Position numbers and translations under genes: made by a program
In this document: positions 1 to 61,770 of the stretch, one piece after another
Layout of the letters: the number at the start of each line of letters is the position of its first letter
Position numbering within the stretch: the first letter of the stretch is position 1
Notes under the pieces: model-generated
Databases searched by the model: none
Told to the model about the DNA's origin: nothing
The model's input: only the letters and a program-made list of their open reading frames with translations
Virus record (IMG/VR): IMGVR_UViG_3300023301_000009
Span: 1 to 61,770 of that record
DNA length: 61,770 nucleotides
Reading direction: 5' to 3' (one strand)
DNA from: a virus
Lineage: Duplodnaviria; Caudoviricetes

Positions 1-84
1 TATAAGATCCTCTGCAATGAACGCGCCTGCCCCGCTAGCTGCAACAGACGACCTTGTTGGGATGATGGGACTGTCAAATAACAT
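1..84 (-). CDS. 5' end of a gene running out of the window (probable virion-associated protein)
   Basis: ATG at 84 preceded by TAAGGA; frame MLFDSPIIPTRSSVAASGAGAFIAEDLI is open to the window edge. Confidence 0.5.
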   Translation of the reverse strand, partial: MLFDSPIIPTRSSVAASGAGAFIAEDLI

Positions 85-93
85 AGCCGATCC

Positions 94-552
94 TTAGTCT
101 GGGGAAATGGGTGCCATCTTAATCGTCACGTCTCCGTCGTTATCCACCACCTGCACATACAGGCGCTCCACTGCTACAGTCGTCGTACGGTCTAAAAAGT
201 CTGTGCCAATATCAAGCGTACCGTCCCCCGGCACACCCCACACGCCGTCCACGTAGACCCACACCTTCACAGATGCCACCGTGGCCGTCGTGAGCGTAAT
301 GGACAAAAAGGTCTCCGCTGAACCTGATAGCATATAGCCATCGGTACTCAACGTAGGCTTAACCGTGGTTCCAGAAACCACCTCACTTATCAGCCAGACG
401 GCAGTAGCGCCTGCTCCACCTCGCGCCCTGTCTACTAAGCGTTTCACGGATCGGATAACGCCGCGCAAGCCTTGCTCGGTGGACAGCCCAAAAGCATTCG
501 GGTCGTCTACCGCATCGGCGCGCTCTCGCTTTGAATATGCAATCTGTGTCAT
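94..552 (-). CDS. hypothetical protein, likely virion/tail-fibre associated
   Basis: 152 aa, SD AAGGAGAAG, beta-rich C-terminus, downstream of the fibre gene. Confidence 0.6.
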   Translation of the reverse strand: MTQIAYSKRERADAVDDPNAFGLSTEQGLRGVIRSVKRLVDRARGGAGATAVWLISEVVSGTTVKPTLSTDGYMLSGSAETFLSITLTTATVASVKVWVYVDGVWGVPGDGTLDIGTDFLDRTTTVAVERLYVQVVDNDGDVTIKMAPISPD

Positions 553-561
553 ATCTTCTCC

Positions 562-915
562 TTAAACGCTTGCGTTATAAGTCTTGCGTATGTTCCACCC
601 TGTGTTCCCCGTCACGTTCGTAATTTGTGCCACAAATCTTTCGCTGGCGTAAACACCGAACACCTCAGAGTACGCTTCTGTAAAGCCCTGACCCTTGAAG
701 TGCAAGCTCCACCGCACACCATCATGCACGTAAACTTCGAGGTCGTACCCACTAACGTCTAGCAGGTCGGTTACAGACACGCGGACAAAATTCTCCCCAA
801 CTGTGCTAACCCCATAGCCTGCCCCCGGAACTGTATCGGATGCCACTATCGTCTCATCCGAAAGCTGCTCCGTAGCAAACGATTCCTTTGCAAATTCTCG
901 CCGCAGGTTGCTCAT
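562..915 (-). CDS. hypothetical protein, likely virion-associated beta-rich domain
   Basis: 117 aa, tightly packed in the late operon. Confidence 0.6.
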   Translation of the reverse strand: MSNLRREFAKESFATEQLSDETIVASDTVPGAGYGVSTVGENFVRVSVTDLLDVSGYDLEVYVHDGVRWSLHFKGQGFTEAYSEVFGVYASERFVAQITNVTGNTGWNIRKTYNASV

Positions 916-954
916 AGCCTTGTCCGTTTGTGTTTAGCAGTGTTTGTCAATAAC

Positions 955-3900
955 TCAGGAATCGCCAAGCACGTTGTACGTCTCAAGCGATAAGCCGTAG
1001 TGCTCTCCAGTACCGCCATTCGCGCTGCTATTTTTCTCGCTGGGGCGATTCACTTCGATGGATGCCGTAATCCTACAGCCACAGAACGGTGGGTTGAAGC
1101 CATTGGGTACGGTGCTGTCGACCATCTGCTGTCCAAACTTGCCTGTGTACAGCACGAACATAAGCTCATGGTCTCCCGGTCCTGTCATCTCCTCGACCGT
1201 TGGAATCATGTCAGCCCAGCTCTCGCCGAAGCTACCCATTTGGTCGATGCCATGCGCAGCTTTGTTCTCCCTCACGTAGCGTAGCTCACTTACGAGGTCG
1301 ATCTCAATACCGCTGTTCTGATTCTGCCGGTCGTTCATTGCGATCTTTGCGCTAGAATCCTGTGCATTGTTGTACGCGTAGTCGAACGGGTCGGCATTGT
1401 ACGTGTCACCCGTCATGCTCATCATGTGCTCGGGAGAATCAAAGTCTGCGCCCGTTAACCGAGTATCGCCATCCAAAAGCGTCTTGGTATACAGGTTTCG
1501 CCCAGCCCCCGCGCTGTTTGCACCCAAGCTATCCGAGATCATCGGGTACAGGTGCCCAAGCTGAGCGTGATTCGGATGCTGCCTGAATGATCCGCCACCA
1601 CTGGCAGAGGGGTGCATAGATTCAAAGTGTAAATATGGCTTGTCCTCCGGTGCATTCGGGGGTTTAGGCATTGGCTTGGCTACGCCCTCCGCGCGGTCGC
1701 GTACAACGAACAGCTCAGTGAGCGACTTCGGCTTGGAGGAGCGCAGTGGGAATGCCATCCCTGAATGCTGACCCCCGCCGGGGCGTGTGTGTAAAACCCT
1801 AAACGAGCAATTCCACAGTAGCTTCTGTGCAAGCCCCATGTGTTGCACGGCCTTGAACGTGTTGATCAAAGGTGCAAACGTCGGGTCACTGCCTGCGCCG
1901 TAGGCGTCTGTGCGCTCCGCGTGCGCCAGCTCAAACATATCATGGTAAACTTCGCTGTAGTGTGCATTTTGCATGGGGCGAAGCGTCGTCTTGTCCACCG
2001 GAATTGAGAACACAAGCGGGTGCAAGTAGCTGGTGCGCTCCCGTAGCCCAGCGGGGTCGATGTTTACCGACGTACCTAGGTCTCCGACAAAGGAGGTATC
2101 TGTGGTCATCTCCGGTCCAGCACCCGGTTTGTTAAGCGCGTTGTTCGGAATGGTCGAACCATCCCAAGCGAACTTGGTTCTAACCAGATCCACAATCCCC
2201 GCCACGGTTGGCGTGCTAATGTGTGCGCGCATAACTGGGAAGGACCAGTCAAAGGACGAGTCTGTATCGTTGCTTCCCCTTCCGTACAGAAAGTAGTCAC
2301 CTGAATCGGAGTCCGTTCCTACAACGTCGCGGTCTGGCCAGTAAGCGTACTCATTCTCGTACCCATCCAGCCGCACCTTGAACAGCGGGTGGAAGTCAAC
2401 ATTGGAATCAAGATCGGCGTCAGCACCGCTATACTGCCTGAACGCAGGAACGAACACGGGACCGGGATACCCTTCAGCAGCAGTCGCCGTTCTGTCTAGG
2501 GGATCTATTGCTGAGACTTCAGGCACGAAAGGGAAGAACCCGTCCGAACCGCTTACTGTAACCTGTGTACTATCGGGCATCTGCATATCGTGCTCGTCAC
2601 CTGTGTCTCCGAACATTGAGTAGTGCGAGCCCATAATTTCACTTGCATCGGCATCATTGTTGCTCGCCTTGAAGTTATCTATGGTGCTTGTGGACTGTGC
2701 ATCAGGGGAAGTCTTATTGCGCAGCGCGCTTGGGTTGTGCACCACCGATGGAATAATTAAAGACCGTTCACCCCACTTGGCGTAAACCGAGTATCGCGTG
2801 GCAGGTCCAGGGTATTCATTGTTGCCAGTCCCTGTACTTTCGTAGGGTCTCGGTGCTTCGATGTGCTCCATGTTTGGGTGGTACCAATGTGTAAAAGGCT
2901 GGTACTTGTCCGCGAAGGGTCTCGATGTGACATCGACGTCACCAACAGTTGCCGTACCACCGTTACCCACAGCATCCGGTGACGTTTCAGTTACCAGCGG
3001 TTCCTCATTAAAATAGAGCAAGTGATCAGTTGTACCCAGCCCCTCAAGGTAATCAAGAAATAGGTCAAGCCCGCTCAAGTTGGACATGGACGCTTCAAGA
3101 GCCGGGTGTTGATGTTTGGGCATTGTAGCCCAATGCACAAGGGGTAGCGGGTCAAACCGAACGTACAAATTTAACGTGTCGACCAGTGCGTTGACCTTGG
3201 TCCCTGCTTCCTCACCGTCTGGACCGGGGTAAAAATCACCAATGTGGTAGCGCAGCCTAAACGTCGTGTTGCGATTCTCCCACACGTCCTTCATGTCAGT
3301 TGGCAGTAGCGCGTAGCGCGACCATGGTCCGTTTTGCTCATCAACCTTAATATCGCTGGTGGCATCCTCGATACTCTTTGAGCCTTTCCCATTGGTGAGC
3401 ACCCCAGCATCGCCTGTGTTATCCCACGTCTCCCCATAGGACTGGAAATTTTCTGGAGAAGCGGCTGCGTCGTTCTGTGCGCCTGTTGCGTCTTGGATAA
3501 GCCCCATCGAGCTTTTGGCTCGCGTAGCGCCGGGGCCGGTAATCGCGTTTGGATCGCCTATCCAGTAATTGAACATATCCATTTCGCCATGCGCACTCGT
3601 CTTGACCGCGAGTTTCCTGAAGTTCAGTGAGTCCCGTGCCATAATAGCTTGGGCCTTACCATCCTCAAACTTTCTACGTGTTGTATCGCTAAATGGGTTG
3701 TTCCCTCCCGTCACCCCAAGGTCATCATTCATGTAGTGTGACCAGCCATCCTCGGAGTCAACCTCGATGAACGTGCCATCCCGGAGGTAGTAGCCACCCG
3801 GCCCTGAAACGAACTCGCCAATGGCTATGTCCTTACCAGTGTCAGTACCTACAAGCGGGTCAATTGCGTGCACTGAGCCTTGCGCTGAAGCCATAGGGTT

Positions 3901-5844
3901 AAGCTGGTATTGTGAACCCACACGGTACTTGTCAGAACTTTGCCCCGATTGGAACAACGACTGCTGTGCATTCTTGAACAGAAAATTCTTAGACGAGCTG
4001 ATACGTGTCGCAGCACCATCATCATCGTAGTTCAAGTTCGTGCGGCCAAGCTGGTTCCCCAAACCCGTGATCCCAAGCACCGCAGTGTCCAACGCTGCGA
4101 AATGCTCCGCAAGCGATCCATAAAGCAAGGGCACCTGTTGCAATCCCACCTGCGCGAATAGCTGCCCCGCAGAATTGTCAAGTATTGGGCCATCATGGTT
4201 ATTTGCCGCAACCCCACGACCTACGCTAATATCGTAGCCCATCTCCTTTACGCTCATGAGCTGGGGGATGGCAGTCCACACAAATCCGGGTTCGACTTCG
4301 CCCCCACTACCCGTGATTTCCTTATACGTGTTCGGGTACGTTGCAAGTCTCGCATGGTTCGCTGGTGGATTGCCTACCTCTTGCGCAAGTCCGGGATGGA
4401 AGGACGGATGCAGCGGCTCACTACCTGTTCCACCCACAGTGCGGGAGTGTGGTGCAGTCATCATCAGCAGCACATGGTGGACCGCAGGCGCGTTTTGGCT
4501 TACGAGCTTCGCCTCCATTGCTGCACTTACTGCTTCGGGCAGTAGCTGGTTATACCCATTCCAATATTGCGAGGGGAAAGTTTGGTACTTACTGTTTACA
4601 TATTGGTGCGCGCGAGTAAGCCCAGACTCAGGCGCGCCTTGAAATGGATCTGCCCACGAGCGTACGGCGTCGGTAGCCCAGCCTGCACTGAAGCGCTGGC
4701 CATCATCAATCTCGCCAGTAAGCACATGATCCCCGTCGTTAAGCATATCGCGGGTCATATCTGCGCGGACACCTCCCGACGTATACGCGCCTGACAACAT
4801 CTTGCGTACATGGAGAGGGGCAAGCGTCGTGCCTCCGCCGCCGGTACCATCAGCGCTCATGCGTATATTCGTAGTGCGGATGCACCAGCTCAGCTTAGTT
4901 CTATGTGACACGTCCTCGGGCAAGCTCGGGTGCTCAAGCTCGGGGTCTTCGTCTGGGGAAATATCCTCCTCCCACACCATGACGTTTAGTACGGCGGTGT
5001 ACGCTCCGGCTTTGCCAGATACCCAATTTGACTCATTTGCGTTCGTTGTAGAGTTGAAATGCGTACGTTGCGCGTCCAACGCGTTGCCGGGAACAATTAC
5101 ATACTCGTCTCCGACATTGACAGGGTTAAGAAACCCTTGGTCTATGCCTAGTGTGGTCGCAGACACGCGTGATGAAATCAGGTACGGATTACCCGTGTTA
5201 GCCCCGGTCAAGAAAATGACGTTGCATGCTGGCTCCTCAAACTCGATAACCCAATCGCCAACCGTGTACGCAGGCTCGAATGGTCCCGGAGCTATGGGTC
5301 CACCCGGTACGGTCAATAAATCTGAAACCCCCGCGAGTCTGTGATTGTCTGTGAACGCCTTATTCTCGTCGACCAACTCATTTGACGTTCCAACGGCTGT
5401 CACCTGCCCTCGGAACATCACATTGGCGAACTGCCTGTCTTCTGGGCTCTCGCCACCCAGCACAGAAATTCCTGTGTAGTCAAAGATTACGGACTCAGAA
5501 AGCCCGTCTTCGCTCATTGACTTCGTATCAAGTATTCCAAAAGGTGTGGTCAGCCTTCCCAACGTCACCGCAAAGTTATCCGCATTGCGAAGGGATGCAG
5601 GGTCGCTCGCTTCCACCGGTTGCACCTGCCATTCGCGGGCAAAATCTTGTGTGAGCGCGTACCCACGGTCTGCGCGCATGTGCTGGGAGGCGCTATGATT
5701 CAGTGCATCCACCGCGTCATTAAAATCCGCCGCCACTAGGGGTTTACCCATGTTGAGCTTAACCTTGGTGTACCCCTTCTCGGGCTTGAACGTGTCGTCA
5801 CGGGATACGTTGGGCTTGTTAGACGGATCAATGGGCATAGTCAC
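955..5844 (-). CDS. large tail fibre/baseplate-attached protein with DUF6519-like N-terminus
   Basis: 1629 aa; N-terminal SRDDTFKPEKGYTKVKLNMGKPLVAADFND and VWEEDISPDEDPEL..SHRTKLSW resemble DUF6519 fibres of contractile injection systems; lies after the baseplate genes. Confidence 0.7.
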   Translation of the reverse strand: MTMPIDPSNKPNVSRDDTFKPEKGYTKVKLNMGKPLVAADFNDAVDALNHSASQHMRADRGYALTQDFAREWQVQPVEASDPASLRNADNFAVTLGRLTTPFGILDTKSMSEDGLSESVIFDYTGISVLGGESPEDRQFANVMFRGQVTAVGTSNELVDENKAFTDNHRLAGVSDLLTVPGGPIAPGPFEPAYTVGDWVIEFEEPACNVIFLTGANTGNPYLISSRVSATTLGIDQGFLNPVNVGDEYVIVPGNALDAQRTHFNSTTNANESNWVSGKAGAYTAVLNVMVWEEDISPDEDPELEHPSLPEDVSHRTKLSWCIRTTNIRMSADGTGGGGTTLAPLHVRKMLSGAYTSGGVRADMTRDMLNDGDHVLTGEIDDGQRFSAGWATDAVRSWADPFQGAPESGLTRAHQYVNSKYQTFPSQYWNGYNQLLPEAVSAAMEAKLVSQNAPAVHHVLLMMTAPHSRTVGGTGSEPLHPSFHPGLAQEVGNPPANHARLATYPNTYKEITGSGGEVEPGFVWTAIPQLMSVKEMGYDISVGRGVAANNHDGPILDNSAGQLFAQVGLQQVPLLYGSLAEHFAALDTAVLGITGLGNQLGRTNLNYDDDGAATRISSSKNFLFKNAQQSLFQSGQSSDKYRVGSQYQLNPMASAQGSVHAIDPLVGTDTGKDIAIGEFVSGPGGYYLRDGTFIEVDSEDGWSHYMNDDLGVTGGNNPFSDTTRRKFEDGKAQAIMARDSLNFRKLAVKTSAHGEMDMFNYWIGDPNAITGPGATRAKSSMGLIQDATGAQNDAAASPENFQSYGETWDNTGDAGVLTNGKGSKSIEDATSDIKVDEQNGPWSRYALLPTDMKDVWENRNTTFRLRYHIGDFYPGPDGEEAGTKVNALVDTLNLYVRFDPLPLVHWATMPKHQHPALEASMSNLSGLDLFLDYLEGLGTTDHLLYFNEEPLVTETSPDAVGNGGTATVGDVDVTSRPFADKYQPFTHWYHPNMEHIEAPRPYESTGTGNNEYPGPATRYSVYAKWGERSLIIPSVVHNPSALRNKTSPDAQSTSTIDNFKASNNDADASEIMGSHYSMFGDTGDEHDMQMPDSTQVTVSGSDGFFPFVPEVSAIDPLDRTATAAEGYPGPVFVPAFRQYSGADADLDSNVDFHPLFKVRLDGYENEYAYWPDRDVVGTDSDSGDYFLYGRGSNDTDSSFDWSFPVMRAHISTPTVAGIVDLVRTKFAWDGSTIPNNALNKPGAGPEMTTDTSFVGDLGTSVNIDPAGLRERTSYLHPLVFSIPVDKTTLRPMQNAHYSEVYHDMFELAHAERTDAYGAGSDPTFAPLINTFKAVQHMGLAQKLLWNCSFRVLHTRPGGGQHSGMAFPLRSSKPKSLTELFVVRDRAEGVAKPMPKPPNAPEDKPYLHFESMHPSASGGGSFRQHPNHAQLGHLYPMISDSLGANSAGAGRNLYTKTLLDGDTRLTGADFDSPEHMMSMTGDTYNADPFDYAYNNAQDSSAKIAMNDRQNQNSGIEIDLVSELRYVRENKAAHGIDQMGSFGESWADMIPTVEEMTGPGDHELMFVLYTGKFGQQMVDSTVPNGFNPPFCGCRITASIEVNRPSEKNSSANGGTGEHYGLSLETYNVLGDS

Positions 5845-5847
5845 TCC

Positions 5848-6405
5848 TTACACGGGGTAGGCAATCTTAATTTCTACAGTACGCACAATACTAAACGACG
5901 CATCTTTATCAATCTTCGGGTGGACGATCCAGTTGAACATCATGCCTGAGTCTGGTGCGCTCGTGGCGAGGCCACCAAACAGGCCAAACTCTCGTAGCGA
6001 GCCATTCGCTTCTGAAGATTCAAACCGTACAGACATTGAGATCACAGTGGACGGACCCACAACCACGACTCCCCCATCACCGCTGAAATCGTCAAGCCAT
6101 GCTGTATTTACAAAGGACGTCTCCTTTCGGAAACTTTCATTTTCCAGTGTTGTCTGAGTCTTGGGTTGTGTTGGTGCTGCGGCATCCCACGTCACATCGC
6201 CGCTACCAAGAACCATGTACCCAAGGGATAAAAAACTAGGGTTTGCCGCAGCCTCGCCTTTAAGCAGTGCAGCAACAAGTGGGGCAGCGGAGTTCTGAAT
6301 CTGGTTATCCGCCCACGTACCTACCACACGAGAACCATCCGCGTACTCGTAAACGTCCCGCCACCTTCCACGCATCTTTGCGATCACGCATTCACTGAAA
6401 CTCAT
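5848..6405 (-). CDS. baseplate/tail-fibre attachment protein (tail collar-like)
   Basis: LGSGD..TTLENESFRK..EANGSLREFGLFGG..MFN motif typical of P2 gpH/DUF3751-like N-terminal fibre domains. Confidence 0.65.
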   Translation of the reverse strand: MSFSECVIAKMRGRWRDVYEYADGSRVVGTWADNQIQNSAAPLVAALLKGEAAANPSFLSLGYMVLGSGDVTWDAAAPTQPKTQTTLENESFRKETSFVNTAWLDDFSGDGGVVVVGPSTVISMSVRFESSEANGSLREFGLFGGLATSAPDSGMMFNWIVHPKIDKDASFSIVRTVEIKIAYPV

Positions 6406-7937
6406 TAGAAATCCTCGTTTGGTAACTCTCGCCTGCGCCTGCCCATAATCTCGACGTTATTGTACGGGTCGGGTTCTGAAAATACCAGCCACGAATGCCA
6501 CGTAGCCACGTAGCGGTCGTTGGTTGTGTTAACTAGTGGCCATTTGGGGTGCGGGTATGTGTACAGCAACATCTTATCGTATGACGTGTCTAAAGCATAG
6601 TCAGCCAGTTCGTCGAACGCCAGCGTTTCATTGTAGACGTGCTCTTCCACCCACGCGTCTGAATCCAATGGCGCGTACTCCTCCTCATGAACCACGGACA
6701 GGTTAAACGTGTACGTCGCGTAGTGGCCGACGAACAATGGTGCCATCTTTGCCATTTTTTGAATAACCACTTCTGGCAACGAGACGCCTTGGTCGGGGAC
6801 AGGGTGCAGCTCAATGTACAACCCATTGGTATTCTGCCATGGCCAGCCCACTCCATTAGACGACACGATCTGGTTTGAGAAGGTGAACGTCTTGCCATCA
6901 TTGGTATTGCGTATGGACGTAACCATCGACGGGTCGTTAGGGTCGAACGTCCCAGACTTAGGTATCGAATTTACAACGTCCGCCCACACTCCATCGGTTA
7001 GTGCGTTCCACCCGGCTGGAGGATTGTTCTTATCTACAGGCTCCGCCCCATCGTGGGTTCGTAGCACCCATGGATACCCCTCCGTCACAGTCACCGCCCA
7101 ACCCGTGAGCGCTTGCAGTGCAAACTCTAACGACGGTATGCTGCCCTTCTTCTTCCATAACTCGACAGCCTGCTTCGTTTCCCTGCGGCGGTACTGTGAT
7201 GATAGCTCAAAATTCGTGGGCCACCCAAGAAACTGGTCGATGTAAGGGATGTTGGCTGCATCGGTGTTGTCCGGGTCATAGACCCTTTTGCGCGTCTGCT
7301 CAATATCCTCCCAAGCCATGTCAAAAATACGCCCAAATATGTGCGTAAGCCTTTTCAGGTCTTCGTTCGCCTCGCGCCAATCCAGCTTGCGGTCTACAGG
7401 TGGCAGGTACTCGTAAAGAACGTCTGCGTACTTTGACTCAGGTTCCCCATTTTCTCCCACGCGGTTCTGGTAGGCCCAGTTTCTTACAAAACCATGTGCT
7501 GGCGAGAAAGCCCATTTGCCCGAAACCGTGTTCTCGTAAAATATCGTGTAGTACCAAGTCGTCCCCGGATCTCCAATATCTTGGTCGAGTAGGTACCTTG
7601 AATCGTTGTAGCCCAGCGCCCCAACGTCAGGCCCATCGAAAACAATACTAGCAGAGCTGTCCGTAACGTCGTGGCAATACTCTCGGGTCTTCTTCAAAAT
7701 CTTGATACGCCCGCCGTAGGCAAAAACGGGTGACACGTCTTTAGGGACGCCAAACTCCACTTTCAGGTACGGGCCTTGGACCGTTGAAGGTTGAAAGGCT
7801 GGGCCAACCACAGACCCAACGGGTAAGTTCTCACGAGTAACGCGTAGCGGCGCGTTGGCCCCGAGGACGTTCACCTTCTCAGTAGTGTCTCCCACCTGCA
7901 CCACAAAGTGAAACTGCCAGTCGGAGTTCTTGCTCAC
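6405..7937 (-). CDS. baseplate wedge protein (P2 gpI-like phage tail protein)
   Basis: IPYIDQFLGW..RRRETKQAVELWKKKGS..LEFALQALTGW motif; follows baseplate J. Confidence 0.75.
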   Translation of the reverse strand: MSKNSDWQFHFVVQVGDTTEKVNVLGANAPLRVTRENLPVGSVVGPAFQPSTVQGPYLKVEFGVPKDVSPVFAYGGRIKILKKTREYCHDVTDSSASIVFDGPDVGALGYNDSRYLLDQDIGDPGTTWYYTIFYENTVSGKWAFSPAHGFVRNWAYQNRVGENGEPESKYADVLYEYLPPVDRKLDWREANEDLKRLTHIFGRIFDMAWEDIEQTRKRVYDPDNTDAANIPYIDQFLGWPTNFELSSQYRRRETKQAVELWKKKGSIPSLEFALQALTGWAVTVTEGYPWVLRTHDGAEPVDKNNPPAGWNALTDGVWADVVNSIPKSGTFDPNDPSMVTSIRNTNDGKTFTFSNQIVSSNGVGWPWQNTNGLYIELHPVPDQGVSLPEVVIQKMAKMAPLFVGHYATYTFNLSVVHEEEYAPLDSDAWVEEHVYNETLAFDELADYALDTSYDKMLLYTYPHPKWPLVNTTNDRYVATWHSWLVFSEPDPYNNVEIMGRRRRELPNEDF

Positions 7938-9784
7938 TGCCTACCTCCATACGATAAGACAAATTCCTTAGCGTCAAGCTCACCAGTCGCGTATAACGTC
8001 GGGACTACCATCGCGAATTCTCCCACGCTGATATCCCCCCTAAAATTGTCTGTGGAAAAGCTGAACTTATTTCCATGCTGGGGGACGACGCCATTACCTC
8101 CAACTGTGATCTTGAAATCAAACTGTGGCAGCTCCCTAGCCCTGCGGGGGTCGTTCCCTGAATTATATTGCGTAATGGTGTACGTGTTCCCTGTTTCAAA
8201 TAGGCGCTGAACGCCTTGGGCGTCTACGACCTTGCCATAGTTCTTTGAAAACATCTTAAAACGAACATAGTTGAGCCATTCCACTTCGTACTCATCCTCA
8301 ACCTGAGAATCATAGGCACGTCCGACCGTAATGCTTGCACCGTCTATAAGATCACGGTGGCCTGTCACCAATCTCAGCGCGGGGACGTGATGGAACGCGT
8401 TGACGTTAATTTTGTAGACACCCCGGACGCCCTCCACCACGGCAATGATATCTGATTCTGGGATAGCATCACCAAATGTAGCCCCGCTATCTGTGAAATA
8501 CTTTTTAAGTGCCTCTTGGACGTAGAAGCTCACGTCGTTAACGCGGATGCCTGGCTGGTACGTGATATGTGCTTTTAGGTAGGGCCGAACTATGACGGGG
8601 CCTTCGACAAATAACCGCGCGCCACCGACCTTGAGTGACGTAAGGTACCTGCCCACCTCGCCTATAACGCCATGCCCGGCCTTCATGTCAGGGAACCACT
8701 CACCAGTCGGAACTGGGTTCGCTCCTTCAGCGGCCACGAACACATGGACCTCGTATGCGCTCCCCATGTGCGAGGCTTTTGCCATGCGGATTCCCGCGCT
8801 CGGAGTTTGCACCGCAAGTGTCTCGAAATCTCCTAGCTCCACGGCTCGGTCTAGCGCACGAAGCGACAATGGCCCATGTGCCTTGGCATGTTTGATGGAC
8901 TCCGGGTCTGCGCCACTGGACGGTTGGGCTGGGTTGCTCGCTGATACTACACCATCCACGGTTCCCGGAAGCTCAGTCAGCGTTCCCCGGCCCACGGAAT
9001 TTGCAGCTTTGCCACCGCCGACCCTGTAGGTCACTTCGATGGACTGGCCCGTCACTGGGATCTTACCATTTGTCCCATCTCCAAATTCGAGGGTCGTCTT
9101 GCCCACCTCGTCTACGAAGTACCTGAATACCTTCGCAGAATAATCCTGCTCAATAAACGTCTGGACCGGAGACCAGATACTACCTCCAACGCTTACCTCC
9201 ACTGGGTCTGCAATTCCCGGCGTCAGTGCAAGGGGCTGTCTTCCAAGCTGTACTCGCTGTCCCGCTTTCCCTGAAGTTACGCCTGCACCTTCGTCAGTCA
9301 CCGTTTCGCCGTGGACCAGCGTGACAACGTGTGTGCCCGCTGCGCTTAGCACAACTGCCTGTGCCAGCTCAAAGCGCATCGCGTCGGACTGGGCGGATGG
9401 CTTGGATTCCACAGACCATCCCGCAGGAAGCACAACGGTCGCTTTGTCTGTAAGCACTTCAACGGACACCGAAGCCGCCGCACCCGGCGATAGCTCGTAC
9501 CCGATAAGCCGTAGGATATCGACGACATTACTTCGCTGCTGCGCCGTCAGCAGGTACGACTCATTCTGTGCCCTGTCCTGCTGGTATGACAAAATGCCCG
9601 CCGCGTAGGACATGGCTTCGAGCAGGACCACTCCCGGATCGCCGGGATAGAAATCTGTCCACTCCTCGGTTAATTGCTTTGTCAGCTCGACGAGCGCTTC
9701 CCGGTAGCCCACGAAATCGCGGACCATCGGGTCGAGTTGTATGGGCAGATTCCCCAAAGAACTAAAACTCAGTTTACTAGCCAT
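7934..9784 (-). CDS. baseplate J-like wedge protein
   Basis: EWTDFYPGDPGVVLLEAMSY, LEFGDGTNGKIP, YRVGGG, GADPES, RAVELGDFE motifs. Confidence 0.88.
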   Translation of the reverse strand: MASKLSFSSLGNLPIQLDPMVRDFVGYREALVELTKQLTEEWTDFYPGDPGVVLLEAMSYAAGILSYQQDRAQNESYLLTAQQRSNVVDILRLIGYELSPGAAASVSVEVLTDKATVVLPAGWSVESKPSAQSDAMRFELAQAVVLSAAGTHVVTLVHGETVTDEGAGVTSGKAGQRVQLGRQPLALTPGIADPVEVSVGGSIWSPVQTFIEQDYSAKVFRYFVDEVGKTTLEFGDGTNGKIPVTGQSIEVTYRVGGGKAANSVGRGTLTELPGTVDGVVSASNPAQPSSGADPESIKHAKAHGPLSLRALDRAVELGDFETLAVQTPSAGIRMAKASHMGSAYEVHVFVAAEGANPVPTGEWFPDMKAGHGVIGEVGRYLTSLKVGGARLFVEGPVIVRPYLKAHITYQPGIRVNDVSFYVQEALKKYFTDSGATFGDAIPESDIIAVVEGVRGVYKINVNAFHHVPALRLVTGHRDLIDGASITVGRAYDSQVEDEYEVEWLNYVRFKMFSKNYGKVVDAQGVQRLFETGNTYTITQYNSGNDPRRARELPQFDFKITVGGNGVVPQHGNKFSFSTDNFRGDISVGEFAMVVPTLYATGELDAKEFVLSYGGRQ

Positions 9785-10155
9785 TACCCTTCCATCGTGA
9801 AAGTAAGATCGTCCTCTCCACTCATACCTCGGAACCGGTAGGTAGAGGAAACTATTGCTTCGCCCGTGTTGGGGTCGCTAGTCACGTCAATGCGTCGCAC
9901 GGAAACTCTCGGCTCCCACTGCGCGACACATTTCCCTAGCTCATCAGAAATAACCACGGCGTTTGAATAGCTAAGATCTCTGAACACCATCGCCATGTTG
10001 AGCGTACCTACTCTTGGTGACATAGGTCTGTCACCTTTGCGAGTCTGCATCAGGTGCTCCAGATTCTCCCGGATTTTCTGCGCACCCTCTGCCCGCTCCA
10101 AATGACCAAGCGGCCCAAACCGAACTGGGAAAGAGAGTCCTTTAGGTTTACTCAT
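9784..10155 (-). CDS. gp25/GPW-like baseplate (sheath initiator) protein
   Basis: GLSFP..IRENL..LMQTRKGDRPMSP.VG..QWEPRV motif. Confidence 0.88.
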   Translation of the reverse strand: MSKPKGLSFPVRFGPLGHLERAEGAQKIRENLEHLMQTRKGDRPMSPRVGTLNMAMVFRDLSYSNAVVISDELGKCVAQWEPRVSVRRIDVTSDPNTGEAIVSSTYRFRGMSGEDDLTFTMEG

Positions 10156-11104
10156 CGTTCATCCTCAGTAGGGTAACAAGCGCGTCGAGCGCAGGCTTAG
10201 TCGAAGGTTGCATGTGCAAAACGATGCACGCAGAAATTTTTCCTTTGGGCGCACCCGATAACAAATGCGCGTTTCGCAGTGCTTGTGTTTGGGAGCGCGT
10301 GTCACCTTGGCCATACACAGATAGGCTGAACACATCAGCAGCGTTTGCCGTAGCAGCGAGCACGTCCGTTACTTTCAGCACGTCGTCTATCTGCCCTGTA
10401 ATCTTGTCCAGCCGCTTCTTAATCACCCCAATAGCTTTTTTGATAAAGTCGACTTGGGACTCCGCCATAGTCAGCGAGGCTTTGGCGTTCTTCAAGAATT
10501 GGACCGGTACGCTCAGGACTCCAAGCTCGGATAGCTTTAGTGAGCGCCAGTCCGGTGCCATGCCTTGCCCACCGAAACTTGCTGTTGTTGCACGCTCCCT
10601 AATCTCCTCATCCGACATGACCTCGAATTCGATGGGGATGCCAAATAGCTCCATGAAGGGCTTGAACAGGTCTATAAGCTCTTGTAGCGAATCCATTGTA
10701 GCAATAACAATGTAAGACGCAAAGTACGTCTCCGAGCTTTTTGCTTGTGGCCGCTCATCGTCTGTCTTGTCATAATAGCTTTGGGCTACCTTTGCTAGCG
10801 TGCCCTCAACCGTATCAGCTTGGCGATATGACTTTGGGATAACCCATGTCATGCCAAGCTCCGTTTCATCAAACAGCTCCAGCGCTTTATCAATCGCAGC
10901 AATCACCGCTTTAAGGGCTTGTGCCGCTAGGTCAACGTCCGCGCTCCGCGTGAGTAGTGCAGCTTCCAACGCCGTCGTCACAACGGCGATCGCGTCCCCT
11001 AGTGTCCCTACAACTGAGTCGATGGCTGACACCGCATCTGTGATCTCGCTTCCGATAAGCTCCGACAACGCTGGGGTGCCCCATTTGGTTTCTATCTGTG
11101 CCAT
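10148..11104 (-). CDS. hypothetical baseplate-region protein, helical
   Basis: 318 aa, SD AAGAGG, overlaps the gp25 start. Confidence 0.65.
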   Translation of the reverse strand: MAQIETKWGTPALSELIGSEITDAVSAIDSVVGTLGDAIAVVTTALEAALLTRSADVDLAAQALKAVIAAIDKALELFDETELGMTWVIPKSYRQADTVEGTLAKVAQSYYDKTDDERPQAKSSETYFASYIVIATMDSLQELIDLFKPFMELFGIPIEFEVMSDEEIRERATTASFGGQGMAPDWRSLKLSELGVLSVPVQFLKNAKASLTMAESQVDFIKKAIGVIKKRLDKITGQIDDVLKVTDVLAATANAADVFSLSVYGQGDTRSQTQALRNAHLLSGAPKGKISACIVLHMQPSTKPALDALVTLLRMNDE

Positions 11105-11351
11105 GTAGTTGCTTCCTCTTTGCGGTCTGGGCGAGTGCGTGTATCTGCATCGCAGCTTTGCACGTTGCTACCCAGCCGACCAGCTTTAATGCAGACCCGA
11201 TGCTCTCGGATAGTGGGCGGTTCAGCGTCACATCTTCACCGGACAACGCTTGCCCAATTTTTATAAAATCGTCGCGGACGGTGGTCATGAATACTGTCGA
11301 CGAGTCACCCCAAGGTACGGGAATCTTGTCTAGCACCTTAACCATACTCAT
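10932..11351 (-). CDS. hypothetical protein (overlaps downstream gene by 173 nt)
   Basis: Start coupled (ATGA) to the stop of 11348-11608; fills the gap 11105-11351. Confidence 0.5.
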   Translation of the reverse strand: MSMVKVLDKIPVPWGDSSTVFMTTVRDDFIKIGQALSGEDVTLNRPLSESIGSALKLVGWVATCKAAMQIHALAQTAKRKQLHGTDRNQMGHPSVVGAYRKRDHRCGVSHRLSCRDTRGRDRRCDDGVGSCTTHAERGR

Positions 11352-11608
11352 GTAATGCTCCCAACACCTGTACCCGGTCCAGTGGTCACGCCGGTCTGAG
11401 CTGCCGGAGACCCTGCTGTAGCGACGGGCGTTCCCGGAGCCACAGTCACATTCACCGTCGCTTGTCTTATGTACGCGTCTATTGCCATCGCTATTTTCTG
11501 GTTCTTCTGCTGGATGCGCTGTTTGACGTCTGGTTCTACCTCAGCGCCCTGCACCTCCATGTCGATATCGGTCAAGTTGGCTGCTAGCTTTGTTGGATTC
11601 AACGGCAT
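11348..11608 (-). CDS. small protein downstream of spike, possible spike-tip protein
   Basis: 86 aa, Gly/Thr-rich beta C-terminus; occupies the usual PAAR position. Confidence 0.5.
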   Translation of the reverse strand: MPLNPTKLAANLTDIDMEVQGAEVEPDVKQRIQQKNQKIAMAIDAYIRQATVNVTVAPGTPVATAGSPAAQTGVTTGPGTGVGSIT

Positions 11609-11636
11609 GATGGTTTACCTGTGTTTGTAAATAACT

Positions 11637-13049
11637 CTAACCTTTAGAGACGTGTACGGTATCTGAAAGTATAGCAGGTCGAGCCTTCGGACTGGTAGGA
11701 GCCAAGTATTGTGCTTGCAACATCTTGATTTGTGGCGTGAGCACTCCGGCCATCGCAGCCGAAGTGTACGATGGACTGAACCACGGGTGTCCATGGGCCA
11801 AGTAATCTGAAAGCCATATATCCAGAAAACTCACAAGGTCGTTCAAGAACCCCGAAAGCTGATCTCCCATAACAGATGGCTCAAACGCGTCCGCACTCAG
11901 GTTCCCAATATTCACGAATGGCCCATCGTCGCCCACAAGGGCAATAGGTGACTGAGCAAGTGAGGACAACGGCTGTACGTCAATACCCATTTTGCTCACC
12001 GAGCCAGTCATGTCGGAAGCGAACATCTCCAGCCTACCATTAAGCACGCCCAATTCTGCTGTCAATGTCGACGCCCCCTTTACGTTCATCGCGTTGCTGA
12101 AAATTAAAGAGCCGGAACCTGCCACGGTCAACAGCAGATTGTCTTGTACTCCTACGTTCATGGCCTTGCCCGAGACCACCTCAAAATTGTTCAACGATTC
12201 AAAGGAAGTACTACCTGCCACCTCGTAACGTAAGTCACCGTCAACTGTGTGCGCCTCATCTCCTGATACACCCCACGTTAGGCTGCTGCCTACCGAGCGC
12301 TCAGATTTTCCTTCTACAGTATGCGTGTGGTTCCCCTTAATTTCGCTCAGGTCGTCTGCTGAAACCTTGCGTGTGCTTGGCCCATCAACTATCTCAGATT
12401 TTCCGACGCTGTATTCTATTTTGTTGCCGGGGGATACGACGTGTATCGACCCATCCGGCTGGATTTCTATGTACCCGCCTTTGGCATGCGATATCTGAAT
12501 TCGCTCAGCTCCGGGCGTGTCATCGAATTCTATAATATGCCCACCCGGTGTCTTGCGTACTTTGTTGTTCGGGTACTCCGCAGCGTAATTCGATTCTGGC
12601 ACGCCGCTCGTTCCCCGAAGCGTTCCACCAACATCGCTGCTGTCCTTGTGTCCTCTCGCCCTGCGTGCCACGGGGTTTGGGTCTTGCTGCGTCACTGGTG
12701 CTTCGGCTACAGGGGAACCATCTGACGGTCGACCCAAGGGGTTGGGCGAAAAGAAGAACCCCGTGTAAATTGGGTAGGCTGCTTTACCCTCCTCAAACTC
12801 CATCCAGACACCTGCGTCTATCGGAGGCACGTTTACGTCCCCGTTCTCCGGGTGCCCGCCCGATGGGAAGCAAGGCATGGCCCAAGGGCTTAAATCATTT
12901 CCATAAACGGTTGGACAGTACACGCGGACGCGCCCCAGCTCCTTGGGGTCTTTGTTACTCTTTACCACCGCCCTAACTTTACCGAAGTGCCTGCCCGCAA
13001 ACCTGTCGAAAAATTCTGTTGGGCCGAGCAAGTAGTTACTGCTCATCAC
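11637..13049 (-). CDS. baseplate spike protein (gp5/gpV/VgrG-like OB fold plus beta-helix)
   Basis: RAVVKSNKDPKELGRVRV.CP..SPWAMPC..VPP..VWMEFEEG..YPIY.G; KTPGGHIIEFDDTPGAERI. Confidence 0.88.
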   Translation of the reverse strand: MMSSNYLLGPTEFFDRFAGRHFGKVRAVVKSNKDPKELGRVRVYCPTVYGNDLSPWAMPCFPSGGHPENGDVNVPPIDAGVWMEFEEGKAAYPIYTGFFFSPNPLGRPSDGSPVAEAPVTQQDPNPVARRARGHKDSSDVGGTLRGTSGVPESNYAAEYPNNKVRKTPGGHIIEFDDTPGAERIQISHAKGGYIEIQPDGSIHVVSPGNKIEYSVGKSEIVDGPSTRKVSADDLSEIKGNHTHTVEGKSERSVGSSLTWGVSGDEAHTVDGDLRYEVAGSTSFESLNNFEVVSGKAMNVGVQDNLLLTVAGSGSLIFSNAMNVKGASTLTAELGVLNGRLEMFASDMTGSVSKMGIDVQPLSSLAQSPIALVGDDGPFVNIGNLSADAFEPSVMGDQLSGFLNDLVSFLDIWLSDYLAHGHPWFSPSYTSAAMAGVLTPQIKMLQAQYLAPTSPKARPAILSDTVHVSKG

Positions 13050-14488
13050 TATTTCCTTTGTGCGTTACCAAATTTGTCAATCGTGACTGTCGTCGCACCT
13101 TGCACGTCACTGCTCCACATCTCCGCGTAGTCCGGTGTCGTCTCTTCCTCAGTCGGCTGGGGCACAAAGTAATTTCCTGACCCTAAGTTTCCCGGTTCCG
13201 TAACCGCAGGCTTGGACTTCTTTCTGACCCAGCCGCTCTTCATTGTAACCGTAGTCTTAAACCCTGTGCTAAATTCATGCTTCACCTTCGCAGCGCGGTA
13301 GTCCCCATCTACCTTCTTTCCTGCTCCAAGAAATGACACCTTCTGCTTTGGCTTAAACCACATCGACCCCATCATGAGTCCGACCTCAAGCTCTACCACG
13401 GACGACCCGCGTGCGACCCCTTTAGCAACCCGCACCTTTTCCGCTCGCTTTTTATTCTCGTGCTCCGCTCCCGCAGGCTCGCGTGTTGGTTCTGGTTCAG
13501 CGGAGCCGGATGCTTCAAACACGACCCTGTTTCCGTAGGCGTCAATCTTCACGCGCTGCGTGCTCGCCTTTGGTTTTTTCTCTTTGGGCGTTTCTTTCTT
13601 ATACGCGCTGTCGAACACACTCCCTTGCAGCATGTCCTTCACCCCTGCGTCCGTCCCAACCATCTGGGAAAGCGTATCAGTAGGACTCCACGCGGTGCTA
13701 GCCAAAGAGTGGGGCATTACAATGGCGACAGCTTTGTCTACTTTGGACTGCGCGTTCTTTAAGTCTGCCGGAAGTTTCGGCCCTGCCTGCTTAACGCGAG
13801 GTTTGCGCTCCTTTAGCTTGAGCGACGTGGTGTTAGCATCTGCTCTGTTATATCGTAGTTCAATAACCCCCAATGATTTTCTGGCGAAAGGCGGCGAGAA
13901 CATTACCTTGCCGCGAGCGCATGTCATGTGCCACCCATACTGGTTCGCTATCGTCTGAAGGAATTGCGCGTCCGTCTCTCCGGTCTGTACGAGCGCGTAG
14001 TCTGCGTCGATGGGTATATCCAAAGCCCCGTCATCGTTAGCCTCAAACTCGACGTCGTAGCCGTGGCTACGAACGATCTCCTCCAACACGCTTTTAACAG
14101 TCCCTTTGGTTATGACTCGCTTTGTCGCGCTGCTTGCGAGCTTGGAGCCTTGGCGTGCTTTGATCTTTAGCTTCGCGTCCCCGCTCACTGTGGTCACGTC
14201 CACGTCTTCGATATCAAAAGGCCCCCGCGACTCATAGCTTGTTCTGTATCCGCAGTATAGCATTACGCTCTGGCCGCGTCTGAAATATGGCTTGTTCAAG
14301 TGATTGGCGTCGGGGTCAAAATAATCCAACGTGAGCTGCGCGCGTTGGTTCTCCGTCTCTTCCAGAATTACGCTGCGAATATTACGGTGCTGCTCGCCCG
14401 TCATTTTCTCGCCATTTATCTCCACCCGGAAATATGGCTCTAATTCCACCATCAGGCTCGGCGAGTATATATACTTCAGCACGTTCAT
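13049..14488 (-). CDS. baseplate hub protein (late control D/gpD-like)
   Basis: QTGETDAQFLQTIANQYGW and G.GKKVDGDY...KVKHEF..GFKTTV motifs. Confidence 0.8.
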   Translation of the reverse strand: MNVLKYIYSPSLMVELEPYFRVEINGEKMTGEQHRNIRSVILEETENQRAQLTLDYFDPDANHLNKPYFRRGQSVMLYCGYRTSYESRGPFDIEDVDVTTVSGDAKLKIKARQGSKLASSATKRVITKGTVKSVLEEIVRSHGYDVEFEANDDGALDIPIDADYALVQTGETDAQFLQTIANQYGWHMTCARGKVMFSPPFARKSLGVIELRYNRADANTTSLKLKERKPRVKQAGPKLPADLKNAQSKVDKAVAIVMPHSLASTAWSPTDTLSQMVGTDAGVKDMLQGSVFDSAYKKETPKEKKPKASTQRVKIDAYGNRVVFEASGSAEPEPTREPAGAEHENKKRAEKVRVAKGVARGSSVVELEVGLMMGSMWFKPKQKVSFLGAGKKVDGDYRAAKVKHEFSTGFKTTVTMKSGWVRKKSKPAVTEPGNLGSGNYFVPQPTEEETTPDYAEMWSSDVQGATTVTIDKFGNAQRK

Positions 14489-14829
14489 GAAAACTCCAGC
14501 CCAGCATACGTCAACGGCGGCACGTTAATATTCTCTCCAATAGGCAGCTCGGTTACGTCGTACACCTGTGGATTAAAATCGGCGAGCACGTACCAAAGCA
14601 TAGGGTCGCTGTAAAAGCGGTACGCGAGTATCTGGTATGTCTCGCCTTCTCGAACGCGGTACTGGACCATACCGTCGACTGGGGCGAAGGTCGTGTACCT
14701 ACGACCAAACACCCTATCAACGCGCTCCGGCGAATCCCCAGATAACGCACCCGGAGAATACTGGGCTGCCCTCTCGATGCGTGCCTGCATGTACCGGGAC
14801 TTGGTATATATTTTAGCCACTAAGCTCAC
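14485..14829 (-). CDS. LysM/tail protein X-like baseplate protein
   Basis: YRVREGETYQILAYRFYSDPMLWYVLADFNP..LPIGENINVP. Confidence 0.8.
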   Translation of the reverse strand: MSLVAKIYTKSRYMQARIERAAQYSPGALSGDSPERVDRVFGRRYTTFAPVDGMVQYRVREGETYQILAYRFYSDPMLWYVLADFNPQVYDVTELPIGENINVPPLTYAGLEFS

Positions 14830-15337
14830 CTGCGTATTGGCGGATTCGTTCGAGGAAGGCGACGTCGTTCTGTACGCCCGTGGAGATCACGGTAAACTGG
14901 AGCGACGCCCGAAGCGACACTGTGTTCATCTGCCGGTCCATGATTTCATGGGTGAACTTGATCCGGGGGATAATGACATCCCAAGGGTGCTTGCCAATAA
15001 CGAGTTTCGCCCGGCCCGGTGACACGAACTGTGTGGACTCGATTCCAAAGTCGGGGCCGGGAGACGCAAACAGCTCAAGGCGTGCCCGAGACTCCTCCAC
15101 GTTGTTCTCACCGTCCCTTCCATAGAATAGCAGATCCATTTTAATCGTGCGCTCGCCTATTTTATTAAATGACGCAGATGGCAAGAACTGACCGGGGGAA
15201 TCGCTGAGGTTCCAGTCGACGCCTAGCTCCTCCTCATATTTTGTCGGGTTAAACTGGAACTCAAGCTGGTCGACCACGGAGTCTTTCACAATGCGGTAGA
15301 GCTTGCCTTTTTCTAGTGGGGACTGTCCATAGCTCAT
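14813..15337 (-). CDS. tube initiator (CIS tube-like) protein
   Basis: LEFQFNPTKY..R.IKMDLLF motif; position after the tape measure gene. Confidence 0.75.
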   Translation of the reverse strand: MSYGQSPLEKGKLYRIVKDSVVDQLEFQFNPTKYEEELGVDWNLSDSPGQFLPSASFNKIGERTIKMDLLFYGRDGENNVEESRARLELFASPGPDFGIESTQFVSPGRAKLVIGKHPWDVIIPRIKFTHEIMDRQMNTVSLRASLQFTVISTGVQNDVAFLERIRQYAGELSG

Positions 15338-15363
15338 AACGCTATTCTCCTGTTTGTCAGAAA

Positions 15364-18300
15364 CTACCCGAGGTTCATGCCCTCGACCTTATCTCGAATC
15401 TTGTCACCAAGACGTTCCGATAACAACTCAACCAAATCGTCTAGGCCCTTGTCGTCTAGTGAGCTTGGGTCAACCCGTAAATTATCAATCTGTATTGGGA
15501 CTGTGACACTCACCGTGTGTGCCTCACTTCTGAGTTCACTGCTGTTGCTGCTTGAGTTCTCCACACTCGTCTGTTCTAGCACACGCATTGGGGACTCGGC
15601 CCTCGCTGGTTCAGCAGGCCCTTGGCCCGTGAACGCGCTAATACCTAGCCCGTCGGAAGCACTTGGAAAATCACCAAGAAGGTCTGCCCAAAAGCCTGGC
15701 ACGCTTCCACCGCCTGAATCAGCAACACCACTTATCTGCGCTTGGATATGGCTTGTGACTCCTGAGATAGCTTGGTCGACCGGCGCTTTCGCGCTGCGCA
15801 TCCCATCGGCCAGCATCTCCATGATGTTGCCACCCGCCTCGTCTGGGGGATTGTTCCGTAGCGGTCCTGCCTTGGCTGGGGAGAATGGTAGGAACTCGCG
15901 AACGCTGCTGACCGCTTCACCCATTGCACCTTTGACGGATTCGACTCCGGCCATGATGCCTTTGCGTATTGACTCCATAATTGACATACCAGCCCCGAAC
16001 CACGTATCCGGTGATAGCATCAGGTCAATGACACCACCCCAGAACGACACAACCCAATCCTTGTACGCAAGGAAGCCGCCTTTGACCAAGTTCCAAACAC
16101 CTTGGATTCCTACCCAGACAGCAGTAGCAGCACTGATGAACGCATCCTTAATAGTTGTACCTAGGCCACTAAAGAACTGTGTGATCTTTGCCCAATGGTC
16201 ATAGATTTTCTTCACGATTAGAACTATTGCGCCAATGATCAGCGCGGGGATACCGAGGAACAGCGCAGCAACGCCTGCGACGACCGCTATCGTGACATCG
16301 AGTATATCAAAGAATCCGCCCGTCCACGCGTCGACTGTTCCCCACAACGTATTTCGCAAATTCCACACCCATACAACCAGTGCAATAATTGCCGCGACCA
16401 GAAGTAAAGGCCATAGCACCATCACTGCTCCAAGCACTCCCACGACTAGCATCGCAGCCGCCAGCACAAGCATAACCCCTACCACAACGCCAAGCACGGC
16501 ACCCAACCATTTGAGTATGCCACCCATATTCTCTAGCATGCCTTTGGAGAACTCGACGTAGCCTAACATCTCCGCAATGGCGTCTACGAAGCCTAGAACT
16601 TTCTCGACGAGCCAACCTAGCACTGAACCCACCACCCCCATGACAGGAAGGAAACTCGACTTGAACCCATCCACCCATTCCTTAGCCAAGTGCCACGCGA
16701 CTGTGAATGTTTTACCTAGGTCTTTGGCTGTGTCACTCATCTCATCCCAACGCTCAGTGCTTACCCCTTTGCCGCTGATGACCCCGCGAATTAACTCCCA
16801 TGCGTGCACAACGTCTGTGACCCAGCCGTCAATAAAGTCTTTCAGTCCACCAAAATTTTCCCGATATGCCAAGGCCACTAGTGCGGTGGCCGCAACGATC
16901 GCGGACATCGCAAGGAGCACTGGGGTGATGGCAGCAAGCAGCGGCAGTAGTGCAGTCTCAAACAGCGCAGCTCCCGCAGCCGCAAAACTAAACCCTCCGC
17001 CTGCTACAGCGCCCGTAGGACCAAGAATCATCATTGCGCCCTGTGCGCCAGCCATAGCGCCAATGCCAACAGCTAAGATGGCAGCCAGTGCGGCCACCGC
17101 TACGGTCAGTCCTATAAACGCTTTAGCGAGGATTGGGTTCGCAGTAATAAGGCTCGTAATCACGTTGAGCAGGGGCGTCGCAAAGTCAAGTACGGGCACC
17201 ACGAAGGACTTGACCAGTTTACCTACAGCTATTTTCAAAAGGTCGATTGTGCTTGAGAGAATATTCCCTTTCCCCGTGACAGTGTTGAGAAAATTAGCCT
17301 GCGCAGCTTTGGCATCCCCATCTGCGGCCTCAATCCCTTGGGCGAACTCGTTGAAACTTTTCATCCCCTTATTCTTCATGAATTGTAGCTGCTTCTGAAA
17401 CATCTCGACAGCGCGCGCGTCCATGCCCTTAAACAAGTTCATGCCCACGTCAGCCTGTGACATTCCCTCGTCCATAGACTTCTGCATCTTGCCCGTGATG
17501 TTATCAATCAAGTCTGGGAGTGTGTTCATCTCTCCTGTCAGTTCATTGATAAAATCGCCTTTTTCGATACCTAGCGCGGTGAGCGCCTTAAACTTGTCCC
17601 CATTCCCACTTTCTAGTCCCTTGAGCACTTGCGGAATGGTGCGACTCAGCCCTCGTACCATCTGGGCAGACCTGCCCGCCGTTGTACCCATCGTGCGCAG
17701 TGCGCCAACCGTAGCTAGAATGTCCGCTGGGGCAGTATCCTTAAACGTGGTCGCAGTAGCACCAAGGCCACGCATGACTTGGTTCATCTCCGTCATGGAC
17801 AACTTTGACTTGTTCGTGAGGCGAATTAGCATATCCATCGTATGCCCTGTGCCCTCCGCTCCAGTCTGTAGCACTGCCATAGCGTTTGTCGCTAGGTCAG
17901 CAGCTTCCTCAAGCTCCACCGCTCCTGCCGACGCAGATGAAAACGCCTGTGTGCTGTCGATGGCCGAGAGCGCTTCTTTTGCTGAAAGCCCCGACTGGAG
18001 TAGGTTGGTAAACGCATCCTCGATATCCCTTGTCGTGAACTCAGTTTCGCGACCTAATTTTTGGATACGTTCTTCAATAAGGTCGAAGTCTTTGACTAGG
18101 CCCGGAAGCTGCGCACGGTCTCCGATCTTGCCCATGACCACTTCGATGTTATTCAGCCCCACCTCGTGCTCAGCGTATGAGTCCAGCGAGGATTCTAGCA
18201 CTGAGGTGATACCTGTAGCTATACCAGTGAGTGCACGTTGGGCCATTTGTAGCCCTTGGACCATGCGCTCGCTTTCATTAGTGACGTTCGTAGCCGCGTC

Positions 18301-18438
18301 GTCGAACTGGTCCATCCCCGTTTTGGCGCCATGCCCTGCCTGCTTCACTTGGTCCAGACCGTCACCAAGACGCCGCGCACTAGTGATCGCACCCTTGGCG
18401 TTTAGTTCTAGCTCAATTCCAATTACGCTGCCAGCCAT
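15364..18438 (-). CDS. tail tape measure protein
   Basis: 1024 aa; TP901-like core (KLGRETEFT..LLQSGLSAKE..EAADL), Ala-rich helices, hydrophobic segments. Confidence 0.92.
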   Translation of the reverse strand: MAGSVIGIELELNAKGAITSARRLGDGLDQVKQAGHGAKTGMDQFDDAATNVTNESERMVQGLQMAQRALTGIATGITSVLESSLDSYAEHEVGLNNIEVVMGKIGDRAQLPGLVKDFDLIEERIQKLGRETEFTTRDIEDAFTNLLQSGLSAKEALSAIDSTQAFSSASAGAVELEEAADLATNAMAVLQTGAEGTGHTMDMLIRLTNKSKLSMTEMNQVMRGLGATATTFKDTAPADILATVGALRTMGTTAGRSAQMVRGLSRTIPQVLKGLESGNGDKFKALTALGIEKGDFINELTGEMNTLPDLIDNITGKMQKSMDEGMSQADVGMNLFKGMDARAVEMFQKQLQFMKNKGMKSFNEFAQGIEAADGDAKAAQANFLNTVTGKGNILSSTIDLLKIAVGKLVKSFVVPVLDFATPLLNVITSLITANPILAKAFIGLTVAVAALAAILAVGIGAMAGAQGAMMILGPTGAVAGGGFSFAAAGAALFETALLPLLAAITPVLLAMSAIVAATALVALAYRENFGGLKDFIDGWVTDVVHAWELIRGVISGKGVSTERWDEMSDTAKDLGKTFTVAWHLAKEWVDGFKSSFLPVMGVVGSVLGWLVEKVLGFVDAIAEMLGYVEFSKGMLENMGGILKWLGAVLGVVVGVMLVLAAAMLVVGVLGAVMVLWPLLLVAAIIALVVWVWNLRNTLWGTVDAWTGGFFDILDVTIAVVAGVAALFLGIPALIIGAIVLIVKKIYDHWAKITQFFSGLGTTIKDAFISAATAVWVGIQGVWNLVKGGFLAYKDWVVSFWGGVIDLMLSPDTWFGAGMSIMESIRKGIMAGVESVKGAMGEAVSSVREFLPFSPAKAGPLRNNPPDEAGGNIMEMLADGMRSAKAPVDQAISGVTSHIQAQISGVADSGGGSVPGFWADLLGDFPSASDGLGISAFTGQGPAEPARAESPMRVLEQTSVENSSSNSSELRSEAHTVSVTVPIQIDNLRVDPSSLDDKGLDDLVELLSERLGDKIRDKVEGMNLG

Positions 18439-18452
18439 GTCTCCGTCCGCTG

Positions 18453-18617
18453 TTAGTGTTTGCTCCTCGCCTTTCGAGTCTGCTGTCTTTGTCGGTCCAT
18501 TATCTCCCCGAGTTCTTCTAGGAACATTTCACGCTTACGGACGGATAGGTGTAGCACCGTGTTGGGAGCCCATCCCCAATGCTGCGCGAAGCTGGCACAA
18601 ATTCTTACGAGATTCAT
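18453..18617 (-). CDS. small tail assembly chaperone (T-like, DUF6760-like)
   Basis: ATG at 18617 overlaps the TGA of the upstream chaperone; FAQHWGWAPNTVLHLSVRKRE motif. Confidence 0.7.
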   Translation of the reverse strand: MNLVRICASFAQHWGWAPNTVLHLSVRKREMFLEELGEIMDRQRQQTRKARSKH

Positions 18618-19444
18618 CTCTTTTTGAGCCGTCCACGTGCGCCACTCTTCGTAGCCCTCTTCGGTGCCTTGTTCCCCCCGCGAATAAAATTTGCTGGGGA
18701 AATGCTCGCAAGCCATGACCAATCACACCGGTCACAGATTGCTTCGTGTCGTAGGTCAACTCCAGGAGTCCACTCCGACACAATCGTCATTGCGTGCTCA
18801 CGATCTCGAAATGACATGCGCTTGACTGTTTCGGAGTCAAGCGGACCCTCCATGTCAGGCACAGTCAAGCATGCTGCTAACGTCGCTGTCTGGACTTCGT
18901 GCCTCGGGAGGCCAGCAATCCGTTCTTGTAGCGACCCCTTTGGGAAATTCCAAACCACGTCCTTGTACACTACGCCATCACGCTCAATGCCACGGGGTAG
19001 TTTGACCTCAACGCAGGGTCGAGACGTGGGGTTATCCTCGGGGCCTTCCCATTCCAGTACGTCCATTTTGGCAAGGTCAATCTCAATGCTATTCTTCTCA
19101 GAACAGTTTGGGCACTGGAGCGAGATTTCAATCTCAGGGTCCATCCCAAGCAAACGAATGCTGATGAACAGAAAATCCCTATCCGCCACGTACATACGCC
19201 TAAACAGGTCTGCGCTTAGGAGCATGAACGGGTCGGACTTGCCTTCGGTTAACCCAACAATCTCCTGCACGCATCGGCGTAGTAATCGGGACACAGCTTT
19301 CGCCCCATTGTTGCGGATCTCCTTCTTCGACAAGTTCTCTTCATCCACGCCCGTCATCTCGTCAATGCGGATGGTGCGGTATCGCTCGCCTTCCCAGTCG
19401 AGTCCAATGGGTAGTGTAACTTCGTTGCTTGGTAACAGTGCCAT
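18614..19444 (-). CDS. tail assembly chaperone with Zn ribbons (T4 gp26-like)
   Basis: EMTGVDEE, DRDFLFISIR, CPNC and CDRC, PGVDL; lies between tube and tape measure. Confidence 0.75.
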   Translation of the reverse strand: MALLPSNEVTLPIGLDWEGERYRTIRIDEMTGVDEENLSKKEIRNNGAKAVSRLLRRCVQEIVGLTEGKSDPFMLLSADLFRRMYVADRDFLFISIRLLGMDPEIEISLQCPNCSEKNSIEIDLAKMDVLEWEGPEDNPTSRPCVEVKLPRGIERDGVVYKDVVWNFPKGSLQERIAGLPRHEVQTATLAACLTVPDMEGPLDSETVKRMSFRDREHAMTIVSEWTPGVDLRHEAICDRCDWSWLASISPANFIRGGNKAPKRATKSGARGRLKKR

Positions 19445-19492
19445 GTGTTTCCTCTTAGTCAGATATTAGTTCTGTGTCTCAATTCTCCCAGC

Positions 19493-19954
19493 TTATGCTA
19501 GGTTCTCTTCCTTGATGCCTTCGTTCTGAATCTCCAATGTTTCGATAAGCACGTCGTTGCCACTCGCGTCTAAGTCTCCAACGGTTCTGCTGCTTGGCCA
19601 CGCGTTGAACACCGTCCACTTCTTCACGCGGTCGCCCGCTTTGTTCTTCAAGTAGATTGTAATATCTTTCCTGAAGCTCTCATCGTCACCTTGGGCACCC
19701 GCAACCGCATCGAGATTAAAAATCTCTTTTGCCCAATCGTTGAAATCGTTAAACGCACCCGTGCCTCGCTCAAGAGTAACAGGATCGAAGCTCGATTGTC
19801 CGGGGAGCTTGCGGCTGGTCTCGTTCTCACCGCCTTCCCGGTATTCAATTACCTCGATGGTGTGGCTCAACCCTGTTACCTTGGCAAAACCTAGATGCGT
19901 GAAGCCATCAATCTCGACTTCAAACTTATAATTTCTAAATGGATCTCGTGCCAT
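19493..19954 (-). CDS. tail tube protein (T4 gp19 family)
   Basis: DPFRNYKFEVEIDG..GFAKVTGL..EVIEYREGGE..KLPG..VTLERG..NAWP. Confidence 0.95.
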   Translation of the reverse strand: MARDPFRNYKFEVEIDGFTHLGFAKVTGLSHTIEVIEYREGGENETSRKLPGQSSFDPVTLERGTGAFNDFNDWAKEIFNLDAVAGAQGDDESFRKDITIYLKNKAGDRVKKWTVFNAWPSSRTVGDLDASGNDVLIETLEIQNEGIKEENLA

Positions 19955-19969
19955 TGTTTAGCGCTCCGA

Positions 19970-22501
19970 TTATAGTTCGGTGATTGTAGACTGGCCGGAT
20001 TCGAGCAAACCGAATCGGAACCGGATAAACTCAGCAGGCTTTTTAGGCGCAATTCCAATTTCGCCTAAAAGAACACCACTGTCGATCTCATCGCTTGTGG
20101 TCGTCGACTCGTCGATGCGCACGTAGAACGCTTCCTCGGAAGTACGTCCCGCCAGCATCTTGGATGAATGCGTGCGACGCAGAAATGTAGTAACGCGGTC
20201 GCTCAACTCTCCCCAAAGTAGGAAATCATTGTCACGAAACACAGCATAACGTGAACCCTCGATGATGGACTGCTCCACGTAGGTCAACAAACGGCGTACC
20301 TGAATGTAGCGCCATGTCTGTGAGCTGCTCAAAGTACGTGCGCCATAGACGGTCACACCCGGATTCGCGCTGCGCACGAAATTGCGGATCGCGTTAATGC
20401 CCTCGGGATTGAGTGTGCCTTGCACCTTGTCATCCACCTGAAATGCCAGACCAAGGACACCATGTATTTTACCGAATGCGCCTTCGCCAGCCGGAGCAGT
20501 AGACACGCCGCCGTTGGGTGGAGCCATTGCATCGACACGGGCGTACAACCCAAGAATGTGTCCTGAGTTCGGAACATCAACCACGCCGTTCTTCGCAGAC
20601 GACAGCGGGTCGGCTACGCGTAGCGCTGGGTAGTAGATCGCACCCCAAGCTGTGTCGAGGCCAAGCACGTTGGACCGGTAGTTAAGCGCAGCCTCCGGCG
20701 TCATTCCCACCTCAAAATCGAGAACGGGGTAACAGTCGTGACGGTCTTCCGAGTACGTCGAAAGGGCCGTGTGCACGATTGGGTTTGCCCCAATCGTTAC
20801 CGTACCCCCAAAGCTGGGAGGACAAGCCAAGGAGTTAATCGGTTGGCCGTCAAACACATACAGCCCAGTACGCGCTGTGGCGACACCCACCACGTCCGCG
20901 TCAGCAAAGCCTACAGTCTCCGACGTACCTCCCGTAAGGGGCGTCTTGCTCAAACCAACCGCGACGCTTTCAGGGAACAGGAGTTCATGGTCCTCCACCG
21001 TGATTGTGACCGAACCCAGTACGGTATCGTTAATCCGGGAAACAATAAAATCTTCCCTTGCAGGGTCAAACGATACACCTTCGATGGTCTCAAGAACGCG
21101 ACGCCCGTCGTAGACAATCAGGGTTACTTCTGTTGAGGCTAATGCCGTGGATGCTGAGGTAAATGAATTCACCAGCGCAGCATCAAGGAGTGCAGTGCGT
21201 GTTACTCCAGAACCGCTCACTTGGGTCGTGACGCCGAGCACCCGCACGAGTTCCATACTCATGCCGTCCACTAGCATTAGAATTGACCCTTCGGTGATTC
21301 CCTTTGCAGACACGAGCTGCAACTCATTTGAGCCAGCATTCGCGTCTACTGTTAGGGCAACCCCCGGTTCAGATTCTGCCTTTGGTGTGGCAGAGGCAAC
21401 AATGGCGAGGCGGTTTCCGTATTGGCCGGGGGACACGATCCCTTTATAACCAGCCCGGATGGTATATGGCAGTGACATCGACCCCGGCTGTCCACCAACC
21501 TGCTGCCCGTTTGCTAAGCCTAATGCAATGTCCAACCCTGTAGAGAAGTTACTGGACAGTAGGTCCGACGTTACGGCGCTAACAGACTCGTCCACAACGA
21601 CGAGCACCAGAAAACCAGCACGGCTGCCCACGTCAACTTGGGGATCGCTGTTACCATCTTGGACGTCACGGTCGAGCACGGTCTGTAGCTCAGCAAGGGA
21701 AACACTATCTGCATCCGCAACGTCGTTGCCCGTTGAAATAGCAGACCCAACACTGAATCCGGTTTCGGCGGCGAAGTCTGCGCCCACACTCACAATTTCG
21801 ATAGATGCGCTCGAACCCCTGCGGTCGGTACTGATTATAACGTCACCCGTTACAGTGCTTGCCTTAACGCCATCCATTAACTGCCCAAGCAAAGAAGCAT
21901 ACCCTGCTGCGTCAGCGGTAGGCGGCGTGTTGGTAGAAAGGTCAACCCTCTTGGTCGGACCCCCATTCACGCTGTAGTCCGCGAAGCACGAAGCGCCCGC
22001 AGTGGCGGGGAAGCTCGCGCTTGCTCCGGTCATCTCAGCAGGCTTGGTCGTGATGGTCGCAGTCTGGGGAGACCCTAAGTTCACAGCTAGGTCAAAGGTA
22101 TGTACCTCGCCAGTTGGTAAGACAACACCTTCGCTCATCGGACCACCTGTGAGCGTTGCATAAGCAGGACCACCAAACCCAGCAAGGTCTACTCCCGCCG
22201 CGCTGCCCACCAGCGTGTTCTTATCCGCAGGATCGCTGAGATGGCCAAGCCTGTTCACGTACACTTCCGTGCCGCCATTGTTAAAAAAGCCTCGTACGGC
22301 GTAGTGCAACGATTCACCGGCCATTGCCCCACCGTAGATTCGCTCAAAAGCAGCAAAGCTCTTCACGCTCACGGACTCACCAATGGGTCCACGCTGGGCA
22401 ATCCCTGCGATTCCGGCAACGGCTGTGCTCACCCCAGAAATGGGCTGTCGGCGAGTAGCCTCTTCGGTGATGCTTACGCCCGGTACTTGCGGTTGTGCCA
22501 T
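19970..22501 (-). CDS. tail sheath protein (extended)
   Basis: PGVSITE..ISGVSTAVAG..GP..SFAAFERIYG..FFNNGG; C-terminal LNPEGINAIR..GARTLS..WRYIQVRR..P.KPAEFI. Confidence 0.95.
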   Translation of the reverse strand: MAQPQVPGVSITEEATRRQPISGVSTAVAGIAGIAQRGPIGESVSVKSFAAFERIYGGAMAGESLHYAVRGFFNNGGTEVYVNRLGHLSDPADKNTLVGSAAGVDLAGFGGPAYATLTGGPMSEGVVLPTGEVHTFDLAVNLGSPQTATITTKPAEMTGASASFPATAGASCFADYSVNGGPTKRVDLSTNTPPTADAAGYASLLGQLMDGVKASTVTGDVIISTDRRGSSASIEIVSVGADFAAETGFSVGSAISTGNDVADADSVSLAELQTVLDRDVQDGNSDPQVDVGSRAGFLVLVVVDESVSAVTSDLLSSNFSTGLDIALGLANGQQVGGQPGSMSLPYTIRAGYKGIVSPGQYGNRLAIVASATPKAESEPGVALTVDANAGSNELQLVSAKGITEGSILMLVDGMSMELVRVLGVTTQVSGSGVTRTALLDAALVNSFTSASTALASTEVTLIVYDGRRVLETIEGVSFDPAREDFIVSRINDTVLGSVTITVEDHELLFPESVAVGLSKTPLTGGTSETVGFADADVVGVATARTGLYVFDGQPINSLACPPSFGGTVTIGANPIVHTALSTYSEDRHDCYPVLDFEVGMTPEAALNYRSNVLGLDTAWGAIYYPALRVADPLSSAKNGVVDVPNSGHILGLYARVDAMAPPNGGVSTAPAGEGAFGKIHGVLGLAFQVDDKVQGTLNPEGINAIRNFVRSANPGVTVYGARTLSSSQTWRYIQVRRLLTYVEQSIIEGSRYAVFRDNDFLLWGELSDRVTTFLRRTHSSKMLAGRTSEEAFYVRIDESTTTSDEIDSGVLLGEIGIAPKKPAEFIRFRFGLLESGQSTITEL

Positions 22502-22513
22502 GCTATGCTCCTA

Positions 22514-23263
22514 TTACGGTATCCAGAAGTTTGATTCGTTAAACCCGACAACGCCTGCTGAAGTAACTGTGGCCTTGGCCGCTGTAACTACTTCGTTTTG
22601 TGTATTAACCGGAACGAGCCGACCCTTATAAAGAGATCGCCCACCTTGTTGATCCGTAAGCACCTGAGCTTTAGCTTTGTCTTGGTCTATTGCTTTCAGT
22701 TGAACGATTCCGGTTCTGAACTGTACCTCGTGAACCTGCTTGCCTACGAAGTCTCTTTGATATGGTACAAAGTCGACTATCACCTCAATGGACCACACCC
22801 GGTGATAAATCATCTGGTCCCCGTCCTTACCGTTGGCACTGTCCGCCCCCGATCGGAACAGGTGGTAGTTCTCTTGGTCGACAGTTATCATATCACGGAC
22901 GAGCTTTCGAGTGTCCACTAACTCGACAAGCTGCCTGTCGGCCATAGCATCATCTGCTACCCACGAGTGTAGCTGAAATTCTAAAACGTACCAAGGTGGC
23001 GCTTCGCGGGTCTTTGTCGTGTGTGGAATTACGGTCGTGTCCTCTTCTACCCGGATGTACGTGGTCGACTCTTGCATCCCCGACGCTTCGTGGTATCCGA
23101 GAAGTTCTAATGTAAGCGCGGGAAACGTCTGCACCTTGTTACTTTGATACCACGGCGTGTCCTGAATAAACGGGACTGTCACAACGCTTCCATCAATTAG
23201 CTCGATAGCCCCGCTGCTGTACACGTCGTCTATCGCCTGCTCAACTTTTGCTATAGTGGTCAT
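22514..23263 (-). CDS. tail terminator/completion protein
   Basis: FPALTLE motif; position upstream of the sheath gene. Confidence 0.6.
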   Translation of the reverse strand: MTTIAKVEQAIDDVYSSGAIELIDGSVVTVPFIQDTPWYQSNKVQTFPALTLELLGYHEASGMQESTTYIRVEEDTTVIPHTTKTREAPPWYVLEFQLHSWVADDAMADRQLVELVDTRKLVRDMITVDQENYHLFRSGADSANGKDGDQMIYHRVWSIEVIVDFVPYQRDFVGKQVHEVQFRTGIVQLKAIDQDKAKAQVLTDQQGGRSLYKGRLVPVNTQNEVVTAAKATVTSAGVVGFNESNFWIP

Positions 23264-23281
23264 ATAGTATCAAGGTGTTTG

Positions 23282-23788
23282 TCAAAAAGGTGAGCTAATT
23301 TCCACACGTATTCTATCTTGAATGGACTTAGTGAATTTGTCCATTGGCTTGTACTTGCCTCTTTTGATTGCTCGGTACACGGGTGTAAGCACAGGGCGGC
23401 CCGGCATCTTGGTCGTTCCATATTCTAGCCACTTAAACAAAGTAGACGTGCGCATGTTAGCCTCGGGGTGCACTTTGTCTGTGACGGTCGTAATCAAGGA
23501 CGTGCGACCCAACCGACCCACTTTTACCGAAACCTCCATCGCGTTGTCTATCATCCAGCCGGACTGGTACCATCGCAGGTTGGGAAATGGATATCCCTGC
23601 TGCGCCTTTCGTTCTATCGTCATCGCCGCTAGTACAGGAGGCGGGTTACTTTTCATGTTCGCTATAACATCCGCTGCAATATTGTCACCAAGTATTTGCA
23701 GCTCTTCCTTGGCTGGCCCAGCTATTGTGTCCTTCATATCTTTGAGCTTGCTGGTAACTCGCCTCCACGGCCCTTTGAATATGGACAT
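23282..23788 (-). CDS. neck/tail completion protein (HK97 gp10-like)
   Basis: LAAMTIERK..WLEYGTTKMPGRPVL. Confidence 0.75.
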   Translation of the reverse strand: MSIFKGPWRRVTSKLKDMKDTIAGPAKEELQILGDNIAADVIANMKSNPPPVLAAMTIERKAQQGYPFPNLRWYQSGWMIDNAMEVSVKVGRLGRTSLITTVTDKVHPEANMRTSTLFKWLEYGTTKMPGRPVLTPVYRAIKRGKYKPMDKFTKSIQDRIRVEISSPF

Positions 23789-23789
23789 G

Positions 23790-24200
23790 CTACACCTTTG
23801 GGTTGAATGCTACTACCAGCACTTCCGGCTCCTGCGATATCCTAGCCGTCGGATGGACGCTGGTCACGGCGTACCTCTTGCCTTCCAACACAAGCTCATC
23901 GTCGCCCGTTATGGTGTCGACGATCTCTTCACTGGGAAATGCTTTCTCAAGGTCTGTCCTAATGAACGAGATAACCCCCGCGACAGGTTCCAGTATCCCA
24001 AGCTGCGTTCGCTCTTCAGGGTTCGGGTCGTACACAAGAATGCCACGAACCATGACCGCGTTGGCGTAGGTTCGCTCCGCTTGGCCGTACTGGTTACTCG
24101 TGCCCTGCCCGGTGAACCGGTGCACTGCGATCTGATCGCCAACGCCTGCGGTGTTCATCGCCCACGCAAGATATTTCCCGACGTTGGAGCGTAAGGTCAT
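23790..24200 (-). CDS. head closure protein
   Basis: Size and position; GKRYAVTSV C-terminal motif. Confidence 0.6.
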   Translation of the reverse strand: MTLRSNVGKYLAWAMNTAGVGDQIAVHRFTGQGTSNQYGQAERTYANAVMVRGILVYDPNPEERTQLGILEPVAGVISFIRTDLEKAFPSEEIVDTITGDDELVLEGKRYAVTSVHPTARISQEPEVLVVAFNPKV

Positions 24201-25156
24201 ATTGTCACCTCAACAATGGGCGTCACGCTCTTGAGCTGATTCATGTTCACCAAGGTGAGCTGGTAGAACCATGTGCCGCTGCCCGGCTCGTCCACGAACT
24301 TCGTAATATGATTGTCAGGCTGTACATATATCACTTTTGCGTCTCCCATCTGCGCATCCGCTGACGCACGGACTTGGTAAACTCGAAACTGCATATCGCG
24401 AACCACGTCCCATGAGAGCAAAACCATTCCTCCTTCAACGCCGACGGCAAATGCTGGGGCAGGTATGGGTGAATCCATCACTCTCGGCGTTCGGCGGCCT
24501 GTGGCTCGATTCGTTCTAAACACAACTTGGCTTTGTACGGTCGAAGCCGTGGTGCCATCGGCCATATCAAACTTTGCCAGCAGGTTCTCATACTCCGCTT
24601 CTAACGCGCGGGCGAGTTCAACCCAGAACTTAGGGCCACGCTTGGCGCTTACCGTAGACGACACAGACAGGTTAGGGACGCTAACAGACTGAACAGCCCC
24701 AGATGGGTTCTGATGTATATCGTCGGTAGCGTCTTCGGCTGCGCGTACCCAGCACATTTCAATAGTAGCCCTTATTTCGAGCAGGTAGGTATACTTTAAG
24801 GGTAGCTGCGCAAGACTGTAGTTTTGGTCGATATCCAGATTGACTCTACTCAGTCCCCGTTCCACTGCGTCTTTGTAAACATAATTCGGGTAGAACGGCT
24901 TGACGCTTAGCTCAACTGTAAAGTCTCCATCTGCCACAGCAATATACGCAAGCTCACCCAAGTAGACAATTCCGTACCAATCCACATCACGAGTCCATAC
25001 GTCAAAAGGCCCATCCGTTTCGGGGATGGACCCCACGGATGGACCAGCTTTGACCGCGTACACGTCCGCAGGGTCGGTGGTTAGTGCTACCTCGCCTATA
25101 TAGGTATCATGCACACGCCTTCGGACTTTAACAATCAGGTCTGATTCGACAGCCAC
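24197..25156 (-). CDS. head-tail adaptor with C-terminal fibronectin-III-like domain
   Basis: Position after capsid; LSWD..YQV..FVDEP.SGTWFYQL.LVN...KS FN3-like pattern. Confidence 0.55.
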   Translation of the reverse strand: MAVESDLIVKVRRRVHDTYIGEVALTTDPADVYAVKAGPSVGSIPETDGPFDVWTRDVDWYGIVYLGELAYIAVADGDFTVELSVKPFYPNYVYKDAVERGLSRVNLDIDQNYSLAQLPLKYTYLLEIRATIEMCWVRAAEDATDDIHQNPSGAVQSVSVPNLSVSSTVSAKRGPKFWVELARALEAEYENLLAKFDMADGTTASTVQSQVVFRTNRATGRRTPRVMDSPIPAPAFAVGVEGGMVLLSWDVVRDMQFRVYQVRASADAQMGDAKVIYVQPDNHITKFVDEPGSGTWFYQLTLVNMNQLKSVTPIVEVTI

Positions 25157-25164
25157 GGCTTACC

Positions 25165-25575
25165 TCATTGCTCTGCACGGTTCGTTTTTCGGAGCCATCC
25201 AGCTACTTCGGTGGGGACTGAGGACGACACGCCTTTTCGCAAGCGCATTTTGATGGTCCCGTATTGAACTGCTTGCGTCACCGTTGCTATAATCTCCTCA
25301 TGCTTCAACGCAGGCTTCGACGCAGGCTTCTTCTCTACGTGCTTTTCTTGCTGCACAGCTTCTTCGAGACTATCCATCTTCTCAACGTCGGGGTCATCAG
25401 CTTTGGTCTGTAGGGACGTTAGCTTAGTCTTGAGTGCCTTCGCAACTTCAGGCTTCGTGATGCTGCTTGACAGCGGCGCTTCGGAAAGATCCGATAGAAG
25501 CGAGCGCATGTGTCCGCCATGGTTCTCGTCAAGAGAGTCTTCAATCTCTTCAATCTGCTTTTCGTAATCGTCCAC
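25165..25575 (-). CDS. hypothetical head-region protein
   Basis: GTG start at 25575 after SD GGAGAG; the longer called ORF overlaps the capsid gene and the terminator. Confidence 0.6.
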   Translation of the reverse strand: MDDYEKQIEEIEDSLDENHGGHMRSLLSDLSEAPLSSSITKPEVAKALKTKLTSLQTKADDPDVEKMDSLEEAVQQEKHVEKKPASKPALKHEEIIATVTQAVQYGTIKMRLRKGVSSSVPTEVAGWLRKTNRAEQ

Positions 25576-25599
25576 TGCGTCTCTCCGCTGAGGTTGAAC

Positions 25600-25632
25600 A
25601 ACAAAGGCAGGCCACTGGTTTTGCCAATGGCC
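25600..25632 (-). terminator. hairpin terminator/attenuator after major capsid gene
   Basis: GGCCATTGG-CAAAA-CCAGTGGCC followed by TGCCTTTGTT. Confidence 0.55.
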
Positions 25633-25639
25633 CTTACCC

Positions 25640-26596
25640 TTATGCTGTGATGATGTGATGAACGTAATCATTTTCAAGCACTTTCGCACCCCAGATCCCA
25701 TACCACGCCAACCCATGCAAACGACCGAAGTCCTTTACACCATCGTCACGAAGCTCGACTGGTAATGCGTCAGCAAGGCCAATAGCTTGATCGGAAAACA
25801 GGGTTGCGCGGTATAGATCTGCGGCGGCAGCGCCCGTTCCAACAAGCGTCGCGTCGTACCCCGCGTCGGCACTTCCGGCAACGCCATTACCCTGATGCGT
25901 GGTTTGGATGAACACAACATCTTCCCAACGGCCAATTTCTCCGTTGAAGATTCGTCGTGAACCAGCATACCGCTGAGCGGAAATCCACTCAGGATCACGC
26001 TTGAGCGCAGCAGCCTGATGCGGATGCACAAAGCAGATGTAGAAATCGCCACGGAACTTTGGAGCGTTTGCCGTGCTTAGGTTCTCCACACCGAGGCGGA
26101 TCACTTCAACGTCCATAACGTCGTCATCGGTCACGCCAACCAACGCACTCGCACTCGGGTTGGCAAAAATCACATTGCCACCAGCCACCAGCGCATCGCG
26201 GAGCATGAGATCACGCACGGTAGCGTAGTCACGCCCCAAAAGGACTGAGCCTTCGGCCATCATGTCATCCCATGAAAGCTGCGCCAGCCGTTCGGTAAGC
26301 CCAATCGCGTTACCAAACTCCTTGACAAGAATCTTTGCCTCGGTGGCCGACATGCTCTTTGTCTCCAGTGAGATGCCCTCCGTCAGCTCTCCACCTCGTG
26401 CCAGATTGTTGTAGGTTGTGACCGTGATACTATCACCGGGCGCAGTTCCGAGTTCGGTCTTTTGGACCGCGAACTCCTCGTAGCGCATAACACCCATCGC
26501 CTCATGCTCAATATCGAGCGAGTAGATGGAGCGAAGCGCAGATGGATTTGCCACCACGTTTCCCGAAGTATCTGTACCTGTATACTGATTAGCCAT
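25640..26596 (-). CDS. major capsid protein (N4-gp56 family)
   Basis: GDSITV..LTEG..EFGNAI..YICFVHPHQ..L..DPEW..IFNGEIGRWEDVVF..DFGRLHGLAWYGIWG. Confidence 0.92.
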   Translation of the reverse strand: MANQYTGTDTSGNVVANPSALRSIYSLDIEHEAMGVMRYEEFAVQKTELGTAPGDSITVTTYNNLARGGELTEGISLETKSMSATEAKILVKEFGNAIGLTERLAQLSWDDMMAEGSVLLGRDYATVRDLMLRDALVAGGNVIFANPSASALVGVTDDDVMDVEVIRLGVENLSTANAPKFRGDFYICFVHPHQAAALKRDPEWISAQRYAGSRRIFNGEIGRWEDVVFIQTTHQGNGVAGSADAGYDATLVGTGAAAADLYRATLFSDQAIGLADALPVELRDDGVKDFGRLHGLAWYGIWGAKVLENDYVHHIITA

Positions 26597-26635
26597 TTTC
26601 TCTCCAAGATTCTTAGTTTGCCCTAGTTCCAGCCT

Positions 26636-27439
26636 TTACCCGCCTTGCGCGTCTTGGGCTGCCTGTCTCATTTGTGTGCGTACTTTATTAAACTCCTCGG
26701 GAGGTAGCTGCGCGATATCACGTCGGGACATGCCATTAAAAAATGCTTCTTTGTTGACAGGCTTTGACGCGTTCGGCTCCGGGGGGGCTTTCTCATCCCG
26801 AGGTCGGGGAACTTGTGTGCCGATCTCATCTTGAAGTTCACTCTCTACCTCTTGGCGTGCTGCTTCGCGCGCCTTGTCATAGATCACTTTCTCGCGCTCC
26901 ACTTGCTGGGTGATAGCCGCATCCACTTCTTCCTTCGTGGTGCCCTTCACAAGCTCGGGGAACTGGAGATCAGCAGATTGTAATTTCTGCTGCGTGTACT
27001 GTTCGAGGCGTAGCTCTTCGAGCCGCACCTCTTGTTGGACTTTGGTTTCGCTTAACTCTTCGCGTAGGGTCAGATTGTCCTGCTCCAGCGCTTCCAGCTT
27101 CGCGAGAATTTGTGCAGAGGTGTTTTGCTTCTCCTCGTCTTGCTTCTCTTCGTTTTGCTTGTCCAGATCGTTCATGAGTTTCTCACTCTTCTTTTCGAGG
27201 GTGGATACTTTCTCCTCCAACTCACTTCGATCCGTACGCAACTGCTTTATGGTTGGATACAGCTTGTTCTTCTCCTGCTTACGCGCAGCTTCGATGCGTT
27301 GCGTAATATTGCCTTCCGATTGTGCATCATTGACAGGAGCTTCGGGCTGTTGCGTATTTTCTTGAGTTGAGGACTTTTGCAGAGTCGGGTCTTCTTTCGA
27401 GGTCTCGTCCTCCGGCGTACTCTTAATCGTGTCTGGCAT
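26636..27439 (-). CDS. capsid scaffolding protein
   Basis: Acidic coiled coil immediately upstream of the capsid gene. Confidence 0.8.
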   Translation of the reverse strand: MPDTIKSTPEDETSKEDPTLQKSSTQENTQQPEAPVNDAQSEGNITQRIEAARKQEKNKLYPTIKQLRTDRSELEEKVSTLEKKSEKLMNDLDKQNEEKQDEEKQNTSAQILAKLEALEQDNLTLREELSETKVQQEVRLEELRLEQYTQQKLQSADLQFPELVKGTTKEEVDAAITQQVEREKVIYDKAREAARQEVESELQDEIGTQVPRPRDEKAPPEPNASKPVNKEAFFNGMSRRDIAQLPPEEFNKVRTQMRQAAQDAQGG

Positions 27440-27491
27440 CTAGGTCTCCTCGTGGAATGCCCCACCTACGCTACGCAGATGGGGCAGTTGA

Positions 27492-27695
27492 TCATACGGA
27501 CTGTGGACGCATCGGTGCTCGACGGTAATGCTTGCCGGGCAGGTTGCGTTTCTTCTGGAGTGTAGCAGAGGTAATTTGTGCACTCTTGCGACCACCCGGA
27601 ATGCTCGGCACGCCATTAAAGACCGTGACCGATGCGCGATTATCGTCAGTGGGTTCTGCGCCAGTGGCGATGTTCGGGTTTGCTGATGTAGCCAT
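27492..27695 (-). CDS. small protein with basic C-terminus
   Basis: 67 aa, SD GGAGAGAG. Confidence 0.55.
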   Translation of the reverse strand: MATSANPNIATGAEPTDDNRASVTVFNGVPSIPGGRKSAQITSATLQKKRNLPGKHYRRAPMRPQSV

Positions 27696-27704
27696 TTCTC
27701 TCTC

Positions 27705-28097
27705 CTAGTTTTGCTTACGACTGTCGAGTGTGACCACCATGTCACCGTTGTTATATTTCATATCAGGAATCATGGCGTTGTCAATCGAAACTGTCCCGAT
27801 GGCCTCGCGTGTGTCCTCTAAATCTAGCCCTACGCGATGCAAGTCGTGGGCGGTGGCGAGGTACAAAATCATCTCGTTTTCTGTAGCTAGCTCCTCACGC
27901 ACAAGCACCTCAAGGCGCTTTTTCGTTTCGGTTAGACTTTGCTCCCTGCGTTGCAACGCCTCAAACCGTTGGAGCAACTGCGCTTTTAATCGGTTTGTCA
28001 ATAAGTCGAGATCGTCAGCAAGGTTCTTCAACGCAGGTCCAACGCCCGCAATGTTATTCTCTGTTGGTTCCAAACTTATTCTCCCTAGATTCTTCAC
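27705..28097 (-). CDS. hypothetical coiled-coil protein
   Basis: 130 aa in the head operon. Confidence 0.6.
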   Translation of the reverse strand: MKNLGRISLEPTENNIAGVGPALKNLADDLDLLTNRLKAQLLQRFEALQRREQSLTETKKRLEVLVREELATENEMILYLATAHDLHRVGLDLEDTREAIGTVSIDNAMIPDMKYNNGDMVVTLDSRKQN

Positions 28098-31000
28098 TCA
28101 TCAACGCGACCGCTGGTGCATGTGTGTTGACAGTAGCTGTAATTATTTCTTCATTCAAGGCTAACTCTTTGGTGATGGCCTTGAGTAGCGACTCGGCCTC
28201 CACCTTAGATCTCTTCGCTTTTATCTCGCTGTACGTTGTGAACTCCTTTCGCTTCTGTGTATCAAGCAGCGTAAGCGGTGACATGCGGTCTTCAACTTTT
28301 ACTACCTCGTCGAGCGCAGACAGTATCATACCTTTTTGTTGCATCAGCTCCAGACGCCGCCGGTCTGTGTTCGAGTCTACATTCGTTAGGACATACGAGT
28401 CCACATCCTTCTTCTGCTTCGTTCGCCAGTTGCGTGCTTCCCGCTGCGCGAATTCCGCAAAGGTCCACGGCGTGTCGAAGTGAATCGTGCCAGTAGATTT
28501 CTTTTGAAGGTTCACGCCCGTCGAACCCGCGCGAGTCACAAGTAGCGTGTCGTACTCTCCTGAGTTAAACTTTTGTTTGGCGGTCGACTTCTCCGCGTCG
28601 CTCATGCCACCATGGTATTCGCCTACAACCAAGCCCTTAGATTCTAAAGCGGCCCTAAGCATGTTCTTTGACCCTATTCGCTCAAGATGAATAATCGGCT
28701 TCTTGTCTTTAAGCTCGTTGTCTAGCAGGCGGACGACCTCCTGTGCTTTGGCATTCGTCTTCCAATCGCCTCCGTGAATATTTTTATGGTGCTGGTTGTT
28801 TCTCCATGATTCAGGGTTGAACGTATTCTTAACTCCTTCAATCCTATCCCGATATTTAATCGCACGCTTCATCTTGCGGGACCGCATCCCTGTCGGCCTA
28901 AACTTGTTCGGGTCTATGTCCGTGTCGTACAACACCTTTTCGAGTTCTGGGAACTCTTGAAAATACGCACGTAGACTCGCTTCATCATCTGTCCTTTGGC
29001 TGCGCAATTTCACCTTCGCCTCCGCGTCCATTTTCAACTGGCGCATCTTGAAGCCGGTAAACTCTCCTTCAATCTGTGCAGCACGCTCCTTCTGCTTAGG
29101 CGTCATGGTTAACTCTCTAAGATACTTCGCTTTCTCTGCATCTGAACGCTTCGTCCCATCGGGGTGATAATCTCTAAATGGGTTATTAAGTCTCTTATCC
29201 AGCGGTGACGCTCGCGTAAACGTGTAGGTATCCATCTCCCGTCGGAGCTGCGCCACCATCGACTCGCCAAACACGTTCGAGTTGAGCGTGATATTATCGT
29301 ACTGCTTCGTGAATTCATCTTTGGGCGGAAACTGGCCGGGGTTCAACCAGTTCGATATATCCCAAAACTCACCCATGTTGTTCTTAGCTGCCGTGCCTGT
29401 AAGGCCGACGCGGTACTTCAACCTTCCACCAACCAGCTTTTGTAAACCCTCCGCTTTAGCAGACCCTCCCGTCGGACTCGCAGACGTCATCTGGTGAATC
29501 TCATCAATAGCCATAAAGTCAAACGTGTCCTTAGCCTGTGCAGCGGACGCCGCCAAATCATCATGTGAGATGATCGTGAACAGCGCACCATCTCTTCTGT
29601 CCTCTGCATAGTTGCGCTCCATTGCCACCACATCGTCTTGGAATCCCTTGACCGTGACTCTCGTTAGGCGTGTCGCAATCTCAGCTTCGATTGTGTCGGC
29701 GTACGCTTCTGGTAATCTACTACGGTCTGGTAGTTTCTCACCATCCTCGCCACGGACAAATGGCACGTTCTCCATAACTACATCTCGCACCTTCTCCCTG
29801 ATATCACGCTCAACATCAACCCTGCTGCTGGCAGACGTATAGAGAACGATCTTACCCTTCTCGTTGAACTGCATGATCTCTTGTACCATTTGGTTCCTAA
29901 GTGCCGCAGGCGTTGATATACACCCCGCGTCAATTTCACCCTTAGCATGCAGGTCGGAGACCGCCCCAATGATAGTTGGGGTCTTACCTAGCCCAGCCCC
30001 AAAGTGGAGGAGCGACTGCTTGGCCTCCTCAATGAATTTGATGCCCGACTGCTGCTCGACGTGCATGGCAATTTTGAACCCACCCGTGGGGTCATCGGTC
30101 TCCGGTTGCCACGCCTCGATATGATCTTGCATCCCCAGCGGTGAGATCGCTATTTCATCTGCCTTGATGCGGCGCAGCAAGTCATTTCTTTTCGCATGCT
30201 TCTTTAGCGGCCAAGTGCTTGTTGCCTGCGGGTCCATCTCGACTATGTACTTACCCTTGTCCTTGAGTATCTTGTATGCGCCAGACTCAGGTGGGAATCC
30301 GTTGGCAAGCATAAACTGCCCTAACTCCTCTTTCGTGGTTGCAGAGTTTGAGTGCATTGGCTTACGCTCTCCACCTATATGATTCTCAAGCGACTGGAGA
30401 AGTGCGGCATTTGTTCCAGCCTGTTGCAACTCCCTCGCATACTCCATGCGAATGTTCGCTACCTCCGTAGCCTTAGTGATTGAGCTGAGTGCAGATTCGC
30501 CTAGTACCGCTGCCTCCAACTTATCCCTATGCTCTCCTGCTTTGTTAACACCCTCCATAATCTGCGGTAGCATCCGCTCTTTAATCTCTTGGAGCGTTCC
30601 GCGCATTCGCACACGGTCGAAACCCTCAACCTGCGCCATAAGCAGATTCGCCGCCCCGTCAATTCCCAGCATCGACGCCGCGTGTCTGTCAAATTGCGCG
30701 TTGATTCCCATCTCGCCTGCAACAGCATTAAGCGACGCAGCTACGTTATCTGGAACTTGGCTGGATGACATCGTGTCTTTAGGAAATGGCCTATTCTCAA
30801 CCAGTTGGTCGAGAATAAGCATGCTCAGCTCCTTTGGTGGATGCCACGGCTCTTGGTAGCACATGCAATGCGGGTGGGGCAGACTCGGATATTCCACAAC
30901 TAGGTACATACCCGATATGTCCACATCGCTTAGGTCTACGTCGAACTCCGCGAGCTTTGCTATAACGCCAGCTCCTGTGCCTGATGCCAGTATCTCACAT

Positions 31001-31821
31001 ACCTCATGTCCGCTGTGCCACGCGTGGCTACTGCTCAACCGCCAGTAGCTAAACGCCACCCCTAACTCTTTGTACAAAGCCAAGTTTGCTTCTCTCGCCG
31101 CGCGGGCCTGTTCAGTCCTGTTGATGCGTTGCAGCGACTTGCCCACGGAGCCGCCGTCAACTCTCGTATGCCCCGGCTTTGGGTCGTGTAACCCCCGGCG
31201 CATGTAGTCCATCGCCTTCGTGGAATCCTCGCCGAGCTTAGACTTGATAACACGGTCGTAGCGCAGCTTCGCCTTCCCCGCTTCTCTTGCTAGCCGATCC
31301 TTAGTTGTAGTCTGCGTTCCGGGGAACGGATTGTTCATCGCATTGTTCGTAGCAGTGGCCGAGAGCTGGGCGAGCTTCGCGTCTGTTTGCTTCGGGATGC
31401 CGAGCTTTGCAAGTACCTCAGACTGTGCCCGCAGGTCTCGTTGGACTGCGAGTGCAATGTTTGACTTCATGGACTCTTGAACCTTCCCCATTGCCCCACG
31501 AATCTGTGTGTTCGCTAGTTGGTCTAACTCTAAGCGTGCCTTGGTTGTAAATTCACCAGACTCGGTGCGCGAGCTTTTATTCTTCTCACGGACCTCTGCT
31601 GAGAACGCTACTGTCCCATCCCTGAAATGCTGTCGTAGTGTGCCCGCCTGTTTATGTGATTGGCGTAACGACGTACCCCTAGCACCACGCATTTCTTCTG
31701 GGCCACGCTGAATCAGCTCTTGGCCAATAGCCGCTTCGTCTACTGTCACTCCACCCACCTTGGCCGCATCAACGGGCGTGCTCGATTCGGGTCGCTCATT
31801 TTCTTCTGGTCTCTCAGCCAA
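28054..31821 (-). CDS. MuF/minor capsid (head morphogenesis) protein fused to SNF2-type SF2 helicase
   Basis: N-terminal RINRTEQARA..YWRLSSSH..C..PHPHCMC; C-terminal GAGLGKT, TPAAL, DEIH, LTGT, YHGG, TRAGSTGVNLQ, FDTPW, QREARNWR; directly after portal. Confidence 0.85.
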   Translation of the reverse strand: MAERPEENERPESSTPVDAAKVGGVTVDEAAIGQELIQRGPEEMRGARGTSLRQSHKQAGTLRQHFRDGTVAFSAEVREKNKSSRTESGEFTTKARLELDQLANTQIRGAMGKVQESMKSNIALAVQRDLRAQSEVLAKLGIPKQTDAKLAQLSATATNNAMNNPFPGTQTTTKDRLAREAGKAKLRYDRVIKSKLGEDSTKAMDYMRRGLHDPKPGHTRVDGGSVGKSLQRINRTEQARAAREANLALYKELGVAFSYWRLSSSHAWHSGHEVCEILASGTGAGVIAKLAEFDVDLSDVDISGMYLVVEYPSLPHPHCMCYQEPWHPPKELSMLILDQLVENRPFPKDTMSSSQVPDNVAASLNAVAGEMGINAQFDRHAASMLGIDGAANLLMAQVEGFDRVRMRGTLQEIKERMLPQIMEGVNKAGEHRDKLEAAVLGESALSSITKATEVANIRMEYARELQQAGTNAALLQSLENHIGGERKPMHSNSATTKEELGQFMLANGFPPESGAYKILKDKGKYIVEMDPQATSTWPLKKHAKRNDLLRRIKADEIAISPLGMQDHIEAWQPETDDPTGGFKIAMHVEQQSGIKFIEEAKQSLLHFGAGLGKTPTIIGAVSDLHAKGEIDAGCISTPAALRNQMVQEIMQFNEKGKIVLYTSASSRVDVERDIREKVRDVVMENVPFVRGEDGEKLPDRSRLPEAYADTIEAEIATRLTRVTVKGFQDDVVAMERNYAEDRRDGALFTIISHDDLAASAAQAKDTFDFMAIDEIHQMTSASPTGGSAKAEGLQKLVGGRLKYRVGLTGTAAKNNMGEFWDISNWLNPGQFPPKDEFTKQYDNITLNSNVFGESMVAQLRREMDTYTFTRASPLDKRLNNPFRDYHPDGTKRSDAEKAKYLRELTMTPKQKERAAQIEGEFTGFKMRQLKMDAEAKVKLRSQRTDDEASLRAYFQEFPELEKVLYDTDIDPNKFRPTGMRSRKMKRAIKYRDRIEGVKNTFNPESWRNNQHHKNIHGGDWKTNAKAQEVVRLLDNELKDKKPIIHLERIGSKNMLRAALESKGLVVGEYHGGMSDAEKSTAKQKFNSGEYDTLLVTRAGSTGVNLQKKSTGTIHFDTPWTFAEFAQREARNWRTKQKKDVDSYVLTNVDSNTDRRRLELMQQKGMILSALDEVVKVEDRMSPLTLLDTQKRKEFTTYSEIKAKRSKVEAESLLKAITKELALNEEIITATVNTHAPAVALMSEESRENKFGTNRE

Positions 31822-31861
31822 AGCTACTCCACGTCATGCTAATATATATTTCGGTCTCGGC

Positions 31862-33400
31862 TTACGCCAAGTCTCGCTGTGCAGCGATGGAACGCTTCTC
31901 GCCTTGCACGGTCGGCTCAGGCCGGGTCGGGTTTGGGTTGCCACCCCGATTTGCTTGTTCTTTATCTGGCATCAGCTCTTGCCCGATATTCATCTCAAGC
32001 TGCGCACGTCGCACAAGCTCCTCCTCGCCTACCTTCATGGTGCGCGTAACCTCGGCCTGCGACTTGCCCATGTTCTCCATTTCTTCTTCCCGTGTACTCA
32101 GCCCAAGATCCAGACGCTTGCCCGCCTTCTCCAGCTCCATAAGCTCATCGCGTGGAAGTGGGTCGGGGAACGTGACCTGCGTTCTATAGCGATTCTCTTT
32201 TGGCAGCTTCACCATCTTACGTCTGAACGTAGTGTTCATTAAGGCTTCAAACTTGAGCATGAGCCTGTTCACTTTGCACAGCCCAATCCCATAGGTCAAG
32301 ATTTTCAGGTTCCGTCTCTCATACATAGGCAAGAAGCGCATCGCGAGCGCGACCGCAGATTCCTTACCTCCCCCGCCCATCGCCGCTGGCGGCACGTCGC
32401 CTATTTCGTGCAAATGGTCACGCAGCCTATCGAGGTACGTCAGTGACGTTCCAAGTTCGCCATCTAGTGCTAGGTTCTCGACCGAGGAGTCCATAGGCAT
32501 TGTCCACATGCGGTTAGCGCCGCGTTCGACCTGCCCCAGCTTTGCCCCTTTAACAATCGTGACTGGGCTGCCCTGATAATTGATCACATCGGACACGTCC
32601 GTCATTTTCTCGTTGTACTCGCGGTTCAGCTCCTCCACCAATTCAATATCGCTATCACCATAATGACTCGTTCCGCTGGGGACGTTCGGTACATGTACTA
32701 ACGGAATCTCGCCTAGCACGTTCTTTCGCTCAGTGAGTTCGTTACCGTCCCAGATAAGCACCTTGTCGGGATACCAAGTTTCAATAACAAGCTGGACGAC
32801 CTTGTTCCCCTTCTTGGCCGAGCCTGCTCGCGTTGGCGCGTCTTTATACTCAGGGTACACAATAGTCACGTTCTCCATCTTGGAATTCGGATTCCCCGCT
32901 GGTCCCGAGAACACTGGAAACACCTGCTTGGAATGCAGGATCTCAGCTTTTGGGTATGAGACTGCTGCCGTGTCGTCGTCCTCCTCCCAAGAGACCCGCA
33001 CAAACAAGTCTCCCGTCACGCTCCCCATCTGTCCTGCTTTCCACGCCCATAAGTTCTTATCGTTTAGTGACCAAATGCGTTCGAGCTTCTGTCGGACAAA
33101 CTCGCGCTCGGCTTCCTCGTTCACATCTGTGCTTGGGTCATCGGGAACCACGAGCTTGAACCCCTTACCAAACGTGAAGTTCGTGTGCTTGTTCGCAAAC
33201 TTCTTGCAATAGTTCACCGTCACGACCGGATCGTCTGTCGGAGTCGCGTAGGTCCAGTGCTTACCCTCATAGAAATTCCAGTGCTTCTTATATCTGCGCA
33301 GCCGAATCCGATGCTCCTCTTCTAGCTCCGTCGCAATAGACATCGCAGAGTGGCGAGTTTTCTCAGTTGGAAAATCTCTAAACAGTTCCATTAAACCCAC
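31862..33400 (-). CDS. portal protein (SPP1 gp6-like)
   Basis: WNFYEGKHW..VNYCKKF..GEIPLVHVPN..YGDSDI..LNREYN; position after terminase. Confidence 0.9.
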   Translation of the reverse strand: MGLMELFRDFPTEKTRHSAMSIATELEEEHRIRLRRYKKHWNFYEGKHWTYATPTDDPVVTVNYCKKFANKHTNFTFGKGFKLVVPDDPSTDVNEEAEREFVRQKLERIWSLNDKNLWAWKAGQMGSVTGDLFVRVSWEEDDDTAAVSYPKAEILHSKQVFPVFSGPAGNPNSKMENVTIVYPEYKDAPTRAGSAKKGNKVVQLVIETWYPDKVLIWDGNELTERKNVLGEIPLVHVPNVPSGTSHYGDSDIELVEELNREYNEKMTDVSDVINYQGSPVTIVKGAKLGQVERGANRMWTMPMDSSVENLALDGELGTSLTYLDRLRDHLHEIGDVPPAAMGGGGKESAVALAMRFLPMYERRNLKILTYGIGLCKVNRLMLKFEALMNTTFRRKMVKLPKENRYRTQVTFPDPLPRDELMELEKAGKRLDLGLSTREEEMENMGKSQAEVTRTMKVGEEELVRRAQLEMNIGQELMPDKEQANRGGNPNPTRPEPTVQGEKRSIAAQRDLA

Positions 33401-33402
33401 GG

Positions 33403-33591
33403 TCAGCTCCTAGTCCCTTGGTTCTTTCTACCCGCGCTAATCCGGGCACGGTACAAAATACCCTCTCGGTAGGTAGCATTAAACGAACCCTTTGCCGATT
33501 GGCTGCCATCATGAAAATACTTGACTAGGGTCTTGACCTGCTCGGTCCCTGCCATATCAAGTTTTGTCGGTTTGTCAATAACTTTGGTCAT
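33403..33591 (-). CDS. small hypothetical protein
   Basis: Coupled to the terminase stop; alternative start ATG 33554. Confidence 0.45.
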   Translation of the reverse strand: MTKVIDKPTKLDMAGTEQVKTLVKYFHDGSQSAKGSFNATYREGILYRARISAGRKNQGTRS

Positions 33592-35408
33592 TTTACCCTG
33601 TTCTTAAATGATGGGCGGCGCGACTGCGTGTTGTTGACAAGTCTCTCACGTCCGTACCTTTTGGCATCCTCAGTAGCACTGCGGTCGTAAAATGGGTTGT
33701 CTGCCGATTCGACTCTGTACTCACCAGTGCCATTGACGAGCCAGCATAGCATCATCCACGAATCTGGGTAATCGTCCTTTGCAGTCGAGTTACCAAATTT
33801 GAGCCTATTGCCCTTGTGGTTGGACGGCGCTTCGACAACCATGTGCTTTCCTTTCCAGATCTTTACAAGTTCGGTCGTCTGTTGCACGAACCGTTTCCAC
33901 TTGCGCATACGCTGTGCCCCGGCCCCCGCCGGGTACGTGATTCGCTCCTTTGTAACCTCCTGCTTGAGCAGCTTATATCCACGATGCTTTGAGACCCGGC
34001 TGAAATTGAACGGACGAACGCGGACCTCGCCTTCTATCCCGTGCTCCGGTGCGCCATATTGCAGGTCGTATCTCATTCGATCGTAGATCGGTTCACCCCG
34101 CCCGGTCGAATCGACAATGACCTGTGACACGCTATAGTTTCCCAGAAAATCTAGTATTTGTGGGTACTGCACCTCATGATCGTCGCCGTGAATCTCCAGC
34201 CAGTTCACAACGTGCAGATAATATCGCTGGTCGCCTGAGTATGCTATCGGATTGTCCCACCACACCCGGCCAATCGTGACAACGGTCGAATCTTTGCTCC
34301 GTCCAAAGTCAATGGAGGCTACCTGATCCCGTGTTGTCCTGTCATGTGTAGCTGGGTAGTCTGGTCTCACGAACGTGGTGCGCACGATGTTGGCACCGTC
34401 ATAAACTTTCGCCTTGAGCTTGTCGCGGTTCACGATACCAAGGCTGTCCAACTGCTCGGGTGCAATAAACTGCGAACGCTCTATAAGCCAGTGAAGCCTG
34501 TACGCCATGCGAAATTCGTCAGAGTCGTACCCAAGCCGCTCAATCTCTTTCTTAACATAGCGGTTGTATTTCGGGTTCGCCTTTGCTGCCGCGTGGTAGT
34601 CAAATCGGAAGTGTCGCTGTAGCTGGTGCGTCTCTTTCTCAAGGTCATGCTTCCTACCTCGTGCGCAGGCGTCGTAAAAATCATTCCTGTGCGGGTTCGG
34701 TGTACCAATCTTCACGATGGTACCGTTGGTTGCAGCCAACATAGGATGAATCGACTTTTTGAGTTTGTAGTTCGATATATCCTGCGTCTCCTCGCACAAT
34801 ACTAGATGGTATGTCTTGCCCTCGATATTCGTTTGTGGCCCCGCTGAGTTACAATCGACAAAAGAACCATTGCGCAGTCTGAGAATTTTGGAACCAAACC
34901 CCGGCTCCATGTCAATCTCAGGATCTCGAAGCGTATCGCGCATTTGCTCCGATGACATGCGCATTGCCATACGGCGGTGCATGATTCCAGACTGCTCGTA
35001 GGTCGGCGCGAAAATACCTACCCACAGCCCATCCTTGAACTGGGAGATCCGCGAATCCTCTTTAATCCCGTCGATGGTCGCTAGAATTGGGAGGATGACC
35101 TCACACCCGCACACTATGTTCGCGACTGTCTCAGTCTTACCCGCTTGCCTACTGAACAATGCTGTAATCTCGTCGCCGTCGTTGAGTAGAATGGACTGTA
35201 TAACCCGCAGGCCAAACTGTGCCTGAAATGGGAATAGCTTAACTCCAGTCGACGCTTCGCAGAAGGCGAATACCTTGTCCGCGATATCCAACACCTCCTC
35301 GCGTGTCAGTATAAGATTCTCTTCCAGCGCGTAGCCTTCTGTGGCATCGTTCTGCTCATCCCAGGTTTCGATGCTGTGTGCGTCTGGCTCTTGGTAAAAC
35401 TCTGTCAC
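33588..35408 (-). CDS. terL: terminase large subunit
   Basis: Walker A SRQAGKT, Walker B LVLCEETQ, GTP coupling motif, nuclease SIDFGRSKD..VDSTGRGEP..KDDYPDS. Confidence 0.92.
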   Translation of the reverse strand: MTEFYQEPDAHSIETWDEQNDATEGYALEENLILTREEVLDIADKVFAFCEASTGVKLFPFQAQFGLRVIQSILLNDGDEITALFSRQAGKTETVANIVCGCEVILPILATIDGIKEDSRISQFKDGLWVGIFAPTYEQSGIMHRRMAMRMSSEQMRDTLRDPEIDMEPGFGSKILRLRNGSFVDCNSAGPQTNIEGKTYHLVLCEETQDISNYKLKKSIHPMLAATNGTIVKIGTPNPHRNDFYDACARGRKHDLEKETHQLQRHFRFDYHAAAKANPKYNRYVKKEIERLGYDSDEFRMAYRLHWLIERSQFIAPEQLDSLGIVNRDKLKAKVYDGANIVRTTFVRPDYPATHDRTTRDQVASIDFGRSKDSTVVTIGRVWWDNPIAYSGDQRYYLHVVNWLEIHGDDHEVQYPQILDFLGNYSVSQVIVDSTGRGEPIYDRMRYDLQYGAPEHGIEGEVRVRPFNFSRVSKHRGYKLLKQEVTKERITYPAGAGAQRMRKWKRFVQQTTELVKIWKGKHMVVEAPSNHKGNRLKFGNSTAKDDYPDSWMMLCWLVNGTGEYRVESADNPFYDRSATEDAKRYGRERLVNNTQSRRPSFKNRVK

Positions 35409-35499
35409 TTGCTACTCCAAAGTAAGTTGGCTTCGGGCCACAGTAGCGGACGAGCACTACTTGGGCAAACTTGCTGGGGACTGTAGCACAGCCAAGCAC

Positions 35500-35532
35500 A
35501 GCAAAGGGCACATGCTTTCACACGCGCCCTTG
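35500..35532 (-). terminator. hairpin upstream of terL (terminator or leader structure)
   Basis: AAGGGCGCGTG-TGAAAG-CATGTGCCCTT-TG. Confidence 0.45.
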
Positions 35533-35546
35533 GTTATATCTGTTTG

Positions 35547-35768
35547 TCAATCCAACGTAATAATCCCAGACTTACAACCTTCGTCTGTAGACTCAATCCT
35601 AATCCCGTTCACTTCAATCGCCCAGCCCATCACAGTACCTGTGCCATTGCAGTCCCATTCAGAACAGGAGAACGATTCTCCACATGGCAGCTCGTACAAA
35701 CCAGTCCCCCGACAGGCGGGGCAAGTTACGTCTTGGACTCCTCCGAATATACACTTCTCAACGACCAC
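35547..35768 (-). CDS. small Zn-finger protein (CxxCxGxG)
   Basis: CPACRGTG..CSEWDCNGTG. Confidence 0.55.
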   Translation of the reverse strand: MVVEKCIFGGVQDVTCPACRGTGLYELPCGESFSCSEWDCNGTGTVMGWAIEVNGIRIESTDEGCKSGIITLD

Positions 35769-35814
35769 TTGTAACTCCTTACTTATCCAAGGCGCCCTTG
35801 GTTATACCTGTTTG

Positions 35815-36057
35815 TCAATCCAGTGCAATAATCTCGGACTCGTAACCTTGGCGGCTGGCGTCCGCCTTTGTGCGTTCCGCGCAATCTGGGCATAGCCTGT
35901 GAATTGACATCTCGCTGTAGTCTGCCTTCGTGTCGTAGTAGATGATCACGCGCTTGGTGGCTTCGCTGCTGGAGCACTGCGGCTTGAGTACGCCGAAGCC
36001 TTGGGTGCTTGAGTTGTCGCAAACGCGTTGTCTAAGCGAACGTCGGTGGTGATGCAC
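35815..36057 (-). CDS. small Cys-rich hypothetical protein
   Basis: SD GGAGGA; LCPDC motif. Confidence 0.55.
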   Translation of the reverse strand: MHHHRRSLRQRVCDNSSTQGFGVLKPQCSSSEATKRVIIYYDTKADYSEMSIHRLCPDCAERTKADASRQGYESEIIALD

Positions 36058-36130
36058 GGGTTCCTCCGTATGGTTGGGGTATGGGGTAGTGCCCCAGTAT
36101 GAACTGAGGCACTGTGGTTGTGCGGCGTTC

Positions 36131-36373
36131 TTATCTCTCGTCTTCGTACACCTGTGACATCAGCGTGTGGAATACGCCGCTGGGGATCTGGGCGACGAAC
36201 CGTATAATCATATCAAAGGGTATGAACAATTTCGCGATGCCGTCTGAGTTATGCCGCTCAACGATCAGCCAAGTGCCCTCCTGCTTTACATGCAAGAAAT
36301 ACTTTGTCTTACCCACTCGCGATTTTACCTTCACGTCTTTGAGCACTTCGGCTACGCCTTTTGAATGCTTCAT
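36131..36373 (-). CDS. hypothetical protein
   Basis: SD AAGGAGGG, coupled start. Confidence 0.6.
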   Translation of the reverse strand: MKHSKGVAEVLKDVKVKSRVGKTKYFLHVKQEGTWLIVERHNSDGIAKLFIPFDMIIRFVAQIPSGVFHTLMSQVYEDER

Positions 36374-36693
36374 GTGTCCCTCCTTGTGTTTTGTAGGTTA
36401 AGCGCGGCAACCATCGCCTCTTCTGCTTGATACATGGTCCTAAAATCGGCCATACGCCCGGCCCATCTCGTGAGCGCTCCTGAGTCATGTGGCGTAACGA
36501 CAATACTTAGATCATGACAGGTGGACTCTTTAGGTAGGTGTTCGTAATACCGCACGCTCCTCCCTGTTGCTTGCTCGAACCAAGCACCCTCAGACGTAAA
36601 TACTACGTCTTTGCGCGAGTGTGTAAATCCGACCACCTTATGCACGCGGGCAGAACCTACGGTCCTGTACCGTTTCCCTATTTCGAGAATCAT
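36370..36693 (-). CDS. hypothetical protein
   Basis: Start MILEIGK at 36693 overlaps the upstream stop; SD GGAGGA. Confidence 0.55.
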   Translation of the reverse strand: MILEIGKRYRTVGSARVHKVVGFTHSRKDVVFTSEGAWFEQATGRSVRYYEHLPKESTCHDLSIVVTPHDSGALTRWAGRMADFRTMYQAEEAMVAALNLQNTRRDT

Positions 36694-37061
36694 GCTTCCT
36701 CCTTTGTAGGCCCGCCTTCCATCCCGTAAACCGTCACGATATTTGCTGGGGCACCGAATGGGCCAATTTGCAAACGCCATAGCGGCTTGCTCACGATTCC
36801 AGCTTGGTACAGAATTTCCGACCAGCCCTCGTATTCCGAGTAATTCCGAATCATGCACTCGTATGGTCCCACCTCAACAAGTGACTTGTGCCGGGGGGTC
36901 ATCGTCGGCATCGAGTACAGGATACCATCACTGCCTTGGACCAGTAACGCTATGGGCGATAGTGCCTCGGGGTCTTGAAACTGTGTTGCATAAACAAACA
37001 GCTCCTCGCCTTTATACTGAAACTTGCCAATCATCTCTGCTAACTGCTTTTCATGTTCCAT
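36690..37061 (-). CDS. conserved phage protein (DUF4313-like)
   Basis: IRNYSEYEG....L..AGIV motif. Confidence 0.5.
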   Translation of the reverse strand: MEHEKQLAEMIGKFQYKGEELFVYATQFQDPEALSPIALLVQGSDGILYSMPTMTPRHKSLVEVGPYECMIRNYSEYEGWSEILYQAGIVSKPLWRLQIGPFGAPANIVTVYGMEGGPTKEEA

Positions 37062-37096
37062 GTGCTACTCCTTTAGTTGTCTGAATGCTTGGTCTG

Positions 37097-37468
37097 TTAC
37101 TCATTGTCGTCGGCCAGCGATCGTATCTTCACCAGTCCTCGCGTGTTGGTTGTCGTAAAGCCAGAACCCAGCTCGTATTGTGCGGCCTTGTGAATCGCTT
37201 CGAGCTTTGCCTCCAGCATGTCAATTGTTGCAAGTGCGGCTGGCAGTGCCTCCCTCGCACCCGCGACGAATTTACAGAACGTCTCCGTATGGCCATCAAT
37301 GAACGTCCCCCAACCGAAGGGAGAATCGTCATTGCCGACGCACCATTCCTCATCATCGAGCATATCGTCACATCCCCCAATCCCCGGTCGCGCCTCCCAT
37401 GGCCCCCTCGGTACGCCCGCGCATAGTTCCTTTGCTTGCTCTCTTCCCTTCTTCGTCAGTGTCTTCAT
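37097..37468 (-). CDS. hypothetical protein (Ead/Ea22-like features)
   Basis: PRGPW..FVAGAREALPAALATIDMLEA. Confidence 0.55.
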   Translation of the reverse strand: MKTLTKKGREQAKELCAGVPRGPWEARPGIGGCDDMLDDEEWCVGNDDSPFGWGTFIDGHTETFCKFVAGAREALPAALATIDMLEAKLEAIHKAAQYELGSGFTTTNTRGLVKIRSLADDNE

Positions 37469-37507
37469 TTTGTCTCCTTTTGGAGCGTTGTTTGTGAATT
37501 GCTACCC

Positions 37508-37714
37508 TTAGTGCTTCTTCGTCAGGTCATCGAAGAACTCCTTACTTTTGGTTTTACTGTATGCCAGCGCCTCCTCCCAAGTATCAGCTTCAAATACCTC
37601 CTCAACGACAAGCCCCTCCTCCTCGTGCATAGATGTTAAGGGTTCAACTCCCTGCTCGTGCATTGCGCTAGGGTATCCCGAAATGGGATCTTTCCACCGT
37701 ATGTACGTCACCAT
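37508..37714 (-). CDS. hypothetical protein
   Basis: SD AGGAGGA before MVTYIRW. Confidence 0.55.
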   Translation of the reverse strand: MVTYIRWKDPISGYPSAMHEQGVEPLTSMHEEEGLVVEEVFEADTWEEALAYSKTKSKEFFDDLTKKH

Positions 37715-37745
37715 GTTTCTCCTCCTATGCTGAGCGCACACTTCC

Positions 37746-37991
37746 TTAGAAGTACAGCCCTAGCTTATTGCGCTTATTGCGCTTCTTTTGTATTTCCAAA
37801 ATATGCTTCGCCTTTTCCAGCGAGACACTAATACTCAGAAGCAGCAAGGCTCGCTCCGCTTCCAACGCGTCGATGGTGTCGAGGGCGCGCGCCATCTCAC
37901 CGGAATTAAATGTATGCGCGAAGAGATCAATATTGGGGCGGGCTGTAAACTCTCGCCACTCTTCGCGCTCTTCTTTCGTCAAAATACTCAT
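37746..37991 (-). CDS. hypothetical protein
   Basis: SD AAGGAG; resembles 37097-37468. Confidence 0.55.
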   Translation of the reverse strand: MSILTKEEREEWREFTARPNIDLFAHTFNSGEMARALDTIDALEAERALLLLSISVSLEKAKHILEIQKKRNKRNKLGLYF

Positions 37992-37996
37992 AGATT

Positions 37997-38209
37997 CTAC
38001 TCCTTCATTCTAGCTAAAAAATAGTGCATAGTTTCCTCAATGCAGTCGTCACATGAGGCAAATGTCTCAGATACTGCCTTGCTACGCAGCGTTACAAAAT
38101 GCGTGGCAGGCGGTGCTTTGCCATCCTTGCACAGAACACACCTGTGGTACTTCGTAAAAAGAAACTTGCCGTTTCTTATTGGCTCAACTTTGATTGTGAA
38201 CTCTTTCAT
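37997..38209 (-). CDS. small Zn-finger protein
   Basis: CVLC..CDDC; SD AAGGAG. Confidence 0.6.
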   Translation of the reverse strand: MKEFTIKVEPIRNGKFLFTKYHRCVLCKDGKAPPATHFVTLRSKAVSETFASCDDCIEETMHYFLARMKE

Positions 38210-38225
38210 ATCAACTCCTTTAGTA

Positions 38226-38327
38226 TTACTTTCCCCAAGTGCCTGTTGCCCATGCGGCGAAGCCGTACATTGTCAGTGCTGTTAGTGCACAGGTTATACT
38301 CAATATAAACAAGTGTTCCCAACTCAT
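38226..38327 (-). CDS. 33-aa single-pass membrane peptide (not in ORF track)
   Basis: SD GGAGGAAGG; MSWEHLFILSITCALTALTMYGFAAWATGTWGK fills the gap. Confidence 0.55.
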   Translation of the reverse strand: MSWEHLFILSITCALTALTMYGFAAWATGTWGK

Positions 38328-38342
38328 CCTTCCTCCTTTGGT

Positions 38343-39287
38343 TTACAGTTCTCGGTATTTCATATCGGCCAACGCCGCATTCAGGTCGTGCACGCAGTCC
38401 TGCATTTTCTGCTGCGTCCCCCGAACGCCTGTGCTCACCACCCCCGGCAGTCCTAAGATACTGGCCACCGCTTTCCGTGCGTGACTCGCCGCCTCCTCCA
38501 GACCTTCGACCTGTTCGTACAGTGCGCTGTCGGTCACGGGCTTTTCCCCCGTCATGTCGTGGTGGATTGTCTCGGCGAGCCGGATTCTCGCGCTTAGCTT
38601 CGGGTTCGCCAATCGTGTTCGCTTAAACCCGTACGGGTCTTCTTCGTGGAGAAGCACAAGGTTCGCGTAGCTTTGCGCCATATTGAACACCGCCCTTGTG
38701 TGCAGGTCCGTTTGCCCACGCTTCTTTCCCTCCTTATACCGCCGGTGCCACTCATCGAACCCCGACGCGTTCTGGAACATCGCCTCCTGCGTTTCGGGCA
38801 CAGCCTCGATGGCGCGCAAAAACGAATGCTTGTGCCCCTCAGATGCGACTGTAAGCAAGTACCGTGAACTGCGGCTCATCAACGCACCGCACATATTCCA
38901 GTATTCATCCGTCAACTCTTGTACTCGAATCGCCACCTCTTCGTTTGTCATGCTCCGTATACGTCGGGTCAGCAGCGCCTCCTTGAGCGTGTCCGCCACT
39001 TCGTGACCGAGCTTCCCGAATTCGCCTAACGTGTAAATCGTTTCGTTGACCCACGCCCAGACTCCATACTCATTGTGGAACCACGTCCCTGCTCGGCCCT
39101 CGGAATCCAGCGTGCTCAGTATCACCGCCTTTCTCTCCACCTCCACCAGCGAGTTCAGAAAATCCGCAGGTTCCAACCCTTCCAGCCGTCCTCCGGTCCC
39201 CCACTTATCGAACGCGCTCTTGGCAACGTGCTGGAGGAATGTCGGTGTCGATTCAACGGCCAATGCTTTCAATATTTCTTTGTACAT
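38343..39287 (-). CDS. hypothetical protein
   Basis: 314 aa, SD AAGGAG. Confidence 0.7.
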   Translation of the reverse strand: MYKEILKALAVESTPTFLQHVAKSAFDKWGTGGRLEGLEPADFLNSLVEVERKAVILSTLDSEGRAGTWFHNEYGVWAWVNETIYTLGEFGKLGHEVADTLKEALLTRRIRSMTNEEVAIRVQELTDEYWNMCGALMSRSSRYLLTVASEGHKHSFLRAIEAVPETQEAMFQNASGFDEWHRRYKEGKKRGQTDLHTRAVFNMAQSYANLVLLHEEDPYGFKRTRLANPKLSARIRLAETIHHDMTGEKPVTDSALYEQVEGLEEAASHARKAVASILGLPGVVSTGVRGTQQKMQDCVHDLNAALADMKYREL

Positions 39288-39383
39288 CTGCTACTCCTTC
39301 TCAATGTGGGACCGTTTAGACCCCGTTGGGAGCTTTGGCCAAATTACCAGCCAAAACCCGCGTTTAGTATAGAAATAACAACC

Positions 39384-40007
39384 CTATTTTCGCTCGATCA
39401 CCTCCATATCCTTAAAGCGTATATCCAGATTCGCCCACGCCCCCGTAAGGCGTATTACGCCCTCGGGGAACGCTTCGAGCAACTGCTTACGGTACTCGTC
39501 TTTGTAGTAGCGCGCCGTTCGGCCCCGCCCCCCGAGTACGCGTGACTCAATCTCCACCTTGTCCTCCACATGCACCTGCCAAAGCAGCTTGAGCACGTCG
39601 CCGGTCTTAACCAGCTCCCACCACGCTTTCGCGTAATCGTGCAACCCTTCCTCGGAGCAGCACCACGTAAACGCGCCCCAATCCAGATACAGCGAACAGA
39701 TTGGCACGCGTCCCTTCACCATCGCGGCACTGGCGCACGATGATATCTCCCAGAGCTCACGCGGCTCCAACTCCTTGTACTCCGCCAACTCGTAAATCTT
39801 GAGCCAGTCTGCCCCGTCGCGCCCGTCGCGCCCCCATGTCAGCCTCGGATGGTAGTGAATCATTTTCTTCAGCAATCCCACCTCAACGACCTGTGCATTG
39901 GTAGCAATCTCAATTACGTTCGTGTCTAATTTTCGCTGTCCAGTCATCTCACTACTCCATGTGCTTGTTTCGTTAATGCTTCCCAATCGTTTCTTACTCA
40001 GTCCCAC
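39384..40007 (-). CDS. hypothetical protein
   Basis: 207 aa in operon context. Confidence 0.65.
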   Translation of the reverse strand: MGLSKKRLGSINETSTWSSEMTGQRKLDTNVIEIATNAQVVEVGLLKKMIHYHPRLTWGRDGRDGADWLKIYELAEYKELEPRELWEISSCASAAMVKGRVPICSLYLDWGAFTWCCSEEGLHDYAKAWWELVKTGDVLKLLWQVHVEDKVEIESRVLGGRGRTARYYKDEYRKQLLEAFPEGVIRLTGAWANLDIRFKDMEVIERK

Positions 40008-40648
40008 CAGATCCGCAGTCCCTCGTCTGGGTAGTTCGAGGAATTAAACGTCTGGCTCCAATCCAGCTCATCCGCGATCCGATGCTTCTTGAAATACGCG
40101 TAAACCTGCTGGAGCAAATCCGTCGGCCCGCTCACGTACACCACTGGGGAGGATTCCCTTCCCGGCGTCAGCATCAGGTGCTGCACATCTGCTACACTCA
40201 CCGCATCCCGAAATGCTCGCGCGACGTGTTGTGCCGTGAATTCGTTGTAGTTCCCCGGCACGGCCATCAACATCAGCCATTCCCAATCGAATAGCGACAG
40301 CTTCAGCTCGGACCTGAAACCTAAATCCCGCTCCTTCTTGCTCAGCTCGTTGGCATCCGAGTACGCATCCACCACCGTCTTATGCTCCGGCCCAAGCTCT
40401 GAGAACCCAAGCGTCCGCGCGTCATCCACAATCAGCGACGTCTGGTAAACCCCATCGAGCAGCTCCTCAACTTTGCTGTTGAGCATTGCCACCATCCGGT
40501 CCTGCTCCTCCTTGGTGCTGGCCAGATATTCCTTCAACTCCCGTCTCGCCTCTTCCAAATCCAACGCGATCTGTATCAACTCTTTATTACTAAGTGGCAT
40601 TGCTAGTCTCCTGAACTCGTTCGTGTTGTCTGGGGAGGCGCAGCCCAT
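39998..40648 (-). CDS. hypothetical protein (likely start near 40600)
   Basis: SD AGGAG before MPLSNKEL. Confidence 0.65.
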   Translation of the reverse strand: MGCASPDNTNEFRRLAMPLSNKELIQIALDLEEARRELKEYLASTKEEQDRMVAMLNSKVEELLDGVYQTSLIVDDARTLGFSELGPEHKTVVDAYSDANELSKKERDLGFRSELKLSLFDWEWLMLMAVPGNYNEFTAQHVARAFRDAVSVADVQHLMLTPGRESSPVVYVSGPTDLLQQVYAYFKKHRIADELDWSQTFNSSNYPDEGLRIWWD

Positions 40649-40666
40649 TGACCACGCCCCAGTAAA

Positions 40667-40873
40667 TTAAATCATCCCTGCGTCGTGCAGTGGTGACGAC
40701 AGCGTCCCTTCGCACCCTTCACTTTGACACGCGTACTCTCGGGCATCCGGCTCCACCGTGCGCTCCGCCCCGCAATCCGTGCACGTTGCTTCCACCGACC
40801 CGTAATCCTGCATCTGGCGAAACGCCTCCATCACACTCTGCGATTGCTCGTAATCTTTTCGTTCGTCCAACAT
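40667..40873 (-). CDS. small Zn-ribbon protein
   Basis: CTDC..VEPDA..CQSEGC; SD AAGGAG. Confidence 0.65.
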   Translation of the reverse strand: MLDERKDYEQSQSVMEAFRQMQDYGSVEATCTDCGAERTVEPDAREYACQSEGCEGTLSSPLHDAGMI

Positions 40874-41054
40874 CCGCTTCTCCTTACCTGTTTTCCAATT
40901 CAGTGCCCCACTCGCCCCATTGGCTCGTAGTGGCTTCGTACTCGCACACCTGTAGAATTATCTGCTATCAGATTCGTCCTCGGGCATCGTTGCCGTCTTC
41001 AGATGTTTTCTCGTTGCTCAGTACACCCACGCTGAAATTTTGTGGGTGCTCCTT

Positions 41055-41083
41055 AGTATATATAATATTTATGTGTTTGTCAA
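41055..41083 (-). promoter_or_regulatory. strong sigma70-type early promoter P1
   Basis: TTGACA-17 bp-TATACT. Confidence 0.85.
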
Positions 41084-41285
41084 TAAGTATTTAATGATAG
41101 GTAGTCCACCGTTCTCCACCTTGGTTCGCCTTACCTCGTAATGGCTCCGCTTTGCTCCTACTCAGGTGACGTGGATTCTGCTTGGGCTTAGCTCGTACCA
41201 AAGGGTCTTAGTTCTTAAATTTTCTCATCTGTGAAGATAGCAGTAGGGTGGGTTTTGTGGCAGATCTTGGCGGGGGTCCGAACTG

Positions 41286-41489
41286 GACTTGGCCTGAATC
41301 TTTTTCTGGATTTTGCTTGACACCTAGCTTTTTTCATGAGTGAGCTTTGGCTTGGCTTGGGGCCAAATTATTCCTGGATTTTGCTTGACACCTAGCTTTT
41401 TTTATGAGTGAGCTTTGGCTTGACTTGGCACCAAATTATTTCTGGATTTTGCTTGACACCTAGCTTTTTTTATGAATGAGCTTTGGGCT
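41286..41489. repeat. three tandem ~68-bp direct repeats
   Basis: ctggattttgcttgacacctagcttttttYatgaRtgagctttgg at 41306, 41374 and 41442 (period 68). Confidence 0.92.
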
Positions 41490-41945
41490 CGGCTGCCCAT
41501 AAATCCAAAACCAGATTCGGTAGCTGGGCTGGCTTGTCGTCACTGGGGAAAGGACTTGTCGGGGCTGGCTTTGCTTGCCGCATAAAATTCAGATCTTGAA
41601 CTACGCTCGCCAGCGAATCCTAGCATGCCAATCCATACGCCCAAACCGGCTCCCAAGGCTTTCCATGGGTTTTGCTTGACATCATAGTTCTACCCTTTTC
41701 TCGGAGGGGGGGCCTAATTCCTAAACCAAAATCCTCACCTTGACATACACTACTGAACATAGGGGCGGCTCTTAATCATGGCAGCTCCAAATCCCAGTCC
41801 TATGCCCAGCCATGGGGGTCGCCACATTTACGCGTCTAATGGGCTGAGACAAAACACGGGGAATTCCGGCACTACCCCTCGCCAGAAAAATCCATATAAC
41901 GCTTTTACTAGCGCCAAATATCAATCCGTAATTCCAATTCGCGCC

Positions 41946-42033
41946 TAAAAAGTTCCTGACAAACCTACCCAAACCCTATGCACCAAACCTGACCCTAAAA
42001 AAGTTCCTGTCAAACCTACCCAAACGCTATATG
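41946..42033. repeat. two ~35-bp direct repeats
   Basis: taaaaagttcctgWcaaacctacccaaac..ctat at ~41946 and ~41997. Confidence 0.8.
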
Positions 42034-42370
42034 CCAGCACGTATATCTGTGCATTTGTCAGAACCAAGACTGCCAACCAAGTGCCAAAGTCGCTCTAAGT
42101 AGCCACATCGGGATCGTCCTCTATGGTACGTCTCTACCCTTACTCTCTGTACTACTACTTATACACCTCATAGATCGCCTCCGGCTCTCTCTCCCCGCAA
42201 AACCTGGGAAATACCGTGCCTGCCAGTGTGCTCATGGGGGTGTGCTTATACGTTCTCTAGCGCTTTGCCTTGCTAACACTCTCCTTGAATACATGCTTTC
42301 AAATGTTTTCTTGCTCCCCGCCTATTTCAGCTTTCGGGCTGCTCGGTCCTGCTATAGACCCCACCACACC

Positions 42371-42414
42371 AAAAGGGCAGGGAGGACCAAATCAACTGGC
42401 CTTCCGCTGCCCTT
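42371..42414 (-). terminator. intrinsic terminator closing the operon ending at 42469
   Basis: AAGGGCAGCGGAAGGCCA..TGGTCCTCCCTGCCCTT-TT. Confidence 0.6.
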
Positions 42415-42468
42415 ACGTGAGGGTCTATATGCTTTCTTGCTACTCGCTGCTCAAACCGTACCTAATAA

Positions 42469-42681
42469 CTAGATGACCTCAAAATATTTCGCTGCTGTAG
42501 CAAGAAGCATATTGTAATCACCAGCCATCATCTCAGCCAATAACTTATCAACCTCCTCCTTATTGCAACCATACTCTCTGGCCGCACGCTGACATCTGCC
42601 CATTACACTATACGCATTCCCATCCTCTCCAGCCAACTTTACTTCAGGCTTGCCTGCTTCCAAATCACTTAGCGTTTTCAT
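42469..42681 (-). CDS. conserved small phage protein
   Basis: VKLAGEDGNAYSVMG..A..G....EMMAGDY..LL motif common in phages. Confidence 0.7.
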   Translation of the reverse strand: MKTLSDLEAGKPEVKLAGEDGNAYSVMGRCQRAAREYGCNKEEVDKLLAEMMAGDYNMLLATAAKYFEVI

Positions 42682-42961
42682 TCTCTTCTCCTTTCATGAC
42701 TGGGGTATCAAGCCCCTTGGGTAGTTCACTCTCTTCTTTAACCGCTCTCCCTCGCTGGGGAGTTGCGCTCCTGGCTAACTCTTCCGCGAATCTCAGGACT
42801 GTTCTCGCACTCGTCCAGCTACCTTTGCTGAAGCTACCATCTCCCGATTCTGAGTTCTGGTTTCTCCATACGATCTCCGCTAACTCCTGTAGCTCTTTTG
42901 GGTGGGGAGCCAATCGTTTAATCAGCTCCGCCGCCCTCGCTTTGTCTGATAACTTGCACAT
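42665..42961 (-). CDS. hypothetical protein
   Basis: SD GGAGAAGGAG. Confidence 0.6.
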   Translation of the reverse strand: MCKLSDKARAAELIKRLAPHPKELQELAEIVWRNQNSESGDGSFSKGSWTSARTVLRFAEELARSATPQRGRAVKEESELPKGLDTPVMKGEENENAK

Positions 42962-43027
42962 CTCCTTCTCCTACCTGTGGTTTCTGGGGGATAACTCATT
43001 GATTCTTCCGCGAATCTCAGCTTAAAC

Positions 43028-43390
43028 CTACCTCCTCATTTTCAGCACTCCAACCATCGCCCTCCCCTTCCTCATGGAACACCTAAAATCCACTTTCCTT
43101 CCACGGAAACTAGCTGTCCCCTCGACCACTGTCTTCCGCTCGCTCCCGCTCACAGCTTGAGGCACGATGGACGGGTATGCGAGAACCACAGGTGATTTCT
43201 GTGAAATTACGTGCTTACAGAGAACCCATGCCTCGACCTTTTTCTGGGTACTGAGCTTCTTTTCAGTGGTTTTCCGTAGCTCTCTTGGTGGTGGTTCCGG
43301 TGCACTTCTATCACGCGATGTCACAACTACGAGTAACACAACCGCCATTATCGCAAACGTAACCAACACTTTCACACTGTTACTAGGCAT
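43028..43390 (-). CDS. membrane-anchored hypothetical protein
   Basis: N-terminal hydrophobic helix VLVTFAIMAVVLLVVV. Confidence 0.6.
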   Translation of the reverse strand: MPSNSVKVLVTFAIMAVVLLVVVTSRDRSAPEPPPRELRKTTEKKLSTQKKVEAWVLCKHVISQKSPVVLAYPSIVPQAVSGSERKTVVEGTASFRGRKVDFRCSMRKGRAMVGVLKMRR

Positions 43391-43414
43391 CTTCTTACCT
43401 TCTCTTAGGGGGAA

Positions 43415-43915
43415 TTATTCTCCGATAACCGTTAGGTCATTTAGTGCTATGCACGCCTCTCGTCCTACAATCCAGACTACTGCTTTGCCATTTTCTACGC
43501 GTGCCACCCGCCGGGTTTTCGCCACTGCGCTATCCATTCCTTCAGGCAGCTCTCGAATTCGGGTGCCTACTGCGTGAAGCCCGTTCCACAATTCCGCATA
43601 CATTTGCTCATCTTGTAGGGGAGTAACCCAGTTATTTTCATGAATTTTCTGGAGATGCTCTTCTATGGACGTAATTCTTTGGCGGACTAAGCGTAATTCC
43701 TGTAGGACAGCAGTGTTTTCGGCTACTTTTTCTGCATCTATTTGCTCCCCATTATCTGTTATCCAGTCCGTTAACCATGAGTGTAAATCGTCAAACAAAT
43801 GCACACTCAACTCACGTCCATCACCATCTCTACGGAGTAAAACTCCCAATATTTTCTGTAGCATCTCGAATTTTATCTTGTCTTTTCCTGGGATTTTCCT
43901 ACTCATTTCTTGCAC
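43415..43915 (-). CDS. hypothetical protein
   Basis: 166 aa, operon packing. Confidence 0.6.
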   Translation of the reverse strand: MQEMSRKIPGKDKIKFEMLQKILGVLLRRDGDGRELSVHLFDDLHSWLTDWITDNGEQIDAEKVAENTAVLQELRLVRQRITSIEEHLQKIHENNWVTPLQDEQMYAELWNGLHAVGTRIRELPEGMDSAVAKTRRVARVENGKAVVWIVGREACIALNDLTVIGE

Positions 43916-44136
43916 CTTTTTACTGAAAAATTACCAATATCTTGATGGTCTCTAAGCACTTCTCTCAGGGGAAATTCCTGCTCCAAAGCAGTGAAAATCT
44001 CCTTAGATCTTTGGGTGTCGCTGGGGTGTAATCCAGTCCTCATAACCACCCATGTCCTGTTGTGAGAATACGTTATCTCACCAATGATTTTAGCTGCTTT
44101 TCTCATGCGATTTCGCATCACGCCGAGCGTCTCCAT
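43903..44136 (-). CDS. hypothetical protein
   Basis: 77 aa, operon packing. Confidence 0.5.
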   Translation of the reverse strand: METLGVMRNRMRKAAKIIGEITYSHNRTWVVMRTGLHPSDTQRSKEIFTALEQEFPLREVLRDHQDIGNFSVKRCKK

Positions 44137-44316
44137 ATTCCATTCCGTACCATGCGTGGTTAACAGTGTAGCCCGTAGTAGAACTCCGCCTCTTCACATA
44201 CGCCCAAGTCGTTGTGTACATCTTTAAGACGCTGTAAGCGCTTTCTGTTCAAGTAATTCCTATGTCCCTCTGGCCTCCAGTCTCCCGCTGACTTCATACC
44301 AAACCTGCTTTTCGGC

Positions 44317-44628
44317 TTATAGCTTTTCATAACATCCCTTTGAAATGTACTCCGTGAATAACCACTCGGGCTCTCCCCAGTTCGTCACTGTGACTATCTC
44401 CCCTGACAAAACCCGGTCACGCACAAGGCGTAAACCCGTCACCATAAGCACCGCCTTTGACGTGGTGTGCCCTCGTATTTTATCAGCTATCTGCACGTAC
44501 ATCACGGGCTTGCCATAGTGGGTAATCACAGCCTCCTTAACCCCTGCCTGATGCTGCATAAATTCAGTAGAACTCAGTATTAAATTCTCATGTTTCCAAG
44601 GTGCCCATTTCGTGTTTTTCTTCCTCAT
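44317..44628 (-). CDS. hypothetical protein with two Phd/YefM-like repeats
   Basis: Start MRKKN after leader-motif SD GAGGA; VITHYGKPV and VTVTNWGEPE. Confidence 0.5.
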   Translation of the reverse strand: MRKKNTKWAPWKHENLILSSTEFMQHQAGVKEAVITHYGKPVMYVQIADKIRGHTTSKAVLMVTGLRLVRDRVLSGEIVTVTNWGEPEWLFTEYISKGCYEKL

Positions 44629-44662
44629 AATTTCCTCGGCCTTAGTGGCGTCTTCGGTTTTC

Positions 44663-44983
44663 TTAATTATCGAATTTGTACTGCATACTATACTCACCAT
44701 CCTCCTTGGCTATATCGCTCAGCTTAATCATCATCCTCCCTGCGTTCGGCATGGAATTATCCCATTGGGATTCTGATACCTTCAGTAGCATCATGTGCGG
44801 CCCTTCGACCTTGTACTCCTTCATCATGTGTGGCTCTTCGATCTTGTATAAAAAGCCGATTCCATCGGGCATGAACGCTGCTCCTTCTGGCTCGGCTGGG
44901 ACCGCATACTGCTGGGGTAGGTTTCTTGCGATTTTCGCTACTGTCTCGTTCTGTAACGTCTTTTTTGAGAATGTGATTTTCAA
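44663..44983 (-). CDS. hypothetical protein
   Basis: SD GGAGAAGGA, TTG start. Confidence 0.55.
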   Translation of the reverse strand: MKITFSKKTLQNETVAKIARNLPQQYAVPAEPEGAAFMPDGIGFLYKIEEPHMMKEYKVEGPHMMLLKVSESQWDNSMPNAGRMMIKLSDIAKEDGEYSMQYKFDN

Positions 44984-45035
44984 CGTCCTTCTCCGCTTGT
45001 GTGAATGTGAGTCTCAATGTCACCAACCATCTCGC

Positions 45036-45332
45036 TCATATTGCGAGGACTTCGTAGGCGGCTGTGCCTTCCTCGCATGTGAGTACCACCTCGACCGAGG
45101 CTCCTGTTCCGCTCCTGCGGCAAAGGTGAATTGCCTCTTTCGCCGTTCCGTTGAGTGCGCCGTGGATCATGTTGAGAATCATCGCAACTTCCGCTTTGTC
45201 ATCGAAGTGTCGTACGGCGTAGGGCGCGAAACTTTCTGGGACGTCGAACATCGTAACCCTGATTCGAGCGTTGACGAAGGACTTGAGAATGGCGAGAGTT
45301 TCATTGTCTGTGATTTTCTTCATTTTGTTCAT
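45036..45332 (-). CDS. early hypothetical protein
   Basis: First gene after promoter P2; leader motif plus SD. Confidence 0.7.
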   Translation of the reverse strand: MNKMKKITDNETLAILKSFVNARIRVTMFDVPESFAPYAVRHFDDKAEVAMILNMIHGALNGTAKEAIHLCRRSGTGASVEVVLTCEEGTAAYEVLAI

Positions 45333-45411
45333 TTTGTTTCCTCGGGCTTGGTTGCCGTCTTAGGTTTTATGGGTGAAGTGCTTACCCGCAATGTTTTTTG
45401 GGGTATGCCTC

Positions 45412-45440
45412 AGTATATATGATTTTTATGTGTTTGTCAA
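45412..45440 (-). promoter_or_regulatory. strong sigma70-type early promoter P2
   Basis: TTGACA-17 bp-TATACT. Confidence 0.85.
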
Positions 45441-45480
45441 GTATAAATGGGGAATAGTGTTCCAACGACTCTCAGTCTGA

Positions 45481-45984
45481 TCAACCCCAAATCATCTCGC
45501 TCACTGCTTTGCCTTCCTTGGACACCACCAGCACATCGTAACCTGCCTCCTTCTCAATCTCGGCAAACCCTGCCTCGACCAATTCGTCATCTCCCGCTGG
45601 GCAAAACCACACTCTCTCACTTCTACTCCTATGAAACTCCCAGAGCCTTTCAGCGGCCCTAGCGCTTAACGCGTTTCCTGCGCTTAGCATCTCCTCGTCA
45701 GTTGCATACTTCTCTTGTGTTCTCAAATACGACATTGCCGTACTCCAGCTAAGCACAAAATACAGCCCCACTTCGCTCCCATCAAACCGCAACTGGTAAC
45801 TACACACATGCGCTGATTGCTCCACTCGGGCAGATTCTTTAAGCAAGTCAAAAATCGCACCCATGCCCTGCGACCCTCTGACTGTACTTATGTTAAACTC
45901 ATTCTCCAGTGCTGATACCACAATATCCTGTGATTGCATTACTACATCAATAAGCGCGAATAATCTTTTCGTATGGTCTTTCAT
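45481..45984 (-). CDS. hypothetical protein
   Basis: 167 aa; leader motif with SD GAGGA. Confidence 0.7.
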   Translation of the reverse strand: MKDHTKRLFALIDVVMQSQDIVVSALENEFNISTVRGSQGMGAIFDLLKESARVEQSAHVCSYQLRFDGSEVGLYFVLSWSTAMSYLRTQEKYATDEEMLSAGNALSARAAERLWEFHRSRSERVWFCPAGDDELVEAGFAEIEKEAGYDVLVVSKEGKAVSEMIWG

Positions 45985-46123
45985 AGTGTCCTCGGGCTTG
46001 TGGCCGTCTTAGGTTTCTGTGCATACCTTACGCGAATGTAAAGCATGATGTTTCAAGGTGTTTGTAAAGAACTATTACGGAGCCGGTTACGGTACTGGCT
46101 CTTCGCTGTGGTGGCAACGCCAA

Positions 46124-46363
46124 TCACTTTACTCTTTTCATTCCTTTGGTTTGAATCTTAATGCTAAGATTCTGGCCAAGCGGTTCAAGACTTAGCTCGC
46201 ACTCCCCAGCCTCCACTGCCTGAAGCACAGCGCCATATAATGTCAGGGCCTTCTTAACTAATTCAGTCGCATCTTTTGAACTCGACTTACGAACTAGTTC
46301 TCCAACCTTGCGCACCATATCGCCGTCAACCGTCACGACAAGCTGGGGGGTATCATCACTCAC
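46124..46363 (-). CDS. ribbon-helix-helix-like DNA-binding protein
   Basis: LVVTVD..MVRKV.EL....DATELVKKALTLY pattern. Confidence 0.5.
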   Translation of the reverse strand: MSDDTPQLVVTVDGDMVRKVGELVRKSSSKDATELVKKALTLYGAVLQAVEAGECELSLEPLGQNLSIKIQTKGMKRVK

Positions 46364-46744
46364 TTACTGTATGTCACCTTGTGTCTGAGCCTCTTCATAG
46401 AACTTAGCAGCACCAGCTCGATCTCGCTCCGCGAAGGCGCGCTGAATTACTTGCTTCTGCGTCATCGTAGCTACGTGGCCCAAATCATTCACTACCTCCA
46501 CCATCTTCATGGAGTTGATGAACTCACCTTCCGCGAGATGATCATTGACTAGGCACCCCATAGCCTCCTCCTCCAGCGCAGCCCGACACATCTCAGCCTC
46601 CATCTTAACTACCTCAGCGACGAACTCTTGCTTTGCTCGCTCGCTCGCTTCTTCAGTCGTTTCTAAACTCACAATCACCAACGTATCTCGCAAACTCATA
46701 ACTACTACTCCAGTCACTACTTGGGTGCGGGGTAGGCCCACCAT
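46364..46744 (-). CDS. hypothetical protein
   Basis: Operon packing. Confidence 0.55.
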   Translation of the reverse strand: MVGLPRTQVVTGVVVMSLRDTLVIVSLETTEEASERAKQEFVAEVVKMEAEMCRAALEEEAMGCLVNDHLAEGEFINSMKMVEVVNDLGHVATMTQKQVIQRAFAERDRAGAAKFYEEAQTQGDIQ

Positions 46745-46761
46745 GGACCTACCCCATTTTA

Positions 46762-47082
46762 TTACTCGGCTACTTTATCCTCTTCGTTCATCTGAGCTTC
46801 CATCTCCTCCGTGCTCATGCCAGTCGCTTTCGGGTTAAGATCCTCCACTACGGTCTGTGTCACCGTCTGAGTTTTTACGCCCAACTCTTTCATCACACGG
46901 ACAACCAAGTACGTGCCTTCCTCATCACATTCTTTGATAAACCGTTCCGCCTCTTTCGATGAATTGCTTTCAAACTCTCGTTCGACGAACACGTACTCTA
47001 CGCGTGCAAAGGGTTCTCCCTCTTCCGCTGCGAACTTGTTATCGACTTCTTTCATTACTGCAACATCTCCGAATCTACTCAT
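46762..47082 (-). CDS. acidic hypothetical protein
   Basis: 106 aa, overlaps the upstream stop. Confidence 0.6.
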   Translation of the reverse strand: MSRFGDVAVMKEVDNKFAAEEGEPFARVEYVFVEREFESNSSKEAERFIKECDEEGTYLVVRVMKELGVKTQTVTQTVVEDLNPKATGMSTEEMEAQMNEEDKVAE

Positions 47083-47287
47083 GCTGGGTATCCTTGGTTT
47101 CGCAGTTTTTCGTCTTCACGACGAACTGCTGTTTATGTAATCCACACCGCAGGATTTTTACCTGTCGGTTTCCTTCACCCTCGGGAGGCGTGTAGCCTGC
47201 CCTTAGATACTTTTCGCGAAGCTCATCGGCTTCCTCAAAATCTTGTGTGTATAACTTTGACCTCCATACCTTGTGTGCCATCGCCAT
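47075..47287 (-). CDS. hypothetical protein
   Basis: SD AGGAG. Confidence 0.6.
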   Translation of the reverse strand: MAMAHKVWRSKLYTQDFEEADELREKYLRAGYTPPEGEGNRQVKILRCGLHKQQFVVKTKNCETKDTQHE

Positions 47288-47317
47288 CTCCTACGCTTGA
47301 GTTACTTGTTACTTGGC

Positions 47318-48682
47318 TCAGTGCATGAGTGATGCAATGATCTCAGCACTGATCATCTCAATCTTGCTCGTATGCGACCGCGCTCCATCATCCCCGTAAA
47401 CGTGTGCGACCTCATGAATCATCACACGTACCAAGTCCACGAAACTTGCGACAACACCGCGCGCTATCTCAATGGAAAAGTCCGCTCCTCGGAATCGCCC
47501 CAACGTGCGCTCGTCGAAGAAATCCACGATATTCACATGCTCCAAAATATCGGCTCCCCAATCCCCGGCTTCGAGGCATGGGTTTATCAGGTCACACACC
47601 TCCCTCAAATTCTCACGCTCGGCTGGAGTAAGATCCTTATGCGAGTACAGCTTCTTCGCTTCCTTCGCGGCTTGTTCCCTTTGCTCTTCAAAGGTTCCTT
47701 TGCGCACCACGATGAGCTCACGCATTGCCTTTGATACAACGACTCCTGTCTTCCCGAAATGCTCCAGCTCCTTTGACTGGCTCATGTTCTCAACGGGTAT
47801 AGCATCTACGCCGTGCTTCTCCTCGAACTGGGCAACCACCTTACTAACCAAGGCTTTGCTATCCTTTAGTGCGTACACCTCGGATACCTCCAACGCGTTT
47901 CCTTCCTCGATCATGCCGAGTATCTCTTCAGTGAAATCTTGGTCGCTAAACTCGAACATCGCCTGCGTCATCCTATTCAGCTCCCATTTAAGATCCCATT
48001 CACTCATCATGTGGCGATCCCGGTTCAACTCCATTCCGCTTAAATCGTAACCGTACCGCATGCTATCCCGTTGCTGCACGAATACACCCTTATGATACAG
48101 CTTCCCCTTGTATCGGTCTTGGAGCAGCACCCTGTTATCTGAATACGCACCCGGCTTGACCGACTGCTTTGGGTCGTAATGCACATCGGTGAACAGGAAC
48201 CTCGTTTGCATCTCCTCCCACTGCTCCTGCTCGACCCCTTCCACAATCACTTGGAATACACCGCGAGACTTCTTCAGCTTCCTCGTTTTCACAGCCAGCA
48301 CATGCGTACCATACGTGTCGGACCACGCGATTTCTGGATACCAAGCCATATCATCATTGTAGACCTTGACCTTGTATCCAGCCATTCTCGACAGCGTGAG
48401 CAACGCCATAGGCAAGCCTTCCCCGAATTGGCCAATCGCATCCTTTCTCTTACGCGAACCCGACGTGCCCATCAGCAGCGCGTTCAGCTCCACCTGCACC
48501 CCAGAATTCTCAACCACCAACACCTTATTGTGCTCGTGATAGACAACTCGCATCGCACCTCTTGCTCGTGAGGCTGATGCTAGTTCTGCGTCTCGTGCGT
48601 TGCTGATAATCTCTCGCACAGCTTCCCACAATCCCCAACTTTCTTGGTAACTCACATCTAAACTTAACTCGAACTTTGCCAT
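47318..48682 (-). CDS. GHKL/HATPase_c-type ATPase with C-terminal HExxH domain
   Basis: REIISNARD, NSG, LLMGTSGS, IGQFGEGL; C-terminal MIHEVAH; start MAKFELSL after SD GAGGAG. Confidence 0.75.
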   Translation of the reverse strand: MAKFELSLDVSYQESWGLWEAVREIISNARDAELASASRARGAMRVVYHEHNKVLVVENSGVQVELNALLMGTSGSRKRKDAIGQFGEGLPMALLTLSRMAGYKVKVYNDDMAWYPEIAWSDTYGTHVLAVKTRKLKKSRGVFQVIVEGVEQEQWEEMQTRFLFTDVHYDPKQSVKPGAYSDNRVLLQDRYKGKLYHKGVFVQQRDSMRYGYDLSGMELNRDRHMMSEWDLKWELNRMTQAMFEFSDQDFTEEILGMIEEGNALEVSEVYALKDSKALVSKVVAQFEEKHGVDAIPVENMSQSKELEHFGKTGVVVSKAMRELIVVRKGTFEEQREQAAKEAKKLYSHKDLTPAERENLREVCDLINPCLEAGDWGADILEHVNIVDFFDERTLGRFRGADFSIEIARGVVASFVDLVRVMIHEVAHVYGDDGARSHTSKIEMISAEIIASLMH

Positions 48683-48752
48683 GCTGCTCTCCTCGGGCGT
48701 AATCGCCGTCTTCAGTTTATTGGCTCTCGCCATTTGTGGGATAATCCCACAG

Positions 48753-48792
48753 GGCTGGGGGAGGAGTCGAACCTTCCCTACACCATCCAGCC
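48753..48792 (-). ncRNA. tRNA-like mini-element 1 (acceptor-like stem plus T-arm, no anticodon arm)
   Basis: GGCTG-GATGGTGTA-GGGAAGG-TTCGACT-CCTCCCC-CAGCC. Confidence 0.55.
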
Positions 48793-48810
48793 AACTAGCA
48801 CACGCTAGAC

Positions 48811-49203
48811 TCACATTGACATATCTTCATCCTGCAACTCGCTGAGCGTTCGGCGGTTTCGCTGTAGCACCGTCACGCCTCGAACCTTCGTCTGCATCTC
48901 TTCATACGCATCGGAATCGGAAGCGACGCGTACATGAGACACCACTGCATCCCTATCGAAGTTCCACGCGTACCTAACCATTGCGTAGGACGTTTCCTCA
49001 TGGGCTGCTGTCGGGTCTACATCGTACACCTCTGCTACTGCGTCTTCTCGCGCACCTATCATCTGCACCATCCCTATCGCTGCAACCATCGCGTCCTCTA
49101 AATCATCAAAAGACACATGCAGTTCCGTGGTGCCTTTGGACGTGTGCACGTAGAACAGGGGCTTGTTCGCATCGTAATCTGACTTACTCGTGAACTTAAT
49201 CAT
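48811..49203 (-). CDS. hypothetical protein
   Basis: Leader motif plus GAGGAAACAAAATG. Confidence 0.7.
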   Translation of the reverse strand: MIKFTSKSDYDANKPLFYVHTSKGTTELHVSFDDLEDAMVAAIGMVQMIGAREDAVAEVYDVDPTAAHEETSYAMVRYAWNFDRDAVVSHVRVASDSDAYEEMQTKVRGVTVLQRNRRTLSELQDEDMSM

Positions 49204-49234
49204 TTTGTTTCCTCGGGCTTTCGCCGTCTTCAGT

Positions 49235-49279
49235 TTACGCCTCGCTACCGGCTAAGGCGGGGTTTACTCTTACTCGCAT
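49235..49279 (-). CDS. possible 14-aa upstream ORF (MRVRVNPALAGSEA)
   Basis: Strong SD GAGGAGAGG; stop lies just before the leader motif. Confidence 0.35.
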   Translation of the reverse strand: MRVRVNPALAGSEA

Positions 49280-49331
49280 ACCTCTCCTCTTATGAGTGAA
49301 GGTCGCCGGATTTTCTCGGGTTGCCCCGAAG

Positions 49332-49376
49332 CCGCTGGAAGGAATCGAACCTTGCCTTGAACACCAGTAGCAGCGG
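49332..49376 (-). ncRNA. tRNA-like mini-element 2
   Basis: CCGCTG-CTACTGGTGTTCAAGG-CAAGG-TTCGATT-CCTTC-CAGCGG. Confidence 0.55.
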
Positions 49377-49382
49377 TGCTGC

Positions 49383-50186
49383 TTAGATGTCTTCTGGTTT
49401 CAGGTGGCGGGGTGAGCTTCCGCCGTACCATTTGTCATGAGCCATCTTCTTCATCCCTTGCACTTGGTCATGTGCCGGAAGGTGTGGAACTCCCGAGCCT
49501 GCCCCAACGATCTTGCGGAGGGTTTGCCATGTGCTTTGGCAAACATGCGCCTTGAGCCGGTGCTCGTCGTAGCGCCAATCGGGCTTTACGATTTTCTTTC
49601 TGGTGAACGTCTGTGAGTTGCCGTTCCCATCCGTCCCCTTGAATCTAATTTTTGAACTCACGTCGCTGGGTTCGACCACTGGGATTCTTGCGAAGGCGAT
49701 TGGAATTTTAGGGTCAACGATTACAACCTCTAAAATGTGAGCCTCGTACAAACCGCTGTATGCTTTCATCCGCTGCTTCCAATCCTTGCGTAGCCACTGG
49801 AGTACGACCCACCTACTGCCAACTAGTAAAGTATGGTCGCTCGCGAGGGTCTTGAGACGTTCCCTGTGGATTCCCGCTTTCACCTTATTGTCTTTGCGAG
49901 TTGCGCTACCTTTCTTGCCGCCCACCTTTCTCGTTGTTGTGGCCGCCATCGCATGTTGTTCATCGGGCGTCAGCATTTGGAACTTGCCCCACAACTCGTC
50001 GTGTTGCTCGGGAGTGATAAGGTTTGACGCCGCGAGCCACTTCAGCGCTTTGTCGTACTTGACTTCTGCTGCGTGAGTAATCTTTGCATCTCGCTCGCTC
50101 TCGGTTTGCCACCCTGTTGTGTGGTCGGAAGGTCCAAAGCAGCTTAGGTCTCTAAGAAGTCCTCGTCCAAAATTGATTTGAGCCAT
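49383..50186 (-). CDS. basic early hypothetical protein
   Basis: 267 aa; first gene after promoter P3; leader motif. Confidence 0.7.
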   Translation of the reverse strand: MAQINFGRGLLRDLSCFGPSDHTTGWQTESERDAKITHAAEVKYDKALKWLAASNLITPEQHDELWGKFQMLTPDEQHAMAATTTRKVGGKKGSATRKDNKVKAGIHRERLKTLASDHTLLVGSRWVVLQWLRKDWKQRMKAYSGLYEAHILEVVIVDPKIPIAFARIPVVEPSDVSSKIRFKGTDGNGNSQTFTRKKIVKPDWRYDEHRLKAHVCQSTWQTLRKIVGAGSGVPHLPAHDQVQGMKKMAHDKWYGGSSPRHLKPEDI

Positions 50187-50272
50187 TTTGTTTCCTCGGG
50201 CTTGATTGCCGTCTTCGGTCTAAGTTAATTACTGGTTGTTCAACACCCGCAGTAAAATTTGGGGTGTGCCTT

Positions 50273-50301
50273 AGTATATATGATGTTTGTGTGTTTGTCA
50301 A
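50273..50301 (-). promoter_or_regulatory. strong sigma70-type early promoter P3
   Basis: TTGACA-17 bp-TATACT. Confidence 0.85.
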
Positions 50302-50329
50302 GTATAAATGAGAGATAGGTGTGCGAGGG

Positions 50330-50518
50330 TTATTTGGTCGTACCTCCGTACTTTGCCTCATCTACTTCTGCGCGGTTCACAGGATACTGTCGCGGAGCTT
50401 TTACCCCAAGCCGCACTTGGCTCCCGCGTAACTCCACGACCATGACCGTTGCTATCTCCTTACCTTGTTCATCCCTGATCACTAGCTCCTCGCCTTCCTT
50501 GCGCGATATCGTAAGCAT
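50330..50518 (-). CDS. csrA: carbon storage regulator CsrA/RsmA homologue
   Basis: MLTISRKEGEELVI..VMVVELRGSQVRLGVKAP..PVNRAEV matches the CsrA consensus; SD GAGGAG. Confidence 0.9.
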   Translation of the reverse strand: MLTISRKEGEELVIRDEQGKEIATVMVVELRGSQVRLGVKAPRQYPVNRAEVDEAKYGGTTK

Positions 50519-50522
50519 CCCT

Positions 50523-51014
50523 TTACTCCTCAATATTCATGTGAGTGAAACCTAAACTCTGAATCTCAAAAACCGGCAGCACTTCGCTGGGGGATATCCG
50601 AACCATGATTCTTGGTGGCTTGTCTATCTCCGCGTACGCCTTCGCAGTGGTGCCCATCACTATCTGCTTGTCGTCCTCGTAGAACCCCTCGTCTTCCATC
50701 ACGTCCTCAACCGGCTTACGCAGGTTTACGATATCCGGCCTGCTTGCAAACCAGATCATGCCTTTCGGATATTTGTATAGCCCTGTTTTCTTATACTTGA
50801 ACTGCATGTATTTCGGCCTTGGATATATCGCTACGATATCAACCCTAAGTGGTACACTCAATGGCTTCGGGGGCCGATGCGGTCGTATGAGCTTTGCAAA
50901 CTTCTTCTCCCAATCACGCATCACCTTTGGCTTGAATGCCCCACCTTTACCAAATCGTACAGATTGCTTTGCCTTTGGCTTAATCGGCCCAACTACGAAT
51001 TCAATGATATCCAT
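50523..51014 (-). CDS. rusA: RusA-like Holliday junction resolvase
   Basis: PKAKQSVR..PLRVDI..YPRPK..RPDIVNLRKPVEDVM..FYEDDKQIV. Confidence 0.8.
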   Translation of the reverse strand: MDIIEFVVGPIKPKAKQSVRFGKGGAFKPKVMRDWEKKFAKLIRPHRPPKPLSVPLRVDIVAIYPRPKYMQFKYKKTGLYKYPKGMIWFASRPDIVNLRKPVEDVMEDEGFYEDDKQIVMGTTAKAYAEIDKPPRIMVRISPSEVLPVFEIQSLGFTHMNIEE

Positions 51015-51015
51015 A

Positions 51016-52563
51016 TCAGTTACCTCGGTCGTACCACGGTCGCTCGGCTAACACTTTTTCTGGCTCATCATCCATTTCAATGACCCCATCTTCGACGTCG
51101 CTATCCTCTAGCGCCTCTCGTTTTTTCTGGTCATCAAAATTCTCATACTCATCTGCGTCATACCTATGGTCCTTACCTGTCTCCGATGGTTTCGTTCCCC
51201 CGCCTTTCCCGTAGCCACCAAATAGCTGGGAAATAATACCATTCCCTTTTGCTTTAATCTCAATCGAATCCTGCGGGTTCAGTATTTCCCGAACTTTTTG
51301 ACAAACATGCACAAACCGGTCTATCTCTTTTGATATATCTGGGTTGACCAGCCCACCCTTAGCCTTCTCCGCTACCAACGCAAACTGCAATCGCTCGTAC
51401 GTCTGCTCGACCACCGCGTTGAGCGCCTTCTCGATACTGAATTTCCCTGCGTGCTCACCCTGTGCCTTTAGCGCAGCTTTCTTAAATGGTATGGAACACG
51501 TCGAGTCCTTTTTGTAGAAGGGACATTTATCTGCGATGTAGCACGTATTGCAATGGTACCCGAACTCGGCCGTCTGGTCCTTCCCTCTTACCTCGGGCCT
51601 TTGGACGGCCTTAATTTCTTTGCGCTCCCCTGCTGCAATCACCGAAGCATCGTTTCGGTGCATCGGGGTTATGACTAGGTTCTGGTACTCAACCCACATT
51701 GACGCGTTGAACTGGTTCACTGCGCCGGAGCTGTCATCCATAAGTGCCGCGTAATCAATACTGTGTTTCTCACACCAGTCTTCATAGTTCGCGCGCACGC
51801 TCTTGTGATCGGGGTCTTTTGTCTTTAGCTCATCACCACTGAATACATACGTCACACCATATTGTGCCCCCATCATCCACGATGTCGAATCAACTGAGTA
51901 GAACGTAAGATTGCGGAACACGTCCTTGTTCGTCATCGCGAACCCGTGAACCTTCCTTCCCGCTTTGTCAGATATCTGTAACATCTCGATGTACTCCGAC
52001 TTCTCCATACCACCTTGTATGCCGATGTACTCATACTTCTCGACCAACTTCGTCCACTCCCTTTTGCGCGTGGTGAGCTGTTCCATTGGGCTGTCATATC
52101 CGTAGTACCCCTCGTAAGACGTGTGGTATACCGGCATGGGAGTTAGTCCCTCCTCCTCCATCAACGCCCGCCACTCCTCAATTTTTTCCACACCTACAAT
52201 GCTGTCAATATCCAGTTCGACGTACACGTCAAAGTAGTGCCCAAACTTTTTAAGCCATGAGATGTATTCTAAAATATACACTTCCGGCTCGACATAACCC
52301 TTTGGCTTCTCCTTCGCTACTGAACTGCCTGCTATATGCTTGCGGTGGAACAGCGACTTGCCGTGAAAACTGAAGTACGTGTGCGCACCAGAATCCAGCA
52401 TCACAAACGCGCCCGCCTCCTTAGCCTTCTCTAAAATCGTGGTCGCCTTCGAGTCGCTCATCTTGCGAAAGTAGAAGTACGAGCACAACAAATTTTCGGC
52501 ACCGACCGACAGTAGCTCGTCCATCGAGCGCTCTTTCTCAGCTCCGGCAAAACAAATTCTCAT
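51016..52563 (-). CDS. TGT/DpdA-like 7-deazaguanine transglycosylase with C-terminal Cys4 domain
   Basis: LLCSYFY, MLDSGAHT, ELDI, MPVYH, IGIQGG, VHGFAMT, YSVDSTSW..GAQYG; then CNTC..CP..C. Confidence 0.75.
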   Translation of the reverse strand: MRICFAGAEKERSMDELLSVGAENLLCSYFYFRKMSDSKATTILEKAKEAGAFVMLDSGAHTYFSFHGKSLFHRKHIAGSSVAKEKPKGYVEPEVYILEYISWLKKFGHYFDVYVELDIDSIVGVEKIEEWRALMEEEGLTPMPVYHTSYEGYYGYDSPMEQLTTRKREWTKLVEKYEYIGIQGGMEKSEYIEMLQISDKAGRKVHGFAMTNKDVFRNLTFYSVDSTSWMMGAQYGVTYVFSGDELKTKDPDHKSVRANYEDWCEKHSIDYAALMDDSSGAVNQFNASMWVEYQNLVITPMHRNDASVIAAGERKEIKAVQRPEVRGKDQTAEFGYHCNTCYIADKCPFYKKDSTCSIPFKKAALKAQGEHAGKFSIEKALNAVVEQTYERLQFALVAEKAKGGLVNPDISKEIDRFVHVCQKVREILNPQDSIEIKAKGNGIISQLFGGYGKGGGTKPSETGKDHRYDADEYENFDDQKKREALEDSDVEDGVIEMDDEPEKVLAERPWYDRGN

Positions 52564-52599
52564 TCCGTGAGTCCTCTTGTGCAGTGTGCGTTAACTTGC

Positions 52600-53598
52600 T
52601 CATTCTATTTCTTGCTTAACACCTTGGGCTTGGGTGTACTCGTGGAATACGCTAGCCATTCGCTGAGCCACCGCAGACTTCTCGTACTTCTCGACACGCT
52701 GTAGTGAATGCGGAGCAAACAGCGCATCCTGTACACATTGTTGAATCTCTTCAATAAGACTTGGGCGGTAGAAAAATTGATCAAGATACTCGTAGTACGG
52801 AGTGCACCCCGGTGCTACCGGATTCGCACCACAAATAACGCCCTCAATTAGCGACACATTTAGTGTGTCAGCCAACCCGCCGGTCACAACTACTTTTGCT
52901 TGGCACAGCAAGTCAGTGAACTCCTTAGCTTTGCAGTATGGCACAACAGCGTACCCGGTCCTGACCAAGTATTTATATACTTCTCCACCAGACGATCGTG
53001 TATCGAGGTCTTGTCCTGTTGAGAATACCACGCGATCCTTAAATGGCCGCAGTGCTTCAGACAAAATCATGGCCTGCTGCTTCTCTGGGGAAAACCTTCC
53101 CGGAACCACGATATACTTCTTCATATATCTAGTGTGATCGGGATAGTCATCCATATCAATGGGGAATCCAGTGACCTTAATAGGTGGCATGTTCTCATAC
53201 GCATCCTGTATCTGCGCTTTATGACTTTCCGTATTCACGGTCATGAAACTCAGCCGAGGCGTCCACTCCGAGAAGTCTATGATGCCACCCGTTGTTGGGG
53301 AATTCATCACCACGTCTATAAACTGTCTTGTTTCAATCCCACCATGGCAATGGGCCGCCGCCGGCTCGTCCCTGATATCCAAAACGTACGGCAGCGCCCA
53401 ATCGTGCTGCCGTTGAAAATACCAAAGGTCACACGGCGGAGCATCTATCACAGCTTGCTTAATCATATTGTATGGCAGTAGCGTAAGGTCGACCTCATGC
53501 ACCTCAATGTTGTTCTCCGCCATCCCCGCTAATACCGCCGCTGAAAACTGCGCAGACCAATCACCTGTACTTTTCTGGCAAACGTAATTCACTTTCAT
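52600..53598 (-). CDS. glycosyltransferase (GT-B, GT4-like)
   Basis: VPGRFSPEKQ..ADTLNVSLIEG..CGA.PVAP...Y.E. Confidence 0.75.
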   Translation of the reverse strand: MKVNYVCQKSTGDWSAQFSAAVLAGMAENNIEVHEVDLTLLPYNMIKQAVIDAPPCDLWYFQRQHDWALPYVLDIRDEPAAAHCHGGIETRQFIDVVMNSPTTGGIIDFSEWTPRLSFMTVNTESHKAQIQDAYENMPPIKVTGFPIDMDDYPDHTRYMKKYIVVPGRFSPEKQQAMILSEALRPFKDRVVFSTGQDLDTRSSGGEVYKYLVRTGYAVVPYCKAKEFTDLLCQAKVVVTGGLADTLNVSLIEGVICGANPVAPGCTPYYEYLDQFFYRPSLIEEIQQCVQDALFAPHSLQRVEKYEKSAVAQRMASVFHEYTQAQGVKQEIE

Positions 53599-54575
53599 AG
53601 TGTATCCTCAGTAATATAACTAGCAATCCTTTCGCACACCTTACCATCTAACATCGCACCAAATAGCATATCAACCCTTGCAGCTCTTTTCGTGGCGAGC
53701 AAGTCTTTGCCTCCCAGCACTCCGCCCATCATGACCTCCAGCTCATCCATGCTGCTGAACTGATAAAAGCAGTCCCTCCACCGGAATGACAAATCATCTG
53801 GGTCAAAGCTAGTGTCCACCGCAGGGTCACAAAGGTCTGTTCGCTTCCTGTCAAACCACCACCTGAACGAATTGTACGCGAACACAGGCTTTCCTGTCGG
53901 TAAGAACTCAAACAGTGCAGACCCCATATCCCCAATAAGTGCATTTGCTCCATCAAAACTTGCGACCAAGCCCCCCAAATTTTCTGCTGCCATTGTCACG
54001 CCGTGATGCCTAGCAGCTTCGCTGGCAATCTGCTGCTTGTACCCGGTGGCCGTCATCGGGTGAAGCTGGACTACTACCTCCTGTGGAATCATCGGGGCGA
54101 ATCGGCGGAGGAAATCTACAACCCAACCATCCCCTATCCCAAATTCGTGATTCCAAGTGGGAGCAACCACTATTTTTCCAGAACCTTCCACCGGTCCTCT
54201 TACCAGTTCGTCCATTTCCATGTAGCCGACGGGCACACACTTTGACACGTTCCTACCGCGCCTCTTCGCTTCTTCTATTGCAAAATTCGAGGCAACAAAT
54301 TCGGCCACCATTCTCTCATCCTTCTCCGCGTACGTCGTATTCTTGCTCGACCCTACCCCATGATGCACATGGTACCCGCGAATTTTAATGTCCGCAGCTA
54401 TCGTACGCAGGAACAAATGGTTTGCTACAACCACAATGTCTCCATCAGACGGCTCCCCTTGCCACTCTCCGAGCGCAACCATGTCAACGGCCACGCTATG
54501 CTTTGCAAGCTCGCCCTGTAGCCTCAGCAGCGTCCTGCGCTCCGCTTCTCCAGCGTACAACAACCAATAATTCAT
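53595..54575 (-). CDS. CDP-glycerol glycerophosphotransferase (TagF/TagB)-family protein
   Basis: HHGV..K, VGY..MD, VAPTWN, LHP, ALIGDMGSALFEFLPTGKPV. Confidence 0.75.
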   Translation of the reverse strand: MNYWLLYAGEAERRTLLRLQGELAKHSVAVDMVALGEWQGEPSDGDIVVVANHLFLRTIAADIKIRGYHVHHGVGSSKNTTYAEKDERMVAEFVASNFAIEEAKRRGRNVSKCVPVGYMEMDELVRGPVEGSGKIVVAPTWNHEFGIGDGWVVDFLRRFAPMIPQEVVVQLHPMTATGYKQQIASEAARHHGVTMAAENLGGLVASFDGANALIGDMGSALFEFLPTGKPVFAYNSFRWWFDRKRTDLCDPAVDTSFDPDDLSFRWRDCFYQFSSMDELEVMMGGVLGGKDLLATKRAARVDMLFGAMLDGKVCERIASYITEDTL

Positions 54576-55132
54576 GCGCCATCCGTAGGATCATTAGTGA
54601 CATGATCATACCGTTGCGCAGCCGAGTCTTGAACCCCACCTGCAATTCGGCTTGGCAACTTGTTTCGCAGACGCACTGCCAAATCCTCCGGCCCGACCTC
54701 AGTGTCATCTTCCCAAATTGGCTGCGACTGCAAAAATGCCAACCCGTTTCCTTTGCGCATCTTAACCGTCAGCGGCGCTTCAGTCCTAAATACAACATCA
54801 ACTCTGCGGTTACCCGCAAACACCAATGATGCGTCTCTTGCCGCAACATAGTCGTCCGTCTCGAATGTAATCTTTTGCTCACCCCATGACAGGCATTCAT
54901 GAATAAGTGCTGGGGGAAGACTCGTTTCTCTTGCTCCGATATAAATACGGTCGACTTCATACACGCTTGCAAGTGCACGCAGCTCATCTGGCAGGAACCG
55001 CTCACCGCCCGCATCTGAAACTCCAGACGCGACGTTGCCAATATTATCCTGCTCCACATCGAACACGAACAGCGTCAGGTCGCCACGCCCTACTGGCTCT
55101 TTCTCTTCGTCAACAAACGCGCTGTACTTCAT
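54572..55132 (-). CDS. hypothetical protein in modification cluster
   Basis: 186 aa, translationally coupled on both sides. Confidence 0.6.
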   Translation of the reverse strand: MKYSAFVDEEKEPVGRGDLTLFVFDVEQDNIGNVASGVSDAGGERFLPDELRALASVYEVDRIYIGARETSLPPALIHECLSWGEQKITFETDDYVAARDASLVFAGNRRVDVVFRTEAPLTVKMRKGNGLAFLQSQPIWEDDTEVGPEDLAVRLRNKLPSRIAGGVQDSAAQRYDHVTNDPTDGA

Positions 55133-56097
55133 CGTGCCTCCTTAATAACCATCCGTAGTTTCTTAAATGCTTGCGTGCCATGTCTCACTCTTAGCTCTTC
55201 CAACTCCTTACGCGAAAGTGGTACTGGCCTTGCCTCTACGCGCCAAACCATATCTTTAGTCGCGCGTACAATGAACCGCTTATCGTACAATTCTGGGTAG
55301 GACAACCTATTGGGCATCAAGCAGTGTGCCCCAAGGTACAAGGCTTCGAGCATAGCAATCCCGAAGGTTTCTTGGCGGTTCCACGATACTACAAACTTAG
55401 CGCTCCCGAGCACTTGGTAGTACCCTCCCTTTGAGCCAGCTTCTTCCTTCGTCACGACTACACTATGCCCACGCCTTCTAAGCTCCTCTATCAACCACGG
55501 GCTTTTCTCAGGGTCCAGCCTATGCGGAAATACTACATCGTGTACTTTGTGAGTGACACGGTACTGTTCAAGCTCTTCGAGTTTATACGGAAACGGGAGC
55601 ACGCGAACTTTACTCGCCAGCAGCTTGCGGTTCTGGAGGACGAGCTGCTTGTGGTATTCACTGAACACCACCACACGGTCGATGCGCTTGAACCAACCAT
55701 TTTCTACGTCTTGGCCCCAGACTGACATCCCGCTTCGGTGCAGAAAATCATTGGGGTCGTAAGAACCAGCGTGCAATATGCCAACCGTCTTCACGTCCAG
55801 TGCTGTTGCGTCGAGCATGTAAAAAATCTGCTCAAGTGGAAACCACATATCATGGAACACCAGCACGTCACCGTCTGCAATTGCGCCATCCCGCATCAGC
55901 TTCGCAATCTGTTGAACCTGTGTCGCCTTGTAGTGGTGCGTGGAATACACGTCTAAAAACGAACCTGTTTCTACCTCTTCGCTTAGGGGTGTCCCCCAGA
56001 TAAACTCGTCCTCCGAATACTCCTCCTTAAACCATCGCATCCACTGCGCGGAATACCTGTCCTCAATCGGCTCGATAGGTACATGCCAAATGCTCAT
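55129..56097 (-). CDS. glycosyltransferase (GT-B)
   Basis: EPIEDRYSAQW, HAGSYDPNDFL, VFPHRLDPEK, QETFGIAMLEA, PNRLSYPEL. Confidence 0.8.
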   Translation of the reverse strand: MSIWHVPIEPIEDRYSAQWMRWFKEEYSEDEFIWGTPLSEEVETGSFLDVYSTHHYKATQVQQIAKLMRDGAIADGDVLVFHDMWFPLEQIFYMLDATALDVKTVGILHAGSYDPNDFLHRSGMSVWGQDVENGWFKRIDRVVVFSEYHKQLVLQNRKLLASKVRVLPFPYKLEELEQYRVTHKVHDVVFPHRLDPEKSPWLIEELRRRGHSVVVTKEEAGSKGGYYQVLGSAKFVVSWNRQETFGIAMLEALYLGAHCLMPNRLSYPELYDKRFIVRATKDMVWRVEARPVPLSRKELEELRVRHGTQAFKKLRMVIKEAR

Positions 56098-56813
56098 GCC
56101 TCCTCCGATAATTTTAACTCAATAGCTTTAAGGTCGCTGGGGGAATCGAACTCTTTGACACACCAGCCGTCTGCTTGCGCCACCATCGTTTCCGTAGATA
56201 GCAGCTCGTTAATGACATCTTCATGATATGCCATCATGTGACTCGGCACGTTGAACTTAGCCTTATACTTGCTAGCCATGCTCTTGCTTAGGAAATACAC
56301 ACCAACCGCTTCTCCGAGTACCACCGCACCAAGGGGGAGCACTTTGCCAAGCTGCGTAATCCTACCACCGTCCTCCGCGCTAGATACCACGGCCTTTACG
56401 TCCTCATCGAGAACGTGTCGTGGGTGGACGAGCGCGGCAGAACCTCCAGCGACTAACTTCTCCAAATCGGGGCGTGCGTAGAACACAAGGTCGCCGTTCA
56501 CCACAATGGTTTCGTCGCTGTGCATTCCCGCAAGTGCAGCATCAAGTGAATACGCGGTGTTCGTAGTAGCATATTCCATATTGTAACAGATGGTCATGTG
56601 GTGGCGTCTGCTAAGCACTGCCTCATGTGCTGCCTTGATGACCTTCTCATGCTCGAACCCAACAACAACGATTATCTCGTCGACCAAGGGCGAAAACATT
56701 GCAACGGTTTTCTCCATGGGGATTCCATACCCTTTGACCGGGTGTATGACCTTCGCTGCCCCACCCAACCGCCGACCCATACCCGCCGCCAATATCACTA
56801 GTGCCCTGCTCAT
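56094..56813 (-). CDS. NTP transferase (LicC/phosphocholine cytidylyltransferase-like)
   Basis: ILAAGMGRRLG..K, YN.EYATTNTAYSL, NGDLVF, GEAVG, EFDSPSDL. Confidence 0.8.
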   Translation of the reverse strand: MSRALVILAAGMGRRLGGAAKVIHPVKGYGIPMEKTVAMFSPLVDEIIVVVGFEHEKVIKAAHEAVLSRRHHMTICYNMEYATTNTAYSLDAALAGMHSDETIVVNGDLVFYARPDLEKLVAGGSAALVHPRHVLDEDVKAVVSSAEDGGRITQLGKVLPLGAVVLGEAVGVYFLSKSMASKYKAKFNVPSHMMAYHEDVINELLSTETMVAQADGWCVKEFDSPSDLKAIELKLSEEA

Positions 56814-57406
56814 TACGTCTCCTTTGTTATTTCAAAATCAGGGTACTCACCTGAAATTTTCTTGTCTAATATTTGATCTCGAATCGACTCGATGATTCGT
56901 CTGGGAGAAGTATGTGCCCATAAATACGCTGACGTTCCAAGGTTATCGCAGATCCAGTTCACTGTAGCGTACTGCACAAACCCAGTCTCTTCCATTTCCA
57001 CAATCATGTTCTGTGCGTAACCACGTAGCTCCCACTTGAAACGCGTCGTCCAGACCGCAGGCAACACAAGCGTGTAGCTGAAGGGGAACCACACCGGGTT
57101 TGCGAACCAATCGCGTAGATGGACCGCTTCATGCCGAAGCAACCCATATCGCTGAAAGTTTTTACTGAAATACTTAACCCCATCGTCGTGCCCCAAAGGC
57201 AGGTAAATCGTATCACCCAGTGTGGTCACGGTGTTCTCGTAAAACCAGTCCTCGAACTTTGGTGCTACTAAGCCCACAAGGGTCATAAACACGGGTATGG
57301 CCTTATGCCACCACCTACGCCAGTTGCCTTTTTCTCGAATCTCCAGCGAGGGCACGTCGTAACGCATCCGTACTAGGTAATCTGTGACTGCACCTGTGTA
57401 GCCCAT
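56813..57406 (-). CDS. HExxH-containing membrane-associated protein
   Basis: TTLGDTIY, LRHEAVH, WELRGY; hydrophobic stretches. Confidence 0.55.
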   Translation of the reverse strand: MGYTGAVTDYLVRMRYDVPSLEIREKGNWRRWWHKAIPVFMTLVGLVAPKFEDWFYENTVTTLGDTIYLPLGHDDGVKYFSKNFQRYGLLRHEAVHLRDWFANPVWFPFSYTLVLPAVWTTRFKWELRGYAQNMIVEMEETGFVQYATVNWICDNLGTSAYLWAHTSPRRIIESIRDQILDKKISGEYPDFEITKET

Positions 57407-57439
57407 GATGTTTTCCAGGTGTTTGTAAAGAACTACTGC

Positions 57440-57802
57440 TTACGCTTGGAATATTAAAACGGCACCATTCTCACCATCCTCGTTTACCTCAACTGTCATG
57501 CTTCTCTCGCCGTACGTGACAGTCATCCATCTTGCTATTTCCACTGCCATCATCTCGCAGCTAAAGTATTCCTTGAACTCGCTTGTGACAAACTGTGCAA
57601 GCTGCTCGTCCAACGCATCCTTGAGTGCAAGGTACTCAAGATCCCTGTCATCATGGTGCTGCTCGACCAACAGCTCGACGTGGAACTCGTGGCGATGCCT
57701 ATTGCGTAAGTGCTCATGCTTGCCTGCGGGTGCGTTCGGCCAGTTGTGCATGAACTGAAACCGTGTACGAACCACTGCCATTAGCTTACTGTCCGTAGCC
57801 AT
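57440..57802 (-). CDS. QueD paralogue, DpdL-like T-fold protein
   Basis: HNWP.AP..LRNRHRHEF (LxxxHRHxF), DRDLEY, SCEMMA, VNEDGENGA. Confidence 0.7.
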   Translation of the reverse strand: MATDSKLMAVVRTRFQFMHNWPNAPAGKHEHLRNRHRHEFHVELLVEQHHDDRDLEYLALKDALDEQLAQFVTSEFKEYFSCEMMAVEIARWMTVTYGERSMTVEVNEDGENGAVLIFQA

Positions 57803-58328
57803 CTAAAACCTCCTTGTACTGTTTGCCCCTCACAGTGCGTAATACATCAAAAAATTCGCTACCCAATTCTTCTACAAGCTGGTCGAGTACATCATTGCCA
57901 TCTGCGTAATCAACCCACGCGAAGCGCATGTCAATCTCTTTATCAAGGATCATCCCTAATGACACACCCACCACGCGTATTGCAATAGCAAGCTCTTCAG
58001 AGTCTACATAGGGGAATACAAACTCGTAGTGCTTGGCCTGTGGCCACAGCGCAATGGCAGTAAGCGGGTATGTTACTAGCTCTACTCGCGTGACAATGTC
58101 CCCCATCAGTAAGGCGTCTGGATTGATCTTCAAAAGCAGGTCAGCCACCAAAGCTACATCAAGTTGCTGGGCGAAGATCGGTGCTACCTGCTCTTGTGCA
58201 GGTGTTAACTTAGTTGCTATCAGCTTGACCGTGCCCGGCGTCTTCAATTCCCTCATCACCGTACCCACTGCTATTGGCGATGCGTCGAATGCAACGAGTT
58301 TTAAGTGTCTTTCTGTTTCTGCAACCAT
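57786..58328 (-). CDS. hypothetical protein
   Basis: 180 aa, SD GGAGG. Confidence 0.6.
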   Translation of the reverse strand: MVAETERHLKLVAFDASPIAVGTVMRELKTPGTVKLIATKLTPAQEQVAPIFAQQLDVALVADLLLKINPDALLMGDIVTRVELVTYPLTAIALWPQAKHYEFVFPYVDSEELAIAIRVVGVSLGMILDKEIDMRFAWVDYADGNDVLDQLVEELGSEFFDVLRTVRGKQYKEVLDGYGQ

Positions 58329-58366
58329 TTGCTGCCTCCACGGTCTTGAGTCTAGGTCTGTTTCAC

Positions 58367-58612
58367 TTATTTGATAGCCAGCGAGTATATACGCGTAGCG
58401 CCATCGGCTGCTGCTTTTATTCTCGTTCTATACGCACCCAACTCGACGTGCGCGTGTACTTTTCTCGGCCCGCCTGTTGAACTAATCTTAATCCCGATAA
58501 TCAGCTCCTCCCACCCATGGTCCTTTGCCTTTTTCATGTAGGCTTCCAGCTCGGGCACCAGCTCCTCAGTAGTGCATGACACTACTACGTCAATTATCAT
58601 TTCAGGTTTCAT
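58367..58612 (-). CDS. hypothetical protein
   Basis: Coupled to the folE stop. Confidence 0.55.
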   Translation of the reverse strand: MKPEMIIDVVVSCTTEELVPELEAYMKKAKDHGWEELIIGIKISSTGGPRKVHAHVELGAYRTRIKAAADGATRIYSLAIK

Positions 58613-59154
58613 GTATGCTTCCTTTGCGCCATCTGCACAAGCTGGAGGAATTCATTTTTGTCTATGTTCCCTCGAATAGCATGAGTCGTTGTGTTTGAAT
58701 GCGGGTCTTCTACGCCTCGAATTGACATGCATAGGTGCTCGGCTGTCATCACCACGCAAACCCCCAGCGGCTCCAGCTCTTTGAACAGGTGGTCTACAAT
58801 TTGTACGGTCAACCTCTCCTGAATCTGTAAGCGATGTGCGAAGTGCCGAACAACCCTTGGTATCTTCGATAGGCCAATCACCTTCTTACCTGGGATATAC
58901 CCGACGTGTGCGGTCCCAATAAATGGCAAAAGGTGGTGCTCACATAAAGAGTTGAACTGAATGTCTGTCAGCAACACCATTTCATCACAGTGCACGCCAT
59001 CCCTATCAGCGGGAAATGTAGTTAACTCAGGTGGTTCGTCATGTCGGACTAGCTCCTTCCACATACGTGCAACCCTAGCTGGGGTCTCCTTCAACCCCTC
59101 CCGCTCAGGATCTTCGCCAAGCTGTTGGAGCAACGTGTAAATTGTGCTCTCCAT
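58609..59154 (-). CDS. folE: GTP cyclohydrolase I
   Basis: REGLKETPARVA, SLCEHHLLPF.G..H.GYIP, GLSKIPR, RLQIQERLT, EHLCM..RGV. Confidence 0.97.
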   Translation of the reverse strand: MESTIYTLLQQLGEDPEREGLKETPARVARMWKELVRHDEPPELTTFPADRDGVHCDEMVLLTDIQFNSLCEHHLLPFIGTAHVGYIPGKKVIGLSKIPRVVRHFAHRLQIQERLTVQIVDHLFKELEPLGVCVVMTAEHLCMSIRGVEDPHSNTTTHAIRGNIDKNEFLQLVQMAQRKHT

Positions 59155-59156
59155 AA

Positions 59157-59603
59157 TTATTCTCCCTTCGATTTTTGGATAATCTGGGCTGTCCCGCTGA
59201 GAATCCGTTGCTCAGCCCGTTGGAAGAACTGCTTCTGCAACTGCCCCAGCTCTCCAATTACGCGTAGCGTACTAATTTGGTCTTGCACGTCTGCGCACAT
59301 GCGGAACACTTCATGTGGTGTGGCCCTGTGGTGTACGTCGACGTCTTCCAAGTTCATGATTGGGAGCACCGCCCCATTCTTATAACGCACCAAAAGTACA
59401 GCAGTTACAATATCAGATGCCGTTGCTTTTTCGGGGTCGACCTCGCCGTGCGGCTCATCGGGCATATCCTCCTGCGTGAACCACTCTCCCGGCGTAGGCT
59501 CTCCCTTCGGCTTTGCTTTACCTTCCGGCTGCGGCTGTTCCTCTTGTGCTGCGTCCGGCTCGTTCGCTGCGTTCCCTTCCCTGTACGGCGTTTCTTCACT
59601 CAT
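59157..59603 (-). CDS. hypothetical protein with acidic N-terminus
   Basis: 148 aa, operon packing. Confidence 0.6.
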   Translation of the reverse strand: MSEETPYREGNAANEPDAAQEEQPQPEGKAKPKGEPTPGEWFTQEDMPDEPHGEVDPEKATASDIVTAVLLVRYKNGAVLPIMNLEDVDVHHRATPHEVFRMCADVQDQISTLRVIGELGQLQKQFFQRAEQRILSGTAQIIQKSKGE

Positions 59604-59606
59604 ATC

Positions 59607-59918
59607 TTATACCTCAAATTTATATTCAACTTCGGTTAATTGACGGCTTGTGACTTTGCTGATGCTAACTTCGGTGTACATGCGCTCGTGCTTCTCGCTG
59701 AGATAACAGGTCAATTCATGCCACACGGCAAACACAACCTCCGCGCCAAACACGCCTTCCCTGCTGAAATCGTCGGTCCACCACTTCTGCAAAACTTCCT
59801 TGGCTTCTGCTATCCCAAGGATCTCCCCATTCTCAGGAAGTTCTTGACAAACAGCTTCAACCTCAAACGTGGCTACCGGATTAGAAAGCTGAACTAGGAC
59901 AACGACGGAAAATCTCAT
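59607..59918 (-). CDS. hypothetical protein, possible degenerate QueD-like T-fold
   Basis: Residue pattern parallels QueD but lacks the His/Cys ligands. Confidence 0.45.
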   Translation of the reverse strand: MRFSVVVLVQLSNPVATFEVEAVCQELPENGEILGIAEAKEVLQKWWTDDFSREGVFGAEVVFAVWHELTCYLSEKHERMYTEVSISKVTSRQLTEVEYKFEV

Positions 59919-59919
59919 C

Positions 59920-60603
59920 TTAGTCTAGCCCCATCACTTTGTGCATCTGGACCGACACGCGCCATGCGGGATTTTTGCAGATGAATTCGTAACAGTCCGT
60001 ATAATGCTGTGCGAGATTTTCATCGTCAACCGGCTGGACGTACTTATGCTCAGCGAGATGTGCGAAATCTGTGGGGTTGAATAGGGGGAATAGCACCTTA
60101 ACCTCATCGTAGTGTTGGTACACCGGCTGGGAAGGAGGCTTGGGTGATACCGTTACCCAGTCAGGCCGACCCTCTTTCGGCATCTTGTTCGTGCCATTGG
60201 TTTCAATGGACGTGAAGAATCCTGCTGCCTTCAAAGCCTGTACCAATTCGGTATCAACTTGCAGCGTTGGCTCGCCCCCTGTCAGGACAATCATCATGCT
60301 TTCTTTGTTCTCCTCCCCAAAATGCGTATTCCATACCCGTGTTGCCTGCTCCGCGATCTCAGCAGAAGTTTTTTTGCCCCCCTGAGCCGTAATATCACGC
60401 ATGGTAAATTTCGTATCACATATAGCAGCGCAACCGCCTTTCTCTTTGGCGTTCATCCCGCGCGTGGCCTCGTAGCCAGACCATATATTACAGCCTGTGA
60501 ACCGGATAAACACCGCAGCTCTACCGGCGTGAACACCTTCGCCCTGAAGGGTTGCAAATAAATCTACGACTATATACCTCTTAGCTTTTTCTTTACTCAT
60601 CAT
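59920..60603 (-). CDS. queE: 7-carboxy-7-deazaguanine synthase (radical SAM)
   Basis: FATLQGEG.HAGR.AVFIRFTGCN..C...CDT; LTGGEP; IETNGT; WVTVSPK; WRVSVQMHK. Confidence 0.93.
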   Translation of the reverse strand: MMSKEKAKRYIVVDLFATLQGEGVHAGRAAVFIRFTGCNIWSGYEATRGMNAKEKGGCAAICDTKFTMRDITAQGGKKTSAEIAEQATRVWNTHFGEENKESMMIVLTGGEPTLQVDTELVQALKAAGFFTSIETNGTNKMPKEGRPDWVTVSPKPPSQPVYQHYDEVKVLFPLFNPTDFAHLAEHKYVQPVDDENLAQHYTDCYEFICKNPAWRVSVQMHKVMGLD

Positions 60604-61051
60604 CTGTCCTTGCCAGTTGTTCCGGCGTCCACTCAAAATAATCTGCGTAGCAATTCGGAGTTTCGTGAATCCTCACTCGCGTCACCAGCAGTTGCGTTTG
60701 CTCAAGCTGTAGCTTGGCTACTCCAAATAACTCCTTCGCGATATTCTCCGCAGTGGGGTTGCCACTCAGCATTCGGTAGTGCTTCCACTTGTTCCTCTTG
60801 CACAGCTCTATCAACTCTCGGTCTTCGGTGTTGAGTATCACGCCGTGGTCCCAGCACTCGTCAATCCAACCCCCGATCTTCTCCTTGAGAATACTGAAGT
60901 CTATGACACGCCCAAGGCTGTCCAGCCCACTCATGTCTTGTACAAAAATTTCCGCAGCATACCTGTGCCCGTGCAGATTTTTACACTTGCTCTCGTGGCG
61001 CATCACACGATGAGCAGCATCGAACTCGATTCTCCGCATGATCTCAAACAT
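60593..61051 (-). CDS. queD: 6-carboxy-5,6,7,8-tetrahydropterin synthase
   Basis: FDAAHRV..CKNLHGHRY..G.VIDF..WDH..NPTAENIA..ETPNC. Confidence 0.95.
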   Translation of the reverse strand: MFEIMRRIEFDAAHRVMRHESKCKNLHGHRYAAEIFVQDMSGLDSLGRVIDFSILKEKIGGWIDECWDHGVILNTEDRELIELCKRNKWKHYRMLSGNPTAENIAKELFGVAKLQLEQTQLLVTRVRIHETPNCYADYFEWTPEQLARTDDE

Positions 61052-61343
61052 GGATACGCTCCCAGATCTCCTGCTCACTCTCAACGCGAAAGCGGAGGCC
61101 CGTTGTTTCCATACCTTGCACTTGCTCTTGGGTAAACTCAGGAATAAATACTAACTTTATCCCATTGTCTTCTCCCATACGTCGGGCGATAGCACACGCT
61201 TTTGTCATCTGATTTACTGCGCCTGCCCCAATGGCAACAATGGTTACTGTCTTTCCCTCTTGGAAATTCATAACTAGCGCTCCCGCTGCTCCGGGTGCGT
61301 GTGTGTCGCCTGCGACTTTAAGTTCTATGCTTTGTTTTGCCAT
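61044..61343 (-). CDS. spoVS: stage V sporulation protein S homologue (Alba-like fold)
   Basis: LKVA....AAGAL..AIGAGAVNQMTKACAIAR..G..L..IP.F....G.E.T. Confidence 0.88.
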   Translation of the reverse strand: MAKQSIELKVAGDTHAPGAAGALVMNFQEGKTVTIVAIGAGAVNQMTKACAIARRMGEDNGIKLVFIPEFTQEQVQGMETTGLRFRVESEQEIWERIHV

Positions 61344-61770
61344 CAGCTCATTTCTCGTTCTTTCTCGCGTCTCGAAATCTCGCGAGAGATTGCGTTGTAT
61401 TTCTTCTCGTATCCATCCAGCAGCGCGCCGATAATCTCAGCGTCATTCTTAATCTGCATTGCTTGGCGTTGCTTACTTCTCACAGCCCGATTCGCACCTG
61501 TAAGGTGCCTCTTGTCTGTAACATGCTTGTGCGAGTCGCTGGCGTAGCGCGCGTCAAACTCTTGGTCAGCCTCAAGCTGCGCTCGCCTTGCTGATGAACT
61601 AAACACCGCGAGCTGGAATCTGCAATAGGCAGCCAGCCCCGTCCAGTATGCAAGATGCTCGGATAGTGCATCACCACGTATATCACTTAGGTCGCTGGGG
61701 AATGCTAAATCTGTGGTTGGCTTGTTTGGGAAGGGTAACTTTTTGCCCTTGGCTAACTCCCTTGCTCGCT
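61343..61770 (-). CDS. 3' part of a helical phage protein (start outside window)
   Basis: Frame is open from the window edge (RARELAKGKK..FPSDLSDI..YWTGLAAY..AISREISRRE). Confidence 0.65.
   Translation of the reverse strand, partial: RARELAKGKKLPFPNKPTTDLAFPSDLSDIRGDALSEHLAYWTGLAAYCRFQLAVFSSSARRAQLEADQEFDARYASDSHKHVTDKRHLTGANRAVRSKQRQAMQIKNDAEIIGALLDGYEKKYNAISREISRREKEREMS

Follow-up and report, generated by a model that had tools for sequence, protein, structure and literature searches.

Enzymes that are delivered with the virion are among the earliest phage proteins to meet the host. To our knowledge, few kinds are known, including T4 Alt, N4 vRNAP, P1 DarB, and the MuF toxins. According to passages of two papers, gp7 reaches the inside of the procapsid through targeting by the portal, and delivery has been proposed for toxins fused to gp7-like proteins (PMC6316719, PMC5576092). 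Both MuF-plus-cargo fusions and virion-associated SWI2/SNF2 modules are described in sections of Iyer et al. 2017, where DarB of P1 appears as a virion methylase-helicase (PMC5512222), and in the main text of Jamet et al. 2017 the words 'Helicase' and 'SNF2' each occur 0 times (PMC5576092). No description of a plain MuF-Snf2 or MuF-helicase fusion was found in the literature, though one may be listed among the architectures tabulated in the supplements of Iyer 2017 and Jamet 2017. The initial annotation of the locus considered here was aware of no characterized MuF-helicase fusion; this still holds for the plain fusion but not for its ingredients, both of which are present in Iyer et al. 2017. 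The fusion is a fresh variant on a known theme of MuF cargo and polyvalent proteins.

The phage that carries it is a tailed phage, a myovirus, from a metagenome, and the window analyzed is the whole record IMGVR_UViG_3300023301_000009 (61,770 nucleotides; Table 1). The gene, P0001, is a single open frame of 1255 aa with zero internal stops, which starts with TTG at position 31821, with GGAG 5 nt upstream, and is separated from the portal stop by 40 nt. The order of TerL, portal, fusion gene, scaffold-like gene, and major head protein bears out the MuF slot that had been recognized next to the portal and ahead of the scaffold and capsid genes, the portal being identified by PF05133 and the major head protein by phrog_1357. 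The gene before the major head protein, with zero PHROG or Pfam matches, owes the name scaffold-like solely to its position and to its conserved homologues, which sit between MuF and major capsid genes in relatives. The small ORFs downstream of the fusion gene gave zero family matches with PHROG and Pfam. All ten motifs quoted in the initial annotation were located where it had placed them in the protein. Thus, its observation of one frame in a portal-adjacent slot with all motifs present is confirmed, and its interpretation, a virion-loaded DNA translocase, is partly supported. The reading favored here, rated at about an even chance, is that a head-internal carrier bears an enzyme cargo, namely a methylase-free Snf2 translocase that would be loaded into the virion and injected with the DNA.

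Table 1. Coordinates of the fusion gene, its parts, and the neighboring head genes in the window
Feature	Position	Strand	Basis or remark
Terminase large subunit (TerL)	33588..35408	-	phrog_2 4.5e-21
Portal, SPP1-type, directly upstream of fusion gene	31862..33400	-	PF05133 SPP1_portal 2e-24; phrog_64 1.3e-32
Fusion gene P0001 (MuF-like domain, linker, Snf2 ATPase)	28054..31821	-	one open frame
MuF/gp7-superfamily-like head morphogenesis domain, residues 44-335	30817..31692	-	phrog_1657, AF2, Foldseek, hhalign
Linker, residues 336-580	30082..30816	-	long helical hairpin and small alpha/beta unit
Snf2-type two-lobe ATPase core, residues 581-1165	28327..30081	-	Pfam, PDB sequence matches, fold, motifs
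Walker A	29980-30000	-	within Snf2 core
DEIH	29494-29505	-	within Snf2 core
Motif VI	28423-28446	-	within Snf2 core
C-terminal tail, residues 1166-1255	28057..28326	-	helical, poorly conserved
Scaffold-like gene	26636..27439	-	position and conserved homologues in relatives
Major head protein	25640..26596	-	phrog_1357 3.7e-49; PF13252 6.9e-14

The C-terminal ~680 residues are predicted, from sequence and model, to be a catalytically intact Snf2-type dsDNA-dependent ATPase, and the earlier claim of an intact SNF2-type helicase half is upheld by Pfam, PDB sequence matches, fold, and catalytic motifs. Pfam Helicase_C was matched at 4e-13 (50 bits; cut-off 23.5), together with ResIII, while SNF2-rel_dom scored 24.0 bits on the whole protein, just below its cut-off of 24.9, and 25.9 bits on residues 570-1255. 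Named Snf2 remodellers make up 26 of the 29 PDB sequence matches, and the best 50 Foldseek rows against the PDB are all Snf2-family remodellers (E 1e-16 to 1e-13); the AF2 model of this part has a pLDDT of 78.6. The SF2 motif set I, Ia, II (DExH), III, V, and VI is complete, with its catalytic residues, and the motifs lie in the order of GAGLGKT (608-614), DEIH (773-776), LTGT (807-810), YHGG (1069-1072), GSTGVNLQ (1099-1106), FDTPW (1115-1119), and QREARNWR (1126-1133). The residues G610, G612, K613, T614, D773, E774, H776, T808-T810, G1102, N1104, Q1126, R1130, and R1133 are invariant in 17/17 fused proteins, and lobe 1 of the closer relatives has a 100-aa insertion. None of the NCBIfam equivalog cut-offs was reached by the Snf2 part, DrmD giving 41-44 bits against 610-950, and the function of the motor cannot be narrowed from sequence. 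The fusion protein has no methylase domain, and PF02384 and PF01555, the only two methylase families tried, are absent from the record and from three records of the fused form, one of which is a complete genome. The linker, with zero Pfam matches and an AF2 pLDDT of about 70-85, is not conserved beyond the closer members of the fused group, and phmmer with the linker alone found seven proteins (P0004-8, P0022, and P0023). In the tail, the pLDDT falls below 50 at model residues 833-855.

The same architecture beside portal genes had been proposed as something to look for, and it was found at nine viral loci. Of the 108 homologues of the MuF-like part, 16 carry this helicase as a fusion and 85 are shorter than 450 aa; seven long non-helicase homologues yielded no informative domain with Pfam, P0110 among them looking like a spurious low-complexity match. 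The fused form recurs in 16 protein clusters and on nine viral contigs, always after the portal, and portal-adjacent placement is seen in 8/8 full fused loci as well as in 13 unfused related loci. The motifs are not due to chance, since neither those of the helicase nor the core residues of the MuF part vary among the 17 fused homologues aligned, at 20-45% identity. In 13 closely related contigs with similar TerL, portal, and major capsid genes, a stand-alone MuF protein of 322-324 aa is followed by the scaffold-like gene. The helicase is absent in 5/5 unfused records, including one complete genome of 84,945 bp, and was found by the same search in 5/5 fused records that served as the positive control. 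Since close relatives have MuF alone and five such records are devoid of any helicase, the motor is optional cargo. In the MuF tree, fused and short forms are interleaved, forcing at least six changes, and the trees of the MuF half and the helicase half give the same major groups; no split form, in which a MuF gene is followed by a separate helicase gene, occurs among the loci examined. The two halves have been passed down as a unit within a group of myoviruses from metagenomes, and close relatives get by on the MuF part only. An alternative cargo, an ATLF-like metallopeptidase domain, was recognized by Pfam in two of the distant MuF-like ORFs (L062-L070).

In a set of 50,697 records of isolated phages, megablast with the gene gave zero near matches, and tblastn gave 14 partial helicase matches only, all below 60% identity; the nearest from cultured phages lie inside very large proteins (1715 and 1820 aa), the longer of which bears an N6-methylase. 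A word-based search of 5.8 billion proteins returned only the target itself and two Streptomyces SNF2 proteins, an IMG/VR scan with the single protein returned nothing, and a scan of 185,579 species genomes yielded no prophage relative. The same genome scan revealed a single locus, with the helicase alone, on a plasmid of Bacillus thuringiensis, which gives no clue to the host. As for the source of the record, one DNA sequencing run with this sequence, possibly that source, is labelled hypersaline lake metagenome, and no RNA run is listed. A GT4 glycosyltransferase and a MobA-like nucleotidyltransferase are encoded upstream in the record, by which DNA modification is not established.

Snf2 enzymes such as Mot1 and RapA strip proteins from DNA. 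An activity of this kind, also described for Snf2 enzymes in parts of Iyer 2017 (PMC5512222), would suit a protein that is tethered at the portal vertex but active in the producer cell, where it would help packaging or head completion, for instance by freeing the concatemer of proteins or branched DNA during packaging, and the gene does lie in the packaging module, between the portal and capsid genes. However, gp7-type proteins sit inside the procapsid, as stated in passages of PMC6316719, and hence not on the side from which DNA enters, and packaging does not need the helicase because the 13 close relatives, whose TerL, portal, and capsid genes are the same, are without any; such a helper is thus unlikely.

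Delivery in the virion would also lose its meaning if a late phage Snf2 helicase, serving replication, recombination, or transcription, were merely joined to MuF and then cleaved off or active in the producer cell's cytoplasm. Outside structural modules, Snf2 helicases that stand alone, 500-700 aa in length, are indeed common (37/46 viral-contig loci), and nothing but the fused gene matches Helicase_C in the 61.8-kb record. Against this, the fusion is kept down to 20% identity, with congruent histories of both halves, a conserved linker, no split forms, and no prohead protease recognized near the gene by PHROG or Pfam, and we give an accidental union of this sort a small probability.

The N-terminal ~300 residues are probably a divergent, distant minor head protein of the MuF/SPP1-gp7 kind, as indicated by PHROG, hhalign, AF2 and fold matches, ESM-Atlas, and the slot. 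The domain consists of long helices followed by a small C-terminal core with RINRTE (232-237), the W.LSSSH stretch (260-266) that includes W260 and H266, C275, and PHPHCMC (315-321). Residues 44-342 match phrog_1657, 'head morphogenesis', at 1.9e-13, and the AF2 model has a pLDDT of 91.2. Foldseek against BFVD, a set of predicted models rather than solved structures, gave 57 matches at E<=1e-3 (TMq up to 0.59), and among the best 50 rows, 30 of the 35 named are minor capsid, head morphogenesis, or MuF-like proteins. When the phage-family profile was aligned with the gp7-family profile by hhalign, the probability was 56.8% (E 1.1e-4), the alignment being colinear over 188 columns and pairing the RTE, W, and H motifs of the two families; against gp7 alone it was 3%. 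The family HMM scored above 10 bits on 8/42 gp7-family proteins versus 0/42 reversed controls, with best scores of 20.3 and 7.6 bits, respectively, and both families keep the pattern R-T-E ... W ... H ... C-x-C with little or no variation. The nearest named ESM-Atlas clusters, PF06152 (score 0.95, 169/256 features shared) and PF04233, serve as a lead only.

These data weigh against an unrelated helical head- or portal-associated protein, to which the analogy with gp7 targeting would not apply, although several searches are in keeping with it. In hmmscan at E<=10, PF04233 (Phage_Mu_F) had zero matches on residues 1-360 and in 0/86 family members, PF06152 (Phage_min_cap2) was likewise absent from the target and the 86 members, and a six-frame search of the record found no PF04233, whereas SPP1 gp7, the positive control, matched PF04233 at 6.8e-33. 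The NCBIfam MuF models were not matched by the target, the gp7-family HMM gave nothing above the reversed-sequence control in the phage family, and the distant MuF-like ORFs L062-L070 provided no bridge to PF04233 or PF06152 with Pfam. With the MuF-like model, Foldseek found zero PDB matches at E<=1e-3, and VIA-align against 48,161 chains identified generic helical bundles but no solved relative, its top match, a dynamin-like stalk (Z 10.7, rmsd 3.6, 162 residues aligned), being below the level that the tool regards as meaningful for helical proteins. The MuF identity proposed in the initial annotation thus fails at the level of Pfam profiles, so that the kinship is drawn from more remote evidence, namely PHROG, profile alignment, viral folds, and ESM-Atlas neighbors, together with gene position. 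An unrelated domain is very unlikely in view of the colinear alignment, the common motif pattern, the HMM scores, the fold matches, and the PHROG name. Finally, an assembly or frameshift artefact joining two genes, in favor of which nothing was found, has a negligible chance, and the fusion is genuine, given 16 independent fused clusters, nine viral loci, the conserved linker, and a 41,910-nt contig of a second assembly, from a run that may be of the same sample, which matches 28054-31900 with 0 differences and 0 gaps.

For the virion-loaded translocase, the following course can be envisaged. The MuF part would bind the portal during procapsid assembly, as for gp7, whereby a few copies of the 140-kDa protein would end up inside the head. 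On infection, it would exit through the portal and tail channel together with the DNA, and the Snf2 motor would track along the incoming phage DNA at the expense of host ATP, working without a methylase, unlike P1 DarB. Most likely, it would displace or outrun host proteins that attack or silence the DNA, in other words, act in counter-defence; less likely, it would help draw the genome in or start expression. As relatives can do without the motor, it is less likely to be central to DNA entry, and any accessory role fits. More tentatively, the motor may mechanically clear or outrun restriction, DISARM, or Zorya-type trackers on the entering DNA, having been repeatedly lost or kept among sister phages depending on the host.

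A conserved MuF-Snf2 fusion would add a methylase-free, ATP-driven DNA motor to the virion-delivered enzymes, and structural modules that are nearly identical except for the presence of the motor provide a natural comparison for its benefit to the phage. The MuF-like family of the phrog_1657 type defined here is missed by the current Pfam MuF models, so surveys of MuF cargo that are built on those models overlook it.

The closest carriers are SPP1 gp7 and Mu gpF (PF04233, PF06152; MuF1-4 of Jamet et al. 2017, PMC5576092), with which the phage domain has in common the portal-adjacent slot, the R-T-E...W...H...C-x-C pattern, a stand-alone length of about 300-330 aa, viral MuF-like folds, and variable C-terminal cargo. 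It differs in falling below both Pfam models and NCBIfam and in forming its own family, phrog_1657, and its portal binding and presence in the virion are predicted only. Like the MuF polymorphic toxins (Jamet et al. 2017), the fusion combines an N-terminal MuF carrier with an exchangeable C-terminal module, the presence of which varies among close relatives, but the cargo here is a 680-aa ATP-driven motor instead of a small toxin, no immunity gene is evident, and, in contrast to the MuF toxins of temperate phages, the fusion had no prophage relative in the genome scan. With the P1 DarB dyad and the polyvalent proteins, as described in parts of Iyer et al. 2017 (PMC5512222), it has in common a phage SWI2/SNF2 ATPase whose gene context ties it to virion genes and whose predicted fate is to accompany the DNA. 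The fusion nevertheless has two modules only, with no methylase of PF02384 or PF01555 in the protein or the record. Its carrier is MuF, not the DarA/Hdf-dependent route by which DarB of P1 is loaded. The cellular and defence Snf2 ATPases, such as RapA, DISARM DrmD, Zorya ZorD, SsoRad54, and Chd1, have the two-lobe core, the motif set, and helical insertions in common with the phage motor, which nonetheless scores far below their NCBIfam equivalog cut-offs and constitutes a phage subfamily apart, which has a linker of its own and, in the closer relatives, the lobe 1 insertion.

The window spans an entire IMG/VR virus record, linear and 61,770 bp long, with a CheckV-estimated completeness of about 50%; the minus strand holds nearly all its genes. 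The fusion gene (P0001) lies there in a structural module of myovirus type. It starts with a TTG codon at 31821, which is preceded by a GGAG box and separated from the portal stop by 40 nt. The initial annotation had placed the gene in the MuF slot, after the portal and before the scaffold and capsid genes, and this placement holds in the window; every motif quoted there was also located at the position assigned to it in the protein. In a second assembly of a public run that may be the source sample, 28054-31900 falls within one 41,910-nt contig (depth 31.5) with 0 differences and 0 gaps. That run, the sole one containing 28054-31900, is labelled hypersaline lake metagenome; the protein is not acidic (net charge about +3 over 1255 residues), unlike salt-in halophile proteins.

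Gene order and coordinates of the structural module in the window
Feature	Position	Strand	Remarks
TerL	33588-35408		
Portal, SPP1-type	31862-33400		PF05133, 2e-24
Fusion gene (P0001)	28054-31821	(-)	one 1255-aa frame
Two small ORFs			between fusion gene and scaffold-like ORF
Scaffold-like ORF			267 aa; between small ORFs and major head protein gene
Major head protein	25640-26596		
Neck proteins			after major head protein in module order
Sheath	19970-22501		
Tape measure	15364-18438		
Baseplate genes			last listed in the module

At the far end of the tail/baseplate module, a 1629-aa ORF (955-5844 (-)) without a match in a PHROG search probably functions as a fibre or in host recognition. Elsewhere, an adjacent pair at 55129-56813 (-), comprising a GT4-type glycosyltransferase (PF13439, 6.6e-7) and a MobA-like nucleotidyltransferase (PF12804, 2e-12), may constitute a sugar-modification pathway; a Pfam search of eight other large ORFs in the non-structural half of the window gave no match.

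The fusion is recurrent. When residues 1-580 were searched exhaustively by HMMER against 1.84 billion representatives, 108 homologues were returned; 85 of these are shorter than 450 aa, with matches to residues ~40-330, while 16, of 1016-1518 aa, also carry a helicase homologous to that of P0001 (phmmer E 1e-222 to 1e-19). Among 46 loci from an IMG/VR scan, eight encode MuF and helicase as a single frame (three of these look like copies of the same sequence), one has a helicase frame cut at the 5' side and followed by a capsid gene, and the remaining 37 have unrelated Snf2 helicases that stand alone, without MuF, portal or capsid genes in their vicinity. The order portal, fusion, capsid gene is found in all eight full fused loci, the fusion frame either overlapping the portal frame or starting at most 15 nt from its end, with TerL ahead of the portal where the locus extends that far and a scaffold-like gene before the capsid gene where recognisable. 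The architecture that the initial annotation proposed to seek beside portal genes therefore exists in eight full loci and, given the 16 fused homologues, the eight one-frame loci and the identical second assembly, an assembly or frameshift artefact is ruled out. The 10 fused-protein clusters checked are all of metagenomic origin and bear no informative name, the sole one among them being 'superfamily II DNA or RNA helicase'.

The kinship of the N-terminal domain is more distant than had been supposed. The expected match to the Phage_Mu_F or Phage_min_cap2 profiles did not appear in Pfam even at E<=10, a six-frame search of the record for Phage_Mu_F found nothing, and NCBIfam gave no match to the domain. 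PF04233 likewise matched none of 86 sequences (the domain plus the 85 homologues under 450 aa), and the SPP1 gp7 control matches it at 6.8e-33. PHROG matches to the domain are phrog_1657, 'head morphogenesis', over nearly the whole profile (1.9e-13, residues 44-342), and phrog_4728. When a gp7-family profile of 23 proteins, all PF04233, was compared with that of the new family, the two were colinear over 188 columns (E 1.1e-4, probability 56.8%) with R-x-x-R-T-E in register; against gp7 alone, the new family's profile reached a probability of 3%. The pattern conserved in the gp7 family (R188 T189 E190, W216, H228, C265-x-C267) recurs in the new one as R232, E237, W260, H266 and C319-x-C321. 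At the edge of detection, the new-family HMM gave scores over 10 bits to eight of the 42 gp7 relatives (best 20.3) and to none of the 42 reversed controls (best 7.6), and the gp7 HMM gave the new family no score above control.

A confident AF2 model of residues 1-345 (pLDDT 91.2, pTM 0.88) has 57 matches among predicted viral structures at E<=1e-3 (TMq up to 0.59). Among the best 50, 35 are named, of which 30 are minor capsid, head/capsid morphogenesis or MuF-like proteins; the other five are three uncharacterised proteins, a capsid maturation protease and a 1192-aa ADP-ribosyltransferase. ESM-Atlas neighbours fall in PF06152 and PF04233 clusters (score 0.95), which serves as a lead only, and among solved structures only generic helical bundles are similar to the model. 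The domain is thus very probably a distant member of the MuF superfamily that current Pfam models miss. Its residues H266, C275, H316, C319 and C321 (window 30859-31044 (-)) are invariant in 17 fused proteins and conserved in at least 90% of the 86 sequences, and these His/Cys residues may form a metal site.

The C-terminal half is, as first annotated, an intact SNF2-type helicase, on which profile, fold and motif evidence agree. Helicase_C matches at 4e-13, ResIII is also matched, and SNF2-rel_dom, whose cut-off is 24.9 bits, scores 24.0 over the full-length protein and 25.9 over residues 570-1255. By name, 26 of 29 distinct PDB chains matching in sequence are Snf2-family remodellers, including Chd1, SsoRad54, Snf2, DDM1, INO80, Rad26 and ISWI. 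From 17 sequences, AF2 gave a model of residues 340-1255 (pLDDT 78.6, pTM 0.62) that retrieved only Snf2-family ATPases among its best 50 Foldseek matches in the PDB (E 1e-16 to 1e-13). Across 17 aligned fused homologues with 20-45% identity to P0001, Walker A G610, G612, K613 and T614, DExH D773, E774 and H776, T808-G809-T810, and G1102, N1104, Q1126, R1130 and R1133 are all invariant, a pattern suggesting that the motor is kept by selection as an active ATPase. No NCBIfam equivalog cut-off was reached by this part, the best matches (SCO1167-type, DISARM DrmD and ZorD) all being far under theirs. The nearest helicase relative from an isolated phage is in Thermus phage Lalka27a (L071:1428-6575), where the Snf2 core is C-terminal in a 1715-aa 'putative helicase' whose gene is flanked by a tail protein gene on one side and a baseplate gene on the other; a Pfam search gave no match in the first ~1190 residues of this protein.

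The motor is not a constant companion of the MuF-like domain. A second IMG/VR scan, with the MuF part, found 23 loci, 13 of which closely resemble the window in their TerL, portal and capsid genes (E about 1e-200, 1e-142 and 1e-100), more so than most fused loci, and encode a MuF protein of 322-324 aa followed by a scaffold-like gene. A helicase search was negative in 5/5 short-MuF records searched, one of them a complete genome of 84,945 bp bounded by terminal repeats, and positive in 5/5 fused records, only inside the fused frame. In a MuF-domain tree of 85 rows, which leaves out 24 of the 108 hits for want of a match across residues 135-318, fused and unfused forms are intermingled; 9 changes are needed on the best tree, and its starred branches force at least six. 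The MuF and helicase halves of 17 fused proteins fall into the same major groups. These trees fit a single old fusion that was lost repeatedly, or a pair transferred as one unit. The data thus establish the two-part architecture, the intact motor, the slot behind the portal, the joint inheritance of both halves and the dispensability of the motor.

Other members of the family have different C-terminal regions. Two distant ones (L068:1-1203 and L069:1544-3328, the latter preceded by a portal-like ORF) carry a C-terminal match above cut-off to ATLF, a Pfam zinc metallopeptidase fold (6e-8 and 1e-7), which is a putative further cargo on the same carrier. A Pfam search of the regions beyond the MuF-like core gave no match in the ~610-aa forms P0027, P0069 and P0108, in the 767-aa product of L062:6275-8575, or in the 2829-aa P0104, whose core lies near the C-terminal end (residues 2676-2786). 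Such variable C-terminal modules resemble those described for MuF carriers and polyvalent proteins (PMC5576092, PMC5512222). In another relative (L049:2263-5079), the TerL frame is 939 aa, compared with about 540-590 aa elsewhere, which points to an insertion, possibly an intein.

Fusions of MuF with enzymes, and SWI2/SNF2 modules linked to virions, are already in print. Iyer et al. 2017 count both MuF and SNF ATPase as hub domains of polyvalent proteins; the MuF partners described there include PBECR, 2H, RelA/SpoT, PRTase, zeta-kinase and ART domains, and an adenine methylase accompanies SNF2 (PMC5512222). Helicases go unmentioned in the main text of Jamet et al. 2017 (PMC5576092). Outside the supplements of these two papers, a literature search found no described MuF-Snf2 fusion; the role proposed for it is a clear, testable prediction.

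SPP1 gp7 enters the procapsid interior in few copies via a strong portal interaction and is dispensable for assembly, yet supports the start of infection, and delivery to the host has been proposed for toxins fused to gp7-like proteins (PMC6316719). By analogy, the MuF part would load the 140-kDa fusion protein into the head, from which it would exit along with the DNA, and the Snf2 motor would work on the entering genome. Since the motor is absent from close relatives, it is unlikely to be central to assembly or DNA entry; the best fit is an accessory role that depends on the host, most plausibly counter-defence. A parallel is P1 DarB, a methylase-helicase and head component that shields incoming DNA from type I restriction (PMC5512222). 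In contrast to DarB, the motor described here has no methylase domain within the same protein, and PF02384 and PF01555 are absent from the window record and from three fused-form records, one of them complete, so that its action would be mechanical, by displacement or competition, rather than by DNA modification.

What the first reader, a model, noticed from the sequence alone, without database searches (positions are those of the whole stretch)
40977..50518. Seven-copy covarying RNA hairpin on early-gene ribosome-binding sites, next to a phage-encoded CsrA
Seen: AAGAC-GGC-N4-6-GCC-CGAGGA occurs at 40977, 45339, 45989, 48690, 49210 and 50193 with variable loops (AACGAT, AACCAA, CACAA, GATTAC, GAAA, AATCAA). 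The copy at 44633-44654 reads AAGAC-GCC-ACTAA-GGC-CGAGGA, a compensatory G-C to C-G swap that supports a real RNA stem. In six of seven copies the terminal GAGGA is the SD, 4-7 nt before the ATG. A copy lies ~50-60 nt downstream of the -10 box of each of the three early promoters. The flanking AAGA/GAGG could form tandem G.A pairs. A clear csrA lies immediately upstream of the region. Known: CsrA binds GGA motifs overlapping SD sequences. Inference: a phage translational regulon (operator for CsrA, SpoVS or another phage protein), or a nut/boxB-like antitermination signal. The link to CsrA is hypothesis only.
Basis: partly seen in the sequence, partly recalled or inferred. Interest (0 to 1): 0.8.

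Follow-up and report, generated by a model that had tools for sequence, protein, structure and literature searches.

The report
Repeated RNA hairpin on phage ribosome-binding sites
A metagenomic phage carries seven near-identical copies of a small RNA hairpin built onto the ribosome-binding sites of a block of unknown genes; it looks like a shared switch for their translation, and its shape fits a kink-turn.

Summary
AAGAC-GSC-N4-6-GSC-CGAGGA occurs 7 times, all on the minus (coding) strand, against 0 in 100 shuffles. A covariance model scores the copies at 41.6-51.9 bits; the next window hit scores 10.5. In 6 of 7 copies GAGGA lies 4-7 nt before an ATG. Three copies lie 51-58 nt after near-identical sigma-70-type promoters. 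A csrA gene lies directly upstream.

Loops differ in all copies while stem and flanks are invariant, so selection acts on the flanks. The formal covariation is a single event.

No related sequence carries the motif, so comparative tests were impossible.

My reading is a protein-recognised translational operator laid over the SD. The extended consensus, CY|KAA|GA|C-hairpin-C|GA|GG, fits the published kink-turn rules, with the SD as the non-bulged strand. This resembles the archaeal L7Ae autoregulatory leader. That fit is a hypothesis: the C helix has only 2 bp, and no L7Ae gene is in the window. CsrA is a poor fit and a nut site is unlikely.

The parts
50193..50218 (-). Motif copy 1 (extended core CC|GAA|GA|C-GGC-AATCAA-GCC-C|GA|GGA). 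Its GAGGA is the SD of ORF 50186-49383 (267 aa, pI 9.8), ATG 6 nt later. It lies 58 nt after the -10 of P1.
   Evidence: (51.1 bits)
49210..49233 (-). Motif copy 2 (loop GAAA). SD of ORF 49203-48811 (130 aa), ATG 6 nt later. It sits at the end of a 179-nt structured intergenic region.
   Evidence: (48.3 bits)
48690..48715 (-). Motif copy 3 (loop GATTAC; a 4th G-C pair is possible). SD of ORF 48682-47318 (454 aa, weak GHKL-ATPase-like hit), ATG 7 nt later.
   Evidence: homologues start at this Met; 46.6 bits
45989..46013 (-). Motif copy 4 (loop CACAA). SD of ORF 45984-45481 (167 aa), ATG 4 nt later. A 21-codon upstream ORF (46046-45981) reads through it and ends in an ATGA overlap with the gene's start codon.
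   Evidence: (45.5 bits)
45339..45364 (-). Motif copy 5 (loop AACCAA). SD of ORF 45332-45036 (98 aa), ATG 6 nt later. It lies 51 nt after the -10 of P2.
   Evidence: (51.9 bits)
44633..44657 (-). Motif copy 6, with the middle stem pair swapped (GCC-ACTAA-GGC). SD of ORF 44628-44317 (103 aa, pI 9.5), ATG 4 nt later. No promoter nearby.
   Evidence: (45.7 bits)
40977..41002 (-). Motif copy 7 (loop AACGAT; a 4th A-U pair is possible), 56 nt after the -10 of P3. No ATG/GTG/TTG at SD distance; the next ORF (40873-40667) has its own SD about 100 nt downstream.
   Evidence: (41.6 bits)
50273..50301 (-). Promoter P1, TTGACA-17-TATACT (11 of 12).
45412..45440 (-). Promoter P2, same type (11 of 12).
41055..41083 (-). 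Promoter P3, same type (11 of 12).
50243..50267 (-). 5'-proximal leader hairpin after P1 (CACCC...GGGTG). The counterparts are at about 45383-45405 after P2 (TACCC...GGGTA) and about 41023-41049 after P3 (CACCCAC...GTGGGTG), with changes on both sides of the stem.
50330..50518 (-). csrA (62 aa), the last gene before P1. It is a candidate trans factor by position only.
61044..61343 (-). SpoVS-family gene (99 aa; Alba-superfamily fold according to PMC11621453). It is a candidate nucleic-acid binder by family only.

Best explanation
The seven copies are a cis-acting RNA operator laid over the ribosome-binding site of the first gene after each promoter or long intergenic spacer, in a 9.5-kb block of small genes without known families.

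Shown:
- The copies lie on the coding strand and on SDs.
- Flanks and stem are invariant, while the loop is free in sequence and length.

Inferred:
- A sequence- and shape-specific RNA-binding protein recognises the closed flanks of the hairpin. The protein is unidentified and could be a host or a phage product.
- Because the 3' flank is the SD itself, binding blocks 30S access and so sets, most likely shuts off, translation of this gene set together.

Structural model (inferred, about 0.25-0.3 on its own):
- The element folds as a hairpin-capped kink-turn.
- In the columns of alignment A2, C5-G29 and Y6-G28 form a 2-bp C helix.
- K7-A8-A9 is the 3-nt bulge.
- G10.A27 and A11.G26 are the tandem sheared pairs.
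- C12.C25 is the 3b.3n position.
- GSC/GSC plus the loop is the capped NC helix.
- Folding therefore uses G26-A27-G28-G29, the SD, and competes with 16S pairing.
- An L7Ae-family protein of the host (YbxF/YlxQ type) would be the obvious binder.
For: Chance is excluded: 7 matches against 0 in 100 shuffles, and 41.6-51.9 bits against 10.5 for the next window hit.

RNA level:
- 7 of 7 copies are on the transcribed strand.
- Loop length varies from 4 to 6 nt, which a double-stranded DNA site for a dimer would not tolerate.
- One copy has both sides of the middle pair swapped.

Selection rather than recent copying or gene conversion: the 4-6 loop bases differ in all 7 copies, while 17 of 35 aligned columns are invariant on both sides of the loop.

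Link to translation: GAGGA is 4-7 nt before ATG in 6 of 7 copies. About 70 other gene starts in the window have ordinary SDs without the element.

The hairpin alone is weak, -3.1 to -5.7 kcal/mol, so it is unlikely to work as a bare stabiliser.

Kink-turn fit:
- The published definition is a 3-nt bulge followed on its 3' side by G.A and A.G, with a Watson-Crick C helix on the 5' side and an NC helix beyond (PMC5061560, sections 6, 7 and 13 read). The sequence meets it in 7 of 7 copies.
- The only variation in the core is at -1b (C or U, both pair with G28), at L1 (G or U) and in one NC pair.
- 3b = C is reported to favour folding in Mg2+.

Precedent:
- The Sulfolobus acidocaldarius l7ae leader has a kink-turn with a single C-helix pair next to its SD. 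Binding was seen from 10 nM L7Ae, and the authors propose that it masks the SD (PMC5539422, passages).
- L7Ae makes no significant contact with the C helix (PMC3884654, passages).
- A bacterial YbxF binds a kink-turn with U.G and C-G pairs in its C helix (PMC9723947, passages).
Against: - No relative carries the motif, so there is no independent covariation. Within the 7 copies there is one double change, which 71 of 500 shuffles reach.
- The copy at 40977 keeps the whole consensus but serves no start codon, so SD occlusion cannot be its only role.
- The C helix has only 2 bp, followed by A.A in 6 of 7 copies. YbxF is reported to need a stable C helix and to bind weakly, Kd 270 nM.
- A generic hairpin-capped kink-turn descriptor hits the minus strand 29 times, against 26.7 +/- 4.9 in shuffles. 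Fitting the descriptor is cheap, and an SD supplies one of the two GA steps for free.
- No L7Ae-family gene (PF01248) is in the window: 0 matches at E <= 10. The window is about half of the genome.
- The host is unknown, so whether it has a YbxF/YlxQ homologue is unknown.
- No expression data exist.
Confidence: 0.4

Rival explanations
1. A constitutive translation-initiation cassette. A small hairpin placed directly 5' of the SD insulates the SD from upstream sequence, or protects a processed 5' end, and gives strong expression. No trans-acting factor is involved.
For: The element sits only where a gene follows a promoter or a long spacer: 128-179 nt in five cases, 34 nt at 44633, and a 1595-nt non-coding gap at 40977.

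A distant relative (L129; its homologue of the 454-aa protein is 37% identical) has its own series of hairpins abutting SDs, with different stems and GNRA loops, for example before the ORFs at 653, 3990, 7568 and 8179.

8 of 69 distinct upstream regions of that homologue fold with z < -2.

The P1-P3 leaders also carry a 5' hairpin of the kind known to stabilise mRNAs (that role is recalled knowledge).
Against: A purely structural hairpin should vary in stem and flanks, as it does in L129. Here 6 of 7 stems are identical and both flanks are invariant.

The hairpin is weak, -3.1 to -5.7 kcal/mol.

The SD it presents pairs over only 4-5 bases with the usual 16S tail (my reading of the sequence). 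It never drifts to a stronger SD, although other genes in the window use GGAG or AGGAG.

The median z is about 0, so the architecture is not general in the gene family.
Confidence: 0.2
2. An endonuclease target. A phage or host RNase recognises the hairpin with its flanks and cuts in or next to the SD. This would inactivate, or process, these transcripts at a set time, as T4 RegB does with early mRNAs.
For: T4 RegB cuts within GGAG of early mRNAs. With S1, its site is GGA followed by an A-rich stretch (PMC1702504, abstract). 3 of 7 copies read GGA-AACAAAA.

Two copies lie just downstream of tRNA-like minihelices and stacked hairpins, which look like processing signals.
Against: No RegB-family match (PF10715) in the window.

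The A-rich tail is absent in 3-4 of 7 copies.

RegB needs no hairpin or 5' flank according to the abstract seen.

Nothing here shows a cleavage.
Confidence: 0.13
3. An operator for the phage CsrA. CsrA binds the GGA of the SD and represses these genes.
For: csrA lies directly upstream of P1. It aligns with E. coli CsrA over residues 1-53.

Every copy has a GGA in its SD.
Against: By recalled knowledge, CsrA prefers GGA in a hairpin loop and usually needs two sites per RNA. Here the GGA is outside the loop, and I found no consistent second GGA on reading.

The invariant AAGAC and stem are not explained.

CsrA-family clusters are common in viruses, and no other virus contig carries the motif.
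Confidence: 0.1
4. A DNA-level recombination or regulatory cassette (as in the PeSL elements of T4-type phages), or a nut-like antitermination signal.
For: PeSLs are sigma-70-type promoters with a stem-loop, an SD and a start codon that flank ORFans and recombine (PMC2839356, passages). P1-P3 with their leaders look alike.

One assembly contig of the source run departs from the window at 46074, beside a degenerate promoter copy.
Against: 4 of 7 copies have no such promoter. Gene conversion would not skip the loop, and the loop length varies.

PeSL stem-loops sit within or between the promoter boxes and act as terminators, not on the SD.

For nut: the loop is the least conserved part, and on reading I saw no boxA-like sequence (no formal search was made).
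Confidence: 0.07

Closest known systems
Archaeal L7Ae autoregulatory kink-turn in the l7ae 5' UTR (S. acidocaldarius; PMC5539422, passages read)
   Same: A simple kink-turn lies next to the SD in an mRNA leader: a 3-nt bulge, two G.A pairs and a short capped stem. The C helix is very short (1 bp there, 2 bp here). Protein binding is proposed to mask the SD.
   Different: There it is a single autoregulatory site in an archaeon with a known binder. Here there are seven sites on unrelated genes of a bacterial virus, the SD is on the non-bulged strand, no binder is known, and folding is untested.
T4 RegA and RegB control of early mRNAs (PMC3014915 seen in a search listing only; PMC1702504 abstract read)
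   Same: A set of phage early-type genes shares a signal at the ribosome-binding site, which lets one factor switch them off together.
   Different: RegA and RegB sites are short single-stranded sequences without a conserved hairpin. No RegA- or RegB-family match is in the window.
PeSL promoter-stem-loop cassettes of T4-type phages (PMC2839356, passages; PMC4122927, abstract)
   Same: Repeated near-consensus sigma-70-type promoters with an AT-rich upstream part, a stem-loop, an SD and a start codon, placed in front of ORFans.
   Different: The PeSL stem-loop overlaps the promoter and terminates transcription. Here the conserved hairpin sits on the SD, and it also occurs without a promoter in 4 of 7 copies.
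CsrA/RsmA binding sites
   Same: A GGA overlaps the SD, and a CsrA-family gene is present.
   Different: The GGA is not in the hairpin loop, there is one site per leader, and the conserved 5' flank and stem have no role in CsrA recognition (recalled knowledge of the family).

Membership tests
Kink-turn (simple, standard; definition from PMC5061560) | A three-nucleotide bulge followed immediately on its 3' side by tandem G.A and A.G pairs | tested here: met
   At sequence level only: K7-A8-A9, then G10-A11, opposite G26-A27 in 7 of 7 copies.
Kink-turn (simple, standard; definition from PMC5061560) | [quoted passage not shown] | tested here: inconclusive
   Only 2 pairs: C5-G29 in 7 of 7 copies; Y6-G28 as C-G in 4 and U-G in 3. 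The next position is A.A in 6 of 7 copies. A natural L7Ae site with 1 pair exists.
Kink-turn (simple, standard; definition from PMC5061560) | An NC helix continuing beyond the G.A pairs; the 3b.3n position is often non-Watson-Crick | tested here: met
   C12.C25, then 3 standard pairs in 7 of 7 copies, capped by a 4-6-nt loop. 3b = C is a fold-competent class.
Kink-turn (simple, standard; definition from PMC5061560) | A kinked three-dimensional geometry with A-minor contacts, and folding with metal ions or protein | not testable with these tools
   Needs FRET, gel mobility, probing or a solved structure.
Kink-turn (simple, standard; definition from PMC5061560) | Bound by an L7Ae-family or other kink-turn protein | not testable with these tools
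   No PF01248 match in the window. The host is unknown and about half of the genome is missing.
CsrA/RsmA target site | A GGA presented in a hairpin loop, usually two or more GGA sites per RNA (recalled) | tested here: not met
   The GGA lies 3' of the hairpin in 7 of 7 copies. No consistent second GGA was found on reading (by eye, not a formal count).
Lambda-type nut site (boxA + boxB) | A boxB hairpin with a conserved loop read by the N protein, and a boxA nearby (recalled) | tested here: not met
   The loop differs in sequence in 7 of 7 copies and in length from 4 to 6 nt. boxA was not formally searched.
PeSL cassette (PMC2839356) | A sigma-70-type early promoter joined to a stem-loop that acts as terminator, in front of ORFans | tested here: not met
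   A promoter is present at 3 of 7 copies. The hairpin is on the SD, not in the promoter. It has no U tract.
T4 RegB target | GGA(G) with an A-rich 3' stretch, and a RegB nuclease | tested here: not met
   The A-rich tail is present in 3 of 7 copies. PF10715 gives 0 matches.
Any Rfam family | A score at the family's gathering threshold | tested here: not met
   0 matches in the whole window at gathering scores. Only 2 chance-level matches at E <= 5 in 40500-51000, neither on a copy.

The most novel reading that the evidence does not exclude
The element is a natural kink-turn translational regulon. Seven kink-turns whose non-bulged strand is the Shine-Dalgarno sequence would let one kink-turn-binding protein switch a block of phage genes. 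The binder could be a host L7Ae homologue of the YbxF/YlxQ type, whose cellular role in bacteria is largely unknown, or a new phage protein. I know of no kink-turn operator described in a bacterial virus. One search listed 12 of the 22 papers that hold at least three of the terms kink-turn, bacteriophage, Shine-Dalgarno and translational operator, and none of the 12 listed describes one.
Probability: 0.25. Interest if true: 0.8.

Novelty: new variant of a known kind. Interest (0 to 1): 0.55.

Why it matters
If the reading is right, this phage co-regulates a set of host-takeover-type genes after transcription through one compact 26-nt RNA module. That module is small enough to test and to reuse as a genetic part.

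If the kink-turn model holds, it would give bacterial L7Ae homologues, or a new phage protein, a concrete regulatory target. It would also extend a mechanism so far documented in archaea and used in synthetic biology to natural phage gene control.

If instead the element is only an optimised ribosome-binding cassette, it is a minor curiosity.

Tried and rejected
Relatives:
- megablast of the region against phage records: no match.
- Protein-pattern scans of viral contigs with the 454-aa protein, the terminase and CsrA found no relative.
- tblastn hits in phage records were under 60% identical in all cases; the best listed were 30% for the 454-aa protein and 35% for the terminase.
- The metagenome scan gave one identical contig (L127, 100% identical over window 47106-58682) and 79 distant loci at 30-40% identity. 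The covariance model found nothing above 16.7 bits in those 79 loci.

Motif scans:
- 119 virus contigs each carried one strict hit, and the 7 loci I inspected had theirs in what read as coding sequence.
- The more specific pattern gave 0 hits in viral contigs.
- It gave 29 scattered single hits in genome contigs. By my reading of the 16 nt shown after each hit, none is followed by an ATG at SD distance.
- A promoter-pattern scan found 49 contigs that appear unrelated and are mostly AT-rich, and I saw no copy of the motif in the 105 nt shown after each promoter.

Access to the rest of the genome:
- The record behind L127 is not held.
- A region request was malformed and no handle exists.
- A 91,837-nt contig with the same protein exists but could not be read.

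Expression: no RNA holder is listed. The only holder is a DNA run that may be the source sample, and its contigs show no variants.

Candidate binders:
- Pfam and PHROGs gave no confident family for the motif-served proteins. The only hits were a sub-threshold HATPase_c hit (E 0.0062) and two function-unknown PHROGs for the 454-aa protein.
- The protein atlas gave nothing for the 98-aa protein.
- Single-sequence AlphaFold2 models of the 103-aa and 267-aa proteins had mean pLDDT 38.8 and 43.4, too poor to search with, so no fold search was run.

Host:
- The median protein pI of 5.5 argues against an acid-proteome (salt-in) host such as a haloarchaeon.
- The promoters, the SDs and CsrA point to a bacterium. 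The phylum was not resolved.

Other points:
- L129's SD-abutting hairpins did not fit the kink-turn pattern when I read them by eye.
- Supplementary files of the papers were not consulted. Those of PMC5539422 (leader alignments) might bear on how short a C helix L7Ae tolerates.

Full report
WHAT THE WINDOW IS. The window is a linear IMG/VR virus record of 61,770 bases, estimated about 50% complete. All long ORFs lie on the minus strand. In the direction of transcription the order is:
- a SpoVS-family gene;
- a 7-deazaguanine cluster (QueD-like, radical-SAM, FolE) and sugar transferases;
- a DpdA/TGT-like gene, then RusA and CsrA;
- a 9.5-kb block of small genes, none with a confident family assignment;
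- a 1.3-kb non-coding stretch;
- the terminase and structural genes.

The only sequencing run that holds the region is a DNA run from a hypersaline lake metagenome, which may be the source sample. The median predicted pI of 78 proteins is 5.5, with 26% above 8. That is not the acid proteome of salt-in organisms. Together with the sigma-70-type promoters, the regular SDs and CsrA, it points to a bacterial host of unknown phylum.

THE OBSERVATION. No match occurred in 100 dinucleotide shuffles. Loops and the GCC...GGC variant at 44633 are as described.

A covariance model of the 7 copies (A2, R1) scores them at 41.6-51.9 bits, and the next window hit scores 10.5. So there are exactly seven copies and no degenerate ones.

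In 6 of 7 copies GAGGA is 4-7 nt before an ATG that opens an ORF. For the 454-aa protein, 21 homologues align from the same Met. This supports that start over the 498-aa reading of the ORF, which begins at a GTG at 48814 (the matching public protein P0001 is also 498 aa).

The seventh copy (40977) keeps the whole consensus but has no ATG/GTG/TTG at SD distance.

Three promoters match 11 of 12 consensus positions. Their -10 boxes end 58, 51 and 56 nt before a copy. Their leaders share a 5'-proximal hairpin with changes on both sides of the stem.

IS IT AN RNA STRUCTURE? Arguments for:
- All copies are on the transcribed strand.
- The loop varies in length (4-6 nt) and differs in sequence in all 7 copies, while 17 of 35 aligned columns on both sides of it are invariant. 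Recent duplication or gene conversion would not produce this pattern.
- One copy changes both sides of the middle pair.

Formally this is thin. All 35 of 35 pair cells are standard, but there is one double change, and 71 of 500 shuffles reach it. The bare hairpin is weak, -3.1 to -5.7 kcal/mol.

COMPARATIVE EVIDENCE: NONE AVAILABLE.
- No phage record is similar at DNA level.
- Protein-based scans of viral contigs found no relative.
- The best non-self homologue of the 454-aa protein is 45% identical.
- A metagenome scan returned one identical contig (L127) and 79 loci at 30-40% identity. None has a model hit above 16.7 bits.
- A more specific pattern hit 0 virus contigs and 29 scattered bacterial contigs. 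By my reading, none of the 29 is followed by an ATG at SD distance.

One distant relative is still informative. L129 has its own series of hairpins abutting SDs, with varied stems and GNRA loops, so a hairpin next to the SD recurs. It is not general, though: 8 of 69 distinct upstream regions of the homologue fold with z < -2, and the median z is about 0.

WHAT IT MOST LIKELY IS. Invariant flanks and stem, a free loop, and a position on the SD of the first gene after each promoter or long spacer point to recognition by a trans-acting factor at the ribosome-binding site. That makes it a translational operator shared by six genes, with a seventh site in the leader of the late-side operon.

Extending the alignment upstream shows more conservation: AAAC-Y-K before AAGAC. 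The whole core reads C5 Y6 | K7 A8 A9 | G10 A11 | C12 | GSC-loop-GSC | C25 | G26 A27 | G28 G29.

This matches the published definition of a simple kink-turn (PMC5061560, sections 6, 7 and 13):
- a Watson-Crick C helix, here C5-G29 and Y6-G28;
- a 3-nt bulge;
- tandem G.A and A.G pairs;
- a 3b.3n position that is often non-canonical, here C.C, where 3b = C is reported to favour folding in Mg2+;
- an NC helix, here capped by the loop.

All variation in the core falls where a kink-turn tolerates it: C or U at -1b, G or U at L1, and one swapped NC pair. In this fold the non-bulged strand G26-A27-G28-G29 is the SD, so folding or protein binding would compete with 16S pairing.

A close precedent exists. 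The S. acidocaldarius l7ae leader has a kink-turn with a 3-nt bulge, two G.A pairs, a 4-bp stem and a single C-helix pair beside its SD. Binding was seen from 10 nM L7Ae, and the authors propose that binding masks the SD (PMC5539422, passages). L7Ae makes no significant contact with the C helix (PMC3884654). Bacterial YbxF binds kink-turns, including one in OLE RNA with U.G and C-G pairs in the C helix (PMC9723947).

WHY THE KINK-TURN REMAINS A HYPOTHESIS.
- The C helix has 2 pairs, followed by A.A in 6 of 7 copies.
- YbxF is reported to need a stable C helix and to bind weakly.
- A generic descriptor of a hairpin-capped kink-turn is met 29 times on the minus strand, against 26.7 +/- 4.9 in shuffles. 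The fit is cheap, the more so because any SD supplies one GA step.
- No L7Ae-family match is in the window. RegA and RegB families are absent too.
- The two candidate proteins I modelled gave unusable structures.
- The copy at 40977 has no start codon to occlude.

I put the protein-recognised operator at 0.4 and the kink-turn geometry at about 0.25-0.3.

- CsrA is real and aligns with E. coli CsrA over residues 1-53. But its usual target, a GGA in a hairpin loop with two sites per RNA (recalled), is not what is conserved here. CsrA-family clusters are also common among viruses, while the motif is unique.
- SpoVS belongs to the Alba superfamily by profile comparison (PMC11621453, passages). It is a fair candidate nucleic-acid binder, but nothing links it to the motif.
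- A nut-like role is unlikely, because the loop is the least conserved part.

RIVALS. The rivals, with my confidence in each, are:
- a factor-free initiation cassette (0.2);
- a nuclease target of the RegB kind (0.13);
- a CsrA operator (0.1);
- a DNA-level cassette of the PeSL kind, or a nut site (0.07).

The PeSL comparison (PMC2839356) fits the three promoter-leader cassettes well, and may explain how they spread through this ORFan block. It does not explain the four copies without such a promoter, or the loop pattern.

VERDICT. This is a real, statistically unambiguous seven-copy RNA-level element on ribosome-binding sites. It is most likely a shared translational operator, with a specific and testable kink-turn model. 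Its binder, its direction of control and its conservation beyond this one phage are unknown.

Noticed in passing
window, minus strand: motif starts at 950, 11631, 23285, 35550, 35818, 41083, 45440, 46068, 50301, 57429; plus strand 51298, 59844: A second repeated motif, TT(G/T)ACAAACA(C). It has 12 exact copies, 10 of them on the coding strand, and 22 copies with up to 1 mismatch, against 7.9 +/- 2.6 in shuffles. Only three copies (P1-P3) have a -10 box 17 nt downstream. Three others (57429, 46068, 11631) share ...TTTACAAACAC..AAAC(C)ATCATG. In two of those the ATG is the start codon of an ORF with no clear SD (57406; 11608 has at most a weak AGGT). It may be a factor-binding site or an SD-independent initiation signal. 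A distant relative (L190) has CTGACAAACAC before its homologue.
   Followed up: partly
window 49332-49376 (-) and 48753-48792 (-): Two tRNA-like minihelices: a 6-bp acceptor-like stem enclosing a T-arm-like hairpin with GGTTCGAYTCC. Each is followed by further hairpins, and each lies in the intergenic region just upstream of motif copies 49210 and 48690. ARAGORN and Rfam do not call them. They are possible RNase P or RNase Z type processing signals.
   Followed up: partly
window 45981-46046 (-): A 21-codon upstream ORF starts at the ATG of a TTTACAAACAC...CATCATG element. It reads through motif copy 45989 and ends in an ATGA overlap with the start of gene 45984. This is possible translational coupling through the hairpin.
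   Followed up: no
window 51016-52563, 58609-59154, 59920-60636, 60593-61084 (-): A gene set for 7-deazaguanine DNA modification: DpdA/TGT-like (phrog_887), GTP cyclohydrolase I, a weak radical-SAM hit and a QueD-like PTPS. Sugar and nucleotidyl transferases follow at 53595-56813.
   Followed up: no
window 41100-42469: A 1.3-kb stretch without ORFs, holding three to four direct repeats of about 60 nt (...gctaggtgtcaagcaaaatccag...) and a duplicated gggtaggtttg(a/t)caggaactttttt. It lies between the ORFan block and promoter P3 and may be an origin or a packaging region.
   Followed up: no
window 46074: One assembly contig of the only DNA run that holds the region departs from the window sequence at 46074, next to the degenerate promoter-like copy. 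This is consistent with a recombinant variant at a repeated cassette.
   Followed up: no
L129 (metagenome locus), ORF starts 653, 2580, 3990, 7568, 8179; repeats near 2947, 4793, 8890, 10904: A distantly related phage has its own family of SD-abutting hairpins with covarying stems and GNRA loops. It also has a four-copy AGTTTTTGAAAAACA motif upstream of genes.
   Followed up: partly
window 47318-48682 (-): The 454-aa protein has a weak GHKL-ATPase-like N-terminal hit and a conserved C-terminal HEVAH...H motif in the family alignment (metalloprotease-like). It is widespread in phages (phrog_6077; 106 phage records by tblastn). The ORF can also be read as 498 aa from a GTG at 48814 (a 498-aa public protein, P0001, matches it at 100%). 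That reading would run through the tRNA-like element and motif copy 48690.
   Followed up: partly

What the first reader, a model, noticed from the sequence alone, without database searches (positions are those of the whole stretch)
48736..49376. Two anticodon-less tRNA-like mini-elements in consecutive intergenic spaces
Seen: within 20 nt after the stops of two adjacent genes lie 40-45-nt elements. Each has a closing stem (GGCTG/CAGCC; CCGCTG/CAGCGG), a connector containing TGGTGT (D-loop-like GG) and a T-arm with a canonical GG-TTCGAYT-CC loop. Closing stem plus T stem total ~11-12 bp, like a tRNA top half. The stems differ in sequence but keep pairing. Each element is followed by a short hairpin (GTGGG-ATTAT-CCCAC; TCGGG-GCAA-CCCGA) and later by the leader motif. 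There is no anticodon arm and no CCA. Inference: tRNA-elbow mimics serving as RNase P/RNase Z processing signals for the early polycistron, or small decoy RNAs against tRNA-targeting defences.
Basis: partly seen in the sequence, partly recalled or inferred. Interest (0 to 1): 0.72.

Follow-up and report, generated by a model that had tools for sequence, protein, structure and literature searches.

The report
Mini tRNA-like elements between phage genes
Two short RNA structures that copy the top half of a tRNA sit between early genes of this phage; they belong to a widespread phage family I could not find described, and probably mark where host tRNA-trimming enzymes cut the long messenger RNA.

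Summary
Two 40-46 nt elements lie on the coding (minus) strand, E1 at 48753-48792 and E2 at 49331-49376. They start 18 and 6-8 nt after two consecutive stop codons. Each has a 6-bp closing stem, a TGGT-containing connector and a canonical T arm. There is no anticodon arm and no CCA. A hairpin starts 1-2 nt after each element.

They are neither chance nor a one-off. The same architecture recurs in many unrelated viral contigs, often several copies per genome and each with its own closing stem. A covariance model trained only on nine copies from an unrelated 7-kb contig finds E1 and E2 at about 30 bits. It finds nothing of 20 bits or more in 869 kb of other phage DNA. Compensatory changes are massive: 88-92% of cells pair, against 56-61% in shuffles.

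Family members are co-oriented with genes and sit a median 12 nt after a stop codon. Neither Rfam nor my literature searches hold them. In this window they occupy the place that a sigma-70 promoter holds upstream of other genes carrying the same leader.

Best reading, inferred and untested: phage "t-elements" that recruit RNase Z and/or RNase P to cut the early polycistron. A trans-acting mini-RNA is a serious rival. No RNA data and no close relatives were available.

The parts
48753..48792 (-). E1: mini tRNA-like element. 6-bp closing stem, connector with ATGGTGT, and a T arm with loop TTCGACT and one A.C mismatch in the stem.
   Evidence: Sequence. Fold and pair probabilities of 0.94-0.95. 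Model R2, trained only on L177 copies: 29.5 bits, E = 1.2e-4. Model R1: 40.7 bits, but E1 was in R1's training set.
49331..49376 (-). E2: mini tRNA-like element. Closing stem in one of two registers, connector with ACTGGTGT, and a T arm with loop TTCGATT and one mismatch or bulge in the stem.
   Evidence: Sequence. R1: 26.3 bits; E2 was not in R1's training set. R2: 30.1 bits, E = 8e-5. The fold competes with a rival hairpin.
48735..48751 (-). Hairpin starting 1-2 nt after E1 (stem GTGGGA/TCCCAC, extendable by U-A).
   Evidence: (dG -15.3 kcal/mol for the 32-nt flank, which holds this hairpin and a second small one; z = -4.6).
49315..49330 (-). Hairpin starting 1-2 nt after E2 (TTCGGG-GCAA-CCCGAG).
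48795..48808 (-). Small hairpin (CTAGC-GTGT-GCTAG) between the TGA of the 130-aa ORF and E1.
48690..48718 (-). Leader motif with small hairpin and Shine-Dalgarno GAGGA, upstream of the 454-aa gene (ATG at 48680-48682).
49210..49236 (-). Leader motif upstream of the 130-aa gene (ATG at 49201-49203).
50273..50301 (-). Sigma-70-type promoter (TTGACA-17-TATACT, 11 of 12). It heads the unit 267-aa gene / E2 / 130-aa gene / E1 / 454-aa gene. One of three near-identical promoters.
49383..50186 (-). 267-aa ORF of unknown function, whose stop codon precedes E2.
   Evidence: no Pfam or PHROG match.
48811..49203 (-). 130-aa ORF of unknown function, flanked by E2 upstream and E1 downstream.
47318..48682 (-). 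454-aa gene downstream of E1 (phrog_6077; weak HATPase_c-like N-terminus).
   Evidence: Homologues' N-termini coincide with the ATG at 48682.

Best explanation
E1 and E2 are cis-acting RNA elements in the early polycistronic transcript that starts at the promoter at 50301-50273. Each folds into a mimic of the acceptor/T-arm half of a tRNA: a 5-8 bp closing stem stacked on a 5-6 bp T stem, a canonical T loop, and a connector whose UGGU supplies the two D-loop guanines that lock a tRNA elbow.

Host tRNA-end-processing enzymes recognise this shape and cut the transcript at the element's edges. RNase Z (or another 3' maturase) would cut just after the discriminator-like base. RNase P would or could also cut at the 5' edge. 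The cut frees a downstream mRNA that begins with a stable hairpin followed by the conserved leader and Shine-Dalgarno. The three promoter-initiated units have the same layout. The cut also leaves the upstream mRNA ending at, or capped by, the tRNA-like fold a few bases after its stop codon.

Shown here: the structure, its conservation, its family and its placement. Inferred: that it is cleaved, by which enzyme, and the effect on mRNA stability or translation.
For: (1) Architecture at the stated places.

(2) The family is real.
- A pattern demanding only TGGTGT plus the T arm hit 28 IMG/VR stretches. Only 3 lie in ARAGORN tRNAs.
- Those loci hold further copies, found without demanding TGGTGT or a closing stem.
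- Among 40 distinct non-tRNA T-arm sites, 15 have a short-range Watson-Crick closing helix with shuffle p <= 0.05 (binomial 4e-10). The figure is 1 of 47 for true tRNA/tmRNA T arms and 1 of 12 in background loci.

(3) Cross-validation. One 6,997-bp contig (L177) carries 10-11 copies on one strand. Nine have different 6-8 bp closing stems. Model R2, built only from those nine, scores E2 at 30.1 bits and E1 at 29.5 bits. In 869,262 bases of other phage loci, which include real tRNA arrays, it gives one partial hit of 19.5 bits.

(4) Covariation.
- Alignment A8 (29 sequences): 88.3% of cells paired, against 61.1% in shuffles (0 of 500) and 40-53% when slid. All 7 closing pairs change on both sides.
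- Alignment A9 (46 distinct sequences from 60 of 80 IMG/VR loci): 91.7% against 56.0%; covariation score 0.771 against 0.139.

(5) D-loop-like motif. TGG[TA] is in the connector in 7 of 10 copies not picked through TGGTGT, where 1.7 are expected. TGGT sits right after the closing stem in most rows of A8, by my reading.

(6) Placement, over 68 distinct elements with flanks.
- Flanking ORFs lie mostly on the same strand in 61.
- Median distance from the upstream stop codon is 12 nt; 38 of 67 are within 20 nt.
- A hairpin starts within 5 nt after the element in 29.
- In L177 each T loop lies 47-59 nt before the next ATG.

(7) Window context. Three near-identical promoters are each followed by a 5' hairpin and then the leader motif. 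The 130-aa and 454-aa genes have the leader but no promoter, and have E2 or E1 plus a hairpin instead.

(8) Precedent. Plant mitochondrial t-elements were found with the same GGTTCRANYCC motif, and mRNA ends map to their edges (PMC1920247, passages read).
Against: - No transcript ends were seen. The only public run holding this DNA is a DNA run.
- No close relative exists for an orthologous comparison.
- 0 of 63 loci around distant homologues (23-38% identity) of the 454-aa gene hold an element.
- E2's tRNA-like fold is 8 kcal/mol worse than a rival fold, and its closing stem has about 0 predicted probability.
- Both window copies have an imperfect T stem, whereas most relatives are perfect.
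- Stack length is 11-14 bp across the family, not a strict 12.
- Many elements start 0-6 nt after, or even overlap, the upstream stop codon. An RNase P cut there would leave a nearly stop-less mRNA.
- One contig carries a gene-free tandem array of six copies. That looks more like a gene for a small RNA than like punctuation.
- A hairpin directly after the discriminator might hinder rather than help a 3' nuclease.
- The covariation alignments were fitted to the model's structure, and the hits were selected by score.
Confidence: 0.5

Rival explanations
1. The functional product is the excised ~42-nt mini-RNA itself. RNase P and Z release it, and CCA may then be added. It acts in trans as a sponge or decoy for something that recognises the tRNA elbow or acceptor end: a host enzyme, a ribosome site, or a defence toxin that attacks tRNA acceptor ends. 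Its position between genes is just a convenient way to express it.
For: L278 holds six near-identical copies in tandem. They are separated by 150-200 nt A/C-rich spacers without convincing ORFs, like a tRNA gene array. Conservation of UGGU and the T loop is stronger than a bare cleavage signal should need. Many phages carry several copies. The YrlA tRNA-like module shows that bacterial and phage RNAs with tRNA-like domains are cleaved by RNase P and receive CCA (PMC4201824, passages read).
Against: Closing stems differ freely between copies, even within one genome. The RNA therefore cannot mimic a particular tRNA's acceptor identity. There is no anticodon loop, which (from recall) is the target of most known tRNA-directed defence nucleases. 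A few copies embedded in mRNAs are unlikely to titrate a catalytic toxin against the whole tRNA pool (inference). The tight link to stop codons and downstream start sites is not explained.
Confidence: 0.25
2. A cis element that works without being cut. It would be a folded 3' cap right after the stop codon that blocks 3' exonucleases, or a device that modulates termination-reinitiation or ribosome loading on the next gene, for example by contacting ribosomal sites that bind tRNA elbows.
For: The median distance to the upstream stop codon is 12 nt, and some elements overlap the stop. The T-loop-to-ATG distance is nearly constant at 47-59 nt in L177. A strong Shine-Dalgarno follows closely in many copies.
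Against: A plain hairpin would suffice as an exonuclease block, and one is already present next to many elements. That leaves the conserved T loop and UGGU unexplained. The distance to the next start codon varies widely across the family: 89 and 146 nt from the T loop in the window, and a median of 47 nt from the element's end elsewhere. I know of no precedent for elbow mimics in bacterial translational coupling (recall).
Confidence: 0.12
3. Functionless remnants of tRNA genes: internally deleted phage tRNA pseudogenes, or 3' tRNA fragments of the kind carried in attP/att sites.
For: tRNA gene fragments are common near integrated elements (PMC9897764, passages read). 13 of the 28 first pattern hits were indeed 3' parts of tRNAs at prophage ends with no local closing stem. 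One relative (L004, first copy) can alternatively be drawn as a degenerate full-length tRNA with a D arm. That hints at an origin from tRNA genes.
Against: Compensatory changes keep the closing stem in dozens of copies. The architecture and the UGGU recur in unrelated phages. There is a strand bias of 61:7 and a fixed placement after stop codons. No integrase is found in the 61.8 kb held. The T-stem mismatches mean E1 and E2 cannot be exact copies of a working host tRNA.
Confidence: 0.05
4. Chance resemblance: two T-loop-like strings that happen to lie in intergenic DNA.
For: Single-sequence folding z-scores are not significant. Per-element shuffle p-values for the closing stems are only 0.018 for E2 and 0.052 for E1.
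Confidence: 0.01

Closest known systems
t-elements of plant mitochondria (PMC1920247; abstract and passages read)
   Same: They are non-canonical tRNA-like structures embedded in mRNA precursors. They are recognisable by the GGTTCRANYCC T-arm motif. They sit at the ends of coding regions, sometimes so close that the stop codon is lost. Mapped mRNA 5' and 3' ends coincide with their edges, and cleavage is attributed to RNase P and RNase Z. The excised element can receive non-encoded C/A.
   Different: t-elements are organellar and about 70 nt long, with remnants of a cloverleaf. They are few per genome and are not a sequence family with a fixed connector. The phage elements are 40-46 nt with no anticodon or D stem. 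They have a conserved UGGU and occur in arrays of up to 10-11 per 7 kb. No ends have been mapped for them.
mascRNA/menRNA tRNA-like modules of MALAT1/NEAT1 (Rfam RF01684)
   Same: It is the only Rfam model with even a faint match to E2 (15.1 bits, E = 5.8). From recall, it is a tRNA-like fold inside a long transcript whose RNase P/Z excision creates the ends of the flanking RNA.
   Different: The score is far below the gathering score of 42.5. mascRNA is mammalian and has a full cloverleaf with a small anticodon-like arm. There is no homology.
YrlA (bacterial and phage Y RNA) tRNA-like domain (PMC4201824; passages read)
   Same: It is a bacterial/phage RNA module with a T arm, D-loop features and an acceptor-like stem but no decoding function. 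The paper shows it is an RNase P and CCA-adding substrate.
   Different: YrlA is about 100 nt, has a D stem and a Ro60-binding helix, and is encoded next to rsr. Here there is no Rfam match and no TROVE/Ro60 gene in the record. The elements sit in intercistronic positions.
tRNA punctuation of animal mitochondrial transcripts; tRNA-mRNA co-transcripts in bacteria (recalled, no paper read)
   Same: tRNA-shaped units between cistrons serve as cut sites for RNase P and Z.
   Different: Those units are working tRNAs. These cannot decode.
Minihelix model substrates of RNase P, RNase Z and the CCA-adding enzyme (recalled); RNase P as a molecular ruler clamping acceptor end and elbow (PMC4919913, start of the abstract in the listing only)
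   Same: A coaxial acceptor and T stack with a T loop is the part of tRNA these enzymes measure.
   Different: Those are laboratory constructs. Stack length here ranges from 11 to 14 bp.
tRNA gene fragments at phage/ICE attachment sites (PMC9897764; passages read)
   Same: They are partial tRNA sequences in phage DNA that contain the T arm and the 3' acceptor strand.
   Different: att fragments copy a host tRNA exactly, lack their own 5' pairing strand, occur once, and lie beside an integrase. None of that holds here.

Membership tests
tRNA (ARAGORN; Rfam RF00005) | Cloverleaf with an anticodon arm and a D arm, detectable by tRNA finders | tested here: not met
   ARAGORN finds 0 genes in the window. 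No tRNA-model match even at E <= 10 over 48600-49500. Only 10-16 nt lie between the closing stem and the T stem.
tRNA (ARAGORN; Rfam RF00005) | T arm with G53, T54-T55-C56-R57-A58 and C61 | tested here: met
   GGTTCGACTCC and GGTTCGATTCC. Each 5-bp T stem has one non-pair.
New phage mini tRNA-like element family (defined here by models R1 and R2) | A 5-8 bp closing stem directly flanks a [A/C]UGGU-containing connector of about 8-17 nt plus a T arm. A model not trained on the sequence detects it. | tested here: met
   R2, trained on L177 only: E2 30.1 bits, E1 29.5 bits. Background: 0 hits of 20 bits or more in 869,262 bases. R1, which did not contain E2: 26.3 bits.
New phage mini tRNA-like element family (defined here by models R1 and R2) | Closing stem kept by compensatory change | tested here: met
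   All 7 closing pairs change on both sides; 88-92% of cells are paired, against 56-61% in shuffles and 39-53% when slid.
New phage mini tRNA-like element family (defined here by models R1 and R2) | Same strand as the flanking genes, just downstream of a stop codon | tested here: met
   E1 lies 18 nt and E2 6-8 nt after a stop codon. Family: 61 of 68 co-oriented, median 12 nt.
t-elements (plant mitochondria) | A tRNA-like fold with the GGTTCRANYCC motif inside an mRNA precursor | tested here: met
   Definition taken from PMC1920247.
t-elements (plant mitochondria) | mRNA 5'/3' termini coincide with the element's edges (RNase P/Z cleavage) | not testable with these tools
   No RNA run holds the sequence.
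t-elements (plant mitochondria) | Encoded in a plant mitochondrial genome, derived from its tRNA genes | tested here: not met
   The window is a viral contig with tail sheath, portal, terminase and bacterial-type promoters. The likeness is functional, not membership.
mascRNA-menRNA (RF01684) | Score at or above Rfam's gathering score of 42.5 bits | tested here: not met
   15.1 bits, E = 5.8, for E2 only.
YrlA / bacterial Y RNA | Ro60 (TROVE) gene nearby, and a Ro-binding stem plus D arm in the RNA | tested here: not met
   No TROVE match in the record. No Rfam match. The record is only about 50% complete.
attP/att tRNA fragment | Single copy next to an integrase, with no 5' partner strand of its own | tested here: not met
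   No Phage_integrase match in 61.8 kb. There are two copies, each with a local closing stem.
tmRNA tRNA-like domain | Part of a tmRNA gene with a tag reading frame | tested here: not met
   ARAGORN finds no tmRNA in the window.

The most novel reading that the evidence does not exclude
Phages of many lineages encode a hitherto unnamed class of anticodon-less 'mini-tRNAs' of about 42 nt. Each has an acceptor-like stem, a UGGU elbow lock and a T arm. Host RNase P and Z excise them from early transcripts or from dedicated tandem arrays, and CCA may then be added. They would act in trans as sponges or decoys for factors that read the tRNA elbow or acceptor end, such as defence toxins that modify or cut tRNA 3' ends, or host tRNA-processing and quality-control enzymes. 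Their excision would at the same time punctuate the phage mRNAs.
Probability: 0.2. Interest if true: 0.9.

Novelty: new variant of a known kind. Interest (0 to 1): 0.8.

Why it matters
If these elements are cut by RNase P or Z, phages use a compact, portable version of the tRNA-punctuation logic known from mitochondria. That would explain how some phages turn long early transcripts into separately stabilised and translated mRNAs without a promoter per gene.

The family seems common. It is absent from Rfam 15. I did not find it in eight full-text searches.

It gives a defined 42-nt natural substrate for studying how tRNA-processing enzymes recognise the elbow. It offers a new annotation feature for phage genomes and a possible design part for synthetic operons. 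If the excised RNA acts in trans, it would be a new kind of phage small RNA.

Tried and rejected
- **Leader motif as a handle for relatives.** The 16-mer hit 72 IMG/VR stretches, one match each. None shares blastn similarity with the window, so these are chance hits. I used them as background DNA.
- **Relatives of this phage.**
  - blastn of 47300-50200 against 50,697 phage records: no match.
  - Single-protein locus searches with the 454-aa and 267-aa proteins in IMG/VR: none.
  - Metagenome scan: only a 100%-identical contig, L103, which is not independent.
- **Distant homologues of the 454-aa protein.**
  - 48 proteins were found, aligned, and gave 63 IMG/VR loci.
  - R1 found only 8 weak matches of 21.3 bits or less there, in or near tRNA arrays.
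  - My T-arm scan found no non-tRNA site with a closing stem. The element is not tied to that gene.
- **Cultured-phage relatives of family members.** L134, L013, L028 and L177 gave no match.
- **Expression.** No RNA holder is listed for 45000-53000; there is only one DNA run, possibly the source.
- **First statistics.**
  - My first closing-stem shuffle test allowed G-U pairs and was uninformative in T-rich flanks. I replaced it with a Watson-Crick-only test.
  - A first stack-score scan did not separate the elements from a slid control, because real tRNAs were included.
- **Alignments.** MAFFT alignments A1-A3 and the R1-based A5 put the closing stems in mixed registers. Helix 1 was only 59% paired, though still above the controls. 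R2 on the L177 copies fixed this.
- **Terminator reading.** The hairpins after E1 and E2 are followed by A-rich runs, not T runs. No minus-strand terminator-like site is reported between 45440 and 50273.
- **L177 ORFs.** No PHROG match, and one sub-threshold Pfam match. That L177 is viral is therefore only an inference from its gene layout.
- **Enzymes encoded by this phage.** No integrase, Ro60 or CCA-adding-enzyme family was found in the record. The record is about 50% complete.
- **Supplements.** Supplementary files of the papers were not opened. The supplementary figures of PMC4201824 and PMC1920247 might show structures closer to these elements than I could judge.
Full report
**1. What is at the coordinates**

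The window is a 61,770-bp IMG/VR viral contig, judged about 50% complete. All long ORFs lie on the minus strand. It encodes a tail sheath, tape measure, portal, large terminase and major head protein. It also encodes RusA, a CsrA-like protein, and a DpdA-like transglycosylase with QueE and GTP cyclohydrolase.

Read on the minus strand, the 267-aa ORF ends with TAA at 49385-49383. E2 starts 6-8 nt later and runs to 49331. The 130-aa ORF ends with TGA at 48813-48811. After a small hairpin comes E1, at 48792-48753.

Each element has three parts: a 6-bp closing stem, a connector containing TGGTGT, and a T arm whose loop and closing G-C pairs are canonical. GGTTCGANTCC occurs only at these two places in the window. 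Shuffles expect 0.12 matches, and 1 of 100 shuffles reaches 2.

Each T stem carries one non-pair. Neither element has room for an anticodon or D stem, and neither is followed by CCA. A stable hairpin starts 1-2 nt after each element. The exact 16-mer of the leader motif follows further on.

ARAGORN finds no tRNA or tmRNA in the window. Rfam finds nothing at gathering thresholds. At E <= 10 it gives only a 15.1-bit match of E2 to the mascRNA model, whose gathering score is 42.5.

**2. Is it more than chance?**

Thermodynamics alone does not say so. The folding z-scores are +0.18 and -0.40. E1's closing stem is predicted with probability 0.94-0.95 in an 86-nt context. E2's loses to a rival hairpin that uses the same 5' strand: -27.7 kcal/mol, against -19.6 when the tRNA-like pairs are enforced.

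The decisive evidence comes from other genomes. A pattern demanding only TGGTGT, a 2-12 nt gap and the T arm hit 28 IMG/VR stretches.
- Three lie in ARAGORN-called tRNAs.
- Thirteen are 3' tRNA parts at prophage ends, with no local partner strand.
- The rest show the same design as E1 and E2, with a 5-9 bp helix closing directly around connector and T arm.

The loci fetched through one such hit contain further copies. My T-arm scan found these without asking for TGGTGT or for a closing stem. One contig (L013) has three copies with closing stems GAGCCA/TGGCTC, GGATAG/CTATCC and TACTGGA/TCCAGTA. L004 has three copies. L025, L028, L011 and L027 have two each, and L030 three to five.

I counted every distinct T-arm-like site.

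| Set of sites | Closing helix with shuffle p <= 0.05 |
|---|---|
| Non-tRNA sites in the window and family loci | 15 of 40 (binomial P = 4e-10) |
| T arms of ARAGORN tRNAs/tmRNAs | 1 of 47 |
| Sites in 72 unrelated background loci | 1 of 12 |

**3. Independent cross-validation and covariation**

A scan of one genome per prokaryotic species gave 67 stretches. Most were chance matches in coding DNA or real tRNAs.

One of them, L177, is a 6,997-bp contig binned with a Lachnospiraceae MAG. It carries 10 T arms on one strand, plus an eleventh copy cut by the contig end. Nine have a different 6-8 bp Watson-Crick closing stem. Each T loop lies 47-59 nt upstream of the next Shine-Dalgarno and ATG.

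I built a covariance model, R2, from those nine copies only.
- It finds E2 at 30.1 bits (E = 8e-5) and E1 at 29.5 bits (E = 1.2e-4), together with the IMG/VR members.
- In 869,262 bases of 100 other phage loci, which include real tRNA arrays, it gives a single partial match of 19.5 bits.

The resulting alignments show strong covariation.

| Alignment | Cells paired | Shuffled | Slid controls | Covariation score |
|---|---|---|---|---|
| A8, 29 sequences | 88.3% | 61.1% (0 of 500 reach it) | 40-53% | 0.606 against 0.150 |
| A9, 46 distinct sequences | 91.7% | 56.0% | 39-50% | 0.771 against 0.139 |

In A8 all seven closing-stem pairs show changes on both sides. Of the 80 loci handed over, 60 hold at least one R2 match at E <= 0.001: 71 matches in all, 46 of them distinct.

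Two caveats apply. These alignments are fitted to the model, and the hits were selected by a score that rewards pairing.

Outside the T arm, the most conserved feature is [A/C]TGGT immediately after the closing stem. In the ten copies not selected through TGGTGT, TGG[TA] occurs in seven, where 1.7 are expected. The combined stack of closing stem and T stem is 11-14 bp. That is close to, but not fixed at, the 12 bp of a tRNA.

Rfam has no match to the L177 copies even at E <= 1.

**4. Anatomy and placement across the family**

I examined 68 distinct elements that have at least 300 nt on both sides.
- In 61, the flanking ORFs lie mostly on the element's strand.
- The median distance from the stop codon of the upstream same-strand ORF is 12 nt, and 38 of 67 lie within 20 nt. 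Some elements overlap the stop codon.
- In 29, a hairpin of -4 kcal/mol or better starts within 5 nt after the element.
- A Shine-Dalgarno plus start codon was found within 150 nt in 39, at a median of 47 nt.

One contig (L278) is different. It has six near-identical copies in tandem, separated by 150-200 nt A/C-rich spacers without convincing ORFs.

**5. Context in this window**

Three near-identical sigma-70-type promoters (TTGACA-17-TATACT, 11 of 12 matches) lie at 41083-41055, 45440-45412 and 50301-50273. Each is followed by three things. First, a hairpin that begins within a few bases of the expected start site. Then the leader motif, which is a small hairpin plus GAGGA. Then an ATG.

The leader occurs six times, allowing up to 3 mismatches. 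The copies in front of the 130-aa and 454-aa genes are the two exact ones, and they have no promoter. Instead E2 or E1 plus a hairpin stands there.

So the unit reads: promoter / 267-aa gene / E2 / 130-aa gene / E1 / 454-aa gene. The elements stand exactly where a new 5' end would be needed to give the downstream genes the same hairpin-then-leader 5' region as the promoter-initiated mRNAs.

A cut right after the base that follows the closing stem would leave the hairpin at the very 5' end. That a 5'-terminal stem-loop protects bacterial mRNAs is established knowledge, which I recall rather than tested.

**6. Mechanism**

The best-supported reading is that E1 and E2 are phage counterparts of t-elements. 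They would be tRNA top-half mimics that borrow the host's tRNA-maturation nucleases to punctuate a polycistronic transcript.

The parts these enzymes are known to read are present and conserved: the coaxial acceptor/T stack, the T loop, and the two guanines that lock it (recalled; compare the abstract of PMC4919913 in the listing).

The absence of CCA, and the hairpin directly downstream, make a cut on the 3' side (RNase Z type) the most attractive step. An RNase P cut on the 5' side is also possible. It would leave the upstream mRNA ending a few bases after its stop codon. In plant mitochondria exactly this happens, sometimes even upstream of the stop codon (PMC1920247).

Structure, conservation and placement are shown. 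Cleavage and its consequences are inferred. I put 0.5 on this reading.

The main rival (0.25) is that the excised mini-RNA is itself the product. The tandem array in L278, and conservation stronger than a bare cut site needs, speak for it. The free variation of the closing stems, and the tie to stop and start codons, speak against a specific decoy.

An uncut cis role in stability or translational coupling gets 0.12. Dead tRNA remnants get 0.05. Chance gets 0.01.

**7. What could not be done**

- No public RNA run holds the region.
- No close relative of this phage is in the phage, IMG/VR or metagenome collections. Conservation at the orthologous positions is therefore untested.
- Loci around 63 distant homologues of the 454-aa gene contain no element. 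The element is thus not tied to that gene.
- The record holds no integrase, Ro60 or CCA-adding-enzyme gene, but it is incomplete.

**8. Comparison with what is known, and novelty**

The closest known kind in function is the plant-mitochondrial t-element. Related ideas are mitochondrial tRNA punctuation, the mascRNA module of MALAT1, herpesviral tRNA-like/pre-miRNA units (recalled) and the tRNA-like module of bacterial and phage Y RNAs.

Membership in each of these is excluded by a tested defining feature; see the membership table.

Eight full-text searches turned up no description of anticodon-less tRNA-like elements between phage genes. The library lacks most subscription journals, and I did not open supplements.

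I therefore rate this as a new variant of a known kind. The principle of tRNA-shaped processing signals is known. This compact, multi-copy phage family with its UGGU connector appears to be undescribed.

Noticed in passing
window 41055-41083, 45412-45440, 50273-50301 (minus strand): Three near-identical sigma-70-type promoters (TTGACAAACAC...TATACT). Each is followed by a hairpin of the CACCC...GGGTG type and then the leader motif. They look like the early promoters of this phage and point to a bacterial host.
   Followed up: partly
window 40977-41005, 45339-45367, about 45990-46016, 48690-48718, 49210-49236, 50193-50221 (minus strand): A six-copy leader motif: AAAC..AAGACGGC, a 3-4 bp hairpin, then GCCCGAGGA and an ATG 6-9 nt later. 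A CsrA-like gene lies in the same region (50330-50533). The GGA-containing leader could be its target. Not tested.
   Followed up: partly
window 49235-49279 (minus strand): A 14-codon mini-ORF with a strong Shine-Dalgarno lies between E2's hairpin and the leader of the 130-aa gene. Its TAA overlaps the first bases of the leader motif. It may be a leader peptide.
   Followed up: no
window 51016-52563, 58609-59154, 59920-60636 (minus strand): DpdA-like transglycosylase (phrog_887), GTP cyclohydrolase and QueE-like genes. This is the gene set for 7-deazaguanine modification of phage DNA.
   Followed up: no
window 47318-48682 (minus strand): The 454-aa protein downstream of E1 has a weak HATPase_c-like N-terminus and a C-terminal HExxH-like motif (HEVAH). 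It has 48 metagenomic homologues, some tagged PF25856, and occurs in many large viral contigs, up to 440 kb. Its function is unknown.
   Followed up: partly
L177:1-6997 (minus strand), a contig of a Lachnospiraceae MAG: 10-11 mini tRNA-like elements in 7 kb, one in front of almost every gene. None of the ten ORFs tested has a PHROG match, and Pfam gives only one sub-threshold match.
   Followed up: yes
L278: about 1080-1900 (minus strand), an IMG/VR contig of 41,837 bp: A tandem array of six near-identical mini-elements (closing stem GCGAGCC/GGCTCGC). They are separated by A/C-rich low-complexity spacers with no convincing ORFs.
   Followed up: partly
L004:4602-4673 (minus strand): The copy most like E1 can also be drawn as a degenerate 72-nt tRNA with a D arm (GTAG-GGTAGAA-CTAC) and a poor anticodon arm. 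ARAGORN does not call it. It hints that the family arose from tRNA genes by internal deletion.
   Followed up: no
L104, L118, L124 (records G002, G001, G004): Large viral contigs that carry mini-elements also encode tmRNA genes and ordinary tRNAs (ARAGORN). In G002 a mini-element lies about 760 nt from the tmRNA gene.
   Followed up: no
L134:3350-3394 and L151:5227-5271 (Synechococcus single-cell assemblies); L168:499-543 (Methanobrevibacter MAG): Clear family members occur in contigs assigned to a cyanobacterium and to a methanogen. They may be phage or virus DNA in those assemblies. If the archaeal assignment holds, the family's host range extends beyond bacteria.
   Followed up: no
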